From: Thermodesulfobacteriota bacterium
Lineage (GTDB): Bacteria > Desulfobacterota > Desulfobulbia > Desulfobulbales > SURF-16
NCBI GenBank assembly: GCA_039715015.1
Contig: JBDLIE010000007.1
Span: 23,402-87,401, forward strand
DNA: 64,000 nt
Direction: 5' to 3'
Shown here: positions 1-64,000 of the stretch, one piece after another
Numbering within the stretch: the first letter of the stretch is position 1
How the letters are laid out: each line of letters begins with the position of its first letter
The notes under the pieces: generated by a model
Databases searched by the model: none
The model's input: the letters and a program-made list of their open reading frames with translations, nothing else
What the model was told of the DNA's origin: nothing
Made by a program: the position numbers and the translations under genes

Positions 1-1425
1 CTGAAGAAAATAAAACTCTGCCAGCTTTAGGGTCACCAGATGATTATTGGCATCGATAGAGTGAATTTCCTCAAGCATGGCAACCATATCGGCCCTGCGC
101 CCCAAAATCTCATAGAGAGAAACCATCTCCAACCGGCTGGCAATATCTTCTGGCTGGGAAGCCGCGATCTTTTGCCATTCTGCCAGGGCCTGATTATATT
201 GTCCGGTGGCAGTAAGATTTTTCGCCAGATTGACGAGATATTTTTCGTTCCCACCCTCTCCTGTAACGAGGCTCTGGTACTGATCTACCGCCTTTTTCTT
301 GTCACCAGTGTCAGTAAAAACCTCTGCTGCCTGAAGACGAATATCAGCGGGAGGATTTTTTTCAAGGCGCAAATATAGATCAAAGAATCGGGCACTTTTA
401 TTGACATCTCCTGTTGCCTTATAACTTTGAGCAAGAAGGAGATTCTCCTGGATATGGTCAGGAAATTCGCGCAGATATTGTTCGAGAAAAGAAATCGCCT
501 TGGCGTATTTATGGGAATCGGCATAGATAGCGCCAATACGACCAGCGAGAATATTATTATTAGGATCCTTACTATAACCATGCAGGAGGTGGGGAAGGGC
601 TTCAGCCTCACGCCCCTGTGCACTGTAATATTCGCCCAGATGGGCATGAGCTGGGGAGTAGTCTGGACGAAAGACAATGAGTTTCTGCCAATATTCAGCA
701 GCGAGATGGGTCAATCCGAGGCGATCATGGACCTGGGCCACAAGAAGAATGAGATCGAAAGACGCTTCTTCTGAGTTTGCCAGAGATGCCCCAAGAGCTT
801 GAGCTTGCTGATCATTGCCCTGCTCAACATAGAGGTGGAACAAGGCTTTCTGAAGGGAAACATCGTCCGATTTTTTCCGATGCAAACCTTCTAAAACAGG
901 CAATGCCTTTACCTTTTCGCCAAGTGTCATATAGGCCTTGTAAAGGTTCATCCCCACATCAAATCTTTCATTATCAGCCGCCCACACCCTGGCAAGATAA
1001 ACCACACCCCGCCTGGTTTTACCGGTGGACAAAAGAAGAACTCCTTGGGCCTGTTGATAAAAGAGATTGTCTGGATTTCTATCGAGAAGAATTTCTAAAT
1101 TTTCTCCGGCAGCCTCGTGCCTCTCCAAGACAAGAAGAAGCTGGACATATTCCCACCTGGCCTCCAGCAGCTCCGGGCGTTGACTGAGAAGCCACTTATA
1201 AAGATTTAGTGCTGCAACCGGTCTCTCCTGCCGAACTTCCTCCCGGGCGGCCATCCAACTAGCAAACCACTCCTGTCCAGATTCGCTGGTGGAGACAAGA
1301 CGGTCAGGAACAATAGCCGTTCTCTGGGCCAACAGGGCCTGTTCCATCCGCGCCTCCAAAGAGAGGGGCAGAATCATTGCGGTCAAGAAGAAGAAAGATA
1401 TGAAGAGTGTTTTTCGAACGGCCAT
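1..1425 (-). CDS. TPR-repeat protein with N-terminal signal peptide; 3' end runs off the window (absent from ORF track)
   Basis: Manual translation from ATG 1425 (MAVRKTLFISFFFLTAMILPLSLEA...) is open to base 1; repeated TPR-like helices (e.g. AAEYWQKLIVFRPDYSPAHAHLGEYY; YNQALAEWQKIAASQPED). Confidence 0.8.
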   Translation of the reverse strand, partial: MAVRKTLFISFFFLTAMILPLSLEARMEQALLAQRTAIVPDRLVSTSESGQEWFASWMAAREEVRQERPVAALNLYKWLLSQRPELLEARWEYVQLLLVLERHEAAGENLEILLDRNPDNLFYQQAQGVLLLSTGKTRRGVVYLARVWAADNERFDVGMNLYKAYMTLGEKVKALPVLEGLHRKKSDDVSLQKALFHLYVEQGNDQQAQALGASLANSEEASFDLILLVAQVHDRLGLTHLAAEYWQKLIVFRPDYSPAHAHLGEYYSAQGREAEALPHLLHGYSKDPNNNILAGRIGAIYADSHKYAKAISFLEQYLREFPDHIQENLLLAQSYKATGDVNKSARFFDLYLRLEKNPPADIRLQAAEVFTDTGDKKKAVDQYQSLVTGEGGNEKYLVNLAKNLTATGQYNQALAEWQKIAASQPEDIASRLEMVSLYEILGRRADMVAMLEEIHSIDANNHLVTLKLAEFYFLQ

Positions 1426-1520
1426 CAACAAAAAAGAGGGAGCAAAGTCCCTCTTTCCTTAAGTTCTCGAATTATTTGTCCATAGTCACCGTTAAACAAG
1501 GAGCCCTACCCTAGTCTGGG

Positions 1521-2717
1521 TTAAATCATTCCTCGCTCCTGATAAAAAGCCAAGATCTGGGCCACGACAAATTCTAGCATTTCGGTGCTTAATTCAGGGA
1601 AAATGGGTAATGCCAAGGTTTCTGCAGAGGCCTTATCAGTCTCCGGCAAAGCCGCTCCCTGCCATCCTGCCTTAACAAGACATTCCTGGCGATGCAACGG
1701 CACAGGGTAGTATATCTCTACCCCCACATCATGATTAAGGAGATAATCCCGCAAGGCATCCCGGTCATGGGCGCGAATAACAAACTGATTATAGATATGG
1801 TAATCTGCTCCCTCAACAGGGTCATCGGCAAATTTCCGATAGAGGGCCTGGGGCAGCTCAACCAGACCTTTTTCCATGAGCCCGGTTGCCGCAAACAACG
1901 ATTCATAGGTTTGGGCATTTCGCCTTCTTCCTTTATGCCACTCAGGCAGATAGCGCAGCTTAATATCAAGAATGGCCGCCTGTAAGGCGTCAAGACGAAA
2001 ATTACCACCTAAAACACCATGGTAGTATTTAGGTTTACCACCATGCCCTCTCAGCACATCAAGTTCTTCACCAAAAGCTGCATCCTGAACCGTTATCATG
2101 CCGCCATCTCCCATGCCCCCCAAGTTCTTACTGGGGAAAAAAGAAAAACAGCCGGCAGCTCCGAAGCTTCCCGCCCTTTGCCAATGGACATCATCTCCTT
2201 GGCCAACGGGAAAACAAGAGCCAATGGCCTGGGCAGCATCTTCAACAACAGGAAGTTGATACTCTGCAGCAAGAGACATAATTTCGTTCATGTCAGCACA
2301 TTGTCCATAAAGGTGAACCGGGATTATGGCCTTGATATCTTTGTCGCCCTGGCGCAGGACTTCACGCATCTTTTCGGGAGATATATTGAAGCTATGCGGG
2401 TCAATATCTGCAAAAACAGGGGTGGCGCCAAGCCTCAAGATCGAGCCCATAGTAGCGAAAAATGAATAGGATGAGGTAAGCACCTTATCACCGGGGCCGA
2501 TCCCCAATCCCATCAAGGCACAGAGGAGAGCATCCGTACCACTTGATACTCCAATCCCCCTTTGGGCCTGGCAATAAGCAGCAACATTTTTCTCAAACTT
2601 AGCAACATCAGGGCCAAGGATATACATGGAGGAATCCATCACCCTGGTAATTTCAGCCAAAACTTCATCCCGAATAGGTCCAAGCTGACCACGCAAATCT
2701 AAAAGAGAAACTTTCAT
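1521..2717 (-). CDS. DegT/DnrJ/EryC1/StrS family PLP-dependent aminotransferase
   Basis: VSSGTDAL, VHLYGQ, EDAAQAIG, FSFFPSKNLG motifs. Confidence 0.92.
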   Translation of the reverse strand: MKVSLLDLRGQLGPIRDEVLAEITRVMDSSMYILGPDVAKFEKNVAAYCQAQRGIGVSSGTDALLCALMGLGIGPGDKVLTSSYSFFATMGSILRLGATPVFADIDPHSFNISPEKMREVLRQGDKDIKAIIPVHLYGQCADMNEIMSLAAEYQLPVVEDAAQAIGSCFPVGQGDDVHWQRAGSFGAAGCFSFFPSKNLGGMGDGGMITVQDAAFGEELDVLRGHGGKPKYYHGVLGGNFRLDALQAAILDIKLRYLPEWHKGRRRNAQTYESLFAATGLMEKGLVELPQALYRKFADDPVEGADYHIYNQFVIRAHDRDALRDYLLNHDVGVEIYYPVPLHRQECLVKAGWQGAALPETDKASAETLALPIFPELSTEMLEFVVAQILAFYQERGMI

Positions 2718-2783
2718 TTCCTTATTCCTTTCATCACAGATAGTGATGGTTCATCATTAAAAAAATAGCGCCTTAGAACGTAA

Positions 2784-3746
2784 TTAATTTTGCCATTGAC
2801 CAAAGACCTGGTCGAGAAAATTATGGATATCGGGGACTTCTTGCTCAAGATATTTCTTCATCTTCTTCAGCAAATTTGCCTCAATCTGCCGGACCCGTTC
2901 CCGCGAGATGCCGAACTGGTCAGCAATGTCTTGAAGGGTCAATGGTTCATCACTTAATAAGCGAGCAGCCAAAATAACCTGTTCTTTTTCATTAAGGTTA
3001 TCCCTGAGTTTAGCAAGCAGTTCAACCATCCGCTCGCGCACCTCAACCTCAGCAACCTTTTGCTCCACGGAAGGACCGACATCAGGCAGAAAACTTTTCT
3101 GGTCATCATCAGAGTCTTCACGGACCGGACTCTCAAGGGAGATATCCCAATTGTCCATGCGTTGGCTCATCTCAATGACTTCACTCTCCTTTACCTTGAG
3201 ACGTTCGGCAAGGAGTTTAGCCTCTGGTTTAAAGCCCTGGCTTTCTAAAAGTTTACGCTCCTTATTAAGACTAAAAAAGAGTTTACGCTGGGCCTGGGTG
3301 GTGCCGATTTTTACCAGACGCCAATTATCCATTATAAACTTGAGGATGTAGGCGCGTATCCAGTAGGCTGCATAATAGGAAAATTTGACCCCCCGGTAGG
3401 GGTCGAACTTTTTAACAGCCTGCACCAAGCCAACATTCCCCTCCTGAATAAGGTCGAGGAAATTCTGCATCCAGTATTTCTGAAAATCCATGGATACCTT
3501 GACCACCAAACGCAGATTGGCGGTGACCAATCGGTAGGCGGCATCAGGATCATTTTCCTCATGAAACTTACGGGCAAGCTTATCTGTCTCCTCCCGAGTC
3601 AGGAGGGCATGCTGGCTGATTTCCTGCAAATAGCGATGCAGACCTGTCTGGCTTGCCGCTGGCAGATTAGGATCATCAGGCAGGGTAACCAGGGCGTGGA
3701 GATTTGACTTATCTGTGGTAATTTTATCGGTGTTTTTTTTCTTCAC
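2784..3746 (-). CDS. rpoH: RNA polymerase sigma factor, RpoH/sigma-32 type
   Basis: Region 2 DLIQEGNVGL, RpoH-box-like QRKLFFSL, region 4 ISRERVRQIE. Confidence 0.85.
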   Translation of the reverse strand: MKKKNTDKITTDKSNLHALVTLPDDPNLPAASQTGLHRYLQEISQHALLTREETDKLARKFHEENDPDAAYRLVTANLRLVVKVSMDFQKYWMQNFLDLIQEGNVGLVQAVKKFDPYRGVKFSYYAAYWIRAYILKFIMDNWRLVKIGTTQAQRKLFFSLNKERKLLESQGFKPEAKLLAERLKVKESEVIEMSQRMDNWDISLESPVREDSDDDQKSFLPDVGPSVEQKVAEVEVRERMVELLAKLRDNLNEKEQVILAARLLSDEPLTLQDIADQFGISRERVRQIEANLLKKMKKYLEQEVPDIHNFLDQVFGQWQN

Positions 3747-4133
3747 CGTTGGCGATATTCCTCAATATATAAATCGGCTGGAAGCCCTTTTCCAGGCCCC
3801 CTGAACCATTATTTTCCCCTTTCAAAGCCCTTGCCAAACAACTATCAAAAACGCAATCTAACACACTACCATTTACGCACACAAAAAGCGCGTCTTTTTA
3901 CCCATAAGCAAAGGTTACTCCCTCGCACAACCTTGCAAGTTATTGAAAAAGTAAAATTATAGCGCCAAAGCAATCCTGGCTGTTCTTCTTGACAAGCGAA
4001 GACCTCTTCTTTATAGAGCTTCAAGAGAGAATTTCTGCGTAGAGCAAAAAAGGCAAACGCATTTTCCCTTCAGTCGTTCCGATCATCCCCTTCCCCCCTT
4101 CGCCCCTCAAGAGCCGGTAAACGAAATTTACAA

Positions 4134-5933
4134 ATGAAAAATATTCGTAACTTCAGCATAATAGCCCATATTGACCATGGAAAATCCACTTTGGCCGACC
4201 GCCTTATCCAACAATGCAACATGGTCTCTGATCGGGAATTTAAAGATCAGCTCCTTGACAATATGGACATTGAGCGCGAACGCGGCATTACCATTAAGAG
4301 CCAAACCATCTGCCTGCCTTACAAGGCCAGGGATGGCAAGGAATATGTTCTCAACCTGGTTGACACCCCAGGTCATGTTGATTTCAGCTATGAGGTTTCT
4401 CGGGCCCTTAACTCCTGCGAAGGTGCCCTTTTACTCATCGATGCCGCCCAGGGCGTAGAGGCCCAGACCCTGGCCAACCTCTATCTGGCCATGGAAAACG
4501 ATCTGGAAGTCATTCCAGTCATAAACAAGATTGACCTCCCTTCTGCTGACCCAGAGATGGTTTCCCTGCAGATTGAAGAGGATCTCGGCCTCGACATGGA
4601 CACGGTTCAGATGTGTTCAGCAAAAACAGGCCAAGGTGTGGACGAGATACTTGAGGCAATTGTCACCCTTCTCCCTCCTCCACAAGAGGGCGACCCTGAG
4701 GCTCCGCTCCAGGTTCTCATTTTTGACGCCAGCTATGACCCTTTTCGCGGCACAATTATCTCAGTGCGTGTCATTAACGGCACCATTAAGGCCGGCGACA
4801 CGATCATCTTCATGTCAAACAACGCCTCCTACAAGGTAGAGGAGGTGGGCATCTTTCGTCTCAAAAAAGAACCTAAGAAGAGTCTACAGGCCGGCGAGGT
4901 AGGATATATTCTGGCCGGGGTTAAAACAGTCAGCGACACCAGGCCAGGCGACACGATCACCCATAAGAACAAACCATGTGCGGCACCGCTGAAGGGTTTC
5001 AAAGAGATCCAGCAGGTCGTTTTTTCTTCTATCTATCCCATCTCCACAGATGACTATGAAAACCTGTCTGCCGCCATGGAGAAGCTCAAACTAAATGATG
5101 CGGCCCTGACATTTCAGAAGGATGCCTCCACAGCCCTTGGCTTTGGTTTCCGTTGCGGTTTTTTGGGACTACTCCATCTTGAGGTTATCCAGGAGCGCCT
5201 AGAGCGGGAATTTGATATTCCGATCATTCTCACCGTCCCCTCTGTCTGCTACTATTTCCATCTTACAGATGGCTCAATGACCGAGGTGGACAATCCGGCC
5301 TATTTCCCTGACCCAGCCACCATTGCCTCCACGGAAGAACCCTACATCAAGGCCACCATTCACATCCCAGAGAAATACATGGGGGCCGTGATGACCCTGT
5401 GCATGGAACGGCGAGGTGAAAACACCCACTACCACTACCCCATGCCGGGCCGGATTGAGCTCACCTGCGAACTGCCTTTAGCTGAGGTCATCTACGATTT
5501 CTACGACCGCCTTAAGTCAGTGACCCAAGGTTATGGTTCTTTTGACTATGAACTGACTGATTACCGCAAGAGCGACTTGGTGAAACTGGATATTCTCGTT
5601 AATGGCGAAAAGGTGGACGCCCTCTCCCAGCTCGTCCATCGCGCCAACTCCCGGGCCCGTGGCCTGCATGCCTGCGAAAAACTCAAGGAAGAAATCCCCC
5701 GCCAGATGTTCAAGATCGCTATCCAGGGCGCCATTGGCGGCAACATTGTTTCCCGAACCACCATTGCCGCCCTGCGGAAAGATGTCACCGCCAAATGCTA
5801 CGGCGGCGATATCACCCGGAAGCGCAAGCTCCTTGAAAAGCAGAAGGCCGGCAAAAAACGGATGAAAACCGTTGGTAATGTCGAAATCCCCCAGAAGGCC
5901 TTCCTGGCAGTTTTGAAGAGCGATCAGGGGTAG
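4134..5933 (+). CDS. lepA: Elongation factor 4 (LepA)
   Basis: [25 protein letters not shown]-terminal [18 protein letters not shown]. Confidence 0.98.
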
Positions 5934-6011
5934 TTACGAGAAATTCTGCTTCAGACAATTTTCTTATCTTAAATAGGGCGAAGAACTTAAGAGATTTGCC
6001 ACTACATCTGC

Positions 6012-6194
6012 TTAGCCGGCATCCGGGAGTTGCCGGGTTTGAAGTTTGACTACTTCCACCAGGGTTTCTAAGCGAACAACCCTTTTGTCGACATCGACCA
6101 CGTGATCTTCAAGGCGTTCGATATCCTTGTTTAAGCGTTTCACCTCATCGGTGAGCTTGAGCATATCGAGGAGTAATTCTTTCCAGCCGGCCAT
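6012..6194 (-). CDS. Small coiled-coil protein, translationally coupled to the upstream RHH gene
   Basis: 60 aa heptad pattern (LTDEVKRLNKDIERLEDHVVDVDKRVVRLE); TGATG stop/start overlap at 6194. Confidence 0.65.
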   Translation of the reverse strand: MAGWKELLLDMLKLTDEVKRLNKDIERLEDHVVDVDKRVVRLETLVEVVKLQTRQLPDAG

Positions 6195-6472
6195 CAGTCC
6201 TGCCCCATCCCTAATTTCTGCAAAGTTTTACCTAAGCGCTTTCGTGTGTTTTGGGTATCTTCAATCGCTTCTTTTACCCGCACCGAGACAAGTTCTAATA
6301 ATTCCGGAGCCCCCATACCCTCGAGGTCGGGCTCATAAGCATCAATGGCCTGGCGGACGATTTCCGCAGCGGAAGCCCCTCTTTCTTTAGCAAGACGATC
6401 AAGCTTTTCTATTTGATTTGATGAAATCAGGTATTGCTTTCTGATGAGGTTGGACGATTGAGTTGCCTGCAT
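6194..6472 (-). CDS. Ribbon-helix-helix (CopG-like) DNA-binding protein
   Basis: RKQYLISSNQIEKLDRLAKERGASAAEIVRQAIDAY fits the RHH pattern; AAGGGAG RBS. Confidence 0.8.
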   Translation of the reverse strand: MQATQSSNLIRKQYLISSNQIEKLDRLAKERGASAAEIVRQAIDAYEPDLEGMGAPELLELVSVRVKEAIEDTQNTRKRLGKTLQKLGMGQD

Positions 6473-6507
6473 GAACAGATCTCCCTTTATATTTTGGTCA
6501 TGCTTAC

Positions 6508-6536
6508 AACATACTCATACACAACAACATACACAA
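6508..6536 (-). promoter_or_regulatory. Putative sigma70 promoter overlapped by direct repeats (candidate RHH operator)
   Basis: TTGTGT-N17-TATGTT on minus strand; CATACACAA at 6516-6524 and 6528-6536. Confidence 0.5.
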
Positions 6537-7055
6537 GGCCAAAGAAGATAATATGACAAGGCAGGATTTAGAGAAATTGAAGTCCCATGATGGGCAAGGG
6601 CCAACAACTGCTCAACTCAAGCCAGCCTTGCCCTTATGGGATATATGCTCAATGGCCATCCCGGCCTGCTGACCAAGGTGCTCGAAGCTTGCAAAACTGT
6701 CATCATCCAAGGGCCTGCCGCTGGGTTGACGATCCGCATAAAAGACACCAATAGGAAGACCATTGACAAGGATGGGTGTCACAAAGAATGTGTTGGCTTC
6801 TAAGATGGTCTTGATCTGGCGTATGATTTCTGGGTGGTAAGGTGTTAATCTGGTGTTGTGGACCCAAAGTTCTTGTCTACGTTATCTCCGAGTAAAAACT
6901 AGTAATAATTAGATAAGAAAACACTCACGCTAAATCAAGGAATTATTTTTATCCTTGCAACTGAAAGGTGTTAGGGTAAAAATAAGTAAAGCAGTAGATA
7001 TGTTTTGAAAAGTGGTGACTAAACAGTGACCAAGTTGTTATCGGGGAGGAGGGAG

Positions 7056-8018
7056 ATGAAAGCACTATTGAGTCTAGGGATCTTATGTGTCGTTGCTGTT
7101 ATTGCGCTATCAGGTTGTGTTCCTGCAACTTCTACCCTCTGGGATGATTATCGCTTATACCCCAACCACAAGGCTTATGCAATTGGCAACAATGAAAAAG
7201 CCGGTGCAGCATGGGGCCAGAAAACACCTAAAGAAGCCATTCACCTTGCCCTTAATTATTGCAAAACATCGGGTGGTATAAATTGTAGGGTTATTGATAT
7301 AAACAACAGCCCCCATAAGCAACAACATCGTGTTAATAACGAAGAAAAAACTATGGTTTCAGCAGCGACAGGTTTTTTTGTTAGCGAACAAACACTTGTT
7401 ACTGCATATCACGCAATATCTTTTTCTAATAACGACAAGGGGGTACCTCCACCCTGTGACTCGCTGGCCATCAGGCATGGACAAAGCACATTTGATGCAG
7501 AGCTTGTCGGCGCTGATGCACTTAATGACATTGCTCTGTTGAAGACGACTGGAGTAAAACATAACATTGCGCAACTACGTGAAGATCTGAGACCACAAAA
7601 AGGTGAACCTATAATGGCATTTGGTTACCCTTTTTCAAGTCTTCTTTCTGATGAAGCCAAGATAACTGACGGGATAATTAACTCAACATCTGGATATTAC
7701 AATGACACTAGATTGCTCCAAATTTCAGCCCCCGTTCAGCCTGGCAACAGTGGTGGCCCATTAATAGACAAAAGCGGAGCGGTTGCGGGAATAGTTTTAC
7801 AATCACTGAGCCCCGCATATACTTCGTACTCATCTGGAGAAATCACAATTCCTCAAAATGTCAATTTTGCTATTAAGTCATCGTTATTGATAGATTTTCT
7901 TATACAGTTTAACATCTCATATGAGTTGCAAAATAATAGTAATACATACACACCAATTGATATTGCTAGCGAGGCAGGAAAATATACTGCCAAGGTTATC
8001 TGCTATCAAGAACTCTAG
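7056..8018 (+). CDS. Lipoprotein trypsin-like (S1) serine protease with N-terminal Cys-containing (DUF4189-like) domain
   Basis: Lipobox ALSGC; TAYH, DIALL and GNSGGP triad motifs; GGAGGAGGGAG RBS before ATG 7056 (ORF track starts 7026). Confidence 0.85.
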   Translation: MKALLSLGILCVVAVIALSGCVPATSTLWDDYRLYPNHKAYAIGNNEKAGAAWGQKTPKEAIHLALNYCKTSGGINCRVIDINNSPHKQQHRVNNEEKTMVSAATGFFVSEQTLVTAYHAISFSNNDKGVPPPCDSLAIRHGQSTFDAELVGADALNDIALLKTTGVKHNIAQLREDLRPQKGEPIMAFGYPFSSLLSDEAKITDGIINSTSGYYNDTRLLQISAPVQPGNSGGPLIDKSGAVAGIVLQSLSPAYTSYSSGEITIPQNVNFAIKSSLLIDFLIQFNISYELQNNSNTYTPIDIASEAGKYTAKVICYQEL

Positions 8019-8097
8019 CCTATCAAGAAGCCTTATATTTTTATCTGATTACCACCATGTTTCAGCCCTTATCTCATCATCAAGCGACAAATAGGGA

Positions 8098-8185
8098 CCT
8101 GTAGGAGCTCACCCCTGTGAGCGGTGGATGACCTGACGAGTCACAATTTTCTCTTTATCGCCCGGAGGGCCGGGTGCCCCGCAGG
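8098..8185. repeat. GTAG-type REP doublet (REPIN-like inverted pair)
   Basis: GTAGGA-GCTCAC-CCCT-GTGAGC hairpin, and on the opposite strand a degenerate copy GCGGGGCA-CCCGG-CCCT-CCGGG with the same CCCT loop. Confidence 0.55.
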
Positions 8186-8499
8186 AGATAAGCTAAGACT
8201 TCGAATACCCTTGGGGTGCTCCCACGGCATCATCCTAGGAAATCTGAAGCAGTTCCCTTTCACCTGCCTGCTCGTGATCACTATTTCCCTCATCATCTCA
8301 CTCTGGACGTGGCCCGGCGGCAATGACAGCAGCAGGGGTCCTGTCGGCACAAGTGGAGAAATTTTCTTGAAAAAGGAGGGAGAATTAGCGGGCATAAGAC
8401 CATCATCCACCGTTATCATATTAATCCTTTCAATTCTCCAATAATTTTAGGTAATCTGAAGCGTACATATTTATATTCATATCATTCGGCAGGACTTTT

Positions 8500-9327
8500 A
8501 TGGGTAGGCGATATTCACCTTTGAAATTAAGTAGTTGGCGCGAAAAGCTGCACAAAGTCATTTTTGGCGCTGAAACCAAAGCGGGAAAAACATTTGATGT
8601 GGTGCTGATTGCCAGCATCCTGATCAGTGTTGTTGCGGTGATGCTTGACAGCGTGCAAACCATCCAGGCCAGGTTTGGTACCGTGCTTTATTTCCTGGAA
8701 TGGTTTTTCACCCTTTTATTTACAGTTGAATACATCATCCGCATAATTTGTGTCCGGCGTCCTATCAGGTATATCATCAGTTTCTTCGGCTTGATAGACC
8801 TTCTATCCATCCTACCTACTTATTTGAGCCTATTTTTACCTGGTGTTCAATTTTTGCTGGTCATTCGCATCCTGCGTGTTCTCCGCATCTTCAGGATCCT
8901 AAAACTCGTTCAATATATTGGCGAGGCTAATTTACTTCTACATGCCTTAAAAGCGAGCAGCAGGAAAATAATTGTTTTCTTATTCACCGTCCTCACCCTG
9001 ATTATTATTTTTGGGTCGTTGATCTATATTATCGAAGGTGAAGAAAATGGCTTCACAAGTATCCCGCGCAGTATTTACTGGGCTATCGTTACCATGACAA
9101 CGGTTGGATATGGTGATATCTCACCAAAGACCAATATCGGCCAGACATTGGCTGCGGTGGTGATGATTATCGGCTACAGCATTATTGCCGTCCCCACCGG
9201 TATTATCAGTGCGGAAATGGCGCAACAGCTTCAGAGCCAGACCTGCAATCGCCCATGCCCAGCCTGTGGTTCCTGCGGCCATGATGCCAAAGCAGGCTTT
9301 TGTTATTTATGCGGCGAAAAATTGTAA
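8500..9327 (+). CDS. Voltage-gated-type potassium channel (ion transporter) with C-terminal Cys knuckle
   Basis: S4 RILRVLRIFRILK, selectivity filter TTVGYGD, CPAC...CYLC. Confidence 0.92.
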   Translation: MGRRYSPLKLSSWREKLHKVIFGAETKAGKTFDVVLIASILISVVAVMLDSVQTIQARFGTVLYFLEWFFTLLFTVEYIIRIICVRRPIRYIISFFGLIDLLSILPTYLSLFLPGVQFLLVIRILRVLRIFRILKLVQYIGEANLLLHALKASSRKIIVFLFTVLTLIIIFGSLIYIIEGEENGFTSIPRSIYWAIVTMTTVGYGDISPKTNIGQTLAAVVMIIGYSIIAVPTGIISAEMAQQLQSQTCNRPCPACGSCGHDAKAGFCYLCGEKL

Positions 9328-9340
9328 GAGGAGCAGTTTC

Positions 9341-10708
9341 ATGAAGAAAAACCTGCGTCAGTCACCGTTGCTGCTCTCAGTTTTAATATCACTCTCAGTT
9401 TCTCTAATAGCATTTTCCGCATCAGCTGCTGAGAAAAACTTTATCCTCAGCTATAGCCCCACCGGGCTTTTTCACAAACTGGTAAGAGATCGCATCAAGG
9501 TTGTTTATGAACGGGCAGGCCTGGAGGCGGAGTTTATCCCTTTGCCCCATAATCGCTCATTACTCAGCGCTCATGATGGCGCTGTTGACGGTGACGTCGG
9601 ACGGGTTCCCTCGGTTGAAGAAAAATATCCGAATCTGCGCCGCGTTAACGTCAAATTGATGGACTTGAATGGAGGGGTTTATACTACTCGTAAGGACATC
9701 AAGGCCTATAACGGTGACTTGCTCACCAACAAGAAAGTGGGATACGTGCTCGGTGTCCGCTGGGTCCAAAAAAGGATGAAAGGTCTTGAAGCCACGAAAG
9801 CGCGCGACTATCCAGCCCTCTTTGAAATGCTCATCCAGGGCCGAATCGATATTGCCTTAGCCACTGAAGCCAGTGCCGATGCTGTGATGCGAGAATTAGG
9901 CGACAGAGCAGCAAACATCCGTAAACTTCAGCCATTCGTTTTTACCGCCCCCATTTATCATTACGTAAACAAAAAGAATGAGGCGATAATACCCCGTCTG
10001 GAAAAAGCATTATCGGAGCTTATAAAAGAAGGTTACTGGGATACCTCAAAGGAAAAAACCTATATTTTTTATACCGGGGTAAAATCCCCCCTCAAAGAGA
10101 TATTAGAGATGAGGCTGCAAGAAGCCTTTCGCCGAATTGGCAAAAAAAGCCATTTACAATCGACAGGGTCGGCCCAGAGAGCTTTGCTGCTGGCTAATGA
10201 AACCGGTGATGGCGATGCTATAAGAGTTCCTAGCATAAAAAAAATGGCCCCTGGCGCCACGAGCAACCTCCTCCAGATTCCAGAATCGATCATTGACACA
10301 ACATTCAACGTCTATACAAAGGGCAAGGTTTTTCCGTTGGATGGATGGCAATCTCTAAAGAATTATCAAAACGGTTTCAGGGGTGGAGTAAAAATCTTAG
10401 AGAAAAATATTCCTGCCAACAGGACAATATTGCCAGATTCGGAACGATTATTTCAAATGCTCAACCAAGGAAGGCTTGATACGGTCACAGAGCATAGTGT
10501 TATTGCAGACTACCTCATAACGAAATTACACCTCACAGGAATTAAAAAATTGTCACCACCTTTATTTTCAGTTCCAGGTTATAGTTTCATCCATGTTAAG
10601 CATCGCTCTTTAATTCCTGAAATTTCCCAAGTCCTTTCTGAGATGAAGACTGATGGCAGTTTCGAACAGATAAAAGATGAAGTTTTGACGCAGCTACTTG
10701 CTCAGTAG
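9341..10708 (+). CDS. Periplasmic protein with two tandem family-3 solute-binding domains
   Basis: GAGGAG RBS before ATG 9341; signal peptide; two repeats ending LFEMLIQGRID / LFQMLNQGRLD. Confidence 0.75.
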   Translation: MKKNLRQSPLLLSVLISLSVSLIAFSASAAEKNFILSYSPTGLFHKLVRDRIKVVYERAGLEAEFIPLPHNRSLLSAHDGAVDGDVGRVPSVEEKYPNLRRVNVKLMDLNGGVYTTRKDIKAYNGDLLTNKKVGYVLGVRWVQKRMKGLEATKARDYPALFEMLIQGRIDIALATEASADAVMRELGDRAANIRKLQPFVFTAPIYHYVNKKNEAIIPRLEKALSELIKEGYWDTSKEKTYIFYTGVKSPLKEILEMRLQEAFRRIGKKSHLQSTGSAQRALLLANETGDGDAIRVPSIKKMAPGATSNLLQIPESIIDTTFNVYTKGKVFPLDGWQSLKNYQNGFRGGVKILEKNIPANRTILPDSERLFQMLNQGRLDTVTEHSVIADYLITKLHLTGIKKLSPPLFSVPGYSFIHVKHRSLIPEISQVLSEMKTDGSFEQIKDEVLTQLLAQ

Positions 10709-10724
10709 AGAGAGAAGGTCTTTA

Positions 10725-12902
10725 ATGCAGCAGAGTCTTAGTAGAACCCTGAACATACAGATTGGCATGGTGATTCTATGTGTCAGCATTTTCATCAGCG
10801 CCATCTTTCTGGCCTTATCAGTTCATTTAGCTGACCATGAATTTAAGGAGAACATCGCTCTTCAGACAAAGCATCTTTCCGACGCCTTCACCCAGCAACT
10901 TTGGCTTTTTGACCTCAATTCAACTGAAAAACTCAGTAATCTCGCCTTAGATAGCCCAGATATCAAGGGATTGCGTTTGATGGATCACAACAGGAAGATC
11001 CTTATTAACAAGGGATCTTTCCCAGGCACGTCTGTTATTATCAAAGAAGAACTCCGCTATGGAGGTGAAAAACTGGTTGGTTACCTTGAATTTTCTTTTG
11101 TCAATACTTCATGGAAGAAACAGAAAAACTTCATCTTACTAACCGGCTTCGGCATCCTTGTTGTCACTATTATTACAACTTTTCTGGCCATCACATTTCT
11201 TCTCAGACGTCACCTTGCCCGACCGCTCAAGGACCTACAGCAAGATATGAGTATGCTGGCGGATGGCAAGTTCAGGCACTCAAATCTTAGCGACCAGAAA
11301 ACTGAGATTCAAAACATTATTGATGTCTTTAACAAGATGGCTTCCTCTTTAGCCCAGCGCGAAAAAGACCAATCAAAAGCAGAACAAGAGTCAAAGGAGA
11401 GCCAAGATCGATACATCTCCCTTTTTAACGGTTCAAAAGACTCTATTTTTACAACTACAAAAGAAGGCGCCTTTATTGATATCAACCCGGCCATGCTTAA
11501 CCTCACTGGATATACGAGGGAAGAGTTATTTAATATCAAGGCTATAGATACTTATGAGCACCATGATGACCGTGCAAAGTTTCAAAAAACTATTGAAGCT
11601 GAAGGCTCAGTTGACGACTACCAGCTCAACTTGGTTACAAAAGATGGCAAGGTTAAAAACTGTCTCATGTCTGCCTCACTGTGGACAAGTGACAGCGAAG
11701 AAATTCTTGGTTACCAAGGAATTATTCGAGACATCACAGAACAAAAACAACTAGAGAACCAAATCTCTCAGTCTCAAAAAATGGAAGCGATCGGCACTCT
11801 TGCAGGTGGCATTGCTCATGATTTCAACAATATCCTCAGTGTAATTATTGGCTATGCAGACTTAGCCAAGGAAGATGCTCCCCCCGGCTCCCACCTTTCC
11901 TCTGACCTGGACAATGTCATCGTCGCCAGTAATCGTGCCAAAGATCTTGTTAAACAGATTCTTGCTTTTAGCAGGCAGACAACTATCAACCCCATTCCGC
12001 TTCAACTTCAGTCTCTTATTAAAGAGACCTTAAAAATGCTGCGATCTTCCATACCGACAACCATTGAAATCAATGACGATATCGACTCTCGATGCGGCTC
12101 GGTCCTCGCTGACCCAACCCAGGTCCACCAGATTTTGATGAACCTCTGTACCAATGCCAACCATGCCATGGAGGAAACAGGCGGCACCCTCAGCATTGCT
12201 CTTAAAAATGTTCAAATCGGCAAAGAAAACCAGCAACCTTCCTTAAAAATTGAACCAGGTGAATATATTGAAATGACTGTCGCCGACACCGGCTCTGGGA
12301 TCGGCCCTGATATTATCGAAAAAATTTTCGACCCTTATTTCACCACCAAAGAAATCGGTAGGGGCACGGGCATGGGTTTAGCGATTATTCACGGAATAAT
12401 AGCCGATTATGGTGGGGCCATCACTGTCGAAAGCGACTTGGGCCGAGGAACATCTTTTCATGTATATTTCCCTGTTGTTGACCAAGAGGAATCACCGCTT
12501 GTCAAAGATAGTGTTGAGTTCTCCCAGGGCAATGAGCATGTACTGTTCATAGACGACGAGGAATTACTTGCCGAGTTGGGACAGGCCATGCTTGAACGGC
12601 TTGGCTACCAAGTAACGGTCCGGCGCAGCAGCCTTGAGGCCTTAGAGACATTCCAGAACAATCCTCATAGCTTTGACGTTATCATAACCGACCAAACCAT
12701 GCCGGGCATGACAGGTTCAGACCTTGCCAGACTCATGTTACAGGTACGACCAGACATACCCATTATCCTCTGCACCGGTTATAGCAACCTCATTGATGAA
12801 GAGACGGCAAAATCATTTGGCATAAAGGAATTTGCCTTAAAACCTTTAACCACAGGATTAATTTCAAGTTTGCTTCGCAAGGTATTGAATAGACCAGAAT
12901 AA
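10725..12902 (+). CDS. Hybrid sensor histidine kinase (2TM-HAMP-PAS-HisKA-HATPase-REC)
   Basis: GIAHDFNNIL H-box, DTGSGI, FDPYFTTK, GTGMGL, receiver FIDDEE/DQTMP; start uncertain (10698 or 10725). Confidence 0.92.
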   Translation: MQQSLSRTLNIQIGMVILCVSIFISAIFLALSVHLADHEFKENIALQTKHLSDAFTQQLWLFDLNSTEKLSNLALDSPDIKGLRLMDHNRKILINKGSFPGTSVIIKEELRYGGEKLVGYLEFSFVNTSWKKQKNFILLTGFGILVVTIITTFLAITFLLRRHLARPLKDLQQDMSMLADGKFRHSNLSDQKTEIQNIIDVFNKMASSLAQREKDQSKAEQESKESQDRYISLFNGSKDSIFTTTKEGAFIDINPAMLNLTGYTREELFNIKAIDTYEHHDDRAKFQKTIEAEGSVDDYQLNLVTKDGKVKNCLMSASLWTSDSEEILGYQGIIRDITEQKQLENQISQSQKMEAIGTLAGGIAHDFNNILSVIIGYADLAKEDAPPGSHLSSDLDNVIVASNRAKDLVKQILAFSRQTTINPIPLQLQSLIKETLKMLRSSIPTTIEINDDIDSRCGSVLADPTQVHQILMNLCTNANHAMEETGGTLSIALKNVQIGKENQQPSLKIEPGEYIEMTVADTGSGIGPDIIEKIFDPYFTTKEIGRGTGMGLAIIHGIIADYGGAITVESDLGRGTSFHVYFPVVDQEESPLVKDSVEFSQGNEHVLFIDDEELLAELGQAMLERLGYQVTVRRSSLEALETFQNNPHSFDVIITDQTMPGMTGSDLARLMLQVRPDIPIILCTGYSNLIDEETAKSFGIKEFALKPLTTGLISSLLRKVLNRPE

Positions 12903-13039
12903 AGACAACATGCCTCGACTTTTGCGCCCAAAAGCGTAAAATGGCCGACATGATTTTTCTATACACCAGCCAAAAATGACAGCAGGTCGTCACTCTATCA
13001 AATCATTCCAACACCCCTTCAACCACCATCTCCCATCAA

Positions 13040-14596
13040 ATGGACATCATTGAAGTAGAAGTATTCAACAAGCTCTTTTCTTCCATCGCTGAAGAAATGG
13101 GAATTATCCTCACCCGCTCCTCATTTTCGTCAAACATCAAGGAGCGTCAAGATTTCTCCTGCGCCATTTTTGATCAAAAAGGCGAACTGGTGGCCCAGGC
13201 CGCTCACATACCTGTCCACTTGGGCGCCATGCCCCAGACCGTCTCCCATGCTCTTGGGGCCCATAGCTTTAAGAAGGGCGATACCATGATCATCAACGAC
13301 CCCTTTCAAGGGGGGAGCCACCTGCCGGACATCACCCTTATTGAACCGGTCTTTGACAATGACGAGCTTCTTTTTTATGTGGCCAGCCGTGCCCACCATG
13401 CCGATGTCGGCGGCAGCACACCCGGCTCAATGGGACATTGCAGCCATTTTGACGAGGAGGGGGTGTGCATCGGCCCCACCCTGCTCTATCAAGCCGGAGC
13501 CCTGAATGAAAATTTCCTTTCCTCCTTTCTCAGTAAAGTGCGTAACCCTGAAGAACGCCGAGGAGATCTGCAGGCCCAGAAAGCCGCTCTAAAAAGAGGA
13601 AGGACGAGATTGCTGGAGGTCGTGGGCCGACATGGCAGCGCCCATGCCTTTACCATTTTGTCCCAGCTCAAAGCATATGGCGAAAATTTAATGCGCCATG
13701 TACTGACAACCATACCTGACGGCACATACAGCTTCACCGACTATCTCGACAATGATGGCACAAGCAATAAGGCCATATCCCTCCATGTTGATCTTGAAAT
13801 CCATGGTGATGAGGCAATAATCGACTTCAGCAGATGCGCGGAGCAGATCCAGTCCCCTTTAAACGCCGTACGGCCGGTGACCATCTCGGCAACAATCTAT
13901 GTATTTCAATGTTTAATAGGCGACGGGTTTCCCATTAATCAGGGCTCCTACAGCCCTCTTACCATCAAGACTCGTCCCGGCTCTCTCCTGGATGCCCGGC
14001 GCCCGGCGCCGGTGGCAGCAGGCAATGTCGAAACCTCTCAGCGCATCGTTGACCTGCTTTTCGGCGCCCTGGCCAAGGCCATACCTGATCGTGTTCCCGC
14101 AGCGAGCTGCGGTTCCATGAACAACATCGCCATCGGCGGTCATAATAATAGTGGCAGTCAATTTACCTATTATGAAACCATAGGCGGAGGCATGGGCGGC
14201 AGACCGTCAGCTCCCGGGCTAAACGGCATTCACACCCATATGACCAACACCTTAAATACCCCGGTGGAGGCCCTGGAGCATAGCTTTCCGATGATGGTGG
14301 AAGAATATAGCCTTCGCCGCAATTCTGGGGGCAAGGGTCAACATCCTGGCGGTGACGGCATCATTCGCACCTATCATTTCCTGGCAGACTGTGAGGTGTC
14401 GCTCCTCACAGACCGCCGAGACACAGAGCCGTATGGCTTACAGGGTGGGGAATCTGGGAAACCGGGAGGGAATATCCTCCACAAAAAAAACGGCAGCCAA
14501 GAAAGGCTGCCGGGAAAAATCAATTTTCAAGCACAGAAAGGAGAGAGACTGACTATCAAAACTCCTGGTGGCGGGGGGTGGGGAAAGAAGGATTAA
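13040..14596 (+). CDS. Hydantoinase B / 5-oxoprolinase family protein
   Basis: SSNIKERQDFSCA, HIPVHLG, NDPFQGGSHLPD, HMTNTLNTPVE, TPGGGGWG. Confidence 0.92.
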   Translation: MDIIEVEVFNKLFSSIAEEMGIILTRSSFSSNIKERQDFSCAIFDQKGELVAQAAHIPVHLGAMPQTVSHALGAHSFKKGDTMIINDPFQGGSHLPDITLIEPVFDNDELLFYVASRAHHADVGGSTPGSMGHCSHFDEEGVCIGPTLLYQAGALNENFLSSFLSKVRNPEERRGDLQAQKAALKRGRTRLLEVVGRHGSAHAFTILSQLKAYGENLMRHVLTTIPDGTYSFTDYLDNDGTSNKAISLHVDLEIHGDEAIIDFSRCAEQIQSPLNAVRPVTISATIYVFQCLIGDGFPINQGSYSPLTIKTRPGSLLDARRPAPVAAGNVETSQRIVDLLFGALAKAIPDRVPAASCGSMNNIAIGGHNNSGSQFTYYETIGGGMGGRPSAPGLNGIHTHMTNTLNTPVEALEHSFPMMVEEYSLRRNSGGKGQHPGGDGIIRTYHFLADCEVSLLTDRRDTEPYGLQGGESGKPGGNILHKKNGSQERLPGKINFQAQKGERLTIKTPGGGGWGKKD

Positions 14597-14904
14597 GCCT
14601 TCTCCTTTTCAGAAGACAAGGTACAGGTGCCCTTCTCCGCCATAATATCTTCAGCACATTTTGAGGCCAAAACACAGACACCCTTCTTATTAAGGATCGC
14701 GGCTATCTCTTCCTCGGTCAATGTGGAATTTTTCCCCTTGGAAAGGTAAACTATACAATCTTCGCAGACATGCATGGAACTGCGGAAATCTTCCATTTCC
14801 TGAACAATTTCCCAGCATTCCTTATCCAGTTGTTCGCCGGCAGGACAACTTTCTTTCTTCTGGCAACCCGTTATGGTCCAACAATGCCAATGTTCTGGTG
14901 ACAT
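14593..14904 (-). CDS. Small Cys-rich 'two-CW'-like protein
   Basis: CW-x4-C-x5-CPA ... CW ... CEDC-x-VY; GAGG RBS. Confidence 0.65.
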   Translation of the reverse strand: MSPEHWHCWTITGCQKKESCPAGEQLDKECWEIVQEMEDFRSSMHVCEDCIVYLSKGKNSTLTEEEIAAILNKKGVCVLASKCAEDIMAEKGTCTLSSEKEKA

Positions 14905-14952
14905 ACAGTACCTCTTTCACATACTTCTTAAATAGATGACGCTACTAAACCA

Positions 14953-15543
14953 TTAAGCAAGGAACTGGTCAAGCATAGAGATGAGATTTTCCTTTCCTTC
15001 GCCGTTTTTCGCACTAAAGAGTACGCGTTCTTCGGCCCGAATACCAAGACCCGAATCAAGGAGCGCGGCCTGGCGCTGTTGCTGGCTGCGCTTTAACTTA
15101 TCAATCTTGGTATAGACAACGAGATGAGGGATCCCTTCGCTCCGCAGCCAGGTAACAAGCTCAAGATCAAGCGCTTTTAGCTCATGCCTTATATCTATGA
15201 TGACCACCACGCAATAAAGGCTGGACCTGCTGGTCAAATAGGAGCTGATCAGCCCCTGCCAATCGTTTTTTAATTTCCGAGGCACCTTAGCATAACCATA
15301 ACCGGGGAGATCAACCAGGTAAACTTGGTCGCTGGCCAGAAAATAATTCAAGGCCTGAGTTTTTCCGGGCCTTGAACTAACCTTCACCAGATTCCGCCTG
15401 TTGATCAGCTTGTTAATCAGGCTGGATTTACCGACATTGGAGCGACCAGCAAAGGCAAGCTCCGGTAAGTCTGGGGCAGGAAGGTGGGCGGTCTTATAGA
15501 CACTTTTGACAAAGGATACCTGCCCTTGGGACCAATGGCTCAT
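14953..15543 (-). CDS. yihA: Ribosome biogenesis GTPase YihA/YsxC (EngB)
   Basis: GRSNVGKSSLIN, PGKTQ, DLPGYG, TKID. Confidence 0.95.
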   Translation of the reverse strand: MSHWSQGQVSFVKSVYKTAHLPAPDLPELAFAGRSNVGKSSLINKLINRRNLVKVSSRPGKTQALNYFLASDQVYLVDLPGYGYAKVPRKLKNDWQGLISSYLTSRSSLYCVVVIIDIRHELKALDLELVTWLRSEGIPHLVVYTKIDKLKRSQQQRQAALLDSGLGIRAEERVLFSAKNGEGKENLISMLDQFLA

Positions 15544-15563
15544 GAGCGTCCACCCGTGATCAT

Positions 15564-16436
15564 TTAAACAACCTTATTAAGGACGTATTCGACAATGCCC
15601 TGGGCCCCGACCTTGAGAAGCTGAGGGACAAGATCCCGCACCTCATGCTCGGAGATGACCGTCTCCACCGAGTACCACTTCTTATTGTAGAGATGGGAAA
15701 CCGTGGGAAAATTCATGCTGGGCAGAACCTCAATAATTGCCTCAAGTTTCTCCTCCGGCACATTCATCTTGAGGCCGACAATATTCTCAGCCCGCAGAGC
15801 GCCCTCTAAAAGTATGGCGATGTTTTCAATCTTCTCCCGTTTCCAGGGATCAGCCCATGCCTTCTTATTAACGATAAACTGGGTATTGGAGGTCATCATT
15901 TCATGGATGATGCGCAGGCCATGGGCCTTGATGGTTGACTCGGTTTCCGTCACCTCAACAATGGCGTCGGCAAGGCCGGAAACTACTTTGGCTTCAGTGG
16001 CGCCCCAGGAAAATTCGATATCAACATTTATGCCCCGCTCCTTGAAGAAGCGAGTGGAATAACCAACAAGCTCGGTGGCAATTCTTTTACCTTCCAGATC
16101 TTCAAGGGTTTTAATATCCGAGTCACCTGGAACAGCGATAATCCAGCGGGTGGGCTTGCGGCTCACCTTGGAGTAAACAAGATCGGCAATTACCTCAACA
16201 TCCGACTGATTTTCCAGGATCCAGTCCTTGCCGGTTATACCACAATCCAGAAGACCGTCTTCCACATAGCGGCTCATCTCCTGAGGGCGGCAGATGGAGC
16301 AGGAAAGCTCAGGATCATCCACCTCAGGAAAGTAGTTGCGGGAGGCAGGTTTAATTTTCCAGCCTGATTTGGCAAAAAGCTCAATGGTGGGTTTCTCAAG
16401 GCTACCCTTAGGAAGGCCCAGCTTTAAAATATTCAT
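15564..16436 (-). CDS. hisG: ATP phosphoribosyltransferase (long form)
   Basis: [24 protein letters not shown]-terminal regulatory domain. Confidence 0.95.
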
Positions 16437-16819
16437 TTCTTATATACCTCCTGTGGGTCAAACACAGGTTCCTGGTTCGTCTTAAGCTCCTCACCTGACA
16501 CTGTCCGAAAAAAGCAGCTGGGATAGCCCTTGTGGCAGGCCGCGCCGCCCAGCTGTTCCACCCTGAACACCACGGTGTCTTCATCACAATCCACCAAGAT
16601 TTCCTTGATTATCTGGACGTGATTGGACGACTCTCCCTTAAGCCATAACTTGTTGCGAGAACGGCTCCAATAATGGGCCTTGCCGGTCTCAAGCGTTTTT
16701 TGCCAAGCTTCTTCATTTATATAGGCAAGCATTAGAACCTGCCCACTGGCATGATCCTGAGCTATGGCGGGCAATAACCCGTCACCCTTATCAAAACGCA
16801 GTTTAATCATTTTATTCAC
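16433..16819 (-). CDS. hisI: Phosphoribosyl-AMP cyclohydrolase
   Basis: [31 protein letters not shown]. Confidence 0.95.
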
Positions 16820-17056
16820 CTTACGTATCTGCCTTTAGCTACCCGGCAAACAGCTTACTCTTTCAGCAACAAAAGAGCATAAATGCTTATTTCTCAACCG
16901 AAAACGATCATATGTATGATTATCAAGATCATTTGTCAAGCCGTCAGAAGCGTAAACACTTAAGTTTAGCCTATACTCCGAGAAAATTATGCTGTATCTC
17001 TCCGAAAAGACATTTTATATTTAAAGTTGCAGGTGACTTTTTTCGAAGAAGTGAAC

Positions 17057-18505
17057 ATGACTGAACAAAATGACGTAAATCCTCTTATTCTCCAGCTCAA
17101 CAAGACCCTGTCCTCCTGGCGCAAACAGGCAGAAGGCATCACTTCTGACTCCAATGTCCTGCACTGGCAAAAGGTTAACATTGAATCCTTTAACACAGTC
17201 ATTGAAAGCCTTGGCCTCAACCCGCTTGAGCTTCGCAAAGCCAGGGATAATTATGCAAATTTGGCCCAAAAAGAGCTCCAGCGTGTGGCCTTTTTGGCTA
17301 ACGAGCTAAACAATCTCGAATCAGACATGAAGCTTGGCCCTCTGGCTCCCGATGTTGCCTTGGCGATCGCCCAGAAAATAAAAGAGCAATGCCAAGAACT
17401 CAAACCAGACATCGACATACTGGTCTCCTACCATAAGACTCTGGCAGAAAGCAGTAAGACCTTGAAGGAGAATCTCAATTTTCTCACCTTTCTTCCCCAG
17501 GCCCGTCTGCAGGCAAGTGGCAAGAAAAAATCACTTTTTGAAACGGGTTATAGCATTTATCTAACCATAACGGATGATGACGAGGTAGAACATGAGGAAA
17601 ACATCAGCAATATGTTCAGATATTTCACCAAGGCATCTCACCTCCATGCCACCATTGCCCAGACAGATATCCCCCATCTGCCGGCCATGGTTAAATCATT
17701 TGTCGATCAGCAGCTCAGACTTTGCCTGGAAGGCTGCGAACAGGTCAAATTTTTCATTACCTTTGTCAGTGATTATTTCCAGACCGAGCTTGAGACCATT
17801 AAATCATTTCAAACAAGATTGGAAACCCTTAAAGAGCAATCTCTCACCGAAGTTCTACTTGAAATCCCCAGTCAAACAAATGCTGCCAGCAAATGTATCC
17901 AGGCGTTCAGCCATAAGAAATTTCTCTTGGAAGATATCCAGAAAGCAAACCGTCTCCTCACCAATATTGAAACCTTCCATGGGACGCTGACTAACTCTTT
18001 CTTCCCCTATCTCGTTGACCAGACAGATAAAAAAAACGGCCTCCTCAACCCTGTCACCCTAGCGGTTGCCCGTAGCAAAAAATACTTCACAGGCTTCCGA
18101 GGTCTTTGGCGTTTTGTCCTCATGCTGCTCTTCTCCTTTGGAGCAAACGCCATCATTTCTCAAGAAGAATTACAGGAAAAAATTGAGGAATCGATCCGCA
18201 AATGCTCTTTTTACACCAAGCAACATGGCGATGATAATCATCTAATAAATCAGTTTACCGACGATTTTTTCAGTGAATATAAACAACCCTTCCCCCATGA
18301 TGAGCTTGTTGACATCATGAAGAAATGCATCGTGACCTACGCCACAATTCTTGAGAAGGTCTACATGAAATACAAGCCAAAACAGGCTATTATTGATGAA
18401 GACCAGCCCCAAGCAGCACTTTCCCTTGGCCGCCTGGGCGCAAAGATCGAAATTCGAACCAAAAATCTTGAAAAATATCGCAAAAAATTTGAGGATAAGA
18501 AATAG
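17057..18505 (+). CDS. Hypothetical helical protein
   Basis: Long ORF (track start TTG 17027; ATG 17057), protein-like composition, no recognisable motif. Confidence 0.7.
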   Translation: MTEQNDVNPLILQLNKTLSSWRKQAEGITSDSNVLHWQKVNIESFNTVIESLGLNPLELRKARDNYANLAQKELQRVAFLANELNNLESDMKLGPLAPDVALAIAQKIKEQCQELKPDIDILVSYHKTLAESSKTLKENLNFLTFLPQARLQASGKKKSLFETGYSIYLTITDDDEVEHEENISNMFRYFTKASHLHATIAQTDIPHLPAMVKSFVDQQLRLCLEGCEQVKFFITFVSDYFQTELETIKSFQTRLETLKEQSLTEVLLEIPSQTNAASKCIQAFSHKKFLLEDIQKANRLLTNIETFHGTLTNSFFPYLVDQTDKKNGLLNPVTLAVARSKKYFTGFRGLWRFVLMLLFSFGANAIISQEELQEKIEESIRKCSFYTKQHGDDNHLINQFTDDFFSEYKQPFPHDELVDIMKKCIVTYATILEKVYMKYKPKQAIIDEDQPQAALSLGRLGAKIEIRTKNLEKYRKKFEDKK

Positions 18506-18743
18506 TTTCACCTCATCCTATAAGCTGCAGACCAACCTCCAGGCCCTCTTTAGGGCCAATCCCCCTGCCTCAAGCCCTTTTTTCTCCAAGCATGGAGCTT
18601 TGCGCCTTGACCAAGACAGCTTCTGTGTTATTTTCTTCACTTTCTTACTGTCACTACAGAACGTAATAGCGGCCAAAAGCTGGAGCAACTGACAGTTTAG
18701 CGTTAAAATTTCATGGATTATTCCATTTGAGGAGCTTGTTGTT

Positions 18744-19238
18744 ATGAATAGAGCAAAACCCGGAGATGTAGTTTCCATCGACTACGAAGGTGTACTGGAA
18801 AACGGTGAAGTTTTTGAATCCACCGCCGAAATCGGCCCCTTGGACTTCACCCTTGGCACAGGCAGTGTTATGCCGGCCTTTGAAATGGCTGTTGTTGGCA
18901 TGGCCATTGGTGAAAGTACTGAAATTGCCCTTGAGCCAAAAGACGGCTATGGGGAACGGCAGAAGGAATTATTGCAGACCGTGGACAAAAGCGTTTTTGG
19001 CGACCAGGCTGATCTCAAACTTGGTCAGATCCTCCATCTGAATATGGAAAAAGAGGGCAAAACCCATAAGGTTCCCGCCACTGTCATTGAGCTGGAAGAT
19101 TCAACCGTAACTCTGGATTATAACCATCCCTTGGCCGGTCACACCCTGACCTTTAAGATTACCCTGAAAACCCTTGAAAAATCGAAGGAACCGATGCCCA
19201 TTGTCAGCGGTCCGGCTGATGGCTCGCCGCTAAATTAA
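18744..19238 (+). CDS. FKBP-type peptidyl-prolyl isomerase (SlyD-like, no His tail)
   Basis: YEGVLENGEVFES, LDYNHPLAGHTLTF. Confidence 0.9.
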   Translation: MNRAKPGDVVSIDYEGVLENGEVFESTAEIGPLDFTLGTGSVMPAFEMAVVGMAIGESTEIALEPKDGYGERQKELLQTVDKSVFGDQADLKLGQILHLNMEKEGKTHKVPATVIELEDSTVTLDYNHPLAGHTLTFKITLKTLEKSKEPMPIVSGPADGSPLN

Positions 19239-20062
19239 TGAACATTATCCTAAGTATTGCCGGCTCTGACCCCTCTGGAGGAGCCGGCATCCAGGCTGAT
19301 TTAAAAACCATTACCACCCTTGGCTGTTACGGAGCAGCAGCCATAACCGCCATCACCTGTCAAAACAGCCAGGGCGTCAGCCACTGCCTGCCCCTCTCCC
19401 CTCAGCTCGTCGTTGATCAGGTTTCAGCGGTATTAAGCGACATGGCGCCAAGCCACATTAAAATTGGCATGACAGCCAGTGCCGAGATCATCTCGGCTCT
19501 GGCAAAATGCCTTGATGATTTCACGGGAGAGATCATCTTTGACCCTGTCTTAAAGGCATCAGCAGGGCAATCCCTTCTCGGCTCTGATTCCCCGGAAGCC
19601 ATGGTCCCGCTACTGCAGAGAGTCACCGTTCTCACCCCAAATATCATGGAGCTTGCCATCCTCAGCGGCCAGGAAATTAATAATGAAGAAGAGGCCAAGA
19701 GGGCTGCTGAAACTCTTTTAGACAAATACCCCAACATCAAGGCGCTCTGCATTAAGGGGGGACATCTCTGTGAAGAGAAGAAGGAAGTCATCGACATCCT
19801 CCTGGTAAAGGCAGGAAGCCATGGGAACCTGCAAATAAGCGAGGTACGCCACCCCCGGCGTCAGACCCAAAACAGCCACGGTACCGGCTGCACCTTTGCC
19901 AGCGCCTTTGCCGCCTTGCACGCCCAATTGATGGATTACCAAAAAGCGTTTGAGTCTGCAGTGCTTTACGTGGACAGTCTTTTAGAAATGAGCAAGGATG
20001 AAAAAATCGGAGTGGGCATCGGGCCTTTGCAACACTTTAGAATGTCAAATTTTAAATCTTGA
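19238..20062 (+). CDS. thiD: Hydroxymethylpyrimidine/phosphomethylpyrimidine kinase
   Basis: IAGSDPSGGAGIQADLK, HGTGCT. Confidence 0.93.
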   Translation: MNIILSIAGSDPSGGAGIQADLKTITTLGCYGAAAITAITCQNSQGVSHCLPLSPQLVVDQVSAVLSDMAPSHIKIGMTASAEIISALAKCLDDFTGEIIFDPVLKASAGQSLLGSDSPEAMVPLLQRVTVLTPNIMELAILSGQEINNEEEAKRAAETLLDKYPNIKALCIKGGHLCEEKKEVIDILLVKAGSHGNLQISEVRHPRRQTQNSHGTGCTFASAFAALHAQLMDYQKAFESAVLYVDSLLEMSKDEKIGVGIGPLQHFRMSNFKS

Positions 20063-20151
20063 GTTGCGAAAGATGAAGGGGAAGGAGAAAAAATCTTAGT
20101 AGCTGACTCCCTTTCTTCGGGACTCAACGCTCACCATTTACAGTTCGACAT

Positions 20152-20352
20152 TCAATAGGTCATCCGGATGCGGCCACAATCCGGGCACACCCAGGTGGGG
20201 CCATTGGAAATCCCCCAGGCGTTTTCTTGAAAACAGGATTCGCAGATCTGAAAGCCACAGGGGCAGTTGAAACAGTACGGCATTTCTTTCTTGCAACACT
20301 GGCACAGATAACTCTTCTGGCGGCGACCTCTTTTTTTCTTTTTTTCAGTCAT
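20152..20352 (-). CDS. Small Cys-rich (zinc-finger-like) protein
   Basis: 10 Cys in 66 aa; ATGA overlap with cutA stop. Confidence 0.65.
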   Translation of the reverse strand: MTEKKKKRGRRQKSYLCQCCKKEMPYCFNCPCGFQICESCFQENAWGISNGPTWVCPDCGRIRMTY

Positions 20353-20687
20353 GGAGAGGTGCGAAGCTCCTTTTCGAGCCAGCTGAGATACTCTTCACTT
20401 CCGCTGACAATGGGCAGAGCCACAATCTCAGGTGTCTCATAAGGGTGGTGTTTGTTAATCTCCGCCGCCAAAGCGTCATAGAGATCACATCTGCTTTTAA
20501 TCTGCAATTGGAATTCCTGATCATTCTCTAAGGTGCCCTGCCATTGATAAAAGCTGGTAATAGGACCGCAAACCTGGACGCACCCCGCCAATCTCTGCTC
20601 AACAAGATGGCGGGCCAGCTTGTCAGCCTCTTCTTTGCTGGCCAGGGTTGTTATCACCTGAACATATTTTGTTTTCATTGTTTGCAC
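20349..20687 (-). CDS. cutA: Divalent-cation tolerance protein CutA
   Basis: RLAGCVQ, SFYQWQG, HPYETPEI. Confidence 0.92.
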   Translation of the reverse strand: MQTMKTKYVQVITTLASKEEADKLARHLVEQRLAGCVQVCGPITSFYQWQGTLENDQEFQLQIKSRCDLYDALAAEINKHHPYETPEIVALPIVSGSEEYLSWLEKELRTSP

Positions 20688-20690
20688 TCT

Positions 20691-21758
20691 TTATCCACTG
20701 GGAATTGTCATAATGAAACGACTCCCCACCCCAGCCGGATTGTCCATGACAACGATATCACCACCATGACGGTTACAGATACGATGACTGATGGACATGC
20801 TCAGTCCTGGGCCGCGTTTGTGATGGGTTATATCAGACACAGAAAATTCCTCAAAAATATGCTTCTTGTGGCCTCGCTCAACCCCGCATCCTTGGTCATC
20901 GACAATAATCTGGCAGGCATCTTCTTGTTTACCAACCTGCACGGTCACATGACCAGCCTGGGGAGAAAACTTCATAGCATTACCGACAATTGACACCAAG
21001 GCATATCGAAGAAGGGGCCAGTCTGCCTCAAACTGCAGGTGCTTACTGCCTCTTATGGAAGATTGGATCCCCTTATCTTCATAACGCATGGCGCACTCAG
21101 CAACAACATTTTCAACAAGGGCCGCCACAGGCTCACGGCTCCTGGTCAGCGCCAGCCCGGCCTTAAGCTTGCTCAGCAATATGGCGTTTTGCAAAAAGCG
21201 ATTAAGGTGGGCGCCTTCAACGGCAATCATCGAGACAAGCTCACGATGCCCCTCTGCCAAACTGGCATCCGCAAGAAGTATCTCGCTACAGCCCATAATT
21301 CCGTTAATCGGCGTCATGGTCTCATGGGTCAGCAGGGTGAGCAGATCACCCTTTACCTGGTCCACCTCTTCTTGATGTTTTAAGCGGCTAAACACTTCAA
21401 TTTTGGCCAGGAATTCCTGCTGGTCAAAAGGCTTTATGATGTAGTCATCGGCCCCTGCCTCATAACCGCGACGCCTCTCGTTGATACGGGCATGACCCGA
21501 AACCATGATTATTTTGGTAAAGCGATATTTATCCTTCGCCCTCACCTTCTGACACACCGTGTAGCCATCCATCCCATCCATCTCGATATCCAAAAGAATG
21601 ATGTCAGGCTTAAACACTTCAAGTTTCTCCAGGGCCTCGCCACCAGACGACGCCGTCAAGATCTCATAGCAGCCTTTCAGTTCAAGGATCTGAGAAATGA
21701 AGGCCTGTATAAACGGTTCGTCATCAACGACGAGTATTTTATGACGGGGAGTAGCCAT
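20691..21758 (-). CDS. Hybrid response regulator / histidine kinase (REC-HisKA-HATPase)
   Basis: VVDDE, LLDIEM, THETMTP H-box, NAMKFS, DQGCG. Confidence 0.88.
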   Translation of the reverse strand: MATPRHKILVVDDEPFIQAFISQILELKGCYEILTASSGGEALEKLEVFKPDIILLDIEMDGMDGYTVCQKVRAKDKYRFTKIIMVSGHARINERRRGYEAGADDYIIKPFDQQEFLAKIEVFSRLKHQEEVDQVKGDLLTLLTHETMTPINGIMGCSEILLADASLAEGHRELVSMIAVEGAHLNRFLQNAILLSKLKAGLALTRSREPVAALVENVVAECAMRYEDKGIQSSIRGSKHLQFEADWPLLRYALVSIVGNAMKFSPQAGHVTVQVGKQEDACQIIVDDQGCGVERGHKKHIFEEFSVSDITHHKRGPGLSMSISHRICNRHGGDIVVMDNPAGVGSRFIMTIPSG

Positions 21759-21899
21759 GTTAAAAAGAGGCTGTCGCTCTAAAGGGATATAAACAAATGC
21801 ACTGGCCTAGGGAAAATGGATGGTGTACTATCTTGAGACATTTTTTCATATTATTACATGAATGTACAATGAAACTCAGCAGCCATAATTTTTCCTATA

Positions 21900-22670
21900 A
21901 TGATTCTTGCCATTGATATCGGTAATAGCCAGACAGTTCTTGGGCTTTATCAGAAAACAGAACTCCACAGCCATTACCGCATAAAGACAGACCGCCACGC
22001 CACGGCCGACGAGCTGGCTATCACCCTGCAATCTCTCTTGGCCTTGAAGGGGCTGGATATTTGTCAACTGTCTGATATGGTAGTGGGCTCGGTGGTTCCA
22101 GCCCTGAAGGCTGCCTGGCGTGAGGTTGGCACATCACAACTTAAAATCAGCCCCCTTATTATGGGCGATGCCGGGATTGACACCGGCGTGGAGATTCTCA
22201 CCGACAATCCCCAAGAAGTGGGGGCGGACAGAATCATCAACGCCCTGGCGGCTTTTCACCGTTACCAGCAGGCCCTTATCGTTGCCGATTTCGGTACGGC
22301 CATCACCTTTGACTGTGTTTCTGACACGGGCGCCTATCTAGGTGGTGCGATTGCCCCCGGCATGGGAATTTCGTTGGAGGCCTTGAGCTCTCAAACAGCC
22401 AAACTCCCCAAGGTGGATATTTCCACTCCTCCCCAAAATGCTATTGGCACCAACACCAGTGAGGCCATCAAGGCCGGGGTGCTTTTTGGCTATGGTGGCA
22501 TGGTGGAAGGTATAACCAGCCGTTTAAGCAAGGAGTTTACCAAGACTCCCCTGGTCATCGCCACCGGTGGCATGGCCGCTCTTGTTGCCCCCTATGCACC
22601 TACCATCAAAGATGTTGTATCTGACCTCACCCTGGACGGTCTTCGCCTGATATATGAACGAAATCGCTAA
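21900..22670 (+). CDS. coaX: Type III pantothenate kinase
   Basis: IDIGNS, VGADR, DFGTAITFD, GGAIAPG, IATGG. Confidence 0.95.
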   Translation: MILAIDIGNSQTVLGLYQKTELHSHYRIKTDRHATADELAITLQSLLALKGLDICQLSDMVVGSVVPALKAAWREVGTSQLKISPLIMGDAGIDTGVEILTDNPQEVGADRIINALAAFHRYQQALIVADFGTAITFDCVSDTGAYLGGAIAPGMGISLEALSSQTAKLPKVDISTPPQNAIGTNTSEAIKAGVLFGYGGMVEGITSRLSKEFTKTPLVIATGGMAALVAPYAPTIKDVVSDLTLDGLRLIYERNR

Positions 22671-23571
22671 AAGAGCAATCCTCCCTCCGATCCTCAAGGC
22701 CAATGACGTCATTGGCCTTGCCCCCCTGGCCGGACCTCACCAAGAGGAAGATTTTCAAAAGGGTGCCGCCATATTGAGAGATTTTGGCTTTAACATAAAA
22801 ACCTTAAGGCCGACTGCCCCTTTACCCTTTTTGGCTGGATCGGACCAGGAGCGTCTCGATATCTTCCTAAACCTTTGGCAGGACCCTGAGGTAAAAGCTG
22901 TCATGGCAATTCGCGGCGGTTATGGAACGCTGCGCCTTCTTGCCAACCTTGATTACGACTTGTTCAAAGAAAACCCAAAGCCGCTCATTGGTTTTAGTGA
23001 TATCAGCGGCCTGTTGAACGTCATCACCGAGAGGAGCGGCCTCCTCACCTTTCACGGACCAAATCTCACGACACTTGAAAAATCGGACAAAAAATCCCTG
23101 GAGTCATTAATTGATGTTTTAACCCGGCCACAACCAAACGCCTTAAAGCCGGAAAATCTAGAAGTGATCCGCGGTGGTCAGGTTGAGGGGATACTTGCCG
23201 GAGGCAATCTCACCACCCTCATTCACCTGATCGGCACTTCCTTTCAACCACACTTGCAAGACAAGATTCTCTTTCTGGAAGACGTCGGCGAAGCACCTTA
23301 CCGGATTGACCGTCTCCTCACCCAACTACACCTGACAGGGGTATTTAGCAATATCAAGGGCGTCATTCTTGGAGAATTTAACAGCTGCGGTGACCAGGAA
23401 GAGATATGGCAACGGGTGACTGAGTTGGTTGAAGATAACACCATCCCTATCTGGGCTGGTTTTCCTGTTGGCCATGGACAAGAAAATCTCTGCCTTCCAA
23501 TAGGCAGCCAAGTAGTCATGGACTCAAACAGAGGAACCTTGACCTGGAGTGCGCCCTGCCATGGGGTATGA
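22654..23571 (+). CDS. LD-carboxypeptidase (peptidase S66)
   Basis: RGGYG, GFSDIS, GGNL, LFLEDVGE, GHG. Confidence 0.92.
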   Translation: MNEIAKRAILPPILKANDVIGLAPLAGPHQEEDFQKGAAILRDFGFNIKTLRPTAPLPFLAGSDQERLDIFLNLWQDPEVKAVMAIRGGYGTLRLLANLDYDLFKENPKPLIGFSDISGLLNVITERSGLLTFHGPNLTTLEKSDKKSLESLIDVLTRPQPNALKPENLEVIRGGQVEGILAGGNLTTLIHLIGTSFQPHLQDKILFLEDVGEAPYRIDRLLTQLHLTGVFSNIKGVILGEFNSCGDQEEIWQRVTELVEDNTIPIWAGFPVGHGQENLCLPIGSQVVMDSNRGTLTWSAPCHGV

Positions 23572-23582
23572 CATTCTTCTAC

Positions 23583-24302
23583 TTATTGGTCGAGCAAGGT
23601 GGAGACCTTTTCACGCAGAGAATCGGCCAACTCATGTTTTTCTTTGAGCTTGTAAGCACCGGCATCAACAGGATCACCGAGGCGAATCACAACCTCTCCT
23701 GAACTGGGTACGATTTTCCCCTTAGCCAGGATCTGATGGGTTCCACAAATTGCCATGGGAACGACCCCAACCCCGGACTTAATGGCAATGACCATCCCCC
23801 CCACCTTAAAGGGCTGCAATGTTCCATCAGCACTCCTGGTCCCCTCTGGAAATATAACAACAGAAGTGCCTTTTTTGATGCGACCTGCGGCCTCTGCCAA
23901 ACTTTTCATGGCATTGCGGCCACTGGAGCGATCTATCGGAATATTACCGCTCCGGCGCAATGCCGCCCCAAAAACAGGTATCTGAAAGAGTTCTTTCTTG
24001 GCCAGCCAACGAAAATCCCAGTCGAAATACCCCTGCAGACAAAAAATATCAAACTGGCTCTGGTGATTGGCGGCGAAGATATAGGATTGAGCAGGGTCCA
24101 GTTTTTCCAGTCCCTCAACCCGTACCTTCACACCGCTGACAGCAAGTATCATCTTTGCCCAGATGCGTGGGGCCACCTGGGCCGTTTTCTCACTGGTCCG
24201 GAAGACAAGAAGGTATAATAAGGCCTGCAAACTGGATAAGAGCGTGATAAAAACAGCAAAAATAACCGTAAAAACACCGCGGAAAAAAGAAAAAACTTCC
24301 AT
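23583..24302 (-). CDS. plsC: 1-acyl-sn-glycerol-3-phosphate acyltransferase
   Basis: NHQSQFD (HX4D), FPEGTRS. Confidence 0.9.
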   Translation of the reverse strand: MEVFSFFRGVFTVIFAVFITLLSSLQALLYLLVFRTSEKTAQVAPRIWAKMILAVSGVKVRVEGLEKLDPAQSYIFAANHQSQFDIFCLQGYFDWDFRWLAKKELFQIPVFGAALRRSGNIPIDRSSGRNAMKSLAEAAGRIKKGTSVVIFPEGTRSADGTLQPFKVGGMVIAIKSGVGVVPMAICGTHQILAKGKIVPSSGEVVIRLGDPVDAGAYKLKEKHELADSLREKVSTLLDQ

Positions 24303-24613
24303 ATTTTTAAACCCTTTACTTTTTGGTTACGAAAACAACGCTCTTCCCTTGCAGCATAAGGATTGCAAAAGAATTTATGGTGTTGATTTAAGAACCGAGA
24401 CAGATTAGCATAGAGTGTAATTGGAAACGAGCCATTTTTCTCCAATTGAGATGCTCAGGATCACTTCAACAGGTCCTCCGAGAAACCCAGACAAGCATCT
24501 CGCAGAGGCTCAGATTAATGTCCATATTTCCACAAACCACTCGTTAAGCATGGCATGAAACCTTCAGCCTCGACTTTTTTGTGGCGCTGAAAAGCGGCGT
24601 TTATATATAAACA

Positions 24614-27600
24614 ATGACTCATGACCCAAGCAAGGCTTCCCCATCACCTCCAACTCCTGGTGATGAGCGGCAGCCCCAAGCACATACTGAAGGCCCCAGT
24701 CCTCTGGCAGAATCCTTCAGCAAATCGGACCTGGCTGACACCAGCGGGGAGTTGACCTCGTCTTCCTCCCGCCGCCATGGAGGCGCCCGTCGCCGTCAAA
24801 TTCCAGGCCGGCCAAGGGCTCCTTTGAGGAATTTTTTCCTCTTTGTGGTTGCCTGTTTGGCCCTTTATGCTCTGGCAGGTTTTTTTCTGGCCCCCTTTCT
24901 TCTGACCTCGACTTTACCCACCTACCTCACCAAAACAACAAATCGTCCGGTCACCATTGGCTCAGCCAGGTTTAACCCTTTCAGCCTGCATATTACCCTG
25001 AAAAACGGGATCATAGGTCAAGATCTTGCTGCTCCGGATGATAAGGTTGACCCTATCCTCTCCTTTGGCAGACTTGAAGGCAAAATCAATCCAGTAGCCC
25101 TTTTTAAAGGGGGCCTGACAATCCATGCCATTCGCGGCAACAGCGTTTTTGCCCATCTTACCCGGCTGCCAGACGGTAACTTTAATATTCCAACGCTCAT
25201 CAAGCAACTGACAAAAACAGAAGCTGCCCTCGACGCATCCCATATTGTCACTCTAATCCAGAACGGAGATTTCCATCTCACAGACAGCCGTCTTCTCTTT
25301 GAGGATATCGCCACCGGTGCAAAACATAATATAGAGTCAATAAGCTTCTCGTTACCGAAAAGAGGCAAAGACAGCGCGGCAATATCACCTCAATTTTCCG
25401 CCGTAGTTGACGGGAGCCCCATGTCCATCGGAGGACAATCAGAGAGCTCGGCCACCGGCCAAAACACCCGTCTTACTTTCTCCCTCGAACAAATCAATCT
25501 TCCCGACTTTCTCACCTACCTCCCCCACCCCCTGCCCGATCTTCTTACCAAGGGTGAAGCAGACATAGAGCTTTTTCTTGATTACCAATTGTCTGCAGAC
25601 AAGTCATACCATCTTGAAATAAGTGGTTCAGGAATGGCCCGCGATATCTGGCTTCGCACATCGGACAAGGGTGAAAACAAAATTGCTTCTGCAAGTTTCT
25701 CCGCCGCCTTCCAACCCCTCGTCTCACAGCTCACCATCAACAAACTCATCTTAGAACAACCAGAATTGCAGCTCCATAAACTCCAGAATGGCAGCTATGT
25801 TTTCCCTGGCTCAGAGACGGTCAAGAAATCTTCGTCTGATGGAGAAATCTTCCTCAACACCTTGGTCGTTAAGAATGGTCGCCTTTCCTATATCGATCAA
25901 CAGGTGGCTGGCGGCTTTGGGGTGATTTTCAACGATGTCAACCTGAGTATGGACTGGTCTGACACAGATAAAAAATTTCACGCCTACGCCTTAAACTGCG
26001 TAACCAGCCGCCAGACACGTATAGCTAGCCAGGGGAAAGTATTCTTTAACAAAGGTGATATTAACGGCCTCTTTATCCTCCACAACCTGCCGTTACCTGC
26101 TCTTACTTCCTATCTACCCAAGGGCTCCGGCATTTCAATTACCGCTGGGATTATTGATAAGGCTGAGGCTGATTTACAGTTCCACCTCAAAAAACAGCAT
26201 AAATCCCCTTTAGTTCTTAAAAACATGAAGGGAACTGCCAGCAATATCGCCATCAACCACCAGGGCAAACCATGGCTCCAGGCAAACAGGAGCTCCTTTT
26301 CTGATGCAACGATCAGCTCAGCCCCCCTACGTTTTTCCATGGGGGCTATTAAGACATCAGGGCTTCTGGCCCATCTCTCACCAGAGCACTCCCTTCTTTC
26401 TTCATTACTTTTTCCGAAAAAGGATGCATCGCCTGTAAATAAAAACATTTTCACAGAACTACACGTCACAAAAAGCTCACTTATCCTTCACGATTTTCCC
26501 TTCCAGAAAATAGATAAGATCCCTGTTAAAATTGAAGAGTTCCACGCCACAGGTTTCAACCCTAAAAAAGATGTCCCAGGTAAGATAAATGCCACCTTCT
26601 CTCTTTCGAAAAGAGAAAATTCCAATCTAACGGGCAACTTTAAACTTTTTCCTTTAGCCGGAGACCTACACCTTCAGCTCCAAAAAATCCCCTTGACGCT
26701 CTTTTCGTCAAAACAGATGCAATGGTTCATCCCAGATGTCACTAAAGGAACTCTTGACTTCGAAGGCGACCTCAATCTCTCAGAACGACGCCTCACAGGC
26801 AAGACAGTCCTAAATGACATCATCGCCATTAATCCAGCAGATAAAACAAAACTTATCAGCTTAAAAAAAGCTTTTAGCCCAGAAATTAAGCTTGGCCTGC
26901 AACCGCTGAAACTTGGCATGGACACCCTGACCCTTGCCGGCCTTGAACTCTATGCAACTCTATCGCCTCAAATAAACTCATTTGCCCCTCAGTTCATTAA
27001 CGTTTCCGACAAGGGGACCATGGCCAGAAGCAATCTGGACATCCAGAACATTGAACTAAAAGACAGCTCCCTCCATTTCACTGATCAAACAGTAAACCCT
27101 GTTTTTTCCCATACTCTCTCAATGATAAATGGCAACCTGACCGGCCTGGAAAACAACCGTGACGCACCTCTTTTCTTTAACATCACAGGAAGCAATAAGG
27201 ATCAAGCAGTTCTCAAATCTCAAGGCAACATCACTCTTTTTGATGAGAATTTCGCTGCAGATTTCACAGCCCAGCTTTCAGACCAACCCCTGGATCCCTT
27301 AATACCTTACCTGGAGCCCATATTGGGCCATAGCCTGTCCGGCGGCATCTTTGACATGGACATTTCCTACAAGGAATTAAGCGGAAAAGTAAACGCCGAC
27401 ACCTCAATGACGCTTCGCCATCTCAGCTTGGGAGATACTGATCTAGGAAGTAAGCATTTGCCCCTCACCGTCGCCCTTGTCACTGATAACGATGGGGTTA
27501 TCAGGCTGAACATCCCCATCAGTGGCGACATGACAGACCCTTCTTACACCTTTCATACCGCCTATGGTAAAAAACTACGGGGACTGATCAGCAAGGCCTC

Positions 27601-28141
27601 GGTGTCGCCCTTTTCCATGCTTACTGACTTTCACGATCCAGAGAGCATCTCTCTGGATCATATCCTCTTTGAGGCAGGCGCTACTGATCTGGCCCAAAAC
27701 AGCGATGAGAATTTCAAGAAACTACGAACCATCTTACAGAACCGTCCTCTTTTGGCCCTCGTCATCAAGGGGTATAGCTCCGGTAGCGAAGACAGGAACG
27801 CTCTCCTTCAGAAAAAAAAGGAAGAAGAGGAAAGAAAGCGCCTGGCATTTCAGGGATCGCAAAGTTCTGAGCTGATCGACTCCTACGGCAAAGAGGAAAT
27901 TGCCCCTACAACACTTGGCGCTGACAATGCTGCCATAATCTCTGTATCCAAAGAGGAGTTGGCCGCCCTTGCCATGGATCGTTGCCAGCGCCTGAAGGAT
28001 ATTCTTTTTGAAGTTTATGGCGTTGATGAAAAACGAATTATTATTTCTCCCAACACCACGGTGGTTCCCGAAAGTGGCGCAGGCCTTGCCGGTACAAGGG
28101 CTGACTTTATTTTAAGCCGCATGCCACAGAATGCGGACTAA
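24614..28141 (+). CDS. DUF748/AsmA-like large envelope protein with C-terminal OmpA-like region
   Basis: N-terminal TM followed by RPVTIGSARFNPFSL; C-terminal IRLNIPISGDMTDP and RPLLALVIKG. Confidence 0.75.
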   Translation: MTHDPSKASPSPPTPGDERQPQAHTEGPSPLAESFSKSDLADTSGELTSSSSRRHGGARRRQIPGRPRAPLRNFFLFVVACLALYALAGFFLAPFLLTSTLPTYLTKTTNRPVTIGSARFNPFSLHITLKNGIIGQDLAAPDDKVDPILSFGRLEGKINPVALFKGGLTIHAIRGNSVFAHLTRLPDGNFNIPTLIKQLTKTEAALDASHIVTLIQNGDFHLTDSRLLFEDIATGAKHNIESISFSLPKRGKDSAAISPQFSAVVDGSPMSIGGQSESSATGQNTRLTFSLEQINLPDFLTYLPHPLPDLLTKGEADIELFLDYQLSADKSYHLEISGSGMARDIWLRTSDKGENKIASASFSAAFQPLVSQLTINKLILEQPELQLHKLQNGSYVFPGSETVKKSSSDGEIFLNTLVVKNGRLSYIDQQVAGGFGVIFNDVNLSMDWSDTDKKFHAYALNCVTSRQTRIASQGKVFFNKGDINGLFILHNLPLPALTSYLPKGSGISITAGIIDKAEADLQFHLKKQHKSPLVLKNMKGTASNIAINHQGKPWLQANRSSFSDATISSAPLRFSMGAIKTSGLLAHLSPEHSLLSSLLFPKKDASPVNKNIFTELHVTKSSLILHDFPFQKIDKIPVKIEEFHATGFNPKKDVPGKINATFSLSKRENSNLTGNFKLFPLAGDLHLQLQKIPLTLFSSKQMQWFIPDVTKGTLDFEGDLNLSERRLTGKTVLNDIIAINPADKTKLISLKKAFSPEIKLGLQPLKLGMDTLTLAGLELYATLSPQINSFAPQFINVSDKGTMARSNLDIQNIELKDSSLHFTDQTVNPVFSHTLSMINGNLTGLENNRDAPLFFNITGSNKDQAVLKSQGNITLFDENFAADFTAQLSDQPLDPLIPYLEPILGHSLSGGIFDMDISYKELSGKVNADTSMTLRHLSLGDTDLGSKHLPLTVALVTDNDGVIRLNIPISGDMTDPSYTFHTAYGKKLRGLISKASVSPFSMLTDFHDPESISLDHILFEAGATDLAQNSDENFKKLRTILQNRPLLALVIKGYSSGSEDRNALLQKKKEEEERKRLAFQGSQSSELIDSYGKEEIAPTTLGADNAAIISVSKEELAALAMDRCQRLKDILFEVYGVDEKRIIISPNTTVVPESGAGLAGTRADFILSRMPQNAD

Positions 28142-28150
28142 CAGGGTTAT

Positions 28151-28735
28151 ATGATGATCACAGATCTTATCACCCGCACCCGTACCTTCCGCCGCTTCAA
28201 TTCCCAAAAACCTGTACCCCACGACCTGGTCACCCAATTTATTGACCTCGCCAGGCTCGGAGGCTCAGCCCGTAATATCCAGCCGTGCAAGTACATGATC
28301 TGCAGTACGAAAGATCATTGCAGTGCTGTTTTCCCCCTTCTTGGCTGGGCTGGCTACCTACCCCATTGGTCCGGCCCTGCTAAAGAAGAAAGACCCTCAG
28401 CTTACATCCTCTGCCTCCTAGATACCGATCTTTGCGACAACGCTGATTTTGATCTGGGAATTGCCAGTCAAAACATCCTCCTGGGAGCCATGGCGCACGG
28501 TATTGGCGGTTGCCGTATTGCTTCATTTTCGTCCGCCCTTACTCAGCTCTTACATCTCCCTGACAATCTCACCTTAAAACTGGTCATCGCCCTGGGCTAT
28601 CCTGCCGAGAATGTTACTCTCGTAGATCCCAGCGAAAAGGGTGATATTAAGTATTGGCATGGTGATGGAAATTCCCATTTTGTTCCTAAACGCCGCCTTT
28701 CGGAAATACTTTTACCTCTCCCCCTTAAGTCATAA
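28151..28735 (+). CDS. Nitroreductase family protein
   Basis: RTFRRF, SARNIQP, DLGIASQNILLGA, ALGYP, VPKR. Confidence 0.9.
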   Translation: MMITDLITRTRTFRRFNSQKPVPHDLVTQFIDLARLGGSARNIQPCKYMICSTKDHCSAVFPLLGWAGYLPHWSGPAKEERPSAYILCLLDTDLCDNADFDLGIASQNILLGAMAHGIGGCRIASFSSALTQLLHLPDNLTLKLVIALGYPAENVTLVDPSEKGDIKYWHGDGNSHFVPKRRLSEILLPLPLKS

Positions 28736-29571
28736 TGTTACATAGCCCCTACACCCAATACAAACACCTCTATGTCTATCACCTGGACATGATGAACATT
28801 CCCGCTGTTGATGACCCGGATCTCATCGGTGTCTGGATTGAGGACAACACCGCAGTACTTTTTTTCCATAAAAATAAAGATGCCCTGGTTGCAAAAATAT
28901 GCCACGAAAATGGCTGCGAGGTTATTTATCAGGCGGATCTCGATTATGAGGATTGGGAGGCTGGCCACCAGATTTCAGCTTTTGAGGCCGGCTCTTTTAC
29001 AGTGGCGCCGATTTGGGAAAAGACAGATGCTGACATCGTTCTTGATCCAAGTGTCATTTTTGGTTCAGGCTTTCATCCCACCACCCGCACCTGTCTTCAG
29101 CTTGTTGATAAATATGCTAAAACGCCGGAACTTACCATTAACTCCATGCTCGATTTGGGAACCGGCACCGGCCTTTTAAGCATTGCTGCCGCCAAACACG
29201 GCGTCAAAGAAATTACAGCCATCGACAACAATCCCCTGGCCTGCCAGGTGGCCCAAGCTAATTGCCGTTACAACCATGTGGAAAAGCACGTTTCTGTCCA
29301 GGAGGCTGATCTACGCAATAATCCCCCCCAGACAAAGGAGGTGGACTTAGTCGTTGCCAACCTCTACCGGGGGCTGCTTGAAGAGCTTTTTAACAGAGCC
29401 GATTTTTGGCAAGGAAATCTCTATATCCTCTCCGGCTTTATCAAATCCATGGAGGCGGACCTGTTAGCGGCCATACCTGCTGACAAACTCCGTTTTCTGG
29501 AGAGAACCAGAAAAGAGCAGTGGTGTATTTGGGTTATTGCCCCTAAAGACAGCCTCTTTTTACAGAGTTGA
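28735..29571 (+). CDS. PrmA-like (ribosomal protein L11) SAM methyltransferase
   Basis: FGSGFHPTT, LDLGTGTGLLS, VVANL, ILSG. Confidence 0.8.
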   Translation: MLHSPYTQYKHLYVYHLDMMNIPAVDDPDLIGVWIEDNTAVLFFHKNKDALVAKICHENGCEVIYQADLDYEDWEAGHQISAFEAGSFTVAPIWEKTDADIVLDPSVIFGSGFHPTTRTCLQLVDKYAKTPELTINSMLDLGTGTGLLSIAAAKHGVKEITAIDNNPLACQVAQANCRYNHVEKHVSVQEADLRNNPPQTKEVDLVVANLYRGLLEELFNRADFWQGNLYILSGFIKSMEADLLAAIPADKLRFLERTRKEQWCIWVIAPKDSLFLQS

Positions 29572-29595
29572 CCACCCGCCATCTGGCGGACCCTT

Positions 29596-30126
29596 CTAAC
29601 GCTCAATCCGGACTTGTACCCTTCGTCTCCCCCACCTGAGGGCGTCCTTATGGGAATCAAAATAGAGGTCGAGCCTATCCGGCCCTTTTATGGCACCACC
29701 ACGATCAGTTACCTCCCCCCAGCCATAGCCCGGAATTTTCATTCTGGTGCCGAAAGAATAATACTTGGTATCAGCTGCAATGGTACCGTCTTCTGAAAAC
29801 CACAACCAGGGCAGGACGATACGAAAGGGGATCTTCCAGGGCTTCTTGACACTATCCATCGAAAAGAGGCCATCAGCTACTTCTTGTGGCTCTGCACCAC
29901 TGGCTGTTTTACCCGTATACACCTTGCCCTTATTCTTTCCCTTCTTGACATAGCGGTCCCAGAAATTCAGCTTAAGGTAGGCCCAACTTCCCCGTTGCCA
30001 TTCACAACACTCCTGACAGCCGCAATAGCCTGTTATCTCCATGACCCGAAATTCATGCCGCGTACATCCTGTCAGCGCCAAAATGAGTACAACCCCGTAG
30101 ACAGTTCCCAAGAAACCTTTGACCAT
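29596..30126 (-). CDS. 3D-domain lipoprotein
   Basis: Lipobox LTGC; TIAAD, DRGGAIKG, RLDLYF, WGRR. Confidence 0.85.
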   Translation of the reverse strand: MVKGFLGTVYGVVLILALTGCTRHEFRVMEITGYCGCQECCEWQRGSWAYLKLNFWDRYVKKGKNKGKVYTGKTASGAEPQEVADGLFSMDSVKKPWKIPFRIVLPWLWFSEDGTIAADTKYYSFGTRMKIPGYGWGEVTDRGGAIKGPDRLDLYFDSHKDALRWGRRRVQVRIER

Positions 30127-30388
30127 TGCAATATCCCCCTAGGTAACAAAAAATTCTTCTAGACCAATATGTATCATTCTTGGCAAGGGTACAAGGAACT
30201 GATCCAACAGGAGAGGTAAAAAAGCTTCTTTTTTACTTTAAAGTAATGAAGTGATAACAAAAAAATTTCAGAAAAAGCATCCGCCGCAAATCGAATTTAG
30301 GCGGCTAGACTTAAGAGAACTGATGCAATTGATAAAGGTCAGTTCGGGTGAAGAGTGGGAGTGGCCACCGACAGGCAAACAACAAGAC

Positions 30389-30760
30389 CTAGGCAGCCAC
30401 ATCTCCATCTGAATTGGCAATCTTTTGAGGTTGCTCAACCTCAATTTTCCGCGGAACCAGTCCACTGGCCATGAAGGCGGTGCATTGCTTGCGCTTATCA
30501 AAAGAACAGTCAGTGATATTCCAACAAGGGGTATATTGCAGGAGCTTCTTAATGGCAGCGATGGAGATTCCCTGATCATGAATCATGCTCCGGAGACACT
30601 CGATCCACTTAATATCATCCATGGTAAAATAACGCCATTTACCCTTTCTAATTGGCCTGATCAGACCTTCCTTCTCATAGATTCGGAGAGTACGCGGGTG
30701 TACCTCCAGCATCTTTGCAGCAACACCGATTGTAAAGATTGGTTTATTGTCTGAGAGCAT
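30389..30760 (-). CDS. MerR-family (HspR-like) regulator with Cys-rich tail, copy 1
   Basis: FTIGVAAKMLEVHPRTLRIYEKEGL HTH; PCWNITDC-x7-C. Confidence 0.88.
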   Translation of the reverse strand: MLSDNKPIFTIGVAAKMLEVHPRTLRIYEKEGLIRPIRKGKWRYFTMDDIKWIECLRSMIHDQGISIAAIKKLLQYTPCWNITDCSFDKRKQCTAFMASGLVPRKIEVEQPQKIANSDGDVAA

Positions 30761-30786
30761 GATGCTTACCTTTTTGAGTTTGATTG

Positions 30787-30823
30787 AGACGGAGAACCTG
30801 CCCTTGCGGCAAGCTCTCCGTCT
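30787..30823. other. Intergenic stem-loop between nrfD-1 and merR-1
   Basis: AGACGGAGA...TCTCCGTCT; no U-tract on the transcribed strand. Confidence 0.5.
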
Positions 30824-30860
30824 TCTTTCAAAGAGAAGTACTTTCCCTATTGCTTACTTC

Positions 30861-32045
30861 TTAGTGGGAGCCATGGTCGTCAAAGGCGCGACCGAAGAAA
30901 CGCTCGCCGAGTAAGAAGGTGGCACCAACGACCCCGATGCCGGCAAATGTAACCATTAACTCGGAAACAGAAGGTACATAGCTGAAGTAGGTGGGCAGAT
31001 TATCCCAACCTGAGTAGTGAGGCACAAGCTGGCCGGCGACTACCAGGTCATAGCGGGAGAAGAACTGGCCAACCAGGGTCATAAAGGCTGCCAGAGTCAT
31101 GGCAGGAGCGCTCTTTAACCTGGTCATAGTAAGAAGACCAAGGGGAAAGGCAAGACCGATAAGGATCTCGAAAACCCAGAAGTTAAAGGACAGAGGTCCG
31201 GAGGTCAGGGCCATGGCAGCTACACGACCGCCTTCAGCACCACCGACGAAGAAGGAGATGAATCTCCAGGCCGTGGCAACACAGATGAGGAACATGGTAA
31301 GGGTAAGGACCTTACCTGCAGACTGCATACCAGCCATGGTGGTGGAGTCAATTTCACGATTACGCATCTTGAAAGCCATGTTGGTGAAAAGAATGGCAGC
31401 AGCAGCGCCAGACATAAAGGCACTACAGAGAAAGTAAACAGGAAGCTGAGAACCGTACCAGAAAGGATGGCCGGAAAGGGTAGCAAAAACAGCACCCAAG
31501 TTGGTGTTGGCAGCAACCTCGGCAAGGGCACCGAGAACGCCCAGGGTTACGGCAATCTTGTATTGCTTGTTAAGGATGAGATAGAACTCAAGGAGCATAA
31601 AGCCAACCGCCATACCGTACAGGGTACCCATCCACCAGATATTGGAAGTCAGGTTGGGGCTCAGCATATTATAGATGAGCATACGGTGGGGGTTTTCAAT
31701 CTCCACACCAATAATGGTGAAAGCACCGATAATGGTGATAATGGAGAGCCAAACCATGCGGTTCGCAAGGGGAGCCAGCTTGTTGCCGCCGAAGATATGG
31801 CTGATGGCCGCCAACAGGCAAAGGCCTGTGGAGGTAATTGCGAAAAATGCGTAGGAGGAAATCAGAATACCCCAAGGCATTTCGCGAGTATTATTGTACA
31901 TGTGATGGTGGCCTTCGTAGAACGCATAAAGGCCTGCTGAAATACCTGCAATGGCGAGCAGGGCAAAAAGACCGGTTGCTATATTGATCTTTGCTGTTGC
32001 CACCTCTGGTTCCGCGACTGCGGCTAGTGAGAATCCGTTAGCCAT
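30861..32045 (-). CDS. NrfD/PsrC-family quinone-interacting membrane protein, paralogue 1
   Basis: ~10 TM helices, MPWGILISSYAFF, SPNLTSNIWWMG, RYDLVVAGQ; AAGGAGG RBS favours ATG 32045 (track 32051). Confidence 0.88.
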   Translation of the reverse strand: MANGFSLAAVAEPEVATAKINIATGLFALLAIAGISAGLYAFYEGHHHMYNNTREMPWGILISSYAFFAITSTGLCLLAAISHIFGGNKLAPLANRMVWLSIITIIGAFTIIGVEIENPHRMLIYNMLSPNLTSNIWWMGTLYGMAVGFMLLEFYLILNKQYKIAVTLGVLGALAEVAANTNLGAVFATLSGHPFWYGSQLPVYFLCSAFMSGAAAAILFTNMAFKMRNREIDSTTMAGMQSAGKVLTLTMFLICVATAWRFISFFVGGAEGGRVAAMALTSGPLSFNFWVFEILIGLAFPLGLLTMTRLKSAPAMTLAAFMTLVGQFFSRYDLVVAGQLVPHYSGWDNLPTYFSYVPSVSELMVTFAGIGVVGATFLLGERFFGRAFDDHGSH

Positions 32046-32166
32046 TTTCATTCCTCCTTTGAATTAGTAAAAAGCTTATTTCGGTAGCCGTTTGGGCTAC
32101 ATTGTTTTTTTCTCTTAGAGGTGATCACGATCAGGCCGCCACCCAACCATGATCACTTTAAGAGCA

Positions 32167-32400
32167 TTAGACTTTGGCCGGGCCCTGCAAATCTTTTGTC
32201 TGCCCTTTTGTTGCCAGAGAGCAGAGAGCAATCACGGCGATAATGGCTGAAAAAGGACCAAGTGCAATAAACAGCACCAATGAGGTCACAAACCAAAAAG
32301 CCTCGCTTAAGTGGGCAAAACGCTTGCCAAGAGATGCAAGCAGATAAGCTTTGCCTCTTAAACCTTGATTTTTGCTGAGCAGATGAATTAAGGCACTCAT
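32167..32400 (-). CDS. Small membrane protein, first gene of the sigma54 nrfD-1 operon
   Basis: AGGAGG RBS before ATG 32400; hydrophobic hairpin FWFVTSLVLFIALGPFSAIIAVIALCSL. Confidence 0.7.
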   Translation of the reverse strand: MSALIHLLSKNQGLRGKAYLLASLGKRFAHLSEAFWFVTSLVLFIALGPFSAIIAVIALCSLATKGQTKDLQGPAKV

Positions 32401-32522
32401 ACCGGCCTCCTGTCGTTTCACTTGAGATTTTTAATTGGTAGGAAATCTCAAGGCCCATTGAGTAATGGATGGGCGTTTCTCGTTTCAGGTTTTTACCTGT
32501 TTTCTTGGTTGACTAGTTAAAT

Positions 32523-32538
32523 AGCAACGGGCATGCCA
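32523..32538 (-). promoter_or_regulatory. sigma54 (-24/-12) promoter of the nrfD-1 operon
   Basis: TGGCATGCCCGTTGCT, canonical GG-N10-GC spacing. Confidence 0.8.
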
Positions 32539-32669
32539 AACTCCGCCAAGAACTGTTATTTAAAAGGCCGAAAAATCCTAAAGCCCTATTTTATCGTTGA
32601 AAGAAAACCATACAAATGGCCCCTTCCAAGTTCTCCCAACACCCATCATGTCCATATTAATTACCCAAC

Positions 32670-32861
32670 ATGGCGCAACTTGCGCCATAGCAGCCACAGG
32701 TGTGCTGCGCAAAATGCGCCACTTTTGTTGCAAAAAACCGCCTCCTCACCAGCAGAAGCCTTAGAAAAACCCAATGATCACCGTTGTGGCATATCTAAAA
32801 AAATACAGGATTACAGCTTGTTACAACCCAAGAACACCAAAAGTGGCGCAATATGCGCCGC
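32670..32861. promoter_or_regulatory. Three candidate activator sites, motif A (GGCGCA-N3-TGCGCC)
   Basis: ATGGCGCA-ACT-TGCGCCAT 32670-32688; GCTGCGCA-AAA-TGCGCCAC 32704-32722; GTGGCGCA-ATA-TGCGCCGC 32843-32861. Confidence 0.7.
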
Positions 32862-33225
32862 AACCAGCAAGACCGCTGCGCAACACAGAATGTAGGATTT
32901 AACGGATAAAAAGAGAGAGCAAAGCTGTTGCAATGCAATTGAATAGACAATGAGATCAAAGACTTGCTTAAAAAGACACCTGAGCTGCCCAGGCATGAAA
33001 AGCCCCTTCTGCGCCAGAATGGCCCCAGGAGGACACATAAGAGAAAGTAAGCAAACTTGGAAACGATTCTTTACAAGAATGGCAGGCTAAGCCCACCCTT
33101 CTATTGGCAGGGAAACTTGAAAGGAGGAATTTACAAGTTAAGGCGGAAAACTACGAGCACGACAAACGAAAGAAACGATCATCTATTACAAGAGGAGAAC
33201 CCTCTGCAATAGACAGAGGCCGAAC

Positions 33226-33266
33226 AAAAAAATGGCATGACGATCTTTGTATCGTCATGCCATTTT
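33226..33266 (-). terminator. Intrinsic terminator after the triheme cytochrome gene
   Basis: AAAATGGCATGACGAT/ATCGTCATGCCATTTT stem with U-tract on minus strand. Confidence 0.8.
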
Positions 33267-33299
33267 AAACTGCAGGGCAAAGGTACACTACATTATATA

Positions 33300-33776
33300 T
33301 TAGTGACCACCGCCATGACCGGCATCATCAGGTCCGCCGTCACTATTAAGACGTTCAAAACCTTTGACGCCAATATGACAGAAGGTACACCGCTTATTTG
33401 AAGCAAAGGCCATATCGCCATCATGACATGCACCACAATACTTGCCAGCATAAAGTGATTCCATGGTGAAATCGTCATTCTGCTCGGCTACACCGGCTTC
33501 CATTTCAAAAATATCATCATGACAGCTGTCACATTCAAGTCCGGCACCCATGGTGTGAACCTTATGGGAGAAATCTACGGCTTTGACAGGTTTTACAAAA
33601 ATAATAGGAGCCTCTGGGCCATAGGTATCCTCATCATACTCTTCTTCTCCTACAGCTTGCCCACCACAGAAGAATAAGACTGCGCTAAACACCAAAACAG
33701 TCATCAAACTCAGAGCGCTTTTATCATTCAATTTCATTGCATTCCTCATGTATGTTTTAGCAGATAATTCATCCAA
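33300..33776 (-). CDS. Periplasmic triheme c-type cytochrome (c7/c3-like)
   Basis: Signal peptide; FSHKVH; CDSCH, CGACH, CTFCH; exact start uncertain. Confidence 0.88.
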   Translation of the reverse strand: MDELSAKTYMRNAMKLNDKSALSLMTVLVFSAVLFFCGGQAVGEEEYDEDTYGPEAPIIFVKPVKAVDFSHKVHTMGAGLECDSCHDDIFEMEAGVAEQNDDFTMESLYAGKYCGACHDGDMAFASNKRCTFCHIGVKGFERLNSDGGPDDAGHGGGH

Positions 33777-33875
33777 GAAGCGTCTGCTAAGTAAATCGAT
33801 CTTGGCATAACATAAAGATCGAACAAGTATCAGCTATATTCAAAATAGCCATTCACAATTACCGGATCAGGAAGC

Positions 33876-34634
33876 CTAATCATTCATATAGAAAACATTA
33901 GGAAGGGCGCCTGTCTCGGGACGAAGAACCCAAACCACTTTTTCCGGAGCATGAATCAGCTTGTAAGCCTTGCTGCTTGGATCGGTGAGATCACCAAAAA
34001 TACGAACATCAGCCGGGCAAGCTTCCATACAAGCAGTGAGCTTACCGTTAGACTCTTTAAGCTTTGTGTCGTAACAGAAGTTACACTTATCAACAGCCCG
34101 GTTTTCTTCTTTGAAATAACGAGCATTATAAGGACAAGCAGCCATACAGGTCTTACAACCGATACAACGCTTATAATCCATCTTAACGATACCAGTGACT
34201 TTGTCTTTAAAGGTAGCTGTTGTTGGACAAACGCGCACACAAGGCGGACGGTTACAATGGTTACAGAGAACAGGCATGAAGATTCGTTCTTTCTCTTCTG
34301 GCCCAATGGGACGTTCCTGCTCTAAAATAGTGGTACGGTAACCATATGCCGGGACGTGATTGGTGGTTTTACATGCTTCCAAGCAACGCTCACAGTCTAT
34401 ACAATGATTCTGACGCAGAACCATTGTATAATGAGGGCTGTAGGGAAATTTCTTGGCAGGACTCATACCACCTAAAGCACCCTGCGCATTATTAGCAGAG
34501 GTCAGAGACAATACACTTCCACCTAAAAAGACACCGGTGACGGAAAGGCCGAATTGTAAAAAACGACGACGCTCTTCAGAAGGTAAATTCTCAACACCCT
34601 CATTCTCGAGCTTTTCCAAATCTTTAACTTTCAT
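33876..34634 (-). CDS. Tat-exported 4x[4Fe-4S] electron-transfer subunit (NrfC/PsrB/DsrO-like)
   Basis: ERRRFLQ Tat motif; CIDCERCLEAC, CNHCNRPPCVRVC, CIGCKTCMAAC, CNFC...CMEAC. Confidence 0.9.
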   Translation of the reverse strand: MKVKDLEKLENEGVENLPSEERRRFLQFGLSVTGVFLGGSVLSLTSANNAQGALGGMSPAKKFPYSPHYTMVLRQNHCIDCERCLEACKTTNHVPAYGYRTTILEQERPIGPEEKERIFMPVLCNHCNRPPCVRVCPTTATFKDKVTGIVKMDYKRCIGCKTCMAACPYNARYFKEENRAVDKCNFCYDTKLKESNGKLTACMEACPADVRIFGDLTDPSSKAYKLIHAPEKVVWVLRPETGALPNVFYMND

Positions 34635-35064
34635 TCGTTACTCCCTTAAGTAAGATAACTTAAATTACCTGCCTCAAAACTATTCTACACTGAGACTAGA
34701 TAAGGCATTTGAGGCCAATGGCCCTCATTGTGATCGCCAAACTTAATATCCGTAAACGTATGGCTCTTTCCAGCCAATTCTCGGAACCTCGTTGACGGAT
34801 GATCTAACTGTGATAAATTACAAAACTACACATATGTAGTTTGCGCCCTGCACAAAATCATGAAAACGCACCACTGTCAAGAACATTTTCTGCAAAAAAA
34901 AGGCTTATCAACAGGCATAACATGCTGTTATAAAAGAATAAATTTAAAAAGAACTTCAGACAAATAGGAAATATTTTATTTTGACTTTTCACACCTAACC
35001 ACCATATGGCTAAACACTTTTTGAAGCTGATCAGAATGACCCTTTTTTTGCAAGGAGGAGCCCC

Positions 35065-35430
35065 ATGGACACAGCCCCAAACAACGCTCATATTGACAAA
35101 ATTGAAGTCAACGACCAATCTCTGCTTTATTGCCCTGATGGGTCAGGAGAAGTTGTCGACATCAGCATGGAAGGATTGTCCTTCCGCCGCCTCACAGGCA
35201 ACAACTGGCCCCAAGGAACATTTAAAATTGACCTTCTCCTTGAAAATTCAACGCTTCTTATTGAGCAAATCCCCTGCTCACTCATTAATTCCGAGGCTGT
35301 AATATCTGATGATGCTGGTCATTGCCGTTATGCCCTTGAATTTGGTGCCCTCTCAGCAGAACAAACAGAAAAACTTCAGGAATTCATTGCCAGCCAGAGG
35401 GAACAACGAGCCACTCTGACCATGATTTAA
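35065..35430 (+). CDS. PilZ-like domain protein (degenerate)
   Basis: DISMEG (DxSxxG) and C-terminal YALEFGALSAEQ; RxxxR absent; AAGGAGG RBS. Confidence 0.65.
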   Translation: MDTAPNNAHIDKIEVNDQSLLYCPDGSGEVVDISMEGLSFRRLTGNNWPQGTFKIDLLLENSTLLIEQIPCSLINSEAVISDDAGHCRYALEFGALSAEQTEKLQEFIASQREQRATLTMI

Positions 35431-35627
35431 TTCCATATAATTTTCTAGACACCCTCACCCCCTTTCCAGTTCCAGCAAAGATCGTTGACCCGGTGGCCAT
35501 GACAGGCTAAAGTAGACTAAACAATCAGCTGATACATTCTCATTTTACTCCCGTGTTATCCTGATTCCCCCTCAATTTCCTTTTATAAGGAATAAGTACG
35601 GATAAATAAGCACGAAGAAGCATCTCC

Positions 35628-38027
35628 ATGGAAGACAGTCACAAGCAAGCCATCCCCACTAAAGTTGTTGACGCCCTCTTTACCGTCGACAGCAACTGGG
35701 AGATAATTTCATTTAATAGTGGTGCCGAAAAACTTCTTGGCCTTAAGAAAGAAGATATGATTGGCAAAAATTGCCATGAGGCCTTTAGCCAATACGAGCG
35801 CTTCACCAAAATGTGCAGCGTTTATGGCCCCCTGGCCTCCGGCCATGCCATGACCAACTTCCGGATGGTCATTGACAACCAGGACACAGACACTTCGATA
35901 GCTGTTGTCATTTCCGCAATTCCTCTGCCTGACATAAACGGCAATATAAGCGGCGCTGTTGTTACCTTTACTGAGGTTGAGGACACAGGGCACACCAACG
36001 ACCTGGCCATGGACTCGGTTGCTGATGGCGTGTTTACCGTGGATCGTGACTGGCACATTACATCATTTAATAAGGCGGCCGAAGCTCTCACCGGCTGGTC
36101 TCGCAAAGAAGTTCTTGGCCATAAATGCCATGACATTTTCCATTCCAGCATGTGCGGCGACCAATGCAGCCTTGCCAAATCGATTCAAGACAAAAACACC
36201 ATCATCAACCACAGCCTGACAATTACGACAAAGGATGGCCACAAAACCCCTATCTCAATCAGTGCCGCCCCCCTTCTTGACCCAGGCGGCAATGTCATTG
36301 GTGGTGTAGAAACGTTTCGTGACATTACCGCCACCATGAAAAACGACCTGATCCTTGACTCGGTGGCGGATGGCGTGTTTACCGTGGATAATGATTGGCA
36401 AATCACCTCATTTAATAGGGCTGCCGAGGCTATTACAGGCTGGAAACGTGAAGAGGTAGTTGGCAAAAAATGCAGCGGCATTTTCCATTCATCGGTCTGC
36501 GGCGACCAGTGCATACTTAACCAGGCCATTGGCCTTGGCTCAGAAATAGTCGATCGATCTATCTTTGTTAAAAACAAGGAAGGATCAACCGTCCCTGTAT
36601 CGATCAGCGCCGCGCCACTCCTGGACCTTGAGGGTAATGTTATCGGCGGCGTAGAAACTTTCCGCGACATTACCGCTACCATCAAAAATGATTTGATCAT
36701 TGACTCGGTTGCCGACGGCGTTTTCACCGTTGATCGCAACTGGCAGATCACTTCCTTTAATAGGGCTGCCGAACTTATCACCGGCTGGCATCGTGATGAT
36801 GCCATTGGTAAATACTGCAGCGATGTTTTTCATTCATCAATCTGCGGCAAATCCTGCGCCATCGCTCAATCGATGTATAGCGGTAAACCTGTAACCAACC
36901 GCTCTATATCCATTGAAACCCGAGCCGGCAAAGAGCTGCCCATCTCTATCAGTGCAGCTCCCCTTTTGGACCATGAGGGCAATGTTCTTGGCGGCGTTGA
37001 GACTTTCCGCGACCTCTCCATCCTTGACAGCCTCCGTAAACAGCTGACCATGCGCTACACCTTTGATGAAATTATCTCAAAGAGTCCATCCATGCAGCGC
37101 ATCTTCAATATCCTGCCGGAAATTGCCCGCAGCCCCAGTAATGTTCTCATTTTAGGGGAGAGCGGCACCGGTAAAGAACTTGTAGCCCGGGCCATCTTTA
37201 ACGCTTCATCCCGCAGCAATAAGCCCTTTATCACTGTTAATTGCGGCGCCCTACCAGACACCCTTCTTGAATCAGAACTTTTCGGCTACAAGGCCGGCGC
37301 CTTCACAGACGCCAAACAGGACAAGAAAGGACGTTTTGCGGCAGCTGAAGGCGGCACCCTATTCCTCGATGAAATTGGTGATATACCCGCATCACTTCAG
37401 GTTAAACTCTTAAGGGTGTTGCAGCAGAAAATCTACGAGCCACTGGGCTCAAACGAACCAGTTAAGGCAGATGTTCGCATTATTACCGCTACAAATAGAG
37501 ATCTCCAGGCCCTTGTTAAAGAAGATGCCTTCCGAGAGGACCTCTTTTACAGGCTTAATGTCGTAAAAATAAAATTACCCCCTCTTAAAGAAAGGATGGA
37601 GGATATCCCTCTTCTCATTGAACATTTCACATCCAACTTCAGTGCCCAACAGGGCAAAGATATTGTCGGCATTTCGGATGAAGCACTTGCCATCCTTATG
37701 CATTACGACTTTCCCGGAAATATTCGCGAACTTGAGAATGTCATTGAGTATGGCTTTATTCTTTGCCCTGGTGGTTTCATCCTGCCCGAACATCTCCCTG
37801 AGCCATTTGCCCCTAATGGCGACCAAAAGCCTCAAGCCGGCACCTTAATTCCCATGACAGGCATTGTTTCTCAAACTCTTGAAGAACTTGAACAAACTGC
37901 CATTGCCGCCTCTCTGGCCAAAAACAAATGGAAAAAGATGGCAACCTGCCGCGAACTTGGCATCTCAAAGGACACCCTGCGTCGTAAAATTAACAAATAT
38001 GGCTTTACACCTGACGACAACGGCTAA
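35628..38027 (+). CDS. sigma54-dependent activator with four PAS domains (PASx4-AAA+-Fis HTH)
   Basis: GESGTGKE, ESELFG, GAFTDA, FLDEIGD, LFYRL, C-terminal HTH; PAS repeats at 345-nt period. Confidence 0.93.
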   Translation: MEDSHKQAIPTKVVDALFTVDSNWEIISFNSGAEKLLGLKKEDMIGKNCHEAFSQYERFTKMCSVYGPLASGHAMTNFRMVIDNQDTDTSIAVVISAIPLPDINGNISGAVVTFTEVEDTGHTNDLAMDSVADGVFTVDRDWHITSFNKAAEALTGWSRKEVLGHKCHDIFHSSMCGDQCSLAKSIQDKNTIINHSLTITTKDGHKTPISISAAPLLDPGGNVIGGVETFRDITATMKNDLILDSVADGVFTVDNDWQITSFNRAAEAITGWKREEVVGKKCSGIFHSSVCGDQCILNQAIGLGSEIVDRSIFVKNKEGSTVPVSISAAPLLDLEGNVIGGVETFRDITATIKNDLIIDSVADGVFTVDRNWQITSFNRAAELITGWHRDDAIGKYCSDVFHSSICGKSCAIAQSMYSGKPVTNRSISIETRAGKELPISISAAPLLDHEGNVLGGVETFRDLSILDSLRKQLTMRYTFDEIISKSPSMQRIFNILPEIARSPSNVLILGESGTGKELVARAIFNASSRSNKPFITVNCGALPDTLLESELFGYKAGAFTDAKQDKKGRFAAAEGGTLFLDEIGDIPASLQVKLLRVLQQKIYEPLGSNEPVKADVRIITATNRDLQALVKEDAFREDLFYRLNVVKIKLPPLKERMEDIPLLIEHFTSNFSAQQGKDIVGISDEALAILMHYDFPGNIRELENVIEYGFILCPGGFILPEHLPEPFAPNGDQKPQAGTLIPMTGIVSQTLEELEQTAIAASLAKNKWKKMATCRELGISKDTLRRKINKYGFTPDDNG

Positions 38028-38052
38028 AAACGAACTAAACACCTTCAAATTT

Positions 38053-38104
38053 AAGCCACAAAAAAGGGGATTACGTTAAAACGTAATCCCCTTTTTTGTG
38101 GCTT
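38053..38104. terminator. Bidirectional intrinsic terminator
   Basis: AAGCCACAAAAAAGGGGATTACG / CGTAATCCCCTTTTTTGTGGCTT between convergent genes. Confidence 0.85.
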
Positions 38105-38180
38105 TTCACCCGGACGAACAACCGACATCAACCGCAAGCTTTCTTGGCCGCAGTTTCTGTAGACTGCCTACCACCAAAAA

Positions 38181-38627
38181 TCACCCAGGTGACACTTGCT
38201 TTTTTCCAGGCTTGACCTTTTTTTGTTTCTGTTTGTCTTCAGCCTTAGCCCGCTTGCGATCTTCTTCATCACCTACACGGTGCAATGATCTTGGCACAGC
38301 CCAATCTATCTTGGCCTGACAACACTCATGAACGTTCTTAGGACACTCTGCAATATCCCAGCAGGGTACCAAGGTCAAAAGTTTCTTCAGGCCAGGTATT
38401 GAAATACCTTGGTCATGAATTATTGAGCGTAAGCATTCGATCCACTGAATATCGTTTGGTGAATATAATCTTCTAGAGCCACTATGCTGAGCTGGCTTTA
38501 CCAACCCCTCAGCTTCATAAATACGAAGAGTTCGAGGATGGACACCAAGAAGTTTTGCCGCTACCCCGATGGGATAAATTGGCAAATCAGCCCTTAATGG
38601 CTTTACTTCTGATTTTTTTCGCGCCAT
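38181..38627 (-). CDS. MerR-family (HspR-like) regulator with Cys-rich tail, copy 2
   Basis: YPIGVAAKLLGVHPRTLRIYEAEGL; WIECLRSIIHDQGISI; PCWDIAEC-x6-CC. Confidence 0.88.
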   Translation of the reverse strand: MARKKSEVKPLRADLPIYPIGVAAKLLGVHPRTLRIYEAEGLVKPAQHSGSRRLYSPNDIQWIECLRSIIHDQGISIPGLKKLLTLVPCWDIAECPKNVHECCQAKIDWAVPRSLHRVGDEEDRKRAKAEDKQKQKKVKPGKKQVSPG

Positions 38628-38660
38628 AACGTTCTCCTTAAAATTCCTTATGACTGTGCA

Positions 38661-38693
38661 GGGATGGGTGGCTGAGTATCAACCACCCATCCC
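38661..38693. other. Intergenic stem-loop between nrfD-2 and merR-2
   Basis: GGGATGGGTGG...CCACCCATCCC; no U-tract. Confidence 0.5.
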
Positions 38694-38718
38694 CGACACA
38701 CGAGATTTCAAGGAAATA

Positions 38719-39912
38719 TTAATGATCCTCAGACAGATGGCCCTTAAAGAGCTGCTCGCCCATAAGGAACATCATGCCACAAAGACCCATTGCGCCAACC
38801 ACGATAGCGATCTCGTGGAATGTTGGCATATAGGAAAAGAGATGGGGAAGATCAATAATACCCATGCCATGAAAATGGGGCACAAGCATACCAACAACAA
38901 CCAGATCATAGCGCATAAAAAAGATGCCGATAACACTGGATACAGATGCGATAAACAGCCCGGTCATGGACTTGGCACGTACTGCAAGGATGATGACAAA
39001 GGGAATCACCAGACCCATCATGACCTCTCCGATCCAGAAATTAGTGGCATATGGCCCGGAAATGAGGCTCATCATAGCTTCATATTTTCCTGGAGGCTGA
39101 CCACTCACACCGGAAATCATCTTCCAGCAGGTGAAGAACATAATAACAGTGATCAGCAATGCGCCAAGCTTAGCAGTGGAGCTCAAGGAACTCTTAAGCT
39201 TGTCGCTCATTTCCCAACCATTGGCCTTATAGGCAATCCAGGTAAAAAAGACCACGGCAGCACAGCCTGACATCATGGCAGAGGTAATGAAGTAAATAGG
39301 CATATAAGGGCCATGCCAGAACTCACGACCACTGAGGAGCCCAAATACGGCACCCAGGTTAGAATGGGCAGCAATACCAGCAACCACACCGGCAAGACCC
39401 AGCATACCAGCTTCCTTATGCTTACCCATCTGCAATAAGGCAAACTCAATAAGCATAAAGAAAAGATAGGCGCCATACAGGGTGCCCATCCACCAGATAT
39501 TGGATGTTAGGTTAGGTGAAGTCAAATTATAGATAGCCATACGCCAAGGGTTTTCAATTTCGAACCCGATGACGAGAAAGCCAGCAATAATTGTGGAAAT
39601 GGCCATAAAAACAGAACGTTTGGCAATGGGCTGAAATTGTTCAACACCAAAGACATGACCAATTGAAGACACCAGACACAGTCCGGTGGAAGTTACTACA
39701 AAAAAAACATAAGCGGCGATAAGCAGACCCCATGGCACATCACGAGTGTTACCAAAGGCGTGGTCATGACCGATAAAGAAGGCATGAAAACCTGCGGCCA
39801 CACCAACAAGAGCCAAAAGACCCATTATTGCAATAGCTGCGTTGTACTTACCGGAAGTGGAAACTTCTAGCCCCTGATCTTGGGGCAATACTTTAGCGAG
39901 AATATTATTCAT
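38719..39912 (-). CDS. NrfD/PsrC-family membrane protein, paralogue 2
   Basis: VPWGLLIAAYVFF, SPNLTSNIWWMGTLYG shared with paralogue 1, RYDLVVVG; GAGGAG RBS before ATG 39912 (track 39927). Confidence 0.88.
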   Translation of the reverse strand: MNNILAKVLPQDQGLEVSTSGKYNAAIAIMGLLALVGVAAGFHAFFIGHDHAFGNTRDVPWGLLIAAYVFFVVTSTGLCLVSSIGHVFGVEQFQPIAKRSVFMAISTIIAGFLVIGFEIENPWRMAIYNLTSPNLTSNIWWMGTLYGAYLFFMLIEFALLQMGKHKEAGMLGLAGVVAGIAAHSNLGAVFGLLSGREFWHGPYMPIYFITSAMMSGCAAVVFFTWIAYKANGWEMSDKLKSSLSSTAKLGALLITVIMFFTCWKMISGVSGQPPGKYEAMMSLISGPYATNFWIGEVMMGLVIPFVIILAVRAKSMTGLFIASVSSVIGIFFMRYDLVVVGMLVPHFHGMGIIDLPHLFSYMPTFHEIAIVVGAMGLCGMMFLMGEQLFKGHLSEDH

Positions 39913-40003
39913 TACGCTACTCCTCACATTTCATTTTTTTTTGGGGTTCAGCAGGTTCCTCTTTGAGTCCTGCCTCATCTGTAAAAACAATTTTCTGCGT
40001 TTC

Positions 40004-40129
40004 TCAAAAATGTCGGAAATTCTCTTCATCCTCCCGACATGTTAGAATTACAGGCTTGACCTTAAGGTCAAACAAGGTGTGGAGTGCAGCGCAACCAATC
40101 CAAAAAACGAGAAAAAATACGCCTTCCAT
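40004..40129 (-). CDS. Unannotated 41-aa small membrane protein upstream of nrfD-2
   Basis: AAGGAGGAG RBS then MEGVFFLVFWIGCAALHTLFDLKVKPVILTCREDEENFRHF*. Confidence 0.55.
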   Translation of the reverse strand: MEGVFFLVFWIGCAALHTLFDLKVKPVILTCREDEENFRHF

Positions 40130-40374
40130 TTGCTCCTCCTTGATTAATTCTGGCCATGAATTCCAGCAGCCCAAGCTCCTCCTACCAAGAAAAAATTGAA
40201 CTGAACAATGTACCCATGGATCTTTATTAGGAATGAAATGCCATAAACATTTCCAACGGTTCGATGATTGGCGGATCTTCTCACCGTTTCCCCTGAATTC
40301 TTTCTTTTGTCTCCAAGTTCCTCCTTTGAAATTGTTGTCGACTGAAAATTTATTTTTTTAGCATATACTGACAT

Positions 40375-40403
40375 ACCCTAAACTTGTAAATCGACGTTGT
40401 CAA
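40375..40403 (-). promoter_or_regulatory. Putative sigma70 promoter of the nrfD-2 operon
   Basis: TTGACA-N17-TAGGGT. Confidence 0.5.
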
Positions 40404-40585
40404 CTTTTACATCATTTTTAATGCATTTTAATCCCTAAACCACAATATCAACATATTTAGAATAGCGCAATTTCTTCTTAATGGTGAAGTTATAATTTCC
40501 ATTTTTTTCCAATATTACAACGACTTATTAAATAATTAATCCTTATTTTTCAATACTTTTTTCTCCATCCAGCTCATAAGAATGC

Positions 40586-40628
40586 TACAGCTCCCAAGTG
40601 GCGCACAATGCGCCACTTGGGAGCTGTA
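40586..40628. promoter_or_regulatory. Perfect 20-bp-arm palindrome centred on activator motif A
   Basis: TACAGCTCCCAAGTGGCGCA-CAA-TGCGCCACTTGGGAGCTGTA, followed by a TGGCGCA half-site. Confidence 0.7.
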
Positions 40629-40754
40629 TGGCGCAAAACAATCCCAAAATTACAGCCAACCTCTCACCCCACCTCACAGCAAAAACAACAAGACATACCT
40701 TTAACTACCTGTTCTAAGGGAACTCTTATCACAAAACGTCTTTCTAATTATTTC

Positions 40755-40770
40755 TGGCACATAAAGTGCT
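40755..40770 (+). promoter_or_regulatory. sigma54 promoter
   Basis: TGGCACATAAAGTGCT, GG-N10-GC. Confidence 0.75.
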
Positions 40771-40780
40771 TTATTAAAAA

Positions 40781-40862
40781 GACAAAGCTTACTCATTTGC
40801 TAAACGAGAAAGCGACTCCTTGCACTGAACCCCTGGGTGGCGGCCCGGGGGTTCTCTTTTTT
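40781..40862 (+). ncRNA. Candidate sigma54-dependent small RNA (~80 nt) with anti-SD seed
   Basis: Starts at the predicted +1 of the sigma54 promoter; no ATG-initiated ORF; GACTCCTT seed; ends in GAACCCCTGGG/CCCGGGGGTTC hairpin + TCTTTTTT. Confidence 0.55.
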
Positions 40863-40932
40863 CAAGCCCCTTCTTTCCCGCCTTTCCCCCCACTCCTTTA
40901 CCTTTTCAGCGTTTTATGTTTTATTTTCTCCA

Positions 40933-40962
40933 TTGACGGCCCCCCTCTATTTATTCTATTTT
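40933..40962 (+). promoter_or_regulatory. Putative sigma70 promoter for ftsH-1
   Basis: TTGACG-N18-TATTTT downstream of the sRNA terminator. Confidence 0.4.
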
Positions 40963-41049
40963 TCTACGAGCACGCTGCTCTTCCCATTTGGCTCACATTG
41001 CACCTGGCTTAAAATACGCCCTTTCATCTAAACAGCGAGGAGAACCCCT

Positions 41050-42828
41050 TTGAATCTTTTTTACAAGAACCTCACCATCTGGCTCATTATTGGACTTACT
41101 GCTATCCTTGTCCTCAATCTTTTCAAAGGGCAGCCTGAAACGGTCAACGTTCTTAGTTACACAGAATTTGTTAATAAGGTTAAAAGTGGGGTTGTCACTA
41201 ACTTTTCGCTTAGTAAAAATACAGCGTCCTGGAAAGACTCTAATGGTGCACGTTTTCGCTCTGTTATTCCTGAGGACCCTTCTGCTGTTCAACATTTCCT
41301 TGACGCAGGCGCTAAAATCGAGGTCATCCCCACCCGCGAACCCAATTGGTTTATCCGTACACTCCTCTCCTGGTTCCCCATCCTTATTCTGGTTGCCATC
41401 TGGTTCTTTTTTATGAGAAAAGGCAGCAATCAAGGCGGTGGTGGCAAGGCCATGGCCTTCGGCAAGAGCAAGGCCCAATTAATTGATGCCCAGGAATCCA
41501 ATGTCCGCTTTAAAGACGTTGCCGGTATTGATGAGGCAAAAGAAGAGCTTGTAGAAATTGTCGATTTCCTTAAAGATCCAACTAAATTTACCGAAGCTGG
41601 GGCCCGTATTCCTACAGGGGTACTCCTTTATGGTGAACCAGGAACAGGCAAAACCCTTCTTGCCAAAGCAATTGCCGGTGAGGCTGGAGTTACCTTTTTT
41701 TCCATCAGTGGTTCCAATTTTGTTGAGATGTATGTGGGAATCGGCGCCAGTCGTGTCCGGGACCTTTTTGCTGAAGGTAAAAAGAAGGCGCCTTGCATTA
41801 TCTTTATTGATGAGATTGACGCAGTTGGTCGGCACCGAAGCTCTGGGGCTGCCGGTGGTAACGATGAACGCGAGCAGACGTTAAACCAGCTCTTGGTTGA
41901 GATGGATGGCTTTGAAGTCAACGATAAGGTTATCATTGTTGCCGCCACTAACCGACTCGACATCCTTGACCAGGCCCTGCTCAGGCCTGGCCGTTTCGAT
42001 CGCCAGGTTATGGTCCCTCTCCCTGATGTCCTTGGTCGTGAACATATCCTTAAGGTCCATGCCGAAAAGATCAAGGCATCTCCAGACATTGACTGGAAAA
42101 CCGTTGCCAAATCCACTCCTGGTTTCTCTGGGGCTGAACTTGCCAATATGATTAATGAGGCTGCCTTAATGGTTGCCCGCCGCGGCGGCAACGTCACCAT
42201 GGACGACCTAGATGCCGCCAAGGATAAGGTGATGATGGGGGCAGAACGCCGCTCCATGATTATCACAGAAGAGGAGAAAAGAATTACCGCTTACCACGAA
42301 GTGGGCCATGCCCTGGTGGCATGGATGCTTCCTGGCGCTGACCCTGTACATAAGGTGACCATTGTCCCTAGGGGGAAAGCCCTAGGGCTTACCATGCAGC
42401 TTCCAGAAACCGAGAAGCATTCCCACTCGTACACCTATCTCTTCAACAACCTCTGCACCCTTCTTGGTGGTCGTATCGCCGAAGAGCTTATCTTTGATGA
42501 AATAACCACTGGTTCCGGCAATGACATCGAGCGAGTTAGTGATCTGGCCCGCAAGATGGTATGCGAGTGGGGCATGAGTAAGAATATTGGCCCCATTGTG
42601 TTCAAGGCTGCAGAGCAACCTGGCGCCACAAACCCCCTGGTTAGTGAAGAGTCAATTAAAGAGATCAATTCTGAGATCAAAGACCTTGTGGACACAGCCC
42701 ATGACACAGCCCGCAAAATCTTAACGGATAATATGGCAATTATGGAAGCCATCACCGAAGAGCTGCTTGAAAAAGAAACCATTTCAAACAGAGACATCCA
42801 GGTCATCATTGATCAGCATAAAACCTGA
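41050..42828 (+). CDS. ftsH: ATP-dependent zinc metalloprotease FtsH, paralogue 1
   Basis: 2 [46 protein letters not shown]. Confidence 0.95.
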
Positions 42829-42851
42829 TCAACTCAGTAGGAACAACAAGA

Positions 42852-42908
42852 GGAACTGCCATAAAAAAAGAGACATCTAAACGATGTCTCTTTTTTTATG
42901 GCAGTTCC
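42852..42908. terminator. Bidirectional intrinsic terminator
   Basis: 26-bp perfect stem GGAACTGCCATAAAAAAAGAGACATC / GATGTCTCTTTTTTTATGGCAGTTCC. Confidence 0.85.
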
Positions 42909-42928
42909 ATGTGTGCGCCTTCGCGCCA

Positions 42929-44758
42929 TCAGCCTTTTTTTATAAATACCATTCGTACGGTGGTATATTCACCCTGAACACTTTCAATATGCAGTGAGCC
43001 GTCAAGGGCTTCGGCGATATCGTGGCCTATGGACAGCCCCATGCCTGCGCTGGTCAACTCTGGCCAGCTACTAAAACCTGGCTCCATCACCTGATCAAGA
43101 TCTTCATCTGCGATACCAATCCCATAATCCTTGATATCAATCTCAACTCCGTTCTGGCCATCAACAAGAGCACTTTGCCCAGAAACCTCAATACGTTTCA
43201 TCTCGTCATGCCCGGGAAAACGTTCATTCAAGGCCTGCCGGCAATTAATGAGAACCCCCAACAGGAGCTGCTGCAACTGCCCTGCCTGGCAATGCCACTC
43301 AGGCAATTTAGCAATATCAAGCTCTACATTAATACCATCCTGTTTGTAAAGGGGAGCCATGAGAGCGAGGGCATTGCCAATGACCCTGGTTATATTTACC
43401 ATTTCACGGGCAGCAGAATCGCCTTGGCCAAAAGCAAGGAGATTTGAGGCCAAGCCGGTGATCTTATCCCCCTGTCCGATAATTTTATGAAGAATATCAC
43501 CGCTCCGCTCATCCTCTTCCACGTCAACAAGAAGCTGAGCAAAATTAATGATACCATTGCCAATATTGCTCACCTCATGGGCAACCCCGCAGGCCAGTTC
43601 ACCAATGGCTGTAAGCTGGGAAACCCGCACCAACTCCTTTTTTCTGTTTTTTTCATTTGCCAGATCATTTTGCAGGGCCTGAATATTACTCTTGTCCGCA
43701 GTTACATCATAGCCAAAGCAGCGGACCAGGCAGCCATCCTCGGCGCATTGACTCATCATAAAAATTGCCCGTACAACTTTATTTTGATCCGGATCAGTGC
43801 CCCGCAGGATGAATTCTTGCGAACCCAGCTCGGCTAGTTTACGGACATCCAAGATTTCTCCGCACCCTTCCGGGGCCTGGAAGAAGGTATCCCACTTCTT
43901 CCCGGATAATCCCCCCTCCGGGTAGCCGCAGGCAATCTCCATCTCTTTATTCACCTGGCACATGTGACCTGTTTCATCTATCTCAGTCCAGATGCCTCCC
44001 AGTGAAGCAACCATCTCGCCGCTCACCTGGCGACATTTCTGTAGACGAATGGACACGGCCTCTTTGAGGTCCTGCTGTTCATTAATAATTTGCGCTAACA
44101 CCTGAGCCTCTTTGCTCTTGCCGGAGACAGCCACCTCATGAATCTCTCCTGCCAAAAGTCTGTCCGCATCATCCACTAAAAACCATAGGGGCGTTAACAG
44201 GCGGCGGTGAAACAGAACCAACATGCCCACCAGCAGCGAAACAGCCAAAGCACTGGCGCCAATCACCATATTCTGAAAACCGATGAGACGCTCACGGGAA
44301 GAGTTGACCAGCACACGATCAAAAAGCATGAGCCGCTCCCCCAAGGTCCGTATCTCACGACTCAAGCGCCGGTAATCCTCCTGGTTGGCTTCACCTGCCT
44401 CAACAGAACGTAGGAGGAGTACTATGCCGGGGAGATCAATGGAGTTGACCAGACTAAGCTTAAACTCCTCACCTATATGGCGGGTGTCAAGGACTTTTGT
44501 GAGGTTATAATTCAGGGTTTCCATCTCCTTACTCAGCCCCTCAAGGGGCATCTGCTCCCCTTCCATCAGGGCTGTGGAGATATGCTCACGGATAATTGAA
44601 AACTGGAATAGCAGCTTTTCCGTCTGTTCAACCACGCCCACCTGAGCATGATAAAGCTGCGACTGCCTTATGCCCATGAAGAGCAAGAGCACAAGGCTTA
44701 TGCTGATCACAAGGTAAAATGTATAGAGTATTTTCTTTAGGGGAAACGTGTCAGTCAT
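42929..44758 (-). CDS. Membrane sensor histidine kinase (partly divergent ATPase boxes)
   Basis: 2 TM, PAS-like region, GVAHEVSN H-box, DYGIGI, AGMGL. Confidence 0.8.
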   Translation of the reverse strand: MTDTFPLKKILYTFYLVISISLVLLLFMGIRQSQLYHAQVGVVEQTEKLLFQFSIIREHISTALMEGEQMPLEGLSKEMETLNYNLTKVLDTRHIGEEFKLSLVNSIDLPGIVLLLRSVEAGEANQEDYRRLSREIRTLGERLMLFDRVLVNSSRERLIGFQNMVIGASALAVSLLVGMLVLFHRRLLTPLWFLVDDADRLLAGEIHEVAVSGKSKEAQVLAQIINEQQDLKEAVSIRLQKCRQVSGEMVASLGGIWTEIDETGHMCQVNKEMEIACGYPEGGLSGKKWDTFFQAPEGCGEILDVRKLAELGSQEFILRGTDPDQNKVVRAIFMMSQCAEDGCLVRCFGYDVTADKSNIQALQNDLANEKNRKKELVRVSQLTAIGELACGVAHEVSNIGNGIINFAQLLVDVEEDERSGDILHKIIGQGDKITGLASNLLAFGQGDSAAREMVNITRVIGNALALMAPLYKQDGINVELDIAKLPEWHCQAGQLQQLLLGVLINCRQALNERFPGHDEMKRIEVSGQSALVDGQNGVEIDIKDYGIGIADEDLDQVMEPGFSSWPELTSAGMGLSIGHDIAEALDGSLHIESVQGEYTTVRMVFIKKG

Positions 44759-44879
44759 ACCAGAGACACCTCGTGTCAGCTCTCTTCTACAAAACAGAAA
44801 GCTTTGCTGTTAAGAGATCGTTTGATTACGAGCCCATGCACCAATAGTCACCATGCCCGCGCTCGTCATCAAAGCAGAT

Positions 44880-44915
44880 CCTGGGGGAACCGGAAACCAA
44901 CCAGGGTCCCCCAGG
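44880..44915. other. Intergenic stem-loop between the hybB/hmcC-like gene and the kinase
   Basis: CCTGGGGGA...TCCCCCAGG. Confidence 0.45.
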
Positions 44916-44929
44916 CATAAACCACCGAA

Positions 44930-46186
44930 CTATTTAGAGTCACCCTTCCAGGTAAAGAGGATGGGTAAACGACACAGGCAAGCGCGGTAAACAAGGATAT
45001 AGGTAGCGTAGATTGTGACGGTAATCACAGCCTCGCGCCAATGGGGAATCTCCTGATAAAGATTCCAGTTAAAGGTGATCAAGGCAGTATTAAGACGGTT
45101 AAGCAGAATACCGACCACAGCTATCAAGGCTGCAAAACGGGCAATCTTGGCACTCTGGTTTCTAATGGCGACGGTATAAAGAAAGAGCGGCAGGATAACC
45201 CCTAAGCAAATTTCAAAAATATACCACTGTCCCCAACCTGTGAAGAGCAGGCCCCACTCATTATCATGGGCAATGGCAGTCAGCTTGATAATAAGATAGG
45301 TAATAAGGGCCAAGGAGGCGCCCTTGGCAAGGCCCAGGGTGATGCGATCAAGATTGTCTAAAAAGTTATCGTCACAGCGCCACTTCAGGAACCCCTTTGC
45401 CAGGGTGGAGACAACAATCAACATTGAAAGCCCTGCAAAAATGGATGAACAGAAGAAGTGGAACCACTGAAAACTGTATGAGTACCAGAGCGGGTGCACC
45501 TTGCCCGGCGCATAGGTGAACAAGGCCCCCAATGCTCCCTGATGCAGGGTGGAGAGGATAATACCTGCCACAGTGAGACCAAGAACAATGGACTTGACGA
45601 ATTTCTTCGGCGCCTTCCAGCCCATCATCTCACTGGCGGCCGGCACAAGCTCGGCAACCTGTACTGATAGATAGGTGGCAACATGCCAGGCCACGAGAAA
45701 AAGTACCGCAGCCGGTCCCAAGGAAACAAACATGGGATAAACAAGGCGCCACGGCTGACCGAGATCGGCCTGGAGGAACATAACAGCAAACAAATAACCG
45801 AGCAGACCATTGAGGAGTCCCAGACGTTCAATGGGTTTAAAATCCTTACGGCCAAAAAGTTCCACGGTGGTGCCAAGCATAAATCCCGAGGCAGAAAGAG
45901 GGACCATACAAAAAAGTCCCCAGCCAAGAAAGAGCCCCCAGGGGTAATCGTAACTACTGTGGGTAGCCCAGCCAAGACCATAATAAAAACGGCCAAGAAG
46001 GACTGGTACGCCAATGGCGTAAATAATCGCAAAAACCCAGTTAAAGGGATTGCGAACAAGTTGTTTCATGTAATCTCCAGGGCTGAGGCCCAAGAGCAAT
46101 TTTTCCTTCAGAGTCCACTGCGTGTTCGACCCTGGCTTCATGAGTGTATCAACAGGCTCTAAGCCTTGTGCTACAAATGTTTTCAT
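44930..46186 (-). CDS. HybB/HmcC-like NrfD-family membrane protein (paralogue 3)
   Basis: YPWGLF, DLGQPWRL, LSTLHQGALGALF, KVHPLWY, LNRLN. Confidence 0.88.
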   Translation of the reverse strand: MKTFVAQGLEPVDTLMKPGSNTQWTLKEKLLLGLSPGDYMKQLVRNPFNWVFAIIYAIGVPVLLGRFYYGLGWATHSSYDYPWGLFLGWGLFCMVPLSASGFMLGTTVELFGRKDFKPIERLGLLNGLLGYLFAVMFLQADLGQPWRLVYPMFVSLGPAAVLFLVAWHVATYLSVQVAELVPAASEMMGWKAPKKFVKSIVLGLTVAGIILSTLHQGALGALFTYAPGKVHPLWYSYSFQWFHFFCSSIFAGLSMLIVVSTLAKGFLKWRCDDNFLDNLDRITLGLAKGASLALITYLIIKLTAIAHDNEWGLLFTGWGQWYIFEICLGVILPLFLYTVAIRNQSAKIARFAALIAVVGILLNRLNTALITFNWNLYQEIPHWREAVITVTIYATYILVYRACLCRLPILFTWKGDSK

Positions 46187-46198
46187 TGAATTATCCTC

Positions 46199-47128
46199 CT
46201 AGCTTGCGCTCTCTTCATTCTTATTTGCATCCTTGCGGGTTGCCAGGAGATGGAAACCCGTAAAGAGCGCTGGCCAGATCGTCAGAACCATGGGTACGAT
46301 TGCCAGGAACTCCTTGACATAGTTGATGATTGGCTGCTTGCCGAGATGGGTGTCAAAACCAATCTCTTCAAAGGGCGCATCTTGCGATGTCAGGTACATC
46401 CAGGAGGTCCCTCCCACTTCGTCTTCACCATAGACATGCTTGGCATACTTATCGGGACGCCCTTCAATGGTCTTATGGGCCAAGCCGATAAGATCTTTAC
46501 GCTTTCCAAAGGTCATGACCTGTTGTGGGCAGGCTTCAACACATGCAGGCGGTCTGCCAAACTTCAGGCGGGTGTCGTAGCACATGATACATTTTTTGAT
46601 CACCGGATTTATTGCTGAAGAATAGCTATAGGCCGGGATATAGAAAGGACAGGCAATCATGCATGTTCGACAACCAACACAGACCTTGGGGTCATAAATT
46701 ACAGCTCCCTCAGGGGTCTTTGTGTAGGCATTAACAAAACATGAGGTAAGACAGGCAGGCTCTTGGCAATGGTTACACTGGACCTTGCGGAAAAGCGGGT
46801 GCTCGCGTCCTTCAACATCATACTTATTGACGACGGTATATGCCTTTTCAGAGGTACGGCGTGGCAGTCCGCCATGGCGATGCTCCTCATAGACAGTCAT
46901 GTCGTCAAATGGTTTATCTGGAACGGGAAGGCTTTGCTCCTTATTACAGGCAGCTTCACAGGTTCGGCAGCCGATGCATTTCGTCAGATCGACCAGCACA
47001 CCCATACTATCAGGGTACCCCCCGAAGTCACCCGCGGCGTCAGCCTTTTTAGCCGACCCTACTGCAGCTGCTGCAACACCGCTGGCTAGGCCGCCTTTTA
47101 AAAATGACCTACGGTTTAATTTCTTCAT
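46199..47128 (-). CDS. HybA/HmcB-like Tat-exported 4x[4Fe-4S] protein with C-terminal membrane anchor
   Basis: NRRSFLK; four Cys clusters; YGEDEVGGTSWMYL; C-terminal TM. Confidence 0.9.
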   Translation of the reverse strand: MKKLNRRSFLKGGLASGVAAAAVGSAKKADAAGDFGGYPDSMGVLVDLTKCIGCRTCEAACNKEQSLPVPDKPFDDMTVYEEHRHGGLPRRTSEKAYTVVNKYDVEGREHPLFRKVQCNHCQEPACLTSCFVNAYTKTPEGAVIYDPKVCVGCRTCMIACPFYIPAYSYSSAINPVIKKCIMCYDTRLKFGRPPACVEACPQQVMTFGKRKDLIGLAHKTIEGRPDKYAKHVYGEDEVGGTSWMYLTSQDAPFEEIGFDTHLGKQPIINYVKEFLAIVPMVLTIWPALFTGFHLLATRKDANKNEESAS

Positions 47129-47202
47129 ACTCTCACCTTTTTCAAAAAATCAAATACGAACGAATGTCTCAGTGGTATGGCAAACATTTCATTCGTCATA
47201 AA

Positions 47203-47733
47203 TTAATGATGGCCACCACCATCGCCTTCGGCCTTTGGTTCCGGGGCATATTTTCCGGTGTTATAGTACTTCTCACCAGCGTCGGTCATCCCATGACAAT
47301 CAGTACATCCGGTGGGTGCACCATTTTTCTCATGGCAACCAAGACAGTTTTGATGATATGCAGCTTTCAAACTGGGCTTACTTCTATGATTCAGCAGGGG
47401 GGTATCCCACGCCTTTTTCATGTTTTCTGCAGCAAAGACATCTTTCACGTGGCAGGATTTACAGCTTGGATCATCTGTCTCAGGGCTGTTGGCATGACAG
47501 GTGACACAAAGTGGGTCCGTGGGAGGAGTGCCTGCAGTATGATGATGACACTCCGCACAATTTTCTTCTGCAGCTTCGATATGCATATCATGATCGAAAC
47601 TTACCCCCTCATACAGGTTCTTCATGCTGTTGAGCTCAAAGACCTCTGCATTGGCGGGTCCTGGAAGTGACCAGGGGCTCACCATGGCCGCCATGAGGGC
47701 TAGTCCAAGCAGCTTCCTCTTTTTAATACCCAT
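47203..47733 (-). CDS. Periplasmic pentaheme cytochrome c (class III / c3-like)
   Basis: Signal peptide; VSFDHDMH; CAECH, CVTCH, CKSCH, CLGCH, CTDCH. Confidence 0.88.
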   Translation of the reverse strand: MGIKKRKLLGLALMAAMVSPWSLPGPANAEVFELNSMKNLYEGVSFDHDMHIEAAEENCAECHHHTAGTPPTDPLCVTCHANSPETDDPSCKSCHVKDVFAAENMKKAWDTPLLNHRSKPSLKAAYHQNCLGCHEKNGAPTGCTDCHGMTDAGEKYYNTGKYAPEPKAEGDGGGHH

Positions 47734-48123
47734 TGTTACTCTCCTTTGTTGGATTTACGTTCACAACTAAAACAGTGCTATTGAGAATGATCCCTGCAGA
47801 CACCAGGCATTTAAAGAATCGGTTGTCTCTCTCCAGATACGCCTTGAAGTGAATCTCAAACCAACATGCCCGGGGAAATGCCTCTTGGCAGATCAACTCT
47901 ATTTAAAAAAATCATTTCACTGGCTGCTTACTGTTTACTTACCGTGAAGTCCGCAAACTCTCTTTTGGCCCAGAAACTGCCCATTTCGTATAACAACCCA
48001 AAATAACTGGGCATTCTTCTGCCATTTCTCTTTGACTAGAAAATGAGTGCACATTCAGTGCCATGTCCCCTCAGAATGAGCAGAATGGCTATTCACTGTT
48101 CTCGACCTTGGCCCTGCCAACCT

Positions 48124-48139
48124 TGCCAACAACCTGCCA
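48124..48139 (-). promoter_or_regulatory. sigma54-like promoter of the cytochrome-hybA-hybB operon
   Basis: TGGCAGGTTGTTGGCA, GG-N10-GC (non-canonical -14 base). Confidence 0.55.
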
Positions 48140-48224
48140 GGCTTTTCATGCCCAAAAAAAATTCATTTTTTTCTTTAATGCCGAAAGAGCTCAACAGACC
48201 TGTGGCGGAAATGTGTTGCACAAA

Positions 48225-48268
48225 GTGTTGCATGCCACACATGTGTGGCCACACTTGTGTGGCATGCA
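48225..48268. promoter_or_regulatory. Activator motif B within a 40-bp near-perfect palindrome
   Basis: GTGTTGCATGCCACA 48225-48239; TGCATGCCACACATGTGTGG|CCACACTTGTGTGGCATGCA 48229-48268. Confidence 0.65.
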
Positions 48269-48450
48269 GCGGACCCTAAAAAAGGCCTTTTAGAGGGGCT
48301 AAATAACCAGTGGAAATAAAAATAGCCTTGAGCGAGAAGAATTTCTCACAAAAGGCTATTAATTACGGGCAGAACCAGCCCATCACCAGTACTGAAATCA
48401 GCAGGTGAATCTATAAAAAAGAGTGTTGCACCAAAGATGGGCCATAAACA

Positions 48451-50220
48451 TCAGGCGCTTTCGTTCATAATCACTTCAACCTCATCACCATTAATGGTTT
48501 CCTTCTCCAACAGGTGGCGCGACAGGTTATGGAGGAAGTCATCCTTGCCCTGGAGAATAATCATGGTTTCCTGGAGACAATCTTCTATGATCTTATTGAT
48601 TTCACTATCAATAAGCTGGCCGGTAGCCTCACTATAGGCCAAACGTTGCGAACTGCCACCAAGGAACCCTTGATCACCTGCAACATAGGCTCGCGGCCCT
48701 AAGGCTGGGCTCATACCCCACTCGCACACCATTCGTGAGGCGATATCGGTGGCAACCTGCAAGTCATTACTGGCGCCCGTTGTAAATCGGTTGAAAACAA
48801 TCTCCTCAGCGGTGCGGCCTCCCAGCAAGATTTTAATCCGGTCCATTAGATACTCACGGCTATAGGAATGACGATCATCCAGGGGAACCTGCTGGGTGAC
48901 ACCCATAGCGCGGCCACGGGGGATAATGGTAATTTTATGAACCGGGTCAGCCTCAGGCAAAAGCATGGCAACAATGGCGTGGCCGGCCTCATGATAAGCG
49001 GTGACCTTCTTTTCTTCATCACGGATTACCATGCCCTTACGTTCGGCCCCCATGAGAATCTTATCTTTGGCCTCCTCGATATCAACAAGATCGACCTGGT
49101 CCTTGCCCTTCCGGGCCGCCATCAAGGCCGCCTCATTCATCAAGTTAGCAAGCTCGGCACCCGTGAAACCAGGAGTAGTGGCGGCAACAATATCCATGGT
49201 GACATCTTCACCCATGGTGATATTACGGCCATGGACTGCGAGAATCATGGCCCTTCCTTTGACATCTGGTGGAAGAATAGTTACCTGGCGATCAAAACGC
49301 CCAGGACGGAGCAAGGCAGGGTCAAGGACATCCGGTCTATTTGTGGCAGCCACGATAATAACTGTCTCATGGCTCTGAAAACCGTCCATCTCAACAAGAA
49401 GAGCATTCAAGGTTTGTTCACGTTCATCCCCGCCCCCCTGACTCATGCCGCCACTACCGCGTGAACGGCCTACCGCATCAATTTCATCGATAAAAATGAT
49501 GCACGGGCTATTCTTTTTGGCCTGCTCAAAAAGGTTACGCACCCTTGAGGCCCCAACCCCCACATACATTTCAACAAAATCAGAACCACTTAGTGAGAAA
49601 AATGGCACCCCGGCCTCACCGGCAATAGCCTTGGCAAGAAGGGTCTTACCAGTGCCAGGGGGGCCCTGCAAAAGAACGCCCTTGGGGATCCTGCCGCCAA
49701 GCCTGGTAAACCTGCTGGAATCACGGAGAAAATCTACCGTTTCCATGAGCTCTTCTTTGGCCTCATCAATGCCGGCAACATCTGCAAAGGTGACCTTCCC
49801 AGCAACATCCTCGGGAACAAGAGAGTCTTTGCCCTTCATTCCAGGCTCATGTTGACGACTCTTACGAGACCAATACATCCACGCCCCAATGATAATAAGA
49901 AGAGGCAATGTCGACTCAAAGAAACCAAATGACTTTGGTTCGGGCCGAGCTCGAATGGTAATGTTCTTTGCCTCAAGCTTGGGGATTAACAACTTGATAT
50001 CAGGAGAGAAAGTTTGGAATTTTTGATCGTACTTATCGGTGGCGCTAATCTTATTACCAATGATCTCCACGCCTTTAATCTCGTCACTACGTAACTGGGC
50101 CAAAAAGGCCGTATAATCAACTGACGGGAGCCTTTTTTCCATACTCCAAGAACTGTAAATGCCGAGTCCGATCAACAAAACACCCAAAACGATAACGCCA
50201 TTGCGAATGGGATACTTCAT
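48451..50220 (-). CDS. ftsH: ATP-dependent zinc metalloprotease FtsH, paralogue 2
   Basis: 2 [29 protein letters not shown]. Confidence 0.95.
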
Positions 50221-50374
50221 CCTGATACTCCCTCCTCATTTATCGTGAATAACCACTCAATATTAGGTGAACATCAGCAAGACATCCACTACCTAAAAAA
50301 GCCGCGGACCTTCTAAATCATTCAACATTCTCCGGGGCTAGCTCACCATTTCATCGCTGTTTTTTTTAAGATAG

Positions 50375-50390
50375 AGCACGTTATGTGCCA
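50375..50390 (-). promoter_or_regulatory. sigma54 promoter of ftsH-2
   Basis: TGGCACATAACGTGCT (15/16 identical to the 40755 promoter). Confidence 0.75.
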
Positions 50391-50657
50391 TATAAAACCA
50401 GATCTGATCATTGGCTACTTTCCTCGCCAACCGGCAGGCAAAAAATCAAAGCCAGCCCCTCTCAACAAACCTAAAAAAGTGGCGAAAAAACGCTGAACGG
50501 CACACAGCAATAAAACAGTCAAAACGACTAGTTACACACACCAAAAGCCGCATTTCAAGCCTCCTCGGCTTTGATTTGACTGCTAGAACCATGATGACTG
50601 CTTCAACCTATAAAAGCAAGATTCAAAGCGCTGCCAGGAAAGTTGCACAGCACCATA

Positions 50658-50698
50658 TAAAAAAGCCTTCCTGTATAGTGAACAGGAAGGCTTTTTTA
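50658..50698. terminator. Intrinsic terminator after the HmcD-like gene
   Basis: TAAAAAAGCCTTCCTGT / ACAGGAAGGCTTTTTTA. Confidence 0.8.
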
Positions 50699-50756
50699 AA
50701 ACTGCCGGAAGGGCTTCTTGTAATAAAAAAACCCTTTATAACTGCAAGATGCAAAC

Positions 50757-51071
50757 TTACATCGCTTTTGCCTGCGCTGCTTCCGGAGCCTTATTGACAT
50801 ACTTGAAGTAAAGAGGAAACGCTACGAAGAAGGCACCGGCCATCAGATACTCGACACCTTTAATATGGGTATAAAAATCGACAAGAGTCTCATACTCACC
50901 AATATTATTGGTGGCGACAAGAAAATTTCTCATCATCTCCGTAACCTGCCAGTTTGTCGAGGCAAGACCAGTGATAAAGGCCATCATAGCCCAGATCCCA
51001 AAGGCGCCGCCAAGACCGGCCATAACACCTAAAAACACCTTTGCTCCTTTTGTTTCAACTTGCTCAGCCAT
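50757..51071 (-). CDS. Small 2-TM protein with HmcD-like C-terminal motif
   Basis: AAGGAGGAG RBS before ATG 51071; TLVDFYTHIKGVEYLMAGAFFVAFPLYFKYV resembles the HmcD-type TM motif (from memory). Confidence 0.6.
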   Translation of the reverse strand: MAEQVETKGAKVFLGVMAGLGGAFGIWAMMAFITGLASTNWQVTEMMRNFLVATNNIGEYETLVDFYTHIKGVEYLMAGAFFVAFPLYFKYVNKAPEAAQAKAM

Positions 51072-51135
51072 GCTTACTCCTCCTTTTTTATTATCTCCAA
51101 TTTGAGAATTTGTTTTCATGGTTACCTGAGCAATT

Positions 51136-51151
51136 AGCACATGCTATGCCA
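51136..51151 (-). promoter_or_regulatory. sigma54 promoter of the HmcD-like gene
   Basis: TGGCATAGCATGTGCT. Confidence 0.7.
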
Positions 51152-51230
51152 CACCACCTATTTTCCGCACAACTACTTGACATTACAACACTTATTCACA
51201 CAAAATGCCTTTAACTGCTTCCCTTGAGGT

Positions 51231-51245
51231 GTGTTGCACGCCACA
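51231..51245. promoter_or_regulatory. Activator motif B, second locus
   Basis: GTGTTGCACGCCACA, 14/15 identical to 48225-48239 and at a similar distance from a sigma54 promoter. Confidence 0.6.
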
Positions 51246-51366
51246 GGTTTATGCTACAATCATGCTGCGTATTTTTCCTGGGCGCTACACATGTGCCACA
51301 CATAAAGATACCCCTCCAGGGCGAACCAGGAAGGGGTATTTAAAAAGACTATTTTATTATTGTTAT

Positions 51367-53133
51367 TTAGATTTCCACTAACTCATCTGCATCTATGCCG
51401 TAGAGCTTAAGCTTTCGATACAACGTTGATCTATCGATGCCAAGAAGCCGGGCCGCCTGGGCCTTGTTCCCGAAGGTACGCTTCAGGGTATTGATGATCC
51501 GCACCTCCTCGTTTTCCTCTTCAAGTAAATTTTCCGTGTGCTGTACCTGGGCCATTCCCTGCTCTTTCTCACGCAGCTCAAGGGGAAGATGAACCGAGGT
51601 AATTGTCGTAGTGTCACAGAGCACACTGGCCCTCTCCATAACATGTTCAAGCTCTCTGACATTACCGGGCCAATCATGCTCACGGAGGACCTGCAAGGCC
51701 TGGTCTGAAATCCCGGTAATTTCTTTTCCGAGACGGGTGCTGAACCTGGAAATAAACAGTTGGACCAGCATTACCAAGTCTTCTCCTCTCTCGCGAAGGG
51801 GAGGCAAGATAATGTCGACAACCTTGAGCCGGTAATACAAATCCTCCCTAAAATCACCATCTTGAACCTTTTGGCGGAGATCGGCATTTGTGGCAGCCAC
51901 CACCCTGACATCCACCGTAATAGAACGATCACGGCCCACAGGGTAAAATGTTCTTTCCTGCAAAAAACGGAGAAGCCTTAACTGCATAAGCGGTGAAATA
52001 TCGCCTATTTCATCAAGAAACAAGGTACCCCCGTCAGCCGACAGGATACGTCCCTCCCGGTCACGGTCAGCACCGGTAAAGGCGCCCTTTTTGTGGCCAA
52101 AAAGCTCACTTTCAAGAAGGTTTTCCGGGATCGCTGTGCAATCTACCTTGACAAGCGGCATATCCCTCCGGGGGCTTTCGGCGTGCAGGGCCTCGGCAAC
52201 CAACTCTTTACCGGTTCCGGACTCCCCGTTGATAAGGACGGTGGTATCAACCTTACCGACGTTTTCAACCAAGGTATAGACAGTCTGCATCCGCATACTG
52301 GAACCAATGAGACGGTGCAGTTTATCGCGCATCCCCTTTTGCTCAAGGGCCTCAAGACGGCTTACATCACGGGCGACAAGGACAACACCTAAAAACACTC
52401 CCACATCGCTTGTAAGGGGCAAAGCGCTCACTCTGAAGATACCGGACTGCCCAGACTCATGGGCAAGCTCAACCCTATGCTCCGGCACAACGTCCTGGCT
52501 GGCTAAGACCTTATCAACATCAGGAATAAAAATCTCAAAACAGGAACCAATTTCCTCCAGGAATTTACCGCTTACTTCCTCTGCTCCAAAACCTGCAGCC
52601 CACTTGACAGCATTATCATTACATTCGACAATCCTGCGCTGGGGATCCACGGTGAAGATAAGCTCTCCAACACTACGGAAAACCGCCTGCAGATACTTCT
52701 GGTAACGATCTTTTTCAAGGGCGAGAGCATTATTGGCATTAAGAAGGGCATATTGTTGCAATGCCATTCTGGCTGTACGTAGCAGGTCTTCTTTTTTTAC
52801 AGGCTTTGCCAGATAATCAAAGGCCCCTAACCTTACCGCCTCGGCAGCGGTATTAATATTCGGATACCCCGTGACCATCACCACCGGACACTCAATGCCC
52901 TTATCTTTGATGGTGCGAAGAAGATCTATGCCGGATGCTCCATCCATGACAATATCACTGACCACGAGATCAAAATCCCTCTCATCAATAAGGGCCAGAG
53001 CCTCGCCATAGGTAGAGGCGACCTCCACCGGCCCATAACCTTCCCGTGACAAAAACATCTGGAAGGTGAGCCGTAAACTCTCCTCATCATCCACCACAAG
53101 GATTGCCGTATTATCCTTTTCTAAATCCACCAT
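51367..53133 (-). CDS. sigma54-dependent response regulator (REC-PAS-AAA+-Fis HTH)
   Basis: VVDDE/SDIVM receiver; GESGTGKE; GAFTGA; NKAQAARLLGIDRSTLYRKL. Confidence 0.93.
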   Translation of the reverse strand: MVDLEKDNTAILVVDDEESLRLTFQMFLSREGYGPVEVASTYGEALALIDERDFDLVVSDIVMDGASGIDLLRTIKDKGIECPVVMVTGYPNINTAAEAVRLGAFDYLAKPVKKEDLLRTARMALQQYALLNANNALALEKDRYQKYLQAVFRSVGELIFTVDPQRRIVECNDNAVKWAAGFGAEEVSGKFLEEIGSCFEIFIPDVDKVLASQDVVPEHRVELAHESGQSGIFRVSALPLTSDVGVFLGVVLVARDVSRLEALEQKGMRDKLHRLIGSSMRMQTVYTLVENVGKVDTTVLINGESGTGKELVAEALHAESPRRDMPLVKVDCTAIPENLLESELFGHKKGAFTGADRDREGRILSADGGTLFLDEIGDISPLMQLRLLRFLQERTFYPVGRDRSITVDVRVVAATNADLRQKVQDGDFREDLYYRLKVVDIILPPLRERGEDLVMLVQLFISRFSTRLGKEITGISDQALQVLREHDWPGNVRELEHVMERASVLCDTTTITSVHLPLELREKEQGMAQVQHTENLLEEENEEVRIINTLKRTFGNKAQAARLLGIDRSTLYRKLKLYGIDADELVEI

Positions 53134-53135
53134 AA

Positions 53136-54797
53136 TTATTCCCCTTTCTCGGGTTCATAAACCGGCAAATCCACCATGATCGTGGTGTATTTGCCAATCT
53201 CGCTCTCAATACCTAAGTATCCCTTAAAATCTTTAACAATACCCTGACTTATCGAAAGTCCGAGCCCAGTTCCTTCCCCAGGTTGCTTGGTTGAAAAAAA
53301 TGGGTTGCAAACAGAATCAATAATGTCGGCTGGAATACCACAGCCATGGTCCTTAAAACTTATGCGTACGTACTTCTTTTTTTGGTGCTCAATACGTGAC
53401 AGAATGACTTCCAGTTTCTTGTCCTGGCTGCGCTTCTTCTTAAATTTTTCATTTAAGGCAAACCGGGCGTTGGACAACAAATTGACAAAAACCTGCTGTA
53501 ATTGCTGGGGATTGCCCCAAACATCGACTATTTCCGTAACGCCGGTTACTGAATAATGGATACCATCCTTCTTGTACTGGTGACCAAGAAGGGCGAAAGA
53601 ATCTCCTAGAACATCGACAAGCGACGTTTCCATGAAAGCCTCTGAATCTCCATCACTTTGCCGTGCAAAAGAAAGCAGTTTACTAACAATCACCGCTACC
53701 CTTTCCCCCTCGTCAATAATCCGCTCAAGGATTTTCTTGGTGGCGTCGTCAGTGGAATCATCCATGAGTATCTGCGAAAAGTTGATGATACCGTTGATTG
53801 GGTTATTTATTTCATGGGCTACACCAGCTGCCAGCTCACCAATGGAGGCCAGCTGACCTGTCCGCATGGTTTCGGCCTGGTACATTTTTTCTTCAGTGAT
53901 GTCATTAAGAAGGATGAGGCATTTATCCTCGCCGTCAATATCCTTAAACGGCGCATAACTCTGCGAATAATGACGCTTATTACGCATTATCTCCTCGGTC
54001 CTTTGCACCTGGCCCGTGGAAATAGCCTTATGCATACGACATACCTCACAGGGCTTATCACGGCCTTTATAAACGTCATAGCAGGCGTGACCTATCTGAT
54101 CGCCAAACAAGTCACGCAGGACATCATTTTGATACTCTATGGTAAAGTCAGAATTAAGAATATGCATGCCCTGGCCCATGGCCTCGAGCATGACCTGAAA
54201 TTTATCACGTTCAGCGCGGAGGATTTTCTCGATATTTTGCCGGCCGACAATCTCTTTGCGGAGGATATCATTACTCCGCAGGAGATCCTTTGTCCGTTCA
54301 TCAACACTGCTCTCAAGCTCTCTCTGGCTTTTTTTAAGCATCCGGGCATATTCAGCCCGATCTGTAATGTCGCGTATTGACTCGACGATCCCCAGAAAGC
54401 TGCCTTCATCATCCCAAAGCGGGGAGGCATGAATCTCGTAATTACGTACCTGGCCATCATCAAGTTTTATTTCATGCTCAACCACCACCGGCTTATTGCT
54501 GTCAAGGACCTCAATAAGAGGACAGGGGCGTCCCACTGTGGAGCATTGAAAGTCATGGTTATAAACAAGGGTGTGACAGAACGGCTCCTTATCCCCCTTA
54601 CAGACAAAACTATTTGAGAAATTTTGAGCAGCGCGGTTAGCAAACTTCACCCTGAAATCCGTACCAACAACCAAAATAGGATCAGGAACCTCGTTCACCA
54701 ATGAATAGAGAAAATTAAACTGCTCATGCATGGCTTCAGGGGCCATAACTTCTTTTGATTTTGCATCCTTACTGCAGGGTGGTTTTAAAACAGCCAT
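53136..54797 (-). CDS. Cytoplasmic PAS-PAS sensor histidine kinase with Cys-rich PAS domains
   Basis: GVAHEINNP, NARFA, DHGCGI, PFFSTK, GTGLGL; FCH...QC...PCP and ACY...PCEVC. Confidence 0.9.
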   Translation of the reverse strand: MAVLKPPCSKDAKSKEVMAPEAMHEQFNFLYSLVNEVPDPILVVGTDFRVKFANRAAQNFSNSFVCKGDKEPFCHTLVYNHDFQCSTVGRPCPLIEVLDSNKPVVVEHEIKLDDGQVRNYEIHASPLWDDEGSFLGIVESIRDITDRAEYARMLKKSQRELESSVDERTKDLLRSNDILRKEIVGRQNIEKILRAERDKFQVMLEAMGQGMHILNSDFTIEYQNDVLRDLFGDQIGHACYDVYKGRDKPCEVCRMHKAISTGQVQRTEEIMRNKRHYSQSYAPFKDIDGEDKCLILLNDITEEKMYQAETMRTGQLASIGELAAGVAHEINNPINGIINFSQILMDDSTDDATKKILERIIDEGERVAVIVSKLLSFARQSDGDSEAFMETSLVDVLGDSFALLGHQYKKDGIHYSVTGVTEIVDVWGNPQQLQQVFVNLLSNARFALNEKFKKKRSQDKKLEVILSRIEHQKKKYVRISFKDHGCGIPADIIDSVCNPFFSTKQPGEGTGLGLSISQGIVKDFKGYLGIESEIGKYTTIMVDLPVYEPEKGE

Positions 54798-55285
54798 CTT
54801 TACTCCTTATAATACATCTGGATATCAATTTATCAGAGTTACCAGGTAACCTTGCAAAACATGGGCCACAAAATATTTTTTCCCATCAACCCATTTGTCA
54901 AAAATCATTTTTTTATTAAATCATGATATGGCAAACAAATACCTGATTTCCAATAAAGTATAGCTTTTTTACCCCATTCTGGCTTACCAGAGGGCGGTCT
55001 GGGGGAGGAATCCTCAGGCCATAGAAAAGAAAGCGCCACTTTAGAAGGCCCACAAGACAAGATTAAAAAGAAGAACTCATGGAAAAACAAAAGGTTACAG
55101 AGGTGTCAAAAAAAAGAACCAAGAATAATAAAGAAGAGGCTTTTGAAAAAGAGCGGGGATAACTTCCAGAGGCAGTAATACTCCACGGAGATGACAGGCG
55201 GGCGTGATAGAAACTTAACAAGCTGAAAGGAAAAGCTGAACCCTTTCATAATTTCTACCCTTGAAAAGGTGCAGCGTAAGCGATT

Positions 55286-55600
55286 TTATTTCAGGTAGGA
55301 ACAGCAATAGTCAGCTACATCCTTCACTTTTAACTGGAACTTAGATTGGGCAGGGACTTCAAAAGACTGTCCACCCTCAATAGACTGCCAGGAGGATTTT
55401 CCGGGCAACAAAACATCAAGGCTTCCTGCCATGATTTCCATGACCTCTTTGGCGTCTGTGCCAAATTCATAGTCACCCGGCAGCATGACCCCCAAAGTTT
55501 TCTTCGTACCATCAGGGAAAATGACTGTACGGCTTGTTACCTTGCCGTCAAAATACACGTTTGCTTCTCGCACAACTGTTACGTTTGCAAATTCAGACAT
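55286..55600 (-). CDS. ppnP: Pyrimidine/purine nucleoside phosphorylase (YaiE/DUF1255)
   Basis: [33 protein letters not shown]. Confidence 0.92.
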
Positions 55601-55645
55601 AAGACTCTCTACTGTCGGCAGATAATTTCTATCTGCATTTTAATC

Positions 55646-55686
55646 AAAAAAGGGGCACACGGTAATAACCGTGTGCCCCTTAAAAA
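55646..55686. terminator. Intrinsic terminator just downstream of the tRNA-Pro 3' fragment
   Basis: AAGGGGCACACGGT / ACCGTGTGCCCCTT stem with U-tract on minus strand. Confidence 0.8.
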
Positions 55687-55687
55687 C

Positions 55688-55734
55688 TGGTCGGGATGAG
55701 AAGATTCGAACTTCCGACCACCTGAACCCCATTC
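55688..55734 (-). tRNA. 3' fragment of tRNA-Pro(GGG) (att-site duplication, not an intact tRNA)
   Basis: Minus strand GAATGGGGTTCAGGTGGTCGGAAGTTCGAATCTTCTCATCCCGACCA: anticodon loop, T-arm, acceptor 3' strand and CCA; 5' half replaced by an A-rich stretch. Confidence 0.85.
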
Positions 55735-55866
55735 CTTTTTTTTGCATTTTCACTTAAAATCACTCTCCATCATTCGACACCAAATAAACGTTTCACAAAC
55801 AACAAGTTACATTGTATAGTAATTTCACCTATTGACCACCTGTATCACTTAACATCATGGCAATTC

Positions 55867-55912
55867 CAGTAGCCCAGCAGTAGCCCAGGGGGCTGGGCTA
55901 CTGCTGGGCTAC
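55867..55912. repeat. Four GTAGCCCAG units (2 direct + 2 inverted): candidate integrase arm-type sites
   Basis: GTAGCCCAGCAGTAGCCCAG-GGGG-CTGGGCTACTGCTGGGCTAC, perfect 20-bp arms at 55869-55912. Confidence 0.75.
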
Positions 55913-55929
55913 CCCGAAGAGAAACGACG

Positions 55930-57369
55930 ATGAAATGTGAACTCACCACCCAAACCATTCAGGGCTTATCGCCCAAAAAGGCCCGTTATCTTTGCTGGGA
56001 TATCTCAAGCCCAGGATTCGGAGTCAGGGTGACCCCTAAGGGTGCCAAAACCTTTATCTATAAATATAAGATCGGGGGGCAAACCAGGTGGATCACCTAC
56101 GGCCAGTTCCCAGACCTCTCCCTGGCTGAGGCCAGAAAAAAATATTCCACCCACAAGAAGGCTGTAGAAAATGGCGGTGACCCTGGCCAGACAAAAACCG
56201 ATCTCAATTTTCAAACCATAAATGCCTTGGCACCTCGGAAAACACGTTTTATCCAGTGGGACAGAAAAAACCCCGGCTTTGGAGTCCGCGTGACCCCCCG
56301 AGGGATAAAAACCTTTGTTTTCAAATACACATCCGATGGCAGATCCAGGTGGATCACTTACGGCCAATTTCCAGCCTTGTCCCTAGCCGATGCCAGGAAA
56401 AAATATTTAGTTGATAAAGGGGCTGTAGCAAATGGCGCTGACCCTGGCAGGACTAAGCAAGAGGACAAGCACCAACGCATCACAAACCCTACCGGCAAAG
56501 AGCTGGTAAAGCTTTTCTGCGAAGGGTACACCAAGCCCCGGCCCAGCACCATGGCAGAATATAAACGCACCCTTGAGGTCGATTTTGTACCAGCGCTAGG
56601 CAGCCTCAAGTCGGCCGACATCAATCGCCGCGACATCCGCAACTTGATATTCAAAAAGGCCAAAACGGCCCCTGTGGCCGCTAACAGGCTCTTGGCGGCC
56701 ATTGGTGTCATGTTCACCTGGGCCATTAAAGAAGAGTACCTTGACGCCTCGCCTTGTGTGCTGATTGACAAACCCCACCAAGAAAAATCTCGCGACCGGG
56801 TCTTAAACAATCAAGAAATTGCTTCATTAATGGCCTGGTCACATCCCAGCACTACCAACATTCTTCTTAAATTAATCTTGCTTACCGTTAAGCGCCCAGG
56901 GGAATGGCGCTTGGCCAAGTGGCAGCATGTCGATTTCAAAAAGCAGACCTTTTTCGTCCCGGCTGAAAACTCCAAAAACCGCCATGAATATCTGACCCCC
57001 CTGCCCCCCTCCTCCATAAAACTCTTAAAAAAGCTACCTACCCATAGCGAATACATTTTCCCAGGCCCTAAGACCGATGAACCCATGACCAAAACGGGCG
57101 TTTGCCGCTTCATGGCCCGGCATTATGCTGACATGAAAATTGAGAAGGCAACCCCGCACGACCTAAGGCGGACAGCAGTGACCAACCTGGCAGAGTTGGG
57201 CACGCCTTTCCATGTCATCAAGAAGCTGGAAGGCCACAAGGACGGCAGCGTGGAGGCGATTTATAATAGATATGACTATCAGCCGGAAATGAAAAGTGCC
57301 CTGAGAAAGCTTGAGAATAAGATTTTGACCAAGCCGGCACAGGGGAAGGTGGTAAGCCTGTTTGGGTGA
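55930..57369 (+). CDS. Tyrosine integrase with two tandem N-terminal arm-DNA-binding domains
   Basis: Two ~87-aa repeats PGFGVRVTP.G.KTF..KY...G..RWITYGQFP.LSLA.ARKKY; catalytic R (KRPGE), K (SKN), HDLRR, GH, Y. Confidence 0.92.
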   Translation: MKCELTTQTIQGLSPKKARYLCWDISSPGFGVRVTPKGAKTFIYKYKIGGQTRWITYGQFPDLSLAEARKKYSTHKKAVENGGDPGQTKTDLNFQTINALAPRKTRFIQWDRKNPGFGVRVTPRGIKTFVFKYTSDGRSRWITYGQFPALSLADARKKYLVDKGAVANGADPGRTKQEDKHQRITNPTGKELVKLFCEGYTKPRPSTMAEYKRTLEVDFVPALGSLKSADINRRDIRNLIFKKAKTAPVAANRLLAAIGVMFTWAIKEEYLDASPCVLIDKPHQEKSRDRVLNNQEIASLMAWSHPSTTNILLKLILLTVKRPGEWRLAKWQHVDFKKQTFFVPAENSKNRHEYLTPLPPSSIKLLKKLPTHSEYIFPGPKTDEPMTKTGVCRFMARHYADMKIEKATPHDLRRTAVTNLAELGTPFHVIKKLEGHKDGSVEAIYNRYDYQPEMKSALRKLENKILTKPAQGKVVSLFG

Positions 57370-57399
57370 ATGGGCAGCAAGCAAACCGCCCATACGACA

Positions 57400-57808
57400 C
57401 TATGGCTCCCCGGCTCCCGTGGCCCAGGTATCAATCGGCAGATTAAAATACTGAATGGTACTGTTTAAACGGAGCCAGTATTTCTGGTCCTTTGGCTTTT
57501 CAAGGATGAGCACCACCCCCGCCCGCTTGCCGGTCTGTAACGAGTAATAAAGGCTCTACCCAATGGCCTCCGCCCATTTACTGCCAAAATCATGTTCTAT
57601 GGCGTGGGTGGCGGTGAGGCAATCCACTCTTATCCTGTCAGCCAGCACCACCTCTGTCTTGCCGCCGACCTCTGCGCACCATTTGCCTTGATACTATTTT
57701 TCTGGGTGGTCCATGCCCAGCAAAGGATAAAGCGGGCAGTAAAATAATTAAAATTACCGCTAGTAAAGCAAGGCTACCAGAAAATACCTTTTTGCTTTGC
57801 GGGTCCAT
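57400..57808 (-). pseudogene. Disrupted gene for a secreted restriction-endonuclease-fold-like protein
   Basis: Signal peptide from ATG 57808, one frameshift near 57710, then HPEK*YQGKWCAEVGGKTEVVLADRIRVDCLTATHAIEHDFGSKWAEAIG*SLYYSLQTGKRAGVVLILE...DTW with two in-frame TAG. Confidence 0.7.
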
Positions 57809-58131
57809 TAGACCTCCTCTTGGGCTCCATCTCACCTAACAATGTGGCGCCATACTTTCAGTTGAATATTTCACTGTAAGTTGTTAGCATTTAATGTAAA
57901 TTCCTAAAAAAATGCCACCAACAAGAAACCTGCGCTACTGTTATTCAACACCATCATATCTATAATTATAACGGTTTCCTTGCTGCAAAATGCTCTCGCT
58001 ATCTTAAAAAATCTCTTGCAAGGGAGCGGTAGCATTTCAGAAGTACAATGATGTATCTGATTTTTTTTTGCTCAGTGACAGATATTTCCAGGCATCTACC
58101 GAAAAAAAACATGGATCTTTTTAGACAAAAC

Positions 58132-58177
58132 GTGCAACTATATTTTAGTTGCACTGTTTTTTTACCGAGAGTATAAA
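58132..58177 (+). promoter_or_regulatory. hicAB operator palindrome and promoter
   Basis: GTGCAACTA-TATTT-TAGTTGCAC overlapping TTGCAC-N17-TATAAA. Confidence 0.65.
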
Positions 58178-58183
58178 CACACA

Positions 58184-58432
58184 GTGTCAAAAATAGACAA
58201 AATAATTGCCAGGCTTAAGTCACGCCCCAAAGATTTTACATGGGACGAGCTCACAAGGGTCATGTTTCATTTTGGATATACCCAACTTGAGGGAGGTGGG
58301 TCCCGCGTTAAGTTTTTTCACAAAGACAAGATGAGTGTTTTTAATCTTCACCGGCCTCACAAACCTAAAATATTGCGTGGGTATCAGATCAAAGAAGCAC
58401 TAAGCCGCCTGGAAACGGATGGATTTATATGA
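58184..58432 (+). CDS. hicA: HicA-family toxin
   Basis: PKDFTWDEL...FGY...GGGSRVKF...LHRPH...YQIK. Confidence 0.85.
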   Translation: MSKIDKIIARLKSRPKDFTWDELTRVMFHFGYTQLEGGGSRVKFFHKDKMSVFNLHRPHKPKILRGYQIKEALSRLETDGFI

Positions 58433-58932
58433 AAAACAAGACCATGACATACCAAGGCTATATAGGATCAGTTGAGTACGATATAGAGGATGAATTCCTT
58501 TATGGAAAAGTCCTTCATGTCAATGACACCGTCACATTTGAATCAACGACTATAGCTGGTTTAAAAAAAGAATTCATAGCAGCTGTTGATGACTATCTCG
58601 CCACCTGTAAACAAATAGGGAAAGAGCCCCAAAAAAGCTTCAAAGGCTCTCTAAATATTAGACTCGGTGAATCTGCACACAGGAAAGCCGCTATATGTGC
58701 TGGCAACCAAGACATTACCCTCAATGATTTTATTAAGAATGCAGTCTTAGAGGCAGTAAATAAAGATCAAAAGGCAGCCTCCGCACCTAAGGTTAGGTTT
58801 ACAGAGACTCCTGAATATTCATCTATGATTAAACCAAGAGATATTGTTGAGGATTTGATTCCCCCTGAGAAACAGGTGGTATGCCATTTTCAAATTTCAA
58901 ATCTCAGTGACGACAACTCAAGAGTACATTAA
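58429..58932 (+). CDS. hicB: HicB-family antitoxin with C-terminal extension
   Basis: YQGYIGSVEYD...AVDDYL...EPQKSFKGSLNIRL...H; ~55 extra residues after the RHH; ATGA overlap with hicA. Confidence 0.87.
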   Translation: MKNKTMTYQGYIGSVEYDIEDEFLYGKVLHVNDTVTFESTTIAGLKKEFIAAVDDYLATCKQIGKEPQKSFKGSLNIRLGESAHRKAAICAGNQDITLNDFIKNAVLEAVNKDQKAASAPKVRFTETPEYSSMIKPRDIVEDLIPPEKQVVCHFQISNLSDDNSRVH

Positions 58933-58936
58933 AAAA

Positions 58937-59386
58937 ATGATTAATCACGTTTGGTCTGTTCTTTGTCAGCAAACTATAGTAGACGCGAGGACCGGGGCCA
59001 CCACTCATGTCAACACGGTAAATGGGGCTTCTTTTTTTGAAGATGAAGAAAACCTTATACTTCCCCCTTTAGTAATTTCTACCAGGTGGGCAAAAGAAGA
59101 TACCACCAACGCAGAAACCACAGAGATCAGGGTCAGGATTGATCCTCCAGAGGGACGCGACAAGATCAAGATCGGTCAAGGAACAATTACACTAGGGACT
59201 GATCAGCATGGCATAAACTCAAATATTGAGGTTGCCCACCTAAGACTAAAAAGCGGTGGACGTTATTCTTTCCTGGTTGACCATCGAGATCCTGTGAAAA
59301 AAACTAGATGGAAAACAGTGGCAAAATTGCCAATAGACGTAAAATTAGTTCCCTCTCCAGAGAAAGAAGCGAACGAAAACGACTAG
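58937..59386 (+). CDS. Hypothetical beta-rich (DUF6941-like) protein, third gene of the hicAB operon
   Basis: ATG 4 nt after the hicB stop; WSVLC...D..TG pattern and alternating beta strands, G.Y.F.V. Confidence 0.6.
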   Translation: MINHVWSVLCQQTIVDARTGATTHVNTVNGASFFEDEENLILPPLVISTRWAKEDTTNAETTEIRVRIDPPEGRDKIKIGQGTITLGTDQHGINSNIEVAHLRLKSGGRYSFLVDHRDPVKKTRWKTVAKLPIDVKLVPSPEKEANEND

Positions 59387-59420
59387 TAGAGACCGTCCAG
59401 GGCAACCACTCCCCCCTCTT

Positions 59421-59624
59421 TTAAAAAATACTATTTTTCCAAAGGTTGTTAATGGCCCACCTGAACACCTCGACGGTATCAAATTGGGCCGGCTTGCCTT
59501 TGCCTTCAGCTTTCTTCTTAACCGGACACCCACGCCTGACCCATGAGTCTATTGTCGTTTTCGCCACCCCAAAAATGAAGGCCACCTCGGCCCGATTCTT
59601 TATCCTATCTTCCGGTTTACGCAT
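59421..59624 (-). CDS. Minimal lambda gpNu1-like terminase small-subunit DNA-binding domain
   Basis: NRAEVAFIFGVAKTTIDSWVRRGCPV...GKG....FDT..V..W parallels the gpNu1 winged HTH; only 67 aa. Confidence 0.8.
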   Translation of the reverse strand: MRKPEDRIKNRAEVAFIFGVAKTTIDSWVRRGCPVKKKAEGKGKPAQFDTVEVFRWAINNLWKNSIF

Positions 59625-59694
59625 TTTCTACCCCCTTTTAAAGAAGTAGTGGGCATAGTGGGATTTCCAAAAAAATCTATGCCTAGCCCGATTT

Positions 59695-59740
59695 CGCGAT
59701 GCGGATTACCTGCACTGCATATCCCCCCAGAAGGACCCGT
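59695..59740 (-). other. Candidate lambda-like cos site (cosQ plus putative cosN)
   Basis: Minus strand ACGGGTCCTT...CGCG; GGGTCCT (59732-59738) equals lambda cosQ; lies immediately upstream of the nu1-like gene. Confidence 0.55.
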
Positions 59741-60166
59741 TAACTCCTTGATATTGCAACTGTTTACCAGGAGTGGCCAGGCAGTATGAGCTGACAAGGG
59801 TCAATCGTTCAATATCGGAAAATTGAGCCCCGTAACACCCTCCACACTACATTGGAAAATTCAAACCACCCAACGACACCCTTTAGGGTCGTTTAAGCCC
59901 GGGGATGCATTGTTTTCTACGAAGGTTACCCATTTTCCTAGCCTAAGGGAAAGTGCCAGCCCGGCGGCATTGCCGGGCTGGCTTGCAGTCCATGGCCTAA
60001 AATGCGGGAATGCGGCCCGCCAGGTGGCACCATGAACCTAAAACAAGCCACCTGTTTGGTGCCGTGGCACAGGGAGAAAGGGCATGCCAGAGCCCCCCGG
60101 TGAGCAATGCCACGGCAATAAACAGCTCACCTATCCGACGACGGGGCAACCCCACCGCCGAATTTT

Positions 60167-61240
60167 TTAGACGCCGTCATTATTAAAAGCAAAGCTCTCG
60201 GGATGGCGGAGGGCGATGTCGCAGCTTTGCATCGCTAAAATTTCGATACTGCCCGCCAGGCTGTGCTTATAAGGATTCGGCAAAATTTCCAAACCGCCCC
60301 AAAGGCCAACAAGTAAATCTTGCCAATTTCCAAAAAAAACATCCCCACTGCTCACCTGGTTGGTGACGCCAGTTTTGTAGCCGTTCAACGAATTTTGGTT
60401 TTTGGGACCTTCATCCCAAACCATAACCCCTGACCCGCTGAATTTTTCAGTCGTTCTCAGGCTGCCGCGCATGGAAGGCTCGACAAGATAGCCAGAGTTA
60501 GAAAGCAAGGTGTTGTTGTCAACGGCCACTGCGGTCTCCATTGCCACAATCTCAGGCCAGGTTGGCACGGCAGCGGCGAAGAAGGTTGGGGTATTAATAC
60601 CCGCAGTATTCGCAATACCAGTAGGCTGGCCAGAGGTACCAGAGCCATAAAGGGCAGCCAGATCGATGGCGGCGGCTATACCTTCCGCGAGGTCATTCCG
60701 AATCATATTTTCAACATCAAAGGATGCCTGGATTAAAAGTTGCCGGGTGGCGATGCTATACGCACCGAGTGATTTCGGGGTCAGGGTAACCTGATCAAAA
60801 GCGGGCTCGCTTTGGGCCGCATCACCGCCTTCACTGACAATCCAGGTAGCGGCGCTTCCACTGGTTTTACGTGGAATGGCCACATTGCCGGTAAGGTCTG
60901 ACAAGATGGTGGCACCCATGCCCATGACCACGGACTGGTTGCGCAACACATCGATAAAGGAACCGGAAAGGAGATTATTGGCCACCAGATGCCCACCCGC
61001 AGTAGTGACACCCACGGATAAATCTCTGGCAAACAAAACATCGTTTGGGACCATCAGGCCGCGAGGACTAATCCCCGCCTGTTTTGCTGCGGCGGCAGAG
61101 CACTCAAGCTCAAAGCCAGCAGCGTCCCGATATTTCAAAGGTTCAATTTGAGCCAGAATGGCCCGGCAAAATGAATATTTTTTTGCCTCGGCATTGTTCA
61201 GGCCAATACCACGATAGTTAATATTTGCTAATTTCGTCAT
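60167..61240 (-). CDS. HK97-fold phage major capsid protein (stand-alone)
   Basis: AGGHLV, FIDVLRN, FDQVTLTPK, AIDLAALYGSGTSGQPTGI, FFGNW, DIALRHPESF; GAGGA RBS. Confidence 0.9.
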   Translation of the reverse strand: MTKLANINYRGIGLNNAEAKKYSFCRAILAQIEPLKYRDAAGFELECSAAAAKQAGISPRGLMVPNDVLFARDLSVGVTTAGGHLVANNLLSGSFIDVLRNQSVVMGMGATILSDLTGNVAIPRKTSGSAATWIVSEGGDAAQSEPAFDQVTLTPKSLGAYSIATRQLLIQASFDVENMIRNDLAEGIAAAIDLAALYGSGTSGQPTGIANTAGINTPTFFAAAVPTWPEIVAMETAVAVDNNTLLSNSGYLVEPSMRGSLRTTEKFSGSGVMVWDEGPKNQNSLNGYKTGVTNQVSSGDVFFGNWQDLLVGLWGGLEILPNPYKHSLAGSIEILAMQSCDIALRHPESFAFNNDGV

Positions 61241-61452
61241 GGATATATCCTCAATTAAAAAAATTGCCGCGACAGGCTTCGGCGGATGGATTCCGTGACA
61301 GGCCCGGAATATATAAAAGCGGCTTCAGGAGGGGGGGCCAATCTGGTTCCTACAGATTGACACTGCCGAGGCCACAATCCCCGAGAGCTAGATTCCCCCC
61401 ACCTTTAGCCTTTGACCAGGGACAGGAGGCCTGTCCACCTGGCCTTGGTCAA

Positions 61453-61722
61453 TCAAGTATTATGCGTCATCTTCTTGGAGTATCCCTGCCAGCGCTTGAC
61501 AAACGCCCGGCGATAAAAACTAAGCTCTTTAAGGGGGTACTGGTTGGCGACCTCCAGATCAAAAATTCTTTCTAAAATTTTTGTCAAAGATTCCGAGTTA
61601 TCAATGGTCCCCACCGAGGCACGGATCTGCGGTGTGCAACTACAGGCATGGCGGACTGGATCGCGCCGGGCAGGACACCATAGTTTATGGATTTTTTCAC
61701 CATTGGCCGTTGTCATTTTCAA
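61453..61722 (-). CDS. Hypothetical protein of the satellite
   Basis: GGAGG RBS before TTG 61722; co-oriented between rep and capsid. Confidence 0.55.
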   Translation of the reverse strand: MKMTTANGEKIHKLWCPARRDPVRHACSCTPQIRASVGTIDNSESLTKILERIFDLEVANQYPLKELSFYRRAFVKRWQGYSKKMTHNT

Positions 61723-61803
61723 ATTCCTCCCATGGCGGAAAATTCCGCCGCCAAGTCTTATTAGAAGGCTGACCTATCCAGGGTCAGTCCTTCTTTATAT
61801 AGG

Positions 61804-61968
61804 ACAACTGGACAGCTCAGATTAATTATCATGATTGCAGCTACTTACACTATCACCACTAACAACTGGACAGGTTGAGGTGTGGACAGGTCAAACAGCC
61901 TTTCAAATAAGCCTTGAACCTGGCCACTGACATAAGTCTACCCACTGGACAGGCGGTTATTGTACAGG
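61804..61968. repeat. TGGACAG(G) iteron cluster, candidate replication origin
   Basis: ACAACTGGACAG at 61804 and 61862; TGGACAGG at 61883 and 61946; TGTACAGG at 61961; directly downstream of the helicase gene. Confidence 0.65.
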
Positions 61969-63471
61969 TCAAGCAGCGCTCTTTGCCAAATACCTTGGCC
62001 CTACATTGTGGAGCTTGGCCCCTCTTGGTCCGTCCTCAACGACCACCCAACCTCCTTCGGTGGCATCATCCATGAGCTTCTCACTCACCCTCTTTGAGAT
62101 ATTAAATGTGGTCATAAGGAGGTTCCTCAAGGGTGCCTTGGGTATATTGCCGCTGTTATCGCTAATAAGTTCAGCGACCTTTAATGGCTCGATAGACGAC
62201 CCCCGCCAAAGGTCATGGCGAAAGGTGTCCGACCTACGCATAAAAAAATCCGTATTGGGCACTGGCCCATATCGCAATTTATCAACCGTGAGCTTTACAA
62301 ACTTTCCATGCTCACCTTCCGGCGTCTTGGCTGGTGACAGGACAAGGACACTTGCTGCCCAGTCACGTTTGGCCCCGGCACCGCGCATACTGTTTTGCTG
62401 ATGTTGGCTGGTCCCGGCGTATTTAGGTTGGTGGTCAGAGATAACCAGACCGAACCCATGCTTTTCAGCCACACGCTTTATTTGATCCAGGGCCCGCCGC
62501 ACCCCACCATTGTCATTTTCGTCGGCGCTAAAAAAAGATAGAAACGGATCAATGATAACAAGGTCCGCATCACATTTGACCACCTCTTCGCCTATGACCT
62601 GGCAAGCATTGCCACCCTCAGCCAGGTCTATGGATTCTATAACGTGGGCGACGTATATATTCCCAAGGGCTTGCTGGGCCTTTGCAGGGCTGGCAAAAGA
62701 ATAATCGTCAAGCATCGCCTTAAGGCGCTGTTGAAAAAATTGAGGCGGCAGCTCTGCCTGGACAATAAGGACCTTTAAAGGCCTGCCAACCACCCATTTA
62801 AGAACATCCAAACCACTGGCAGCCCGAAAGGCGAAATCAACCAAAAAAGCCGTTTTACCGGCTCCCCCGGCCCCGGCTATCATCAAGCCTTCACCTGGGA
62901 CAAGAAGGGCATCTCGAGGGCTGCCTATTAAGGGTTCTATTTTGCCAAAACTGTGATTTAAAAAATCCTGACAACAATAGATTTGAGTTGGTGAAGGTCC
63001 GACATACTCACAGGCAAGCATTCTGGGCAGCTCAGCATCACAAAGGGCATCCAGCTTCCCGAGGACATCGAACAGAGGCCTATTCCCTACCTCGGCTTCA
63101 TGAGCCATCTTTGCAATCTCGGCCCGTATATATCTTTCTTTTATTTTCTCGGCATGGTCCGGGCCAAATCCACTTGCGAGGACAGCGTCGGGGGCCTCAG
63201 CAATCCAGGCCATGAGCTTCATATCATGGCCGCAGGCCTTGGAGGCCGCTACAATATCAACGGGAACCCCATCCCTAAGGAGTTCTTGGCAAATCCGATA
63301 TGCCTGCTTCGCGTAGTTGCCGACCAGACTCTTATCATCCACCGTGCTCAATAATTTTTTTTGCTTATCTACCGACCTTGAACGGATGACCGCGCCAATA
63401 AACGCCTGCTCGTCATCGGTTGCCTGATGCAGATATGATTGAGAATATGGCAGCTGCATTAGGGGGGTCAT
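61969..63471 (-). CDS. Replication helicase (DnaB-N-like + AAA_25/RepA-type ATPase)
   Basis: EQAFIGAVI N-terminus; Walker A GAGGAGKT; Walker B LVIIDP; DHQPK, RGAGA, KLRYG. Confidence 0.85.
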   Translation of the reverse strand: MTPLMQLPYSQSYLHQATDDEQAFIGAVIRSRSVDKQKKLLSTVDDKSLVGNYAKQAYRICQELLRDGVPVDIVAASKACGHDMKLMAWIAEAPDAVLASGFGPDHAEKIKERYIRAEIAKMAHEAEVGNRPLFDVLGKLDALCDAELPRMLACEYVGPSPTQIYCCQDFLNHSFGKIEPLIGSPRDALLVPGEGLMIAGAGGAGKTAFLVDFAFRAASGLDVLKWVVGRPLKVLIVQAELPPQFFQQRLKAMLDDYSFASPAKAQQALGNIYVAHVIESIDLAEGGNACQVIGEEVVKCDADLVIIDPFLSFFSADENDNGGVRRALDQIKRVAEKHGFGLVISDHQPKYAGTSQHQQNSMRGAGAKRDWAASVLVLSPAKTPEGEHGKFVKLTVDKLRYGPVPNTDFFMRRSDTFRHDLWRGSSIEPLKVAELISDNSGNIPKAPLRNLLMTTFNISKRVSEKLMDDATEGGWVVVEDGPRGAKLHNVGPRYLAKSAA

Positions 63472-63809
63472 TCCCTTATACGCCTTTTAGATTTACCACG
63501 GGACTTATCGAGTTGGTCACGTAGTGGTGGCCTCATTTCTTTATATCGAGCCTTAACCACAACGGTGCGCGCTGCCAGAAAATGCGCCAGCTCGTACTTG
63601 TCATAGAAAACCGTCCTGCCATTGAACACGTATTTGGTTGGCGTTTCTACCTCCTGGTCACAGTCAAGGTTTGCCATTGTCCTCGGCTCCATCGCACCAC
63701 CAGAAAAAACGCCTACTTTTTTTCGGGCGACAGATTCGCTTTGCCAGTTATCCACTGCTCGTTGCCAGATCGGGGGAAGGGGCTGGGAGTTTGGCGTTTT
63801 ATCATCCAT
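63468..63809 (-). CDS. AlpA/excisionase-like DNA-binding protein
   Basis: VARKKVGVFSGGAMEPRTMANLD...GRTVFY...LAHFL pattern; ATGA overlap with the helicase gene. Confidence 0.65.
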   Translation of the reverse strand: MDDKTPNSQPLPPIWQRAVDNWQSESVARKKVGVFSGGAMEPRTMANLDCDQEVETPTKYVFNGRTVFYDKYELAHFLAARTVVVKARYKEMRPPLRDQLDKSRGKSKRRIRE

Positions 63810-64000
63810 CGCAAAAAATCTCCCTTGATTTCTTATGATCCAACACCCTTAAAAAATATTTTGCAAGAATAAAATTAGACGCATATACTTGATATTGCGA
63901 GTTAATAACAACACCCTCAAGCACAACTTGATCAACCTTGTGGTCAAGTTCCGGCTTTCAAAATGATGAAATTCAGGCTCTATTACAACGAAAAGTCGCA

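Follow-up and report, generated by a model that had tools for sequence, protein, structure and literature searches.

A predicted sigma54-dependent antisense small RNA beside two parallel NrfD operons of Desulfobulbales and its candidate loop-loop target

Genes, promoters and the predicted RNA of the locus

The window, which is the whole stretch of 64,000 nucleotides (64 kb) analysed here, harbors two parallel operons, 77-aa ORF-nrfD-1-merR-1 and orf41-nrfD-2-merR-2, together with an Fe-S subunit and a cytochrome that are presumed, from the conserved gene order, to be common to both NrfD proteins, as shown in Table 1. The gene order of the locus is conserved among relatives. NrfD-2 is 46% identical to NrfD-1, and orf41 encodes a conserved 41-aa hydrophobic protein, with F6, W10, H17 and T18 invariant in 48 rows and with no Pfam match. 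Between orf41 and ftsH-1, a small RNA (sRNA) is predicted on the opposite strand to orf41.

Table 1. Positions of the genes, control elements and RNA features of the locus, in window coordinates
Feature	Position	Strand	Description
nrfD-1 and merR-1	30389..32045	-	nrfD-1 30861-32045, merR-1 30389-30760; paralogous operon
Second UGGCGG hairpin	32112..32164	-	in nrfD-1 operon mRNA, between the 77-aa ORF (32167-32400) and nrfD-1; no U-tract
nrfD-1 operon control region	32523..32860	-	three motif-A sites (32671-32687, 32705-32721, 32844-32860) and sigma54 box (32523-32538)
c7-type cytochrome	33300-33737	-	presumed partner of both NrfD proteins
NrfC/DsrO-like Fe-S subunit	33876-34634	-	presumed partner of both NrfD proteins
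sigma54 activator	35628..38027	+	four PAS domains, three with OrpR-type C-x8-C-x3-C spacing; candidate motif-A binder
merR-2	38181..38627	-	MerR/HspR-like regulator with C-terminal cysteine cluster; third gene of target operon
nrfD-2	38719..39928	-	gene 38719-39912 (Pfam NrfD), RBS 39916-39928
orf41	40004..40142	-	gene 40004-40129, RBS 40132-40142; first cistron of target operon
Target hairpin in orf41-nrfD-2 5′UTR	40256..40287	-	CCGCCA hexaloop at 40269-40274
sigma70-type promoter of orf41-nrfD-2 operon	40375..40403	-	-35 at 40398-40403, weak -10 at 40375-40380
Motif A enhancer	40599..40615	.	TGGCGCA-N3-TGCGCCA, perfect; inside 20-bp inverted repeat 40586-40628
sigma54 -24/-12 promoter of sRNA	40755..40770	+	GG.A and TGC invariant in alignment A1
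Predicted sRNA	40781..40862	+	about 82 nt; start from sigma54 spacing and end from U-tract, both predicted
Stem P1 of sRNA	40787..40813	+	arms 40787-40794 and 40806-40813; 76-84% of cells paired in alignments
Linker seed	40812..40824	+	anti-SD of the initial annotation; mostly unpaired in predicted RNA fold
Hairpin P2 and U-tract	40827..40862	+	hairpin 40827-40854; kissing loop, probable terminator
UGGCGG loop of P2	40838-40843	+	conserved
Motif-A-like palindrome	41006-41021	+	just upstream of ftsH-1
ftsH-1	41050-42828	+	one of four FtsH genes

Different promoter types were observed on the two sides of the sRNA/orf41 intergenic region. An initial annotation of the window had placed here a sigma54 promoter with a motif-A site about 150 bp upstream, followed by about 80 nt free of ORFs that end in a hairpin and U-tract, and all of these were recovered at the same positions, the perfect copy of motif A lying 157 nt upstream of the sRNA promoter. 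Motif A (≤3 mismatches) is present in this intergenic region in 36/66 loci against 1.1% of shuffles, and intergenic copies with ≤2 mismatches occur at six places in this genome, four of them at the sRNA and nrfD-1 promoters. On the orf41-nrfD-2 strand, TTGAC(A/T) is found 150–330 nt upstream of orf41 in 62/66 loci, and a sigma54 box is absent in all 66; a MerR/HAIR-type operator at the orf41 promoter was considered and rejected, as the palindrome of this genome is not conserved. Upstream of ftsH-1, a motif-A-like palindrome was observed in 20/48 loci (2.0 expected). The separate sigma70 promoter that had been assigned to ftsH-1 does not hold up, with a match of at least 9/12 in only 12/48 loci and at scattered positions, and ftsH-1 may be either a third target of the sRNA or a read-through gene.

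The sigma54 activator encoded between the two NrfD genes carries the C-x8-C-x3-C spacing in PAS repeats 2–4, with C167/176/180 and D169; C282/291/295 and a glycine at +2; and C397/406/410 and D399, so that the acidic residue two positions after the first cysteine, as in OrpR-like proteins, is present in two of the three repeats. This adjacent PAS protein is most likely the motif-A binder, and its sequence and neighbourhood suggest that it may hold an Fe-S cluster and respond to redox state. A second activator, 47% identical, is encoded elsewhere in the genome (contig C46) and may be the true OrpR.

The predicted sRNA, which consists of stem P1, a linker and hairpin P2 from 5′ to 3′, is conserved beyond chance as a structured RNA. 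The fold z-score of the 84-nt unit is -3.07, with 2/200 shuffles equally good. In alignment A2, which was fitted to a covariance model, both sides changed at 16/19 pairs, a level reached by 0/500 shuffles, and hairpin P2 displays compensatory changes at 10/12 pairs, the top of its stem being fixed; the unfitted alignment A1 (plain MAFFT) agrees, with changes on both sides at 9/12 pairs of the 3′ hairpin. The U-tract was found in 51/67 loci and is missing in 16/67. The only long ORF that overlaps the sRNA, of 134 aa (40608-41012), is interrupted by stops in relatives, and no ORF of ≥20 aa starts and ends inside the sRNA on the + strand. Rfam 15 gave 0 matches at gathering score across the window, and chance-level ones only in 40500-41100. 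The unit therefore appears non-coding, and the sequence evidence gives it its own promoter and 3′ end, as is usual for trans-acting base-pairing sRNAs. Predicted folding favours a U-G-closed tetraloop in P2 over the open hexaloop by 2.3 kcal/mol, a cost that should be smaller than the return from six kissing pairs. An intramolecular pseudoknot that would join the P1 loop (GCCA) to the P2 loop has its motif in 37/67 loci only, with no covariation possible, and this reading was dropped because the intermolecular loop match described below superseded it.

The covariance model was matched as a single copy in 17/41 relatives and 33/151 order genomes, and also at 51/80 nrfD-2 loci and in one genome of another family. 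The final set comprised 67 distinct loci in 17 clusters after the removal of duplicates and of L234, which was left out because its match is an nrfD-1 leader and not an sRNA; loci without orf41 or nrfD-2 sequence were likewise left out of the rows, and G003 (split contig) was omitted from the 66-locus counts. At all 67 loci the sRNA is divergent from orf41-nrfD-2-merR, and ftsH follows it on the 3′ side in 48/67. Among the 66 loci with ≥1.2 kb of downstream sequence or an ftsH match, ftsH is absent in 18, which come from five clusters and have at least 1.2 kb downstream. An attenuator always lies upstream of the gene that it regulates, and these 18 loci speak against the attenuator of ftsH that the initial annotation had named as the case that would undo its proposal. 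A model of the hairpin alone gave strong matches at this locus only among 101 order and 151 phylum genomes; a generic genome-wide hairpin handle was accordingly rejected after inspection of 22 other matches, two of which were this locus, while the rest had no sigma54 box upstream.

Complementarity of the RNA to the orf41-nrfD-2 message

The CCGCCA hexaloop in the 5′UTR of the orf41-nrfD-2 operon is the exact complement of the UGGCGG loop of the sRNA. CCGCCA is present in the orf41 5′UTR of 62/66 loci, against 1.4 expected from dinucleotide shuffles, and the other four loops are CCGCUA, which is G-U wobble-compatible with the sRNA loop; related loci are not independent in these counts, and the 67/67 for UGGCGG itself is a result of selection. 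The first three closing pairs of the target hexaloop are intact in 66, 65 and 65 of the 66 loci, with up to six pair types (six at the first pair). They include 25 G-U and 0 A-C, which places the folded target stem on the strand of the mRNA; in this genome the hairpin energies on the two strands are -11.1 vs -10.9 kcal/mol. Complementary hairpin loops, each on a covarying stem, thus occur on both RNAs, as in kissing complexes. The target loop lies 28–167 nt before the orf41 start across loci (145 nt here), and no enrichment of CCGCCA was observed before nine other genes of the locus (0–4 each, of 21–67), nor any convincing conserved loop target inside coding regions. It is found in all 51 loci that have an adjacent sRNA and enough sequence, and in 12/18 loci without an adjacent sRNA. 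In G263 the sRNA loop is GAGCGG and the target CCGCUA, giving one compensatory A-U pair. L235 and L239 were considered as a co-loss of both loops, and this was rejected, the sRNA loop being lost and the target hexamer kept; both retain a UGGCGG hairpin in the nrfD-1 leader. The loop-loop contact is the most specific feature of the predicted pairing and its likely specificity element. Outside it, complementarity is restricted to short seeds, and the two hairpins lie about 500 nt apart, unlike the cis-encoded, fully complementary partners of CopA and RNAI. Both target RBSs, of orf41 and nrfD-2, are predicted to be largely paired within their own mRNA.

Differential levels of covariation were observed for the seeds. 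When cognate and permuted partners were compared with one locus per cluster (17 clusters), the linker gave z of -5.2 for the orf41 RBS, -3.4 for the nrfD-2 RBS and -2.0 for the ftsH-1 RBS, and the 5′ arm gave -2.8 for the nrfD-2 SD/spacer; in 36 held-out loci, unused when the seed regions were defined, the values were -4.2 (linker-orf41), -2.6 (linker-nrfD-2), -3.4 (linker-ftsH-1) and -1.9 (5′-nrfD-2). The other 16/20 combinations have |z| ≤1.6, with no seed signal at this level for merR-2, the activator, nrfC, c7, the 77-aa ORF, nrfD-1 (RBS z -1.2) or merR-1. The linker-orf41 signal is lowered only slightly by a mirror-strand control, from z -5.1 to -4.9. Over 33 disjoint tree pairs the seed signals are weak (Wilcoxon p 0.014–0.044, sign test 0.047–0.084), and controls reach similar values (5′-activator 0.027; linker-merR-2 0.049; linker-nrfD-1 0.031). 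Conserved, covarying complementarity to a separate mRNA is thus present for the loop, and for the seeds it is significant in the cluster tests and weak in the disjoint-pair tests. The best seed helices comprise 7–13 bp in 14-nt windows; seed/target examples are GCUUCUCCUU/AAGGAGAAGC (G012) and CUUGUCCUC/GAGGACAAG (G133) for orf41, and GGGACAACA/UGUUGUCCC (G130) and CGCCUUUUCC/GGAAAAGGUG (G148) for nrfD-2. The sRNAs of G160, L215 and L185 pair weakly with both RBSs. Outside the order, 4/5 5′ ends match their own nrfD-2 SD-AUG spacer by 8–10 bp, and 4/5 5′ seeds beat at least 69/70 non-cognate nrfD-2 sites, G295 being the exception.

The pairings counted in the initial annotation were reproduced in this genome, where the linker pairs with the nrfD-2 RBS at 12/13 positions (two G-U) and the nrfD-1 RBS is matched over 6 nt only. 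The 9/9 match to the RBS of a PilZ-like gene (35049-35057) is likewise present here but weaker in the relatives that have the gene, and the 8-nt match of CAUUUGCU to orf41 exists here without being conserved. Similarly, the 8-nt match of GCUUACUC to the start region of the HmcD-like gene is present as counted; it lies in stem P1, and the hmcD-like gene does not occur in the sequences of relatives compared here. Among 2603 start regions predicted by our own gene calling on this genome, nrfD-2 ranks 43rd (62nd with accessibility), behind the PilZ-like gene (4th); the orf41 RBS ranks 70th–203rd, ftsH-1 125th and nrfD-1 1211th. The conservation that had been looked for holds for the promoter and the hairpin, and for the U-tract in the fraction of loci given above, but not for the anti-SD seed, which varies across families. 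The nrfD-2 RBS, named as the target of this seed, does covary with it; the orf41 RBS, however, is the best covarying predicted target of the linker, with nrfD-2 also covered by the 5′ arm, and the loop-loop contact had been missed.

Proposed mechanism and rival readings

Hfq was not found in this genome (G000, 99.99% complete) or in 5/5 other genomes, and ProQ was not found in this genome, so neither chaperone that accompanies Hfq/ProQ-dependent sRNAs of the Qrr and MicF type was seen. On the computed conservation, structure, loop complementarity, seed covariation, promoter types and common enhancer motif, we propose with a probability of roughly 0.7 that the RNA is a stand-alone sigma54 antisense sRNA, made together with the nrfD-1 operon, that docks in trans on the divergent sigma70 orf41-nrfD-2-merR-2 mRNA and masks its start regions. 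The activator, most likely the adjacent OrpR-like PAS protein, would act with sigma54 to transcribe both the sRNA and the 77-aa ORF-nrfD-1-merR-1 operon; the UGGCGG loop of P2 would dock on the CCGCCA hexaloop in the target 5′UTR, and such a kissing complex could start pairing without Hfq. The linker would then cover the orf41 RBS, and the 5′ arm and/or the linker the SD-AUG region of nrfD-2, so that translation of orf41 and nrfD-2 would be blocked and the target mRNA probably destabilised. The nrfD-1 operon mRNA would bring a second UGGCGG hairpin. Since the same enhancer protein would drive the sRNA and the nrfD-1 operon, a single signal would swap NrfD-2 for NrfD-1; that signal is probably redox, with NrfD-1 installed and NrfD-2 shut off on the common Fe-S/cytochrome module. 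To this exchange of the small-protein/NrfD/MerR set, probably by redox state, we give slightly better than an even chance. The comparative data strongly support the core idea of the initial annotation, an sRNA co-induced with nrfD-1 through motif A and directed against the sigma70-driven nrfD-2, in its promoter logic and seed covariation, though details differ and the interpretation as a whole is partly supported; silencing and the subunit swap remain putative.

The second UGGCGG hairpin is the only other long hairpin with this loop in the genome. A UGGCGG hexaloop hairpin was observed upstream of nrfD-1 in 26/38 loci, against 0.2 in shuffles, and in the G130 lineage an 11–13-nt perfect complement of the orf41 RBS precedes it. 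An anti-orf41 seed beside the nrfD-1 hairpin was also tried in the cluster of this genome and rejected, 12–40 of about 66 non-cognate sites being better. In the distant genomes G325, G354 and G411, the small-ORF-nrfD-1 operon takes the place of the sRNA as the divergent sigma54 transcript, with the loop(s) and an anti-nrfD-2 seed in its leader, which suggests, in an unrooted comparison, that the stand-alone sRNA was derived from a duplicated nrfD-1 operon leader. A wider picture, which we offer tentatively and at somewhat less than even odds, is that the two NrfD operons work as an RNA switch without chaperones, their messages locking each other through a fixed pair of hexamer loops. Ancestrally, the nrfD-1 leader would have silenced orf41-nrfD-2, as in these three genomes; in Desulfobulbales the leader would have been duplicated into an sRNA with seeds co-evolving with two cistrons, FtsH-1 made by read-through may remove the earlier membrane subunit, and the quinone-facing subunit of an orphan respiratory complex would be exchanged under the control of an Fe-S redox sensor.

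Other readings of the two hairpins have to be weighed. A kissing contact has no inherent direction, the same loop occurs on the nrfD-1 mRNA in many loci, and the target RBSs are predicted to be occluded; the sign or direction could therefore be reversed, with a constitutive orf41 5′UTR hairpin that captures the sRNA and the nrfD-1 mRNA, or with an sRNA that opens and activates the target leader. We regard this as unlikely, for the seeds that covary fall, in both orf41 and nrfD-2, on the SD and on the spacer between SD and AUG, which fits blocking, and the nrfD-1 RBS gave no seed signal in the cluster test. UGGCGG/CCGCCA might instead be one protein-bound motif on either strand, as a DNA or RNA hairpin, with the sRNA serving as a decoy for a protein of the locus such as a MerR paralogue. 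The target hairpin does fold about equally on both strands here, GTGGCG is common to the loop and the motif-A half-site, and strong hairpin-model matches are confined to this locus; yet the wobble asymmetry places the two hairpins on opposite strands, and neither the lineage-specific 8–10-bp matches in the start regions of nrfD-2 and orf41 nor the G263 compensation would be explained, which makes a decoy quite unlikely.

That the RNA is merely the 5′ leader or an attenuator of ftsH-1 is in our view very unlikely, given the 18 loci without ftsH, the constant presence of the divergent orf41-nrfD-2 and the position of the complementary loop and seeds on another transcript; ftsH-1 is nevertheless the next gene in most loci, lacks a conserved sigma70 promoter and gains a cognate advantage for its RBS from the linker in both cluster and held-out tests, the U-tract is missing in 16/67 loci, and transcription continuing into ftsH-1 may add a further role to the sRNA unit. 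Divergent type I toxin-antitoxin pairs of the TisB/IstR, ShoB/OhsC or ZorO/OrzO type show 18–21 nt of complementarity to the toxin mRNA in the part of PMC3919570 available, and the layout of the locus resembles the one given there, with a small hydrophobic ORF, a long structured 5′UTR, a divergent sRNA and no Hfq. A toxic membrane peptide encoded by orf41 is however highly improbable, as a continuous complement of that length is missing and the best helices are of 7–13 bp, an activator is needed at the sRNA promoter and a sigma70 promoter serves the would-be toxin, orf41 stands first in a respiratory operon whose layout has a paralogous counterpart and is kept in 18/69 loci that have no adjacent sRNA, and the RNA is predicted to target nrfD-2 as well.

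Relation to known systems

To our knowledge, RNA regulation in sulfate-reducing and sulfur-disproportionating Desulfobacterota is almost unexplored, as is the action of base-pairing sRNAs in genomes without Hfq. The locus offers a concrete answer, in which docking would rest on an unchanging loop-loop handle and blocking on seeds that vary; both partners, the exact mutations and naturally occurring compensatory variants have been identified in cultured species (L206 and L215, Desulfogranum; L208 and L229, Desulfobulbus; and L236). The locus further suggests that the membrane subunit of an uncharacterised NrfD complex is exchanged under redox control, and it would give a traceable example of how an mRNA leader becomes an sRNA. 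A literature search, largely outside subscription journals, listed no paper on this RNA, and its one relevant sRNA match was a Desulfovibrio riboswitch RNA (10.1101/803072).

The presumed activator and the NrfD module have counterparts in the literature. OrpR of Desulfovibrio vulgaris is described as a sigma54 activator of the PAS type that has C52/C61/C65 together with an acidic residue at position 54; it uses an Fe-S cluster, works at low redox potential, and its binding site GGGCGYRTTTTGCGCCC resembles motif A (PMC8359166). Its two known targets there are the orp operons, and no sRNA is mentioned in the passages and Discussion of that paper (PMC8359166); the activator here differs in having three such PAS repeats and in sitting among NrfD genes. 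Orphan modules of NrfD, Fe-S subunit and cytochrome occur in Desulfobacterota, such as TMH1-DsrOhPh-tetrahaem (PMC13047784) and DITHS69_0266-0272, which have the same kinds of subunits as this locus and a function described as unknown in the parts of the sources available, the likeness being by subunit kind alone. For Dissulfuribacter, PMC13490349 gives a log2 change of -6.9 for an NrfD encoded next to regulators and of -0.99 for its Fe-S partner, a pattern that would be expected of a swappable subunit in a module comparable by its kinds of subunits. The terms 'small RNA' and 'MerR' are absent from the main texts of PMC13047784 and PMC13490349.

Several sRNA systems resemble the predicted sRNA in one respect each. 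The enhancer-dependent Qrr1-5 RNAs of Vibrio, in the accounts available, are short terminated RNAs made by an enhancer protein with sigma54 that repress at the RBS, and GlmY/GlmZ are likewise sigma54-dependent, with dependence on RapZ. Qrr1-5 require Hfq. Both groups belong to Gammaproteobacteria and have no sequence relation to the predicted sRNA. The antisense pairs of ColE1 and R1 are cis-encoded and fully complementary, and MicF lies divergent from ompC. In ColE1 RNAI/RNAII, R1 CopA/CopT and RNAIII of S. aureus, complementary hairpin loops meet first and pairing is then extended, according to the sections available of PMC3919570 and PMC4691137, and initial recognition between hairpin loops is likewise predicted here. 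RNAIII, from the same sections, places CU-rich loops on RBS regions, unlike the predicted sRNA, whose docking loop would address a fixed hexamer carried by a separate hairpin of the UTR, 28–167 nt upstream of the start, and whose RBS seeds evolve freely with their targets.

MicF of E. coli represses the translation of ompF (PMC13501541), and s-SodF of Streptomyces, derived from the sodF mRNA, lowers sodN mRNA (PMC3919588), as far as the available parts of these sources go; as in the reading preferred here, the RNA is produced along with one isoform and acts against the other at the RBS. The predicted sRNA is unlike both in being sigma54-driven and divergent from its target, in its predicted use of a loop-loop contact together with two RBS seeds, directed at two cistrons, and in belonging to a genome without Hfq; no sequence kinship to them was found with Rfam. 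The sRNA is real and conserved as a sequence element and apparently undescribed, and its predicted target and docking are resolved unusually well, with a predicted logic like that of MicF and s-SodF, docking like that of CopA, RNAI and RNAIII and a promoter like that of Qrr, and by the tests run it is a member of none of these groups.

Predicted target hairpin and nrfD-1 leader in the compared genomes

The CCGCCA hairpin, the predicted sRNA target in the orf41-nrfD-2 5'UTR, is kept by extra orf41-nrfD-2 copies that have no adjacent sRNA, namely L302 (the second copy of G015), L198 and L214; this is what one would expect if the sRNA acts on its targets in trans. One model match, L066 (G017), displays an altered loop, GCCGTGGC, and has no locus genes within 1.5 kb. 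ACGAGA is common to the leader of the nrfD-1 operon (77-aa ORF-nrfD-1-merR-1) and the region of sRNA stem P1, and GCCA..ACGAG motifs are often common to the two, which perhaps have the same ancestry. In the G130 lineage, a second small hairpin, ACTCCCTGGCCGGGAGT, was observed to be conserved between the kissing hairpin of the leader and nrfD-1 (records L121, L183, L197, L226, L228 and L241). In L109 (G022), the whole 77-aa ORF-nrfD-1-merR-1 operon is duplicated in tandem.

Other short RNAs with sigma54 promoters

A separate family of short RNAs with a sigma54 promoter was observed away from nrfD, in L133 (G150), L134 (G106), L135 (G159), L136 (G141), L137 (G058) and L139 (G019), and its members exhibit a double, CU-rich anti-SD stretch, CTCTTATCTCCTTTCTCC, and a terminator with a U-tail. 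A third group with sigma54 promoters, comprising L088, L099 (G295), L090 (G191), L092 (G263) and L093 (G062), carries seeds of the CCCTCCTCTCC type and terminators, and its hosts belong to other families of the phylum. Anti-SD sRNAs driven by sigma54 may be common in the phylum.

Sites, possible mobile genes and regulators

In 20 of 48 loci, against 2.0 expected, a palindrome resembling the motif A (TGGCGCA-N3-TGCGCCA)/OrpR site lies 43-107 nt upstream of where ftsH-1 starts; in the window it overlaps what the initial annotation supposed to be a -10 box. The genome harbors four FtsH genes. Further sigma54 boxes precede ftsH-2, the c3/HmcB/HmcC-like genes and a HmcD-like gene of 104 aa, the latter two with another upstream motif of GTGTGGC type. 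Integrase-like and phage-like ORFs, judged by N-terminal sequence only, point to a mobile element where the window ends on the right.

Coordinates of the features (window positions unless a G000 contig is named)
Feature	Position	Strand
nrfD-1 leader with ACGAGA	32460-32500	
sRNA P1 region with ACGAGA	40800-40812	
Motif-A/OrpR-like palindrome upstream of ftsH-1	41006-41021	
Sigma54 boxes	50390, 48063, 51151	minus
Integrase-like and phage-like ORFs	55930-63471	
MerR/HspR-like paralogues	38181-38627; 30389-30760; G000 C11:251-553	
PAS activator paralogue	G000 C46:13392-16624	

Among the three MerR/HspR-like paralogues, both window proteins end in a cysteine cluster, CW-x4-C-x6/7-C, a potential binding site for a metal or an Fe-S centre. 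The PAS activator has a paralogue, 47% identical, adjoining a motif-A site and a gene that we take, by resemblance, to be NifB/NifX-like, and this may be the true orp/OrpR locus, OrpR being the PAS-domain sigma54 activator of Desulfovibrio vulgaris.

Follow-up and report, generated by a model that had tools for sequence, protein, structure and literature searches.

An 8,646-bp element at the right-hand end of the analysed window (the whole stretch of DNA studied, 64,000 nucleotides) is probably a PICI, a phage satellite of the cos type that would hijack the packaging of phages with a Nu1/gpA terminase and a fused protease-capsid protein. Its boundaries, the empty site in relatives, its gene content and the absence of a head-tail module are observed directly in the sequence. 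A capsid gene together with cos and a TerS-like gene is what ordinary type A PICIs carry and is not new; the apparent departures from an ordinary PICI are a capsid without protease, a TerS-like protein confined to its DNA-binding domain, and a convergent integrase with a doubled arm domain. The element extends type A PICIs, known almost only from E. coli (97% of reported type A elements; de Sousa et al., 2023, PMC10085698), to a dsrA-bearing marine lineage, and no described satellite of phages with fused protease-capsid and Nu1/gpA proteins was found in the literature.

Results

The contig (C7) stops at the window end, and its final 99 nt (63902..64000) overlap exactly with the start of another contig, C30, which carries an intact tRNA-Pro(GGG) and a second att copy. 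The copy in the window (55688..55734, minus strand) duplicates exactly 47 bp from the 3′ portion of tRNA-Pro(GGG), its partner lies inside the intact tRNA at positions 386-432 of C30, and the two are identical across all 47 bp. Joining the contigs through the overlap yields the att-to-att span of 8,646 bp, with the second att end 333 nt beyond the window end; truncation of the element by the contig end was therefore rejected, because C30 completes it. The preliminary description, which had proposed a cos-type PICI-like satellite and advised extending rightwards for the intact tRNA-Pro and second att, is thus supported: both were found, the remaining 333 bases hold no head or tail module, and neither of the contrary outcomes that it named (phage modules past 64 kb, or no second att copy) appeared. 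The parts that it listed, namely att fragment, integrase, toxin-antitoxin pair, helicase, iterons, capsid gene, cos-like site and mini-terS, all lie where it placed them. A host terminator-like hairpin (55650-55681) adjoins the att copy at 55688, and a 21-bp inverted repeat upstream of the leftward operon has one of its arms within the C7/C30 overlap.

The site is empty, with the flanking genes joined without the element, in four of seven same-genus genomes, and this absence from close relatives indicates a recent arrival. The core reading frames are unbroken, and to judge by its sequence the element is intact and integrated. The host, probably one of the Thermodesulfobacteriota, is a marine sulfur-cycling bacterium bearing dsrA, whose score over the cut-off upholds the sulfur-cycling host first suggested. 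In the single run that holds the element, which may be the source run, read depth was 62-65 inside it and 65-67 outside, a flat contig depth that gives no hint of excision or of additional copies; no attP end occurred among the contigs listed for one run, and another run (X2) contains next to none of the element.

Four GTAGCCC repeats (55869..55912) form a perfect 20-bp inverted pair, and with two further copies within the other att end (C30 312-330) are probably arm-type sites of the tyrosine integrase (479 aa; 55930..57369, plus strand; Pfam Phage_integrase, 3e-22). This enzyme has two Arm-DNA-bind_3 (PF13356) stretches, its N-terminal arm-binding domain being duplicated in tandem with halves 61% identical in protein and 73% in DNA. 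The cargo comprises a broken gene (57400..57808, minus strand), whose hydrophobic N-terminus and remaining part lie in different frames, the latter interrupted by an internal stop; a hicA-hicB toxin-antitoxin pair (58184..58932, plus strand; HicA 58184-58432, HicB 58429-58932), both over the Pfam cut-off and with a GC content of 40% against 51% for the operon; and a 159-aa ORF (58907..59386, plus strand) with a weak DUF6941 match (E 0.01). PADLOC matched none of six element ORFs, the 159-aa ORF included. The integrase is convergent with the leftward operon, so the layout was rightly called atypical: it departs from the unidirectional transcription of Gram-negative PICIs (Fillol-Salom et al., 2018, PMC6092414 section 6).

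The operon begins with a 113-aa ORF (63468..63809, minus strand), previously called AlpA/Xis-like. That label is the weakest of those given: AlpA/HTH_17-type look-alikes were found in the Atlas, below the naming bar, and an ORF in the regulator position of a sister island (L290) matches it weakly (E 2e-5); Pfam, PHROG and NCBIfam gave no match. As a query the ORF retrieved itself only, and its fold predicted without an alignment was uninformative (pLDDT 42). The protein is probably, on weak support, a winged-HTH regulator or excisionase of AlpA/HTH_17-like type. The next gene encodes a 500-aa AAA_25 (RepA/DnaB-like) helicase (61969..63471, minus strand; AAA_25, 2e-26) with a weak DnaB N-terminal match, and domain searches of the helicase and element ORFs detected no primase domain. 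Directly 3′ of it, at 61809..61952 on the plus strand, stand four TGGACAG iterons, the first of them followed by AT-rich sequence, where 0.036 copies are expected per 250 nt; across the whole window the motif shows no enrichment (11 copies against 7.8 ± 3.0 expected). The iteron stretch is probably the replication origin, and the PICI plan puts the origin just 3′ of the replicase (PMC6092414 section 6). The following 89-aa ORF (61453..61722, minus strand) has no family match and no usable Atlas look-alike.

The capsid protein (357 aa; 60167..61240, minus strand; PF05065, 5e-44) has the complete HK97 fold, with a helical pro-region of 60 aa that is itself folded and with the conserved Arg72. 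Compared with the protease-capsid fusions of phages, it covers the C-terminal part and lacks the protease and the N-terminal scaffold part; it is 64-67% identical to the nearest fused phage proteins. Its gene has its own ribosome-binding site, with just 28 open codons upstream. With the capsid as query, none of 60 relatives matched, while 9 of 400 phylum genomes did, all at 35-41% identity (tblastn). Single-protein locus scans found nothing, either for the capsid across genomes or for the integrase and helicase against viral loci. A single origin of protease-less capsids was rejected (AU p 0.011, for a group named after the first tree was seen), and such a capsid appears to have been captured at least twice.

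Between the capsid gene and cos, a consensus scan alone marked a terminator-like hairpin of 11 pairs (59955..59982, minus strand). The cos-like site (59695..59738, minus strand) consists of a cosQ-like GGGTCCT, 114 nt ahead of the start of mini-terS, and of an imperfect palindrome after it, which sits where related phage records end: the records of lambda, Arya, Mano (an annotated cohesive end), PPpW-3 and FoX1 all end 24-43 nt past the same motif. No published account of the Arya termini was found in a literature search. An exact GGGTCCT precedes the terS-like gene by no more than 250 nt in 8 of the 11 loci examined, the window among them, where 0.005 are expected per 150 nt. A hand-made cos pattern matched 7 of 44 phage loci, none of 44 control stretches, the genome once and 5 of 100 window shuffles, and is partly circular because it was written after the window was seen. 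Held-out cos profiles (nhmmer) were not significant in the genome (E 2.8 and 5.7), and one gave E 0.61 in 34 kb, outside the genome's top six.

The mini-TerS (67 aa; 59421..59624, minus strand) comprises only the DNA-binding domain of a Nu1-type small terminase (phrog_57 terminase small subunit, 6e-10; Pfam Nu1, 1e-5, under the cut-off) and matches the structures of RppC (6hlk, E 2e-4) and the gpNu1 domain (1j9i, E 3e-5). Its best named matches are phage TerS proteins, with weak ones to excisionase and MerR families. No continuation past the 67 aa was found in three frames, and the protein ends before the C-terminal dimerisation helices of Rpp, with no oligomerisation or TerL-binding part. The likeness to TerS-like Rpp proposed earlier therefore holds for the N-terminal winged HTH and the place after cos, and fails for the dimerisation helices. 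Eight of its top ten relatives are 64-81 aa long, and short forms account for 9 of the 15 relatives with E<=1e-10 and for 15 of the following 135, several of the short ones coming from contigs under 2 kb where they may be cut. A 69-aa form follows a cos motif in genome G043, so that two genomes have a mini-TerS in the terS position immediately behind cos, and the short form seems to recur.

As the preliminary description had stated, portal and TerL are missing: five terminase and portal families (PF05876, PF05136, PF03237, PF04860 and PF03354) gave no match anywhere in a genome rated 99.99% complete, tblastn found no remnants of TerL, portal or protease, and family searches found no tail, holin, portal or head-tail gene among its ORFs. 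The Nu1/gpA-type helper prophage that it suggested looking for was not found in the assembly. Cultured phages matched by the capsid, e.g. Arya, Mano, PPpW-3 and FoX, are also matched by the mini-TerS, and the capsid is of the same family as that of the presumed helper.

The analysis found seven sister islands that have att repeats and span 8.4-10.4 kb. Those in Desulfosarcina alkanivorans PL12 (L027), D. cetonica (L039), G043 (L289), G597, G046 and G280 are tRNA-integrated, bear the cos motif and measure 8.9-10.4 kb where both ends are seen; their integrases are co-oriented with the operon, unlike that of the present element. L027 shares with it the protease-less capsid, of separate origin, the tRNA-Pro site and HicB cargo, and has no TerS match although capsid and cos motif are present; L289 shares the mini-TerS, whereas L039 retains a broken fused protease-capsid and a full-length TerS.

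Discussion

Set against the five-component PICI model of SatelliteFinder (core components in de Sousa et al., 2023, PMC10085698), the element has an integrase with att duplication, a primase-replicase with an origin 3′ of it, as judged by the AAA_25 helicase and iterons, a capsid gene, and a small-terminase homologue reduced to the DNA-binding domain; for the regulator (AlpA/MerR/Stl) there is no library match, and the AlpA-type look-alikes fall below the naming bar. The tail, holin, portal and head-tail genes that the model excludes are missing from the element ORFs. With type A PICIs such as EcCICFT073 (PMC10085698, PMC6092414 and Fillol-Salom et al., 2019, PMC6739421) it shares integrase, a candidate regulator, replicase with 3′ origin, capsid gene, a Nu1-like gene behind cos, a size of about 9 kb, a lambda-type helper class and the lack of portal, TerL, tail and holin. 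It differs in its HK97-family capsid derived from protease-capsid fusions, its helicase without a primase domain and its dsrA-bearing marine host. According to PMC6739421, Rpp proteins have 144-153 aa with dimer helices (residues 65-139 forming the homodimer) and RppA binds TerS only with its C-terminal dimer helix; the mini-TerS, at 67 aa and without the helices that RppA needs, is thus not a strict Rpp.

SaPIbov5 is a staphylococcal, Stl-regulated island. Like the present element it is cos-type, with a capsid homologue (Ccm) of HK97 fold whose pro-domain is shorter than the helper's and which has no protease of its own (Hawkins et al., 2021, PMC8569155). Ccm is 24% identical to its helper capsid (PMC8569155), against 64-67% between the present capsid and its nearest fused phage proteins; of the two, only Ccm is proven to redirect size.

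We infer excision, packaging and capsid resizing in the following course. Infection by a lambda-like phage with a Nu1/gpA terminase and a fused protease-capsid gene would switch on the leftward operon, and the 113-aa protein and integrase would excise an 8,599-bp circle. The helicase would load at the iterons, host primase and polymerase replicating the element, and helper TerL would cut at its cos. The 67-aa protein could pair with helper TerS, DNA-binding domain to DNA-binding domain. The resulting mixed dimer would recognise the element's cosB, with its helper subunit still bringing TerL, and phage packaging would be starved as well; we give this mixed-dimer step slightly less than an even chance. 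The capsid, incapable of self-processing, would co-assemble with helper subunits, and the helper protease would cleave it after Arg72; in the manner of Ccm in SaPIbov5 it may then make the shells smaller, a resizing that we propose only tentatively. HicAB may stabilise the element or add defence. A broader generalisation, which we think doubtful, is that minimal satellites of sulfur-cycling and other environmental bacteria exploit fused protease-capsid phages through two repeated truncations of helper genes, one yielding a capsid that has lost the protease, depends on that of the helper and shrinks the head, the other a TerS DNA-binding domain of 65-80 aa that redirects the terminase by domain pairing without the Rpp dimer scaffold.

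Alternatively, and with a distinctly minority chance, the satellite could travel as concatemers in full-size helper heads, its capsid acting as a decoy or minor component and the shells not being resized. EcCICFT073 DNA is phage-sized, its capsid gene caused no small heads and deleting it did not relieve interference (PMC6092414); marine VEIMEs are packaged as concatemers (PMC9618062), and sister islands L290-L292 have no tblastn match to this capsid. However, the capsid retains the full HK97 fold and conserved pro-region in the family of the presumed helper's, with a pro-domain shortened as in Ccm (87 vs 128 aa; PMC8569155). It is also conceivable, though unlikely, that the mini-TerS does no more than inhibit as a dominant negative or act as a MerR-like regulator or excisionase, with helper terminase packaging via cos and no redirection. 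Its missing oligomerisation and TerL-binding parts (domain plan in PMC9026076 section 1.2), its weak excisionase and MerR matches and the lack of a TerS match in L027 favour this, whereas its position directly after cos in two genomes and its phage TerS matches oppose it. A formerly active satellite stranded in a lineage without helper would account for the failure to find helper, excision or capsid matches in relatives, but is improbable given the identical att copies, unbroken core genes and recent arrival. Decay of a prophage, with loss of TerL, portal, protease and tail and a recent truncation of terS, is a very improbable explanation, for although capsid and terS come from one phage group and one gene is broken, the order is capsid-cos-terS here versus cos-terS-terL-gpW-portal-capsid in phage loci, no remnants were detected, the capsid has its own ribosome-binding site with so short an open frame upstream, sister islands share the size and plan, and the short TerS form recurs.

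With the satellite reading, the mini-TerS would offer a natural test of the hypothesis (PMC9026076) that helper TerS serves only to escort TerL and leaves the reading of cosB to the satellite protein, and the capsid a test of the role of PICI capsid genes; if neither works as proposed, the element would be an ordinary new PICI. Counted against the satellite reading are the want of a helper, of an excision sign and of a primase domain, the non-significant held-out cos profiles and one broken cargo gene; the absence of the dimer helix that RppA requires for TerS binding (PMC6739421) counts against redirection.

Cf-PICIs, tycheposons and VEIMEs are likewise satellites, carrying an integrase and a replicase alongside a packaging gene of some kind. 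A cf-PICI was ruled out, because cf-PICIs encode TerL, portal and connectors, and TerL, portal, head-tail adaptor and connector are absent here. PICI-like tycheposons have MCP or TerS, with no cargo in the published set, and VEIMEs encode no major capsid gene (PMC9618062).

Boundaries and integration site

The window forms the terminal 64 kb of its contig, C7. The preliminary description had looked for an intact tRNA-Pro and a second att copy to the right of the window, and both are found on contig C30, whose first 99 nt are the last 99 nt of the window, the sole such overlap found. An intact tRNA-Pro(GGG) gene stands at C30 386-462 (minus strand), and its 3′ 47 bp are exactly duplicated at window 55688-55734; this gives an element of 8,646 bp and a predicted excised circle of 8,599 bp.

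The join between C30 and the window contig (C7) has two supports. First, the site is empty in relatives: in four of the seven same-genus genomes (G003, G005, G006 and G007), the C30-side genes pheT-ihfA-merR-tRNA-Pro lie within 3.5 kb of the window-side histidine kinase gene, with ppnP in between in G003 and G007, while the link was not seen in G001 and G002, and G004 carries at the same place ~35 kb of other genes without a match to element proteins. Several of the latter, lying between the same tRNA-Pro and ppnP (L241-L242, G004:C64:19900-54600), look multiheme-cytochrome- or sensor-like by eye. Second, in X1, a sequencing run holding the element, a 402-nt contig begins at 63902 and continues, and one loose end carries C30 sequence; X1 may be the source of the assembly and is thus not independent support. 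Contig depth in X1 is even (62-65 in the element versus 65-67 in the flank), and no att-copy loose end matching the other element end is among the loose ends listed in its contigs. Both the assembly and the X1 contigs break at 63887-63901, between the end of X1 record 7 (63886) and the start of record 8 (63902). This break, perhaps the sign of a population variant, is immediately upstream of a 21-bp inverted repeat that lies in what is probably the promoter region of the operon.

Gene content and layout

The integrase gene (55930-57369, plus strand) encodes two arm-binding domains with 61% protein identity, and the corresponding tandem duplication (55930-56480) retains 73% DNA identity. GTAGCCC repeats precede the integrase and recur inside the other att end, and six putative arm-type repeats lie beside the att cores. 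A broken minus-strand gene (57400-57808), without a family name and with a hydrophobic N-terminus, carries a frameshift and an internal stop, and the cargo of hicA-hicB and a 159-aa ORF has 40% GC. Read from the tRNA end, the minus-strand operon comprises a 113-aa ORF, probably an HTH protein, an AAA_25 helicase gene, four iterons, an 89-aa ORF, the capsid gene (60167-61240), a cos-like site (59695-59738) and a 67-aa Nu1-type gene, mini-terS (59421-59624).

The five-part plan of integrase, probable regulator, replicase, capsid and small terminase is that of the type A PICI, already known; PMC10085698 reports 375 of these, 97% in E. coli, and its host list may include elements of this sort. Among the papers listed from the literature searched, which covers few subscription journals, none describes a satellite from this host group or a TerS consisting of the DNA-binding domain only. 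The host presumably belongs to the phylum Thermodesulfobacteriota; its dsrA scores above the cut-off, with sulfate-reducer enzymes as closest PDB entries, and the sequencing run is labelled marine metagenome.

The layout had been called atypical, and comparison bears this out. Whereas Gram-negative PICIs are transcribed in one direction according to PMC6092414, and integrase and operon are co-oriented in seven of the eight sister islands in which both are seen (L027, L036, L038, L039, L290, L291 and L292; divergent in L034), the two converge in the window element; once it is circular, they would diverge across attP. In seven sister islands, the att repeats measure 20-57 bp and the span is 8.4-10.4 kb.

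Absence of phage head-tail modules

Portal, TerL or other phage modules beyond the window would have made the element a prophage edge or a cf-PICI. In this genome, whose completeness is rated at 99.99%, none of five terminase and portal families is matched, although each occurs in 3 to 5 of the 14 control genomes; phage TerL, gpW, portal and protease as tblastn queries gave no match either. Because these searches were empty, the cf-PICI, with its terminase and portal, and the prophage edge, with TerL, portal, gpW or protease, are both rejected, and no helper prophage is resident in the assembly.

The cos-like site

The capsid and mini-TerS match the same cultured phages (Arya, Mano, PPpW-3 and FoX). 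In these and in lambda, a GGGTCCT-type motif precedes terS and the record ends lie 24-43 nt after it, the Mano record start being annotated as a predicted cohesive end. In the window, an exact GGGTCCT stands 114 nt ahead of the start of mini-terS, with an imperfect palindrome after it. The motif lies within 250 nt of a terS-like gene in 8 of the 11 loci checked (the window, L039, L289-L292, L034 and L153) and not in L295, L293 and L037, the chance expectation being 0.005 per 150 nt; in L027 it follows the capsid gene. Two cos profiles built without the window put the site in first or second place genome-wide, but at E 2.8 and 5.7, and a third leaves it outside the top six. The predicted cos-like site is well supported by position and weakly by profile. 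At the C run of its spacer (59723-59728), an X1 contig of depth 65 is one base shorter; the window run may be a minor allele or an error.

A TerS reduced to its DNA-binding domain

Mini-TerS matches the DNA-binding domain of gpNu1 (1j9i, 68 aa) and the RppC N-terminus, and ends ten residues past the last conserved Trp. Among 1.84 billion representatives searched, relatives of at most 85 aa, several on contigs under 2 kb, make up 8 of the top 10 matches and 9 of the 15 at E≤1e-10, versus 15 of the next 135. One short form is verified in DNA: G043, of the same order, carries a 69-aa copy behind a cos motif, with Panacea-type cargo and tRNA-Thr after it; its contig terminates a short way upstream. 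No short form occurs in the viral-contig loci checked (35 of 43, 8 near-duplicates being left out), 33 of which have TerL and 144-205 aa from match to stop. Of 400 genomes from the phylum and 300 from the order, the TerS profile matches 8 and 3, respectively; two of the seven loci fetched are prophages with TerL, and the other five lack a TerL match.

Mini-TerS stops at the DNA-binding domain, whereas RppC dimerises via residues 65-139, and an RppA mutated in this region no longer binds TerS (PMC6739421); lambda TerS dimerises via its DNA-binding domain (PMC9026076). Because of these modes of dimerisation, we do not class mini-TerS as an Rpp, and it would function at most in an Rpp-like manner.

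The capsid protein

The 357-aa capsid has a predicted HK97 fold (pLDDT 84.5; best match 8gta, roseophage R4C, E 3e-23), in which residues 11-70 form an ordered helical region and a loose linker lies past Arg72. This residue is conserved to at least 90% in 74 sequences, which, with where solved chains begin, points to a maturation site. Most close relatives are protease-capsid fusions of ~600 aa, and in phage L001 (64% identical) the common part starts near residue 260 of 600. Since the window gene is preceded by a ribosome-binding site of its own and by no more than 28 open codons, the protease and first scaffold part are truly absent. Among 173 capsid loci, duplicates across collections included, tblastn found protease with portal or TerL in 125 and protease only in 16; 16 have too little upstream DNA, 12 give weak matches, and four, all tRNA-integrated islands, match none of the three, one of them (L038) having a separate protease gene. 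Quick trees placed the window capsid and its protease-less counterpart from Desulfosarcina alkanivorans among different fused proteins. A single group of four short capsid rows versus 24, chosen after the first tree was seen and including two unverified gene calls, was rejected (AU p 0.011).

Proposed mode of mobilization

The element has defined anatomy and boundaries, an empty site in relatives, no head-tail module and kinship to one phage group. For its induction, excision, iteron-based replication, cos cutting and capsid processing, we infer that infection with a phage of the related group would switch the element on, that it would excise and replicate from the iterons with host primase, and that a mixed TerS dimer would direct the helper TerL to cut at cos, while the helper protease would process the element capsid protein. 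Should the helpers share the T=7 architecture of R4C (415 subunits; PMC10276861) and have genomes of 30-45 kb, simple arithmetic gives a T=3 or T=4 shell room for about one or two element copies. Precedents on resizing are split: Ccm resizes heads (PMC8569155), but the EcCICFT073 capsid gene does not (PMC6092414).

Related islands

L290, L291, L292 and L295, from order or phylum relatives, are integrase-replicase-terS islands without a TerL match; L295, with a terS-like gene of 79 aa, appears decayed. The 8.9-kb island of D. alkanivorans PL12 in tRNA-Pro(TGG) (L027:5670-14602) has the protease-less capsid, a cos motif, HicB cargo and, at the terS position, a 199-aa ORF without known family. 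In D. cetonica, a 9.2-kb island in tRNA-Asn (L039:4434-13743) carries a fused protease-capsid gene split in two frames, a gpZ-like ORF, a cos motif and a full-length TerS. An 8.9-kb Saprospiraceae island (L036:36-8961) combines a capsid of the window-capsid family with HNH and a Terminase_4-type TerS.
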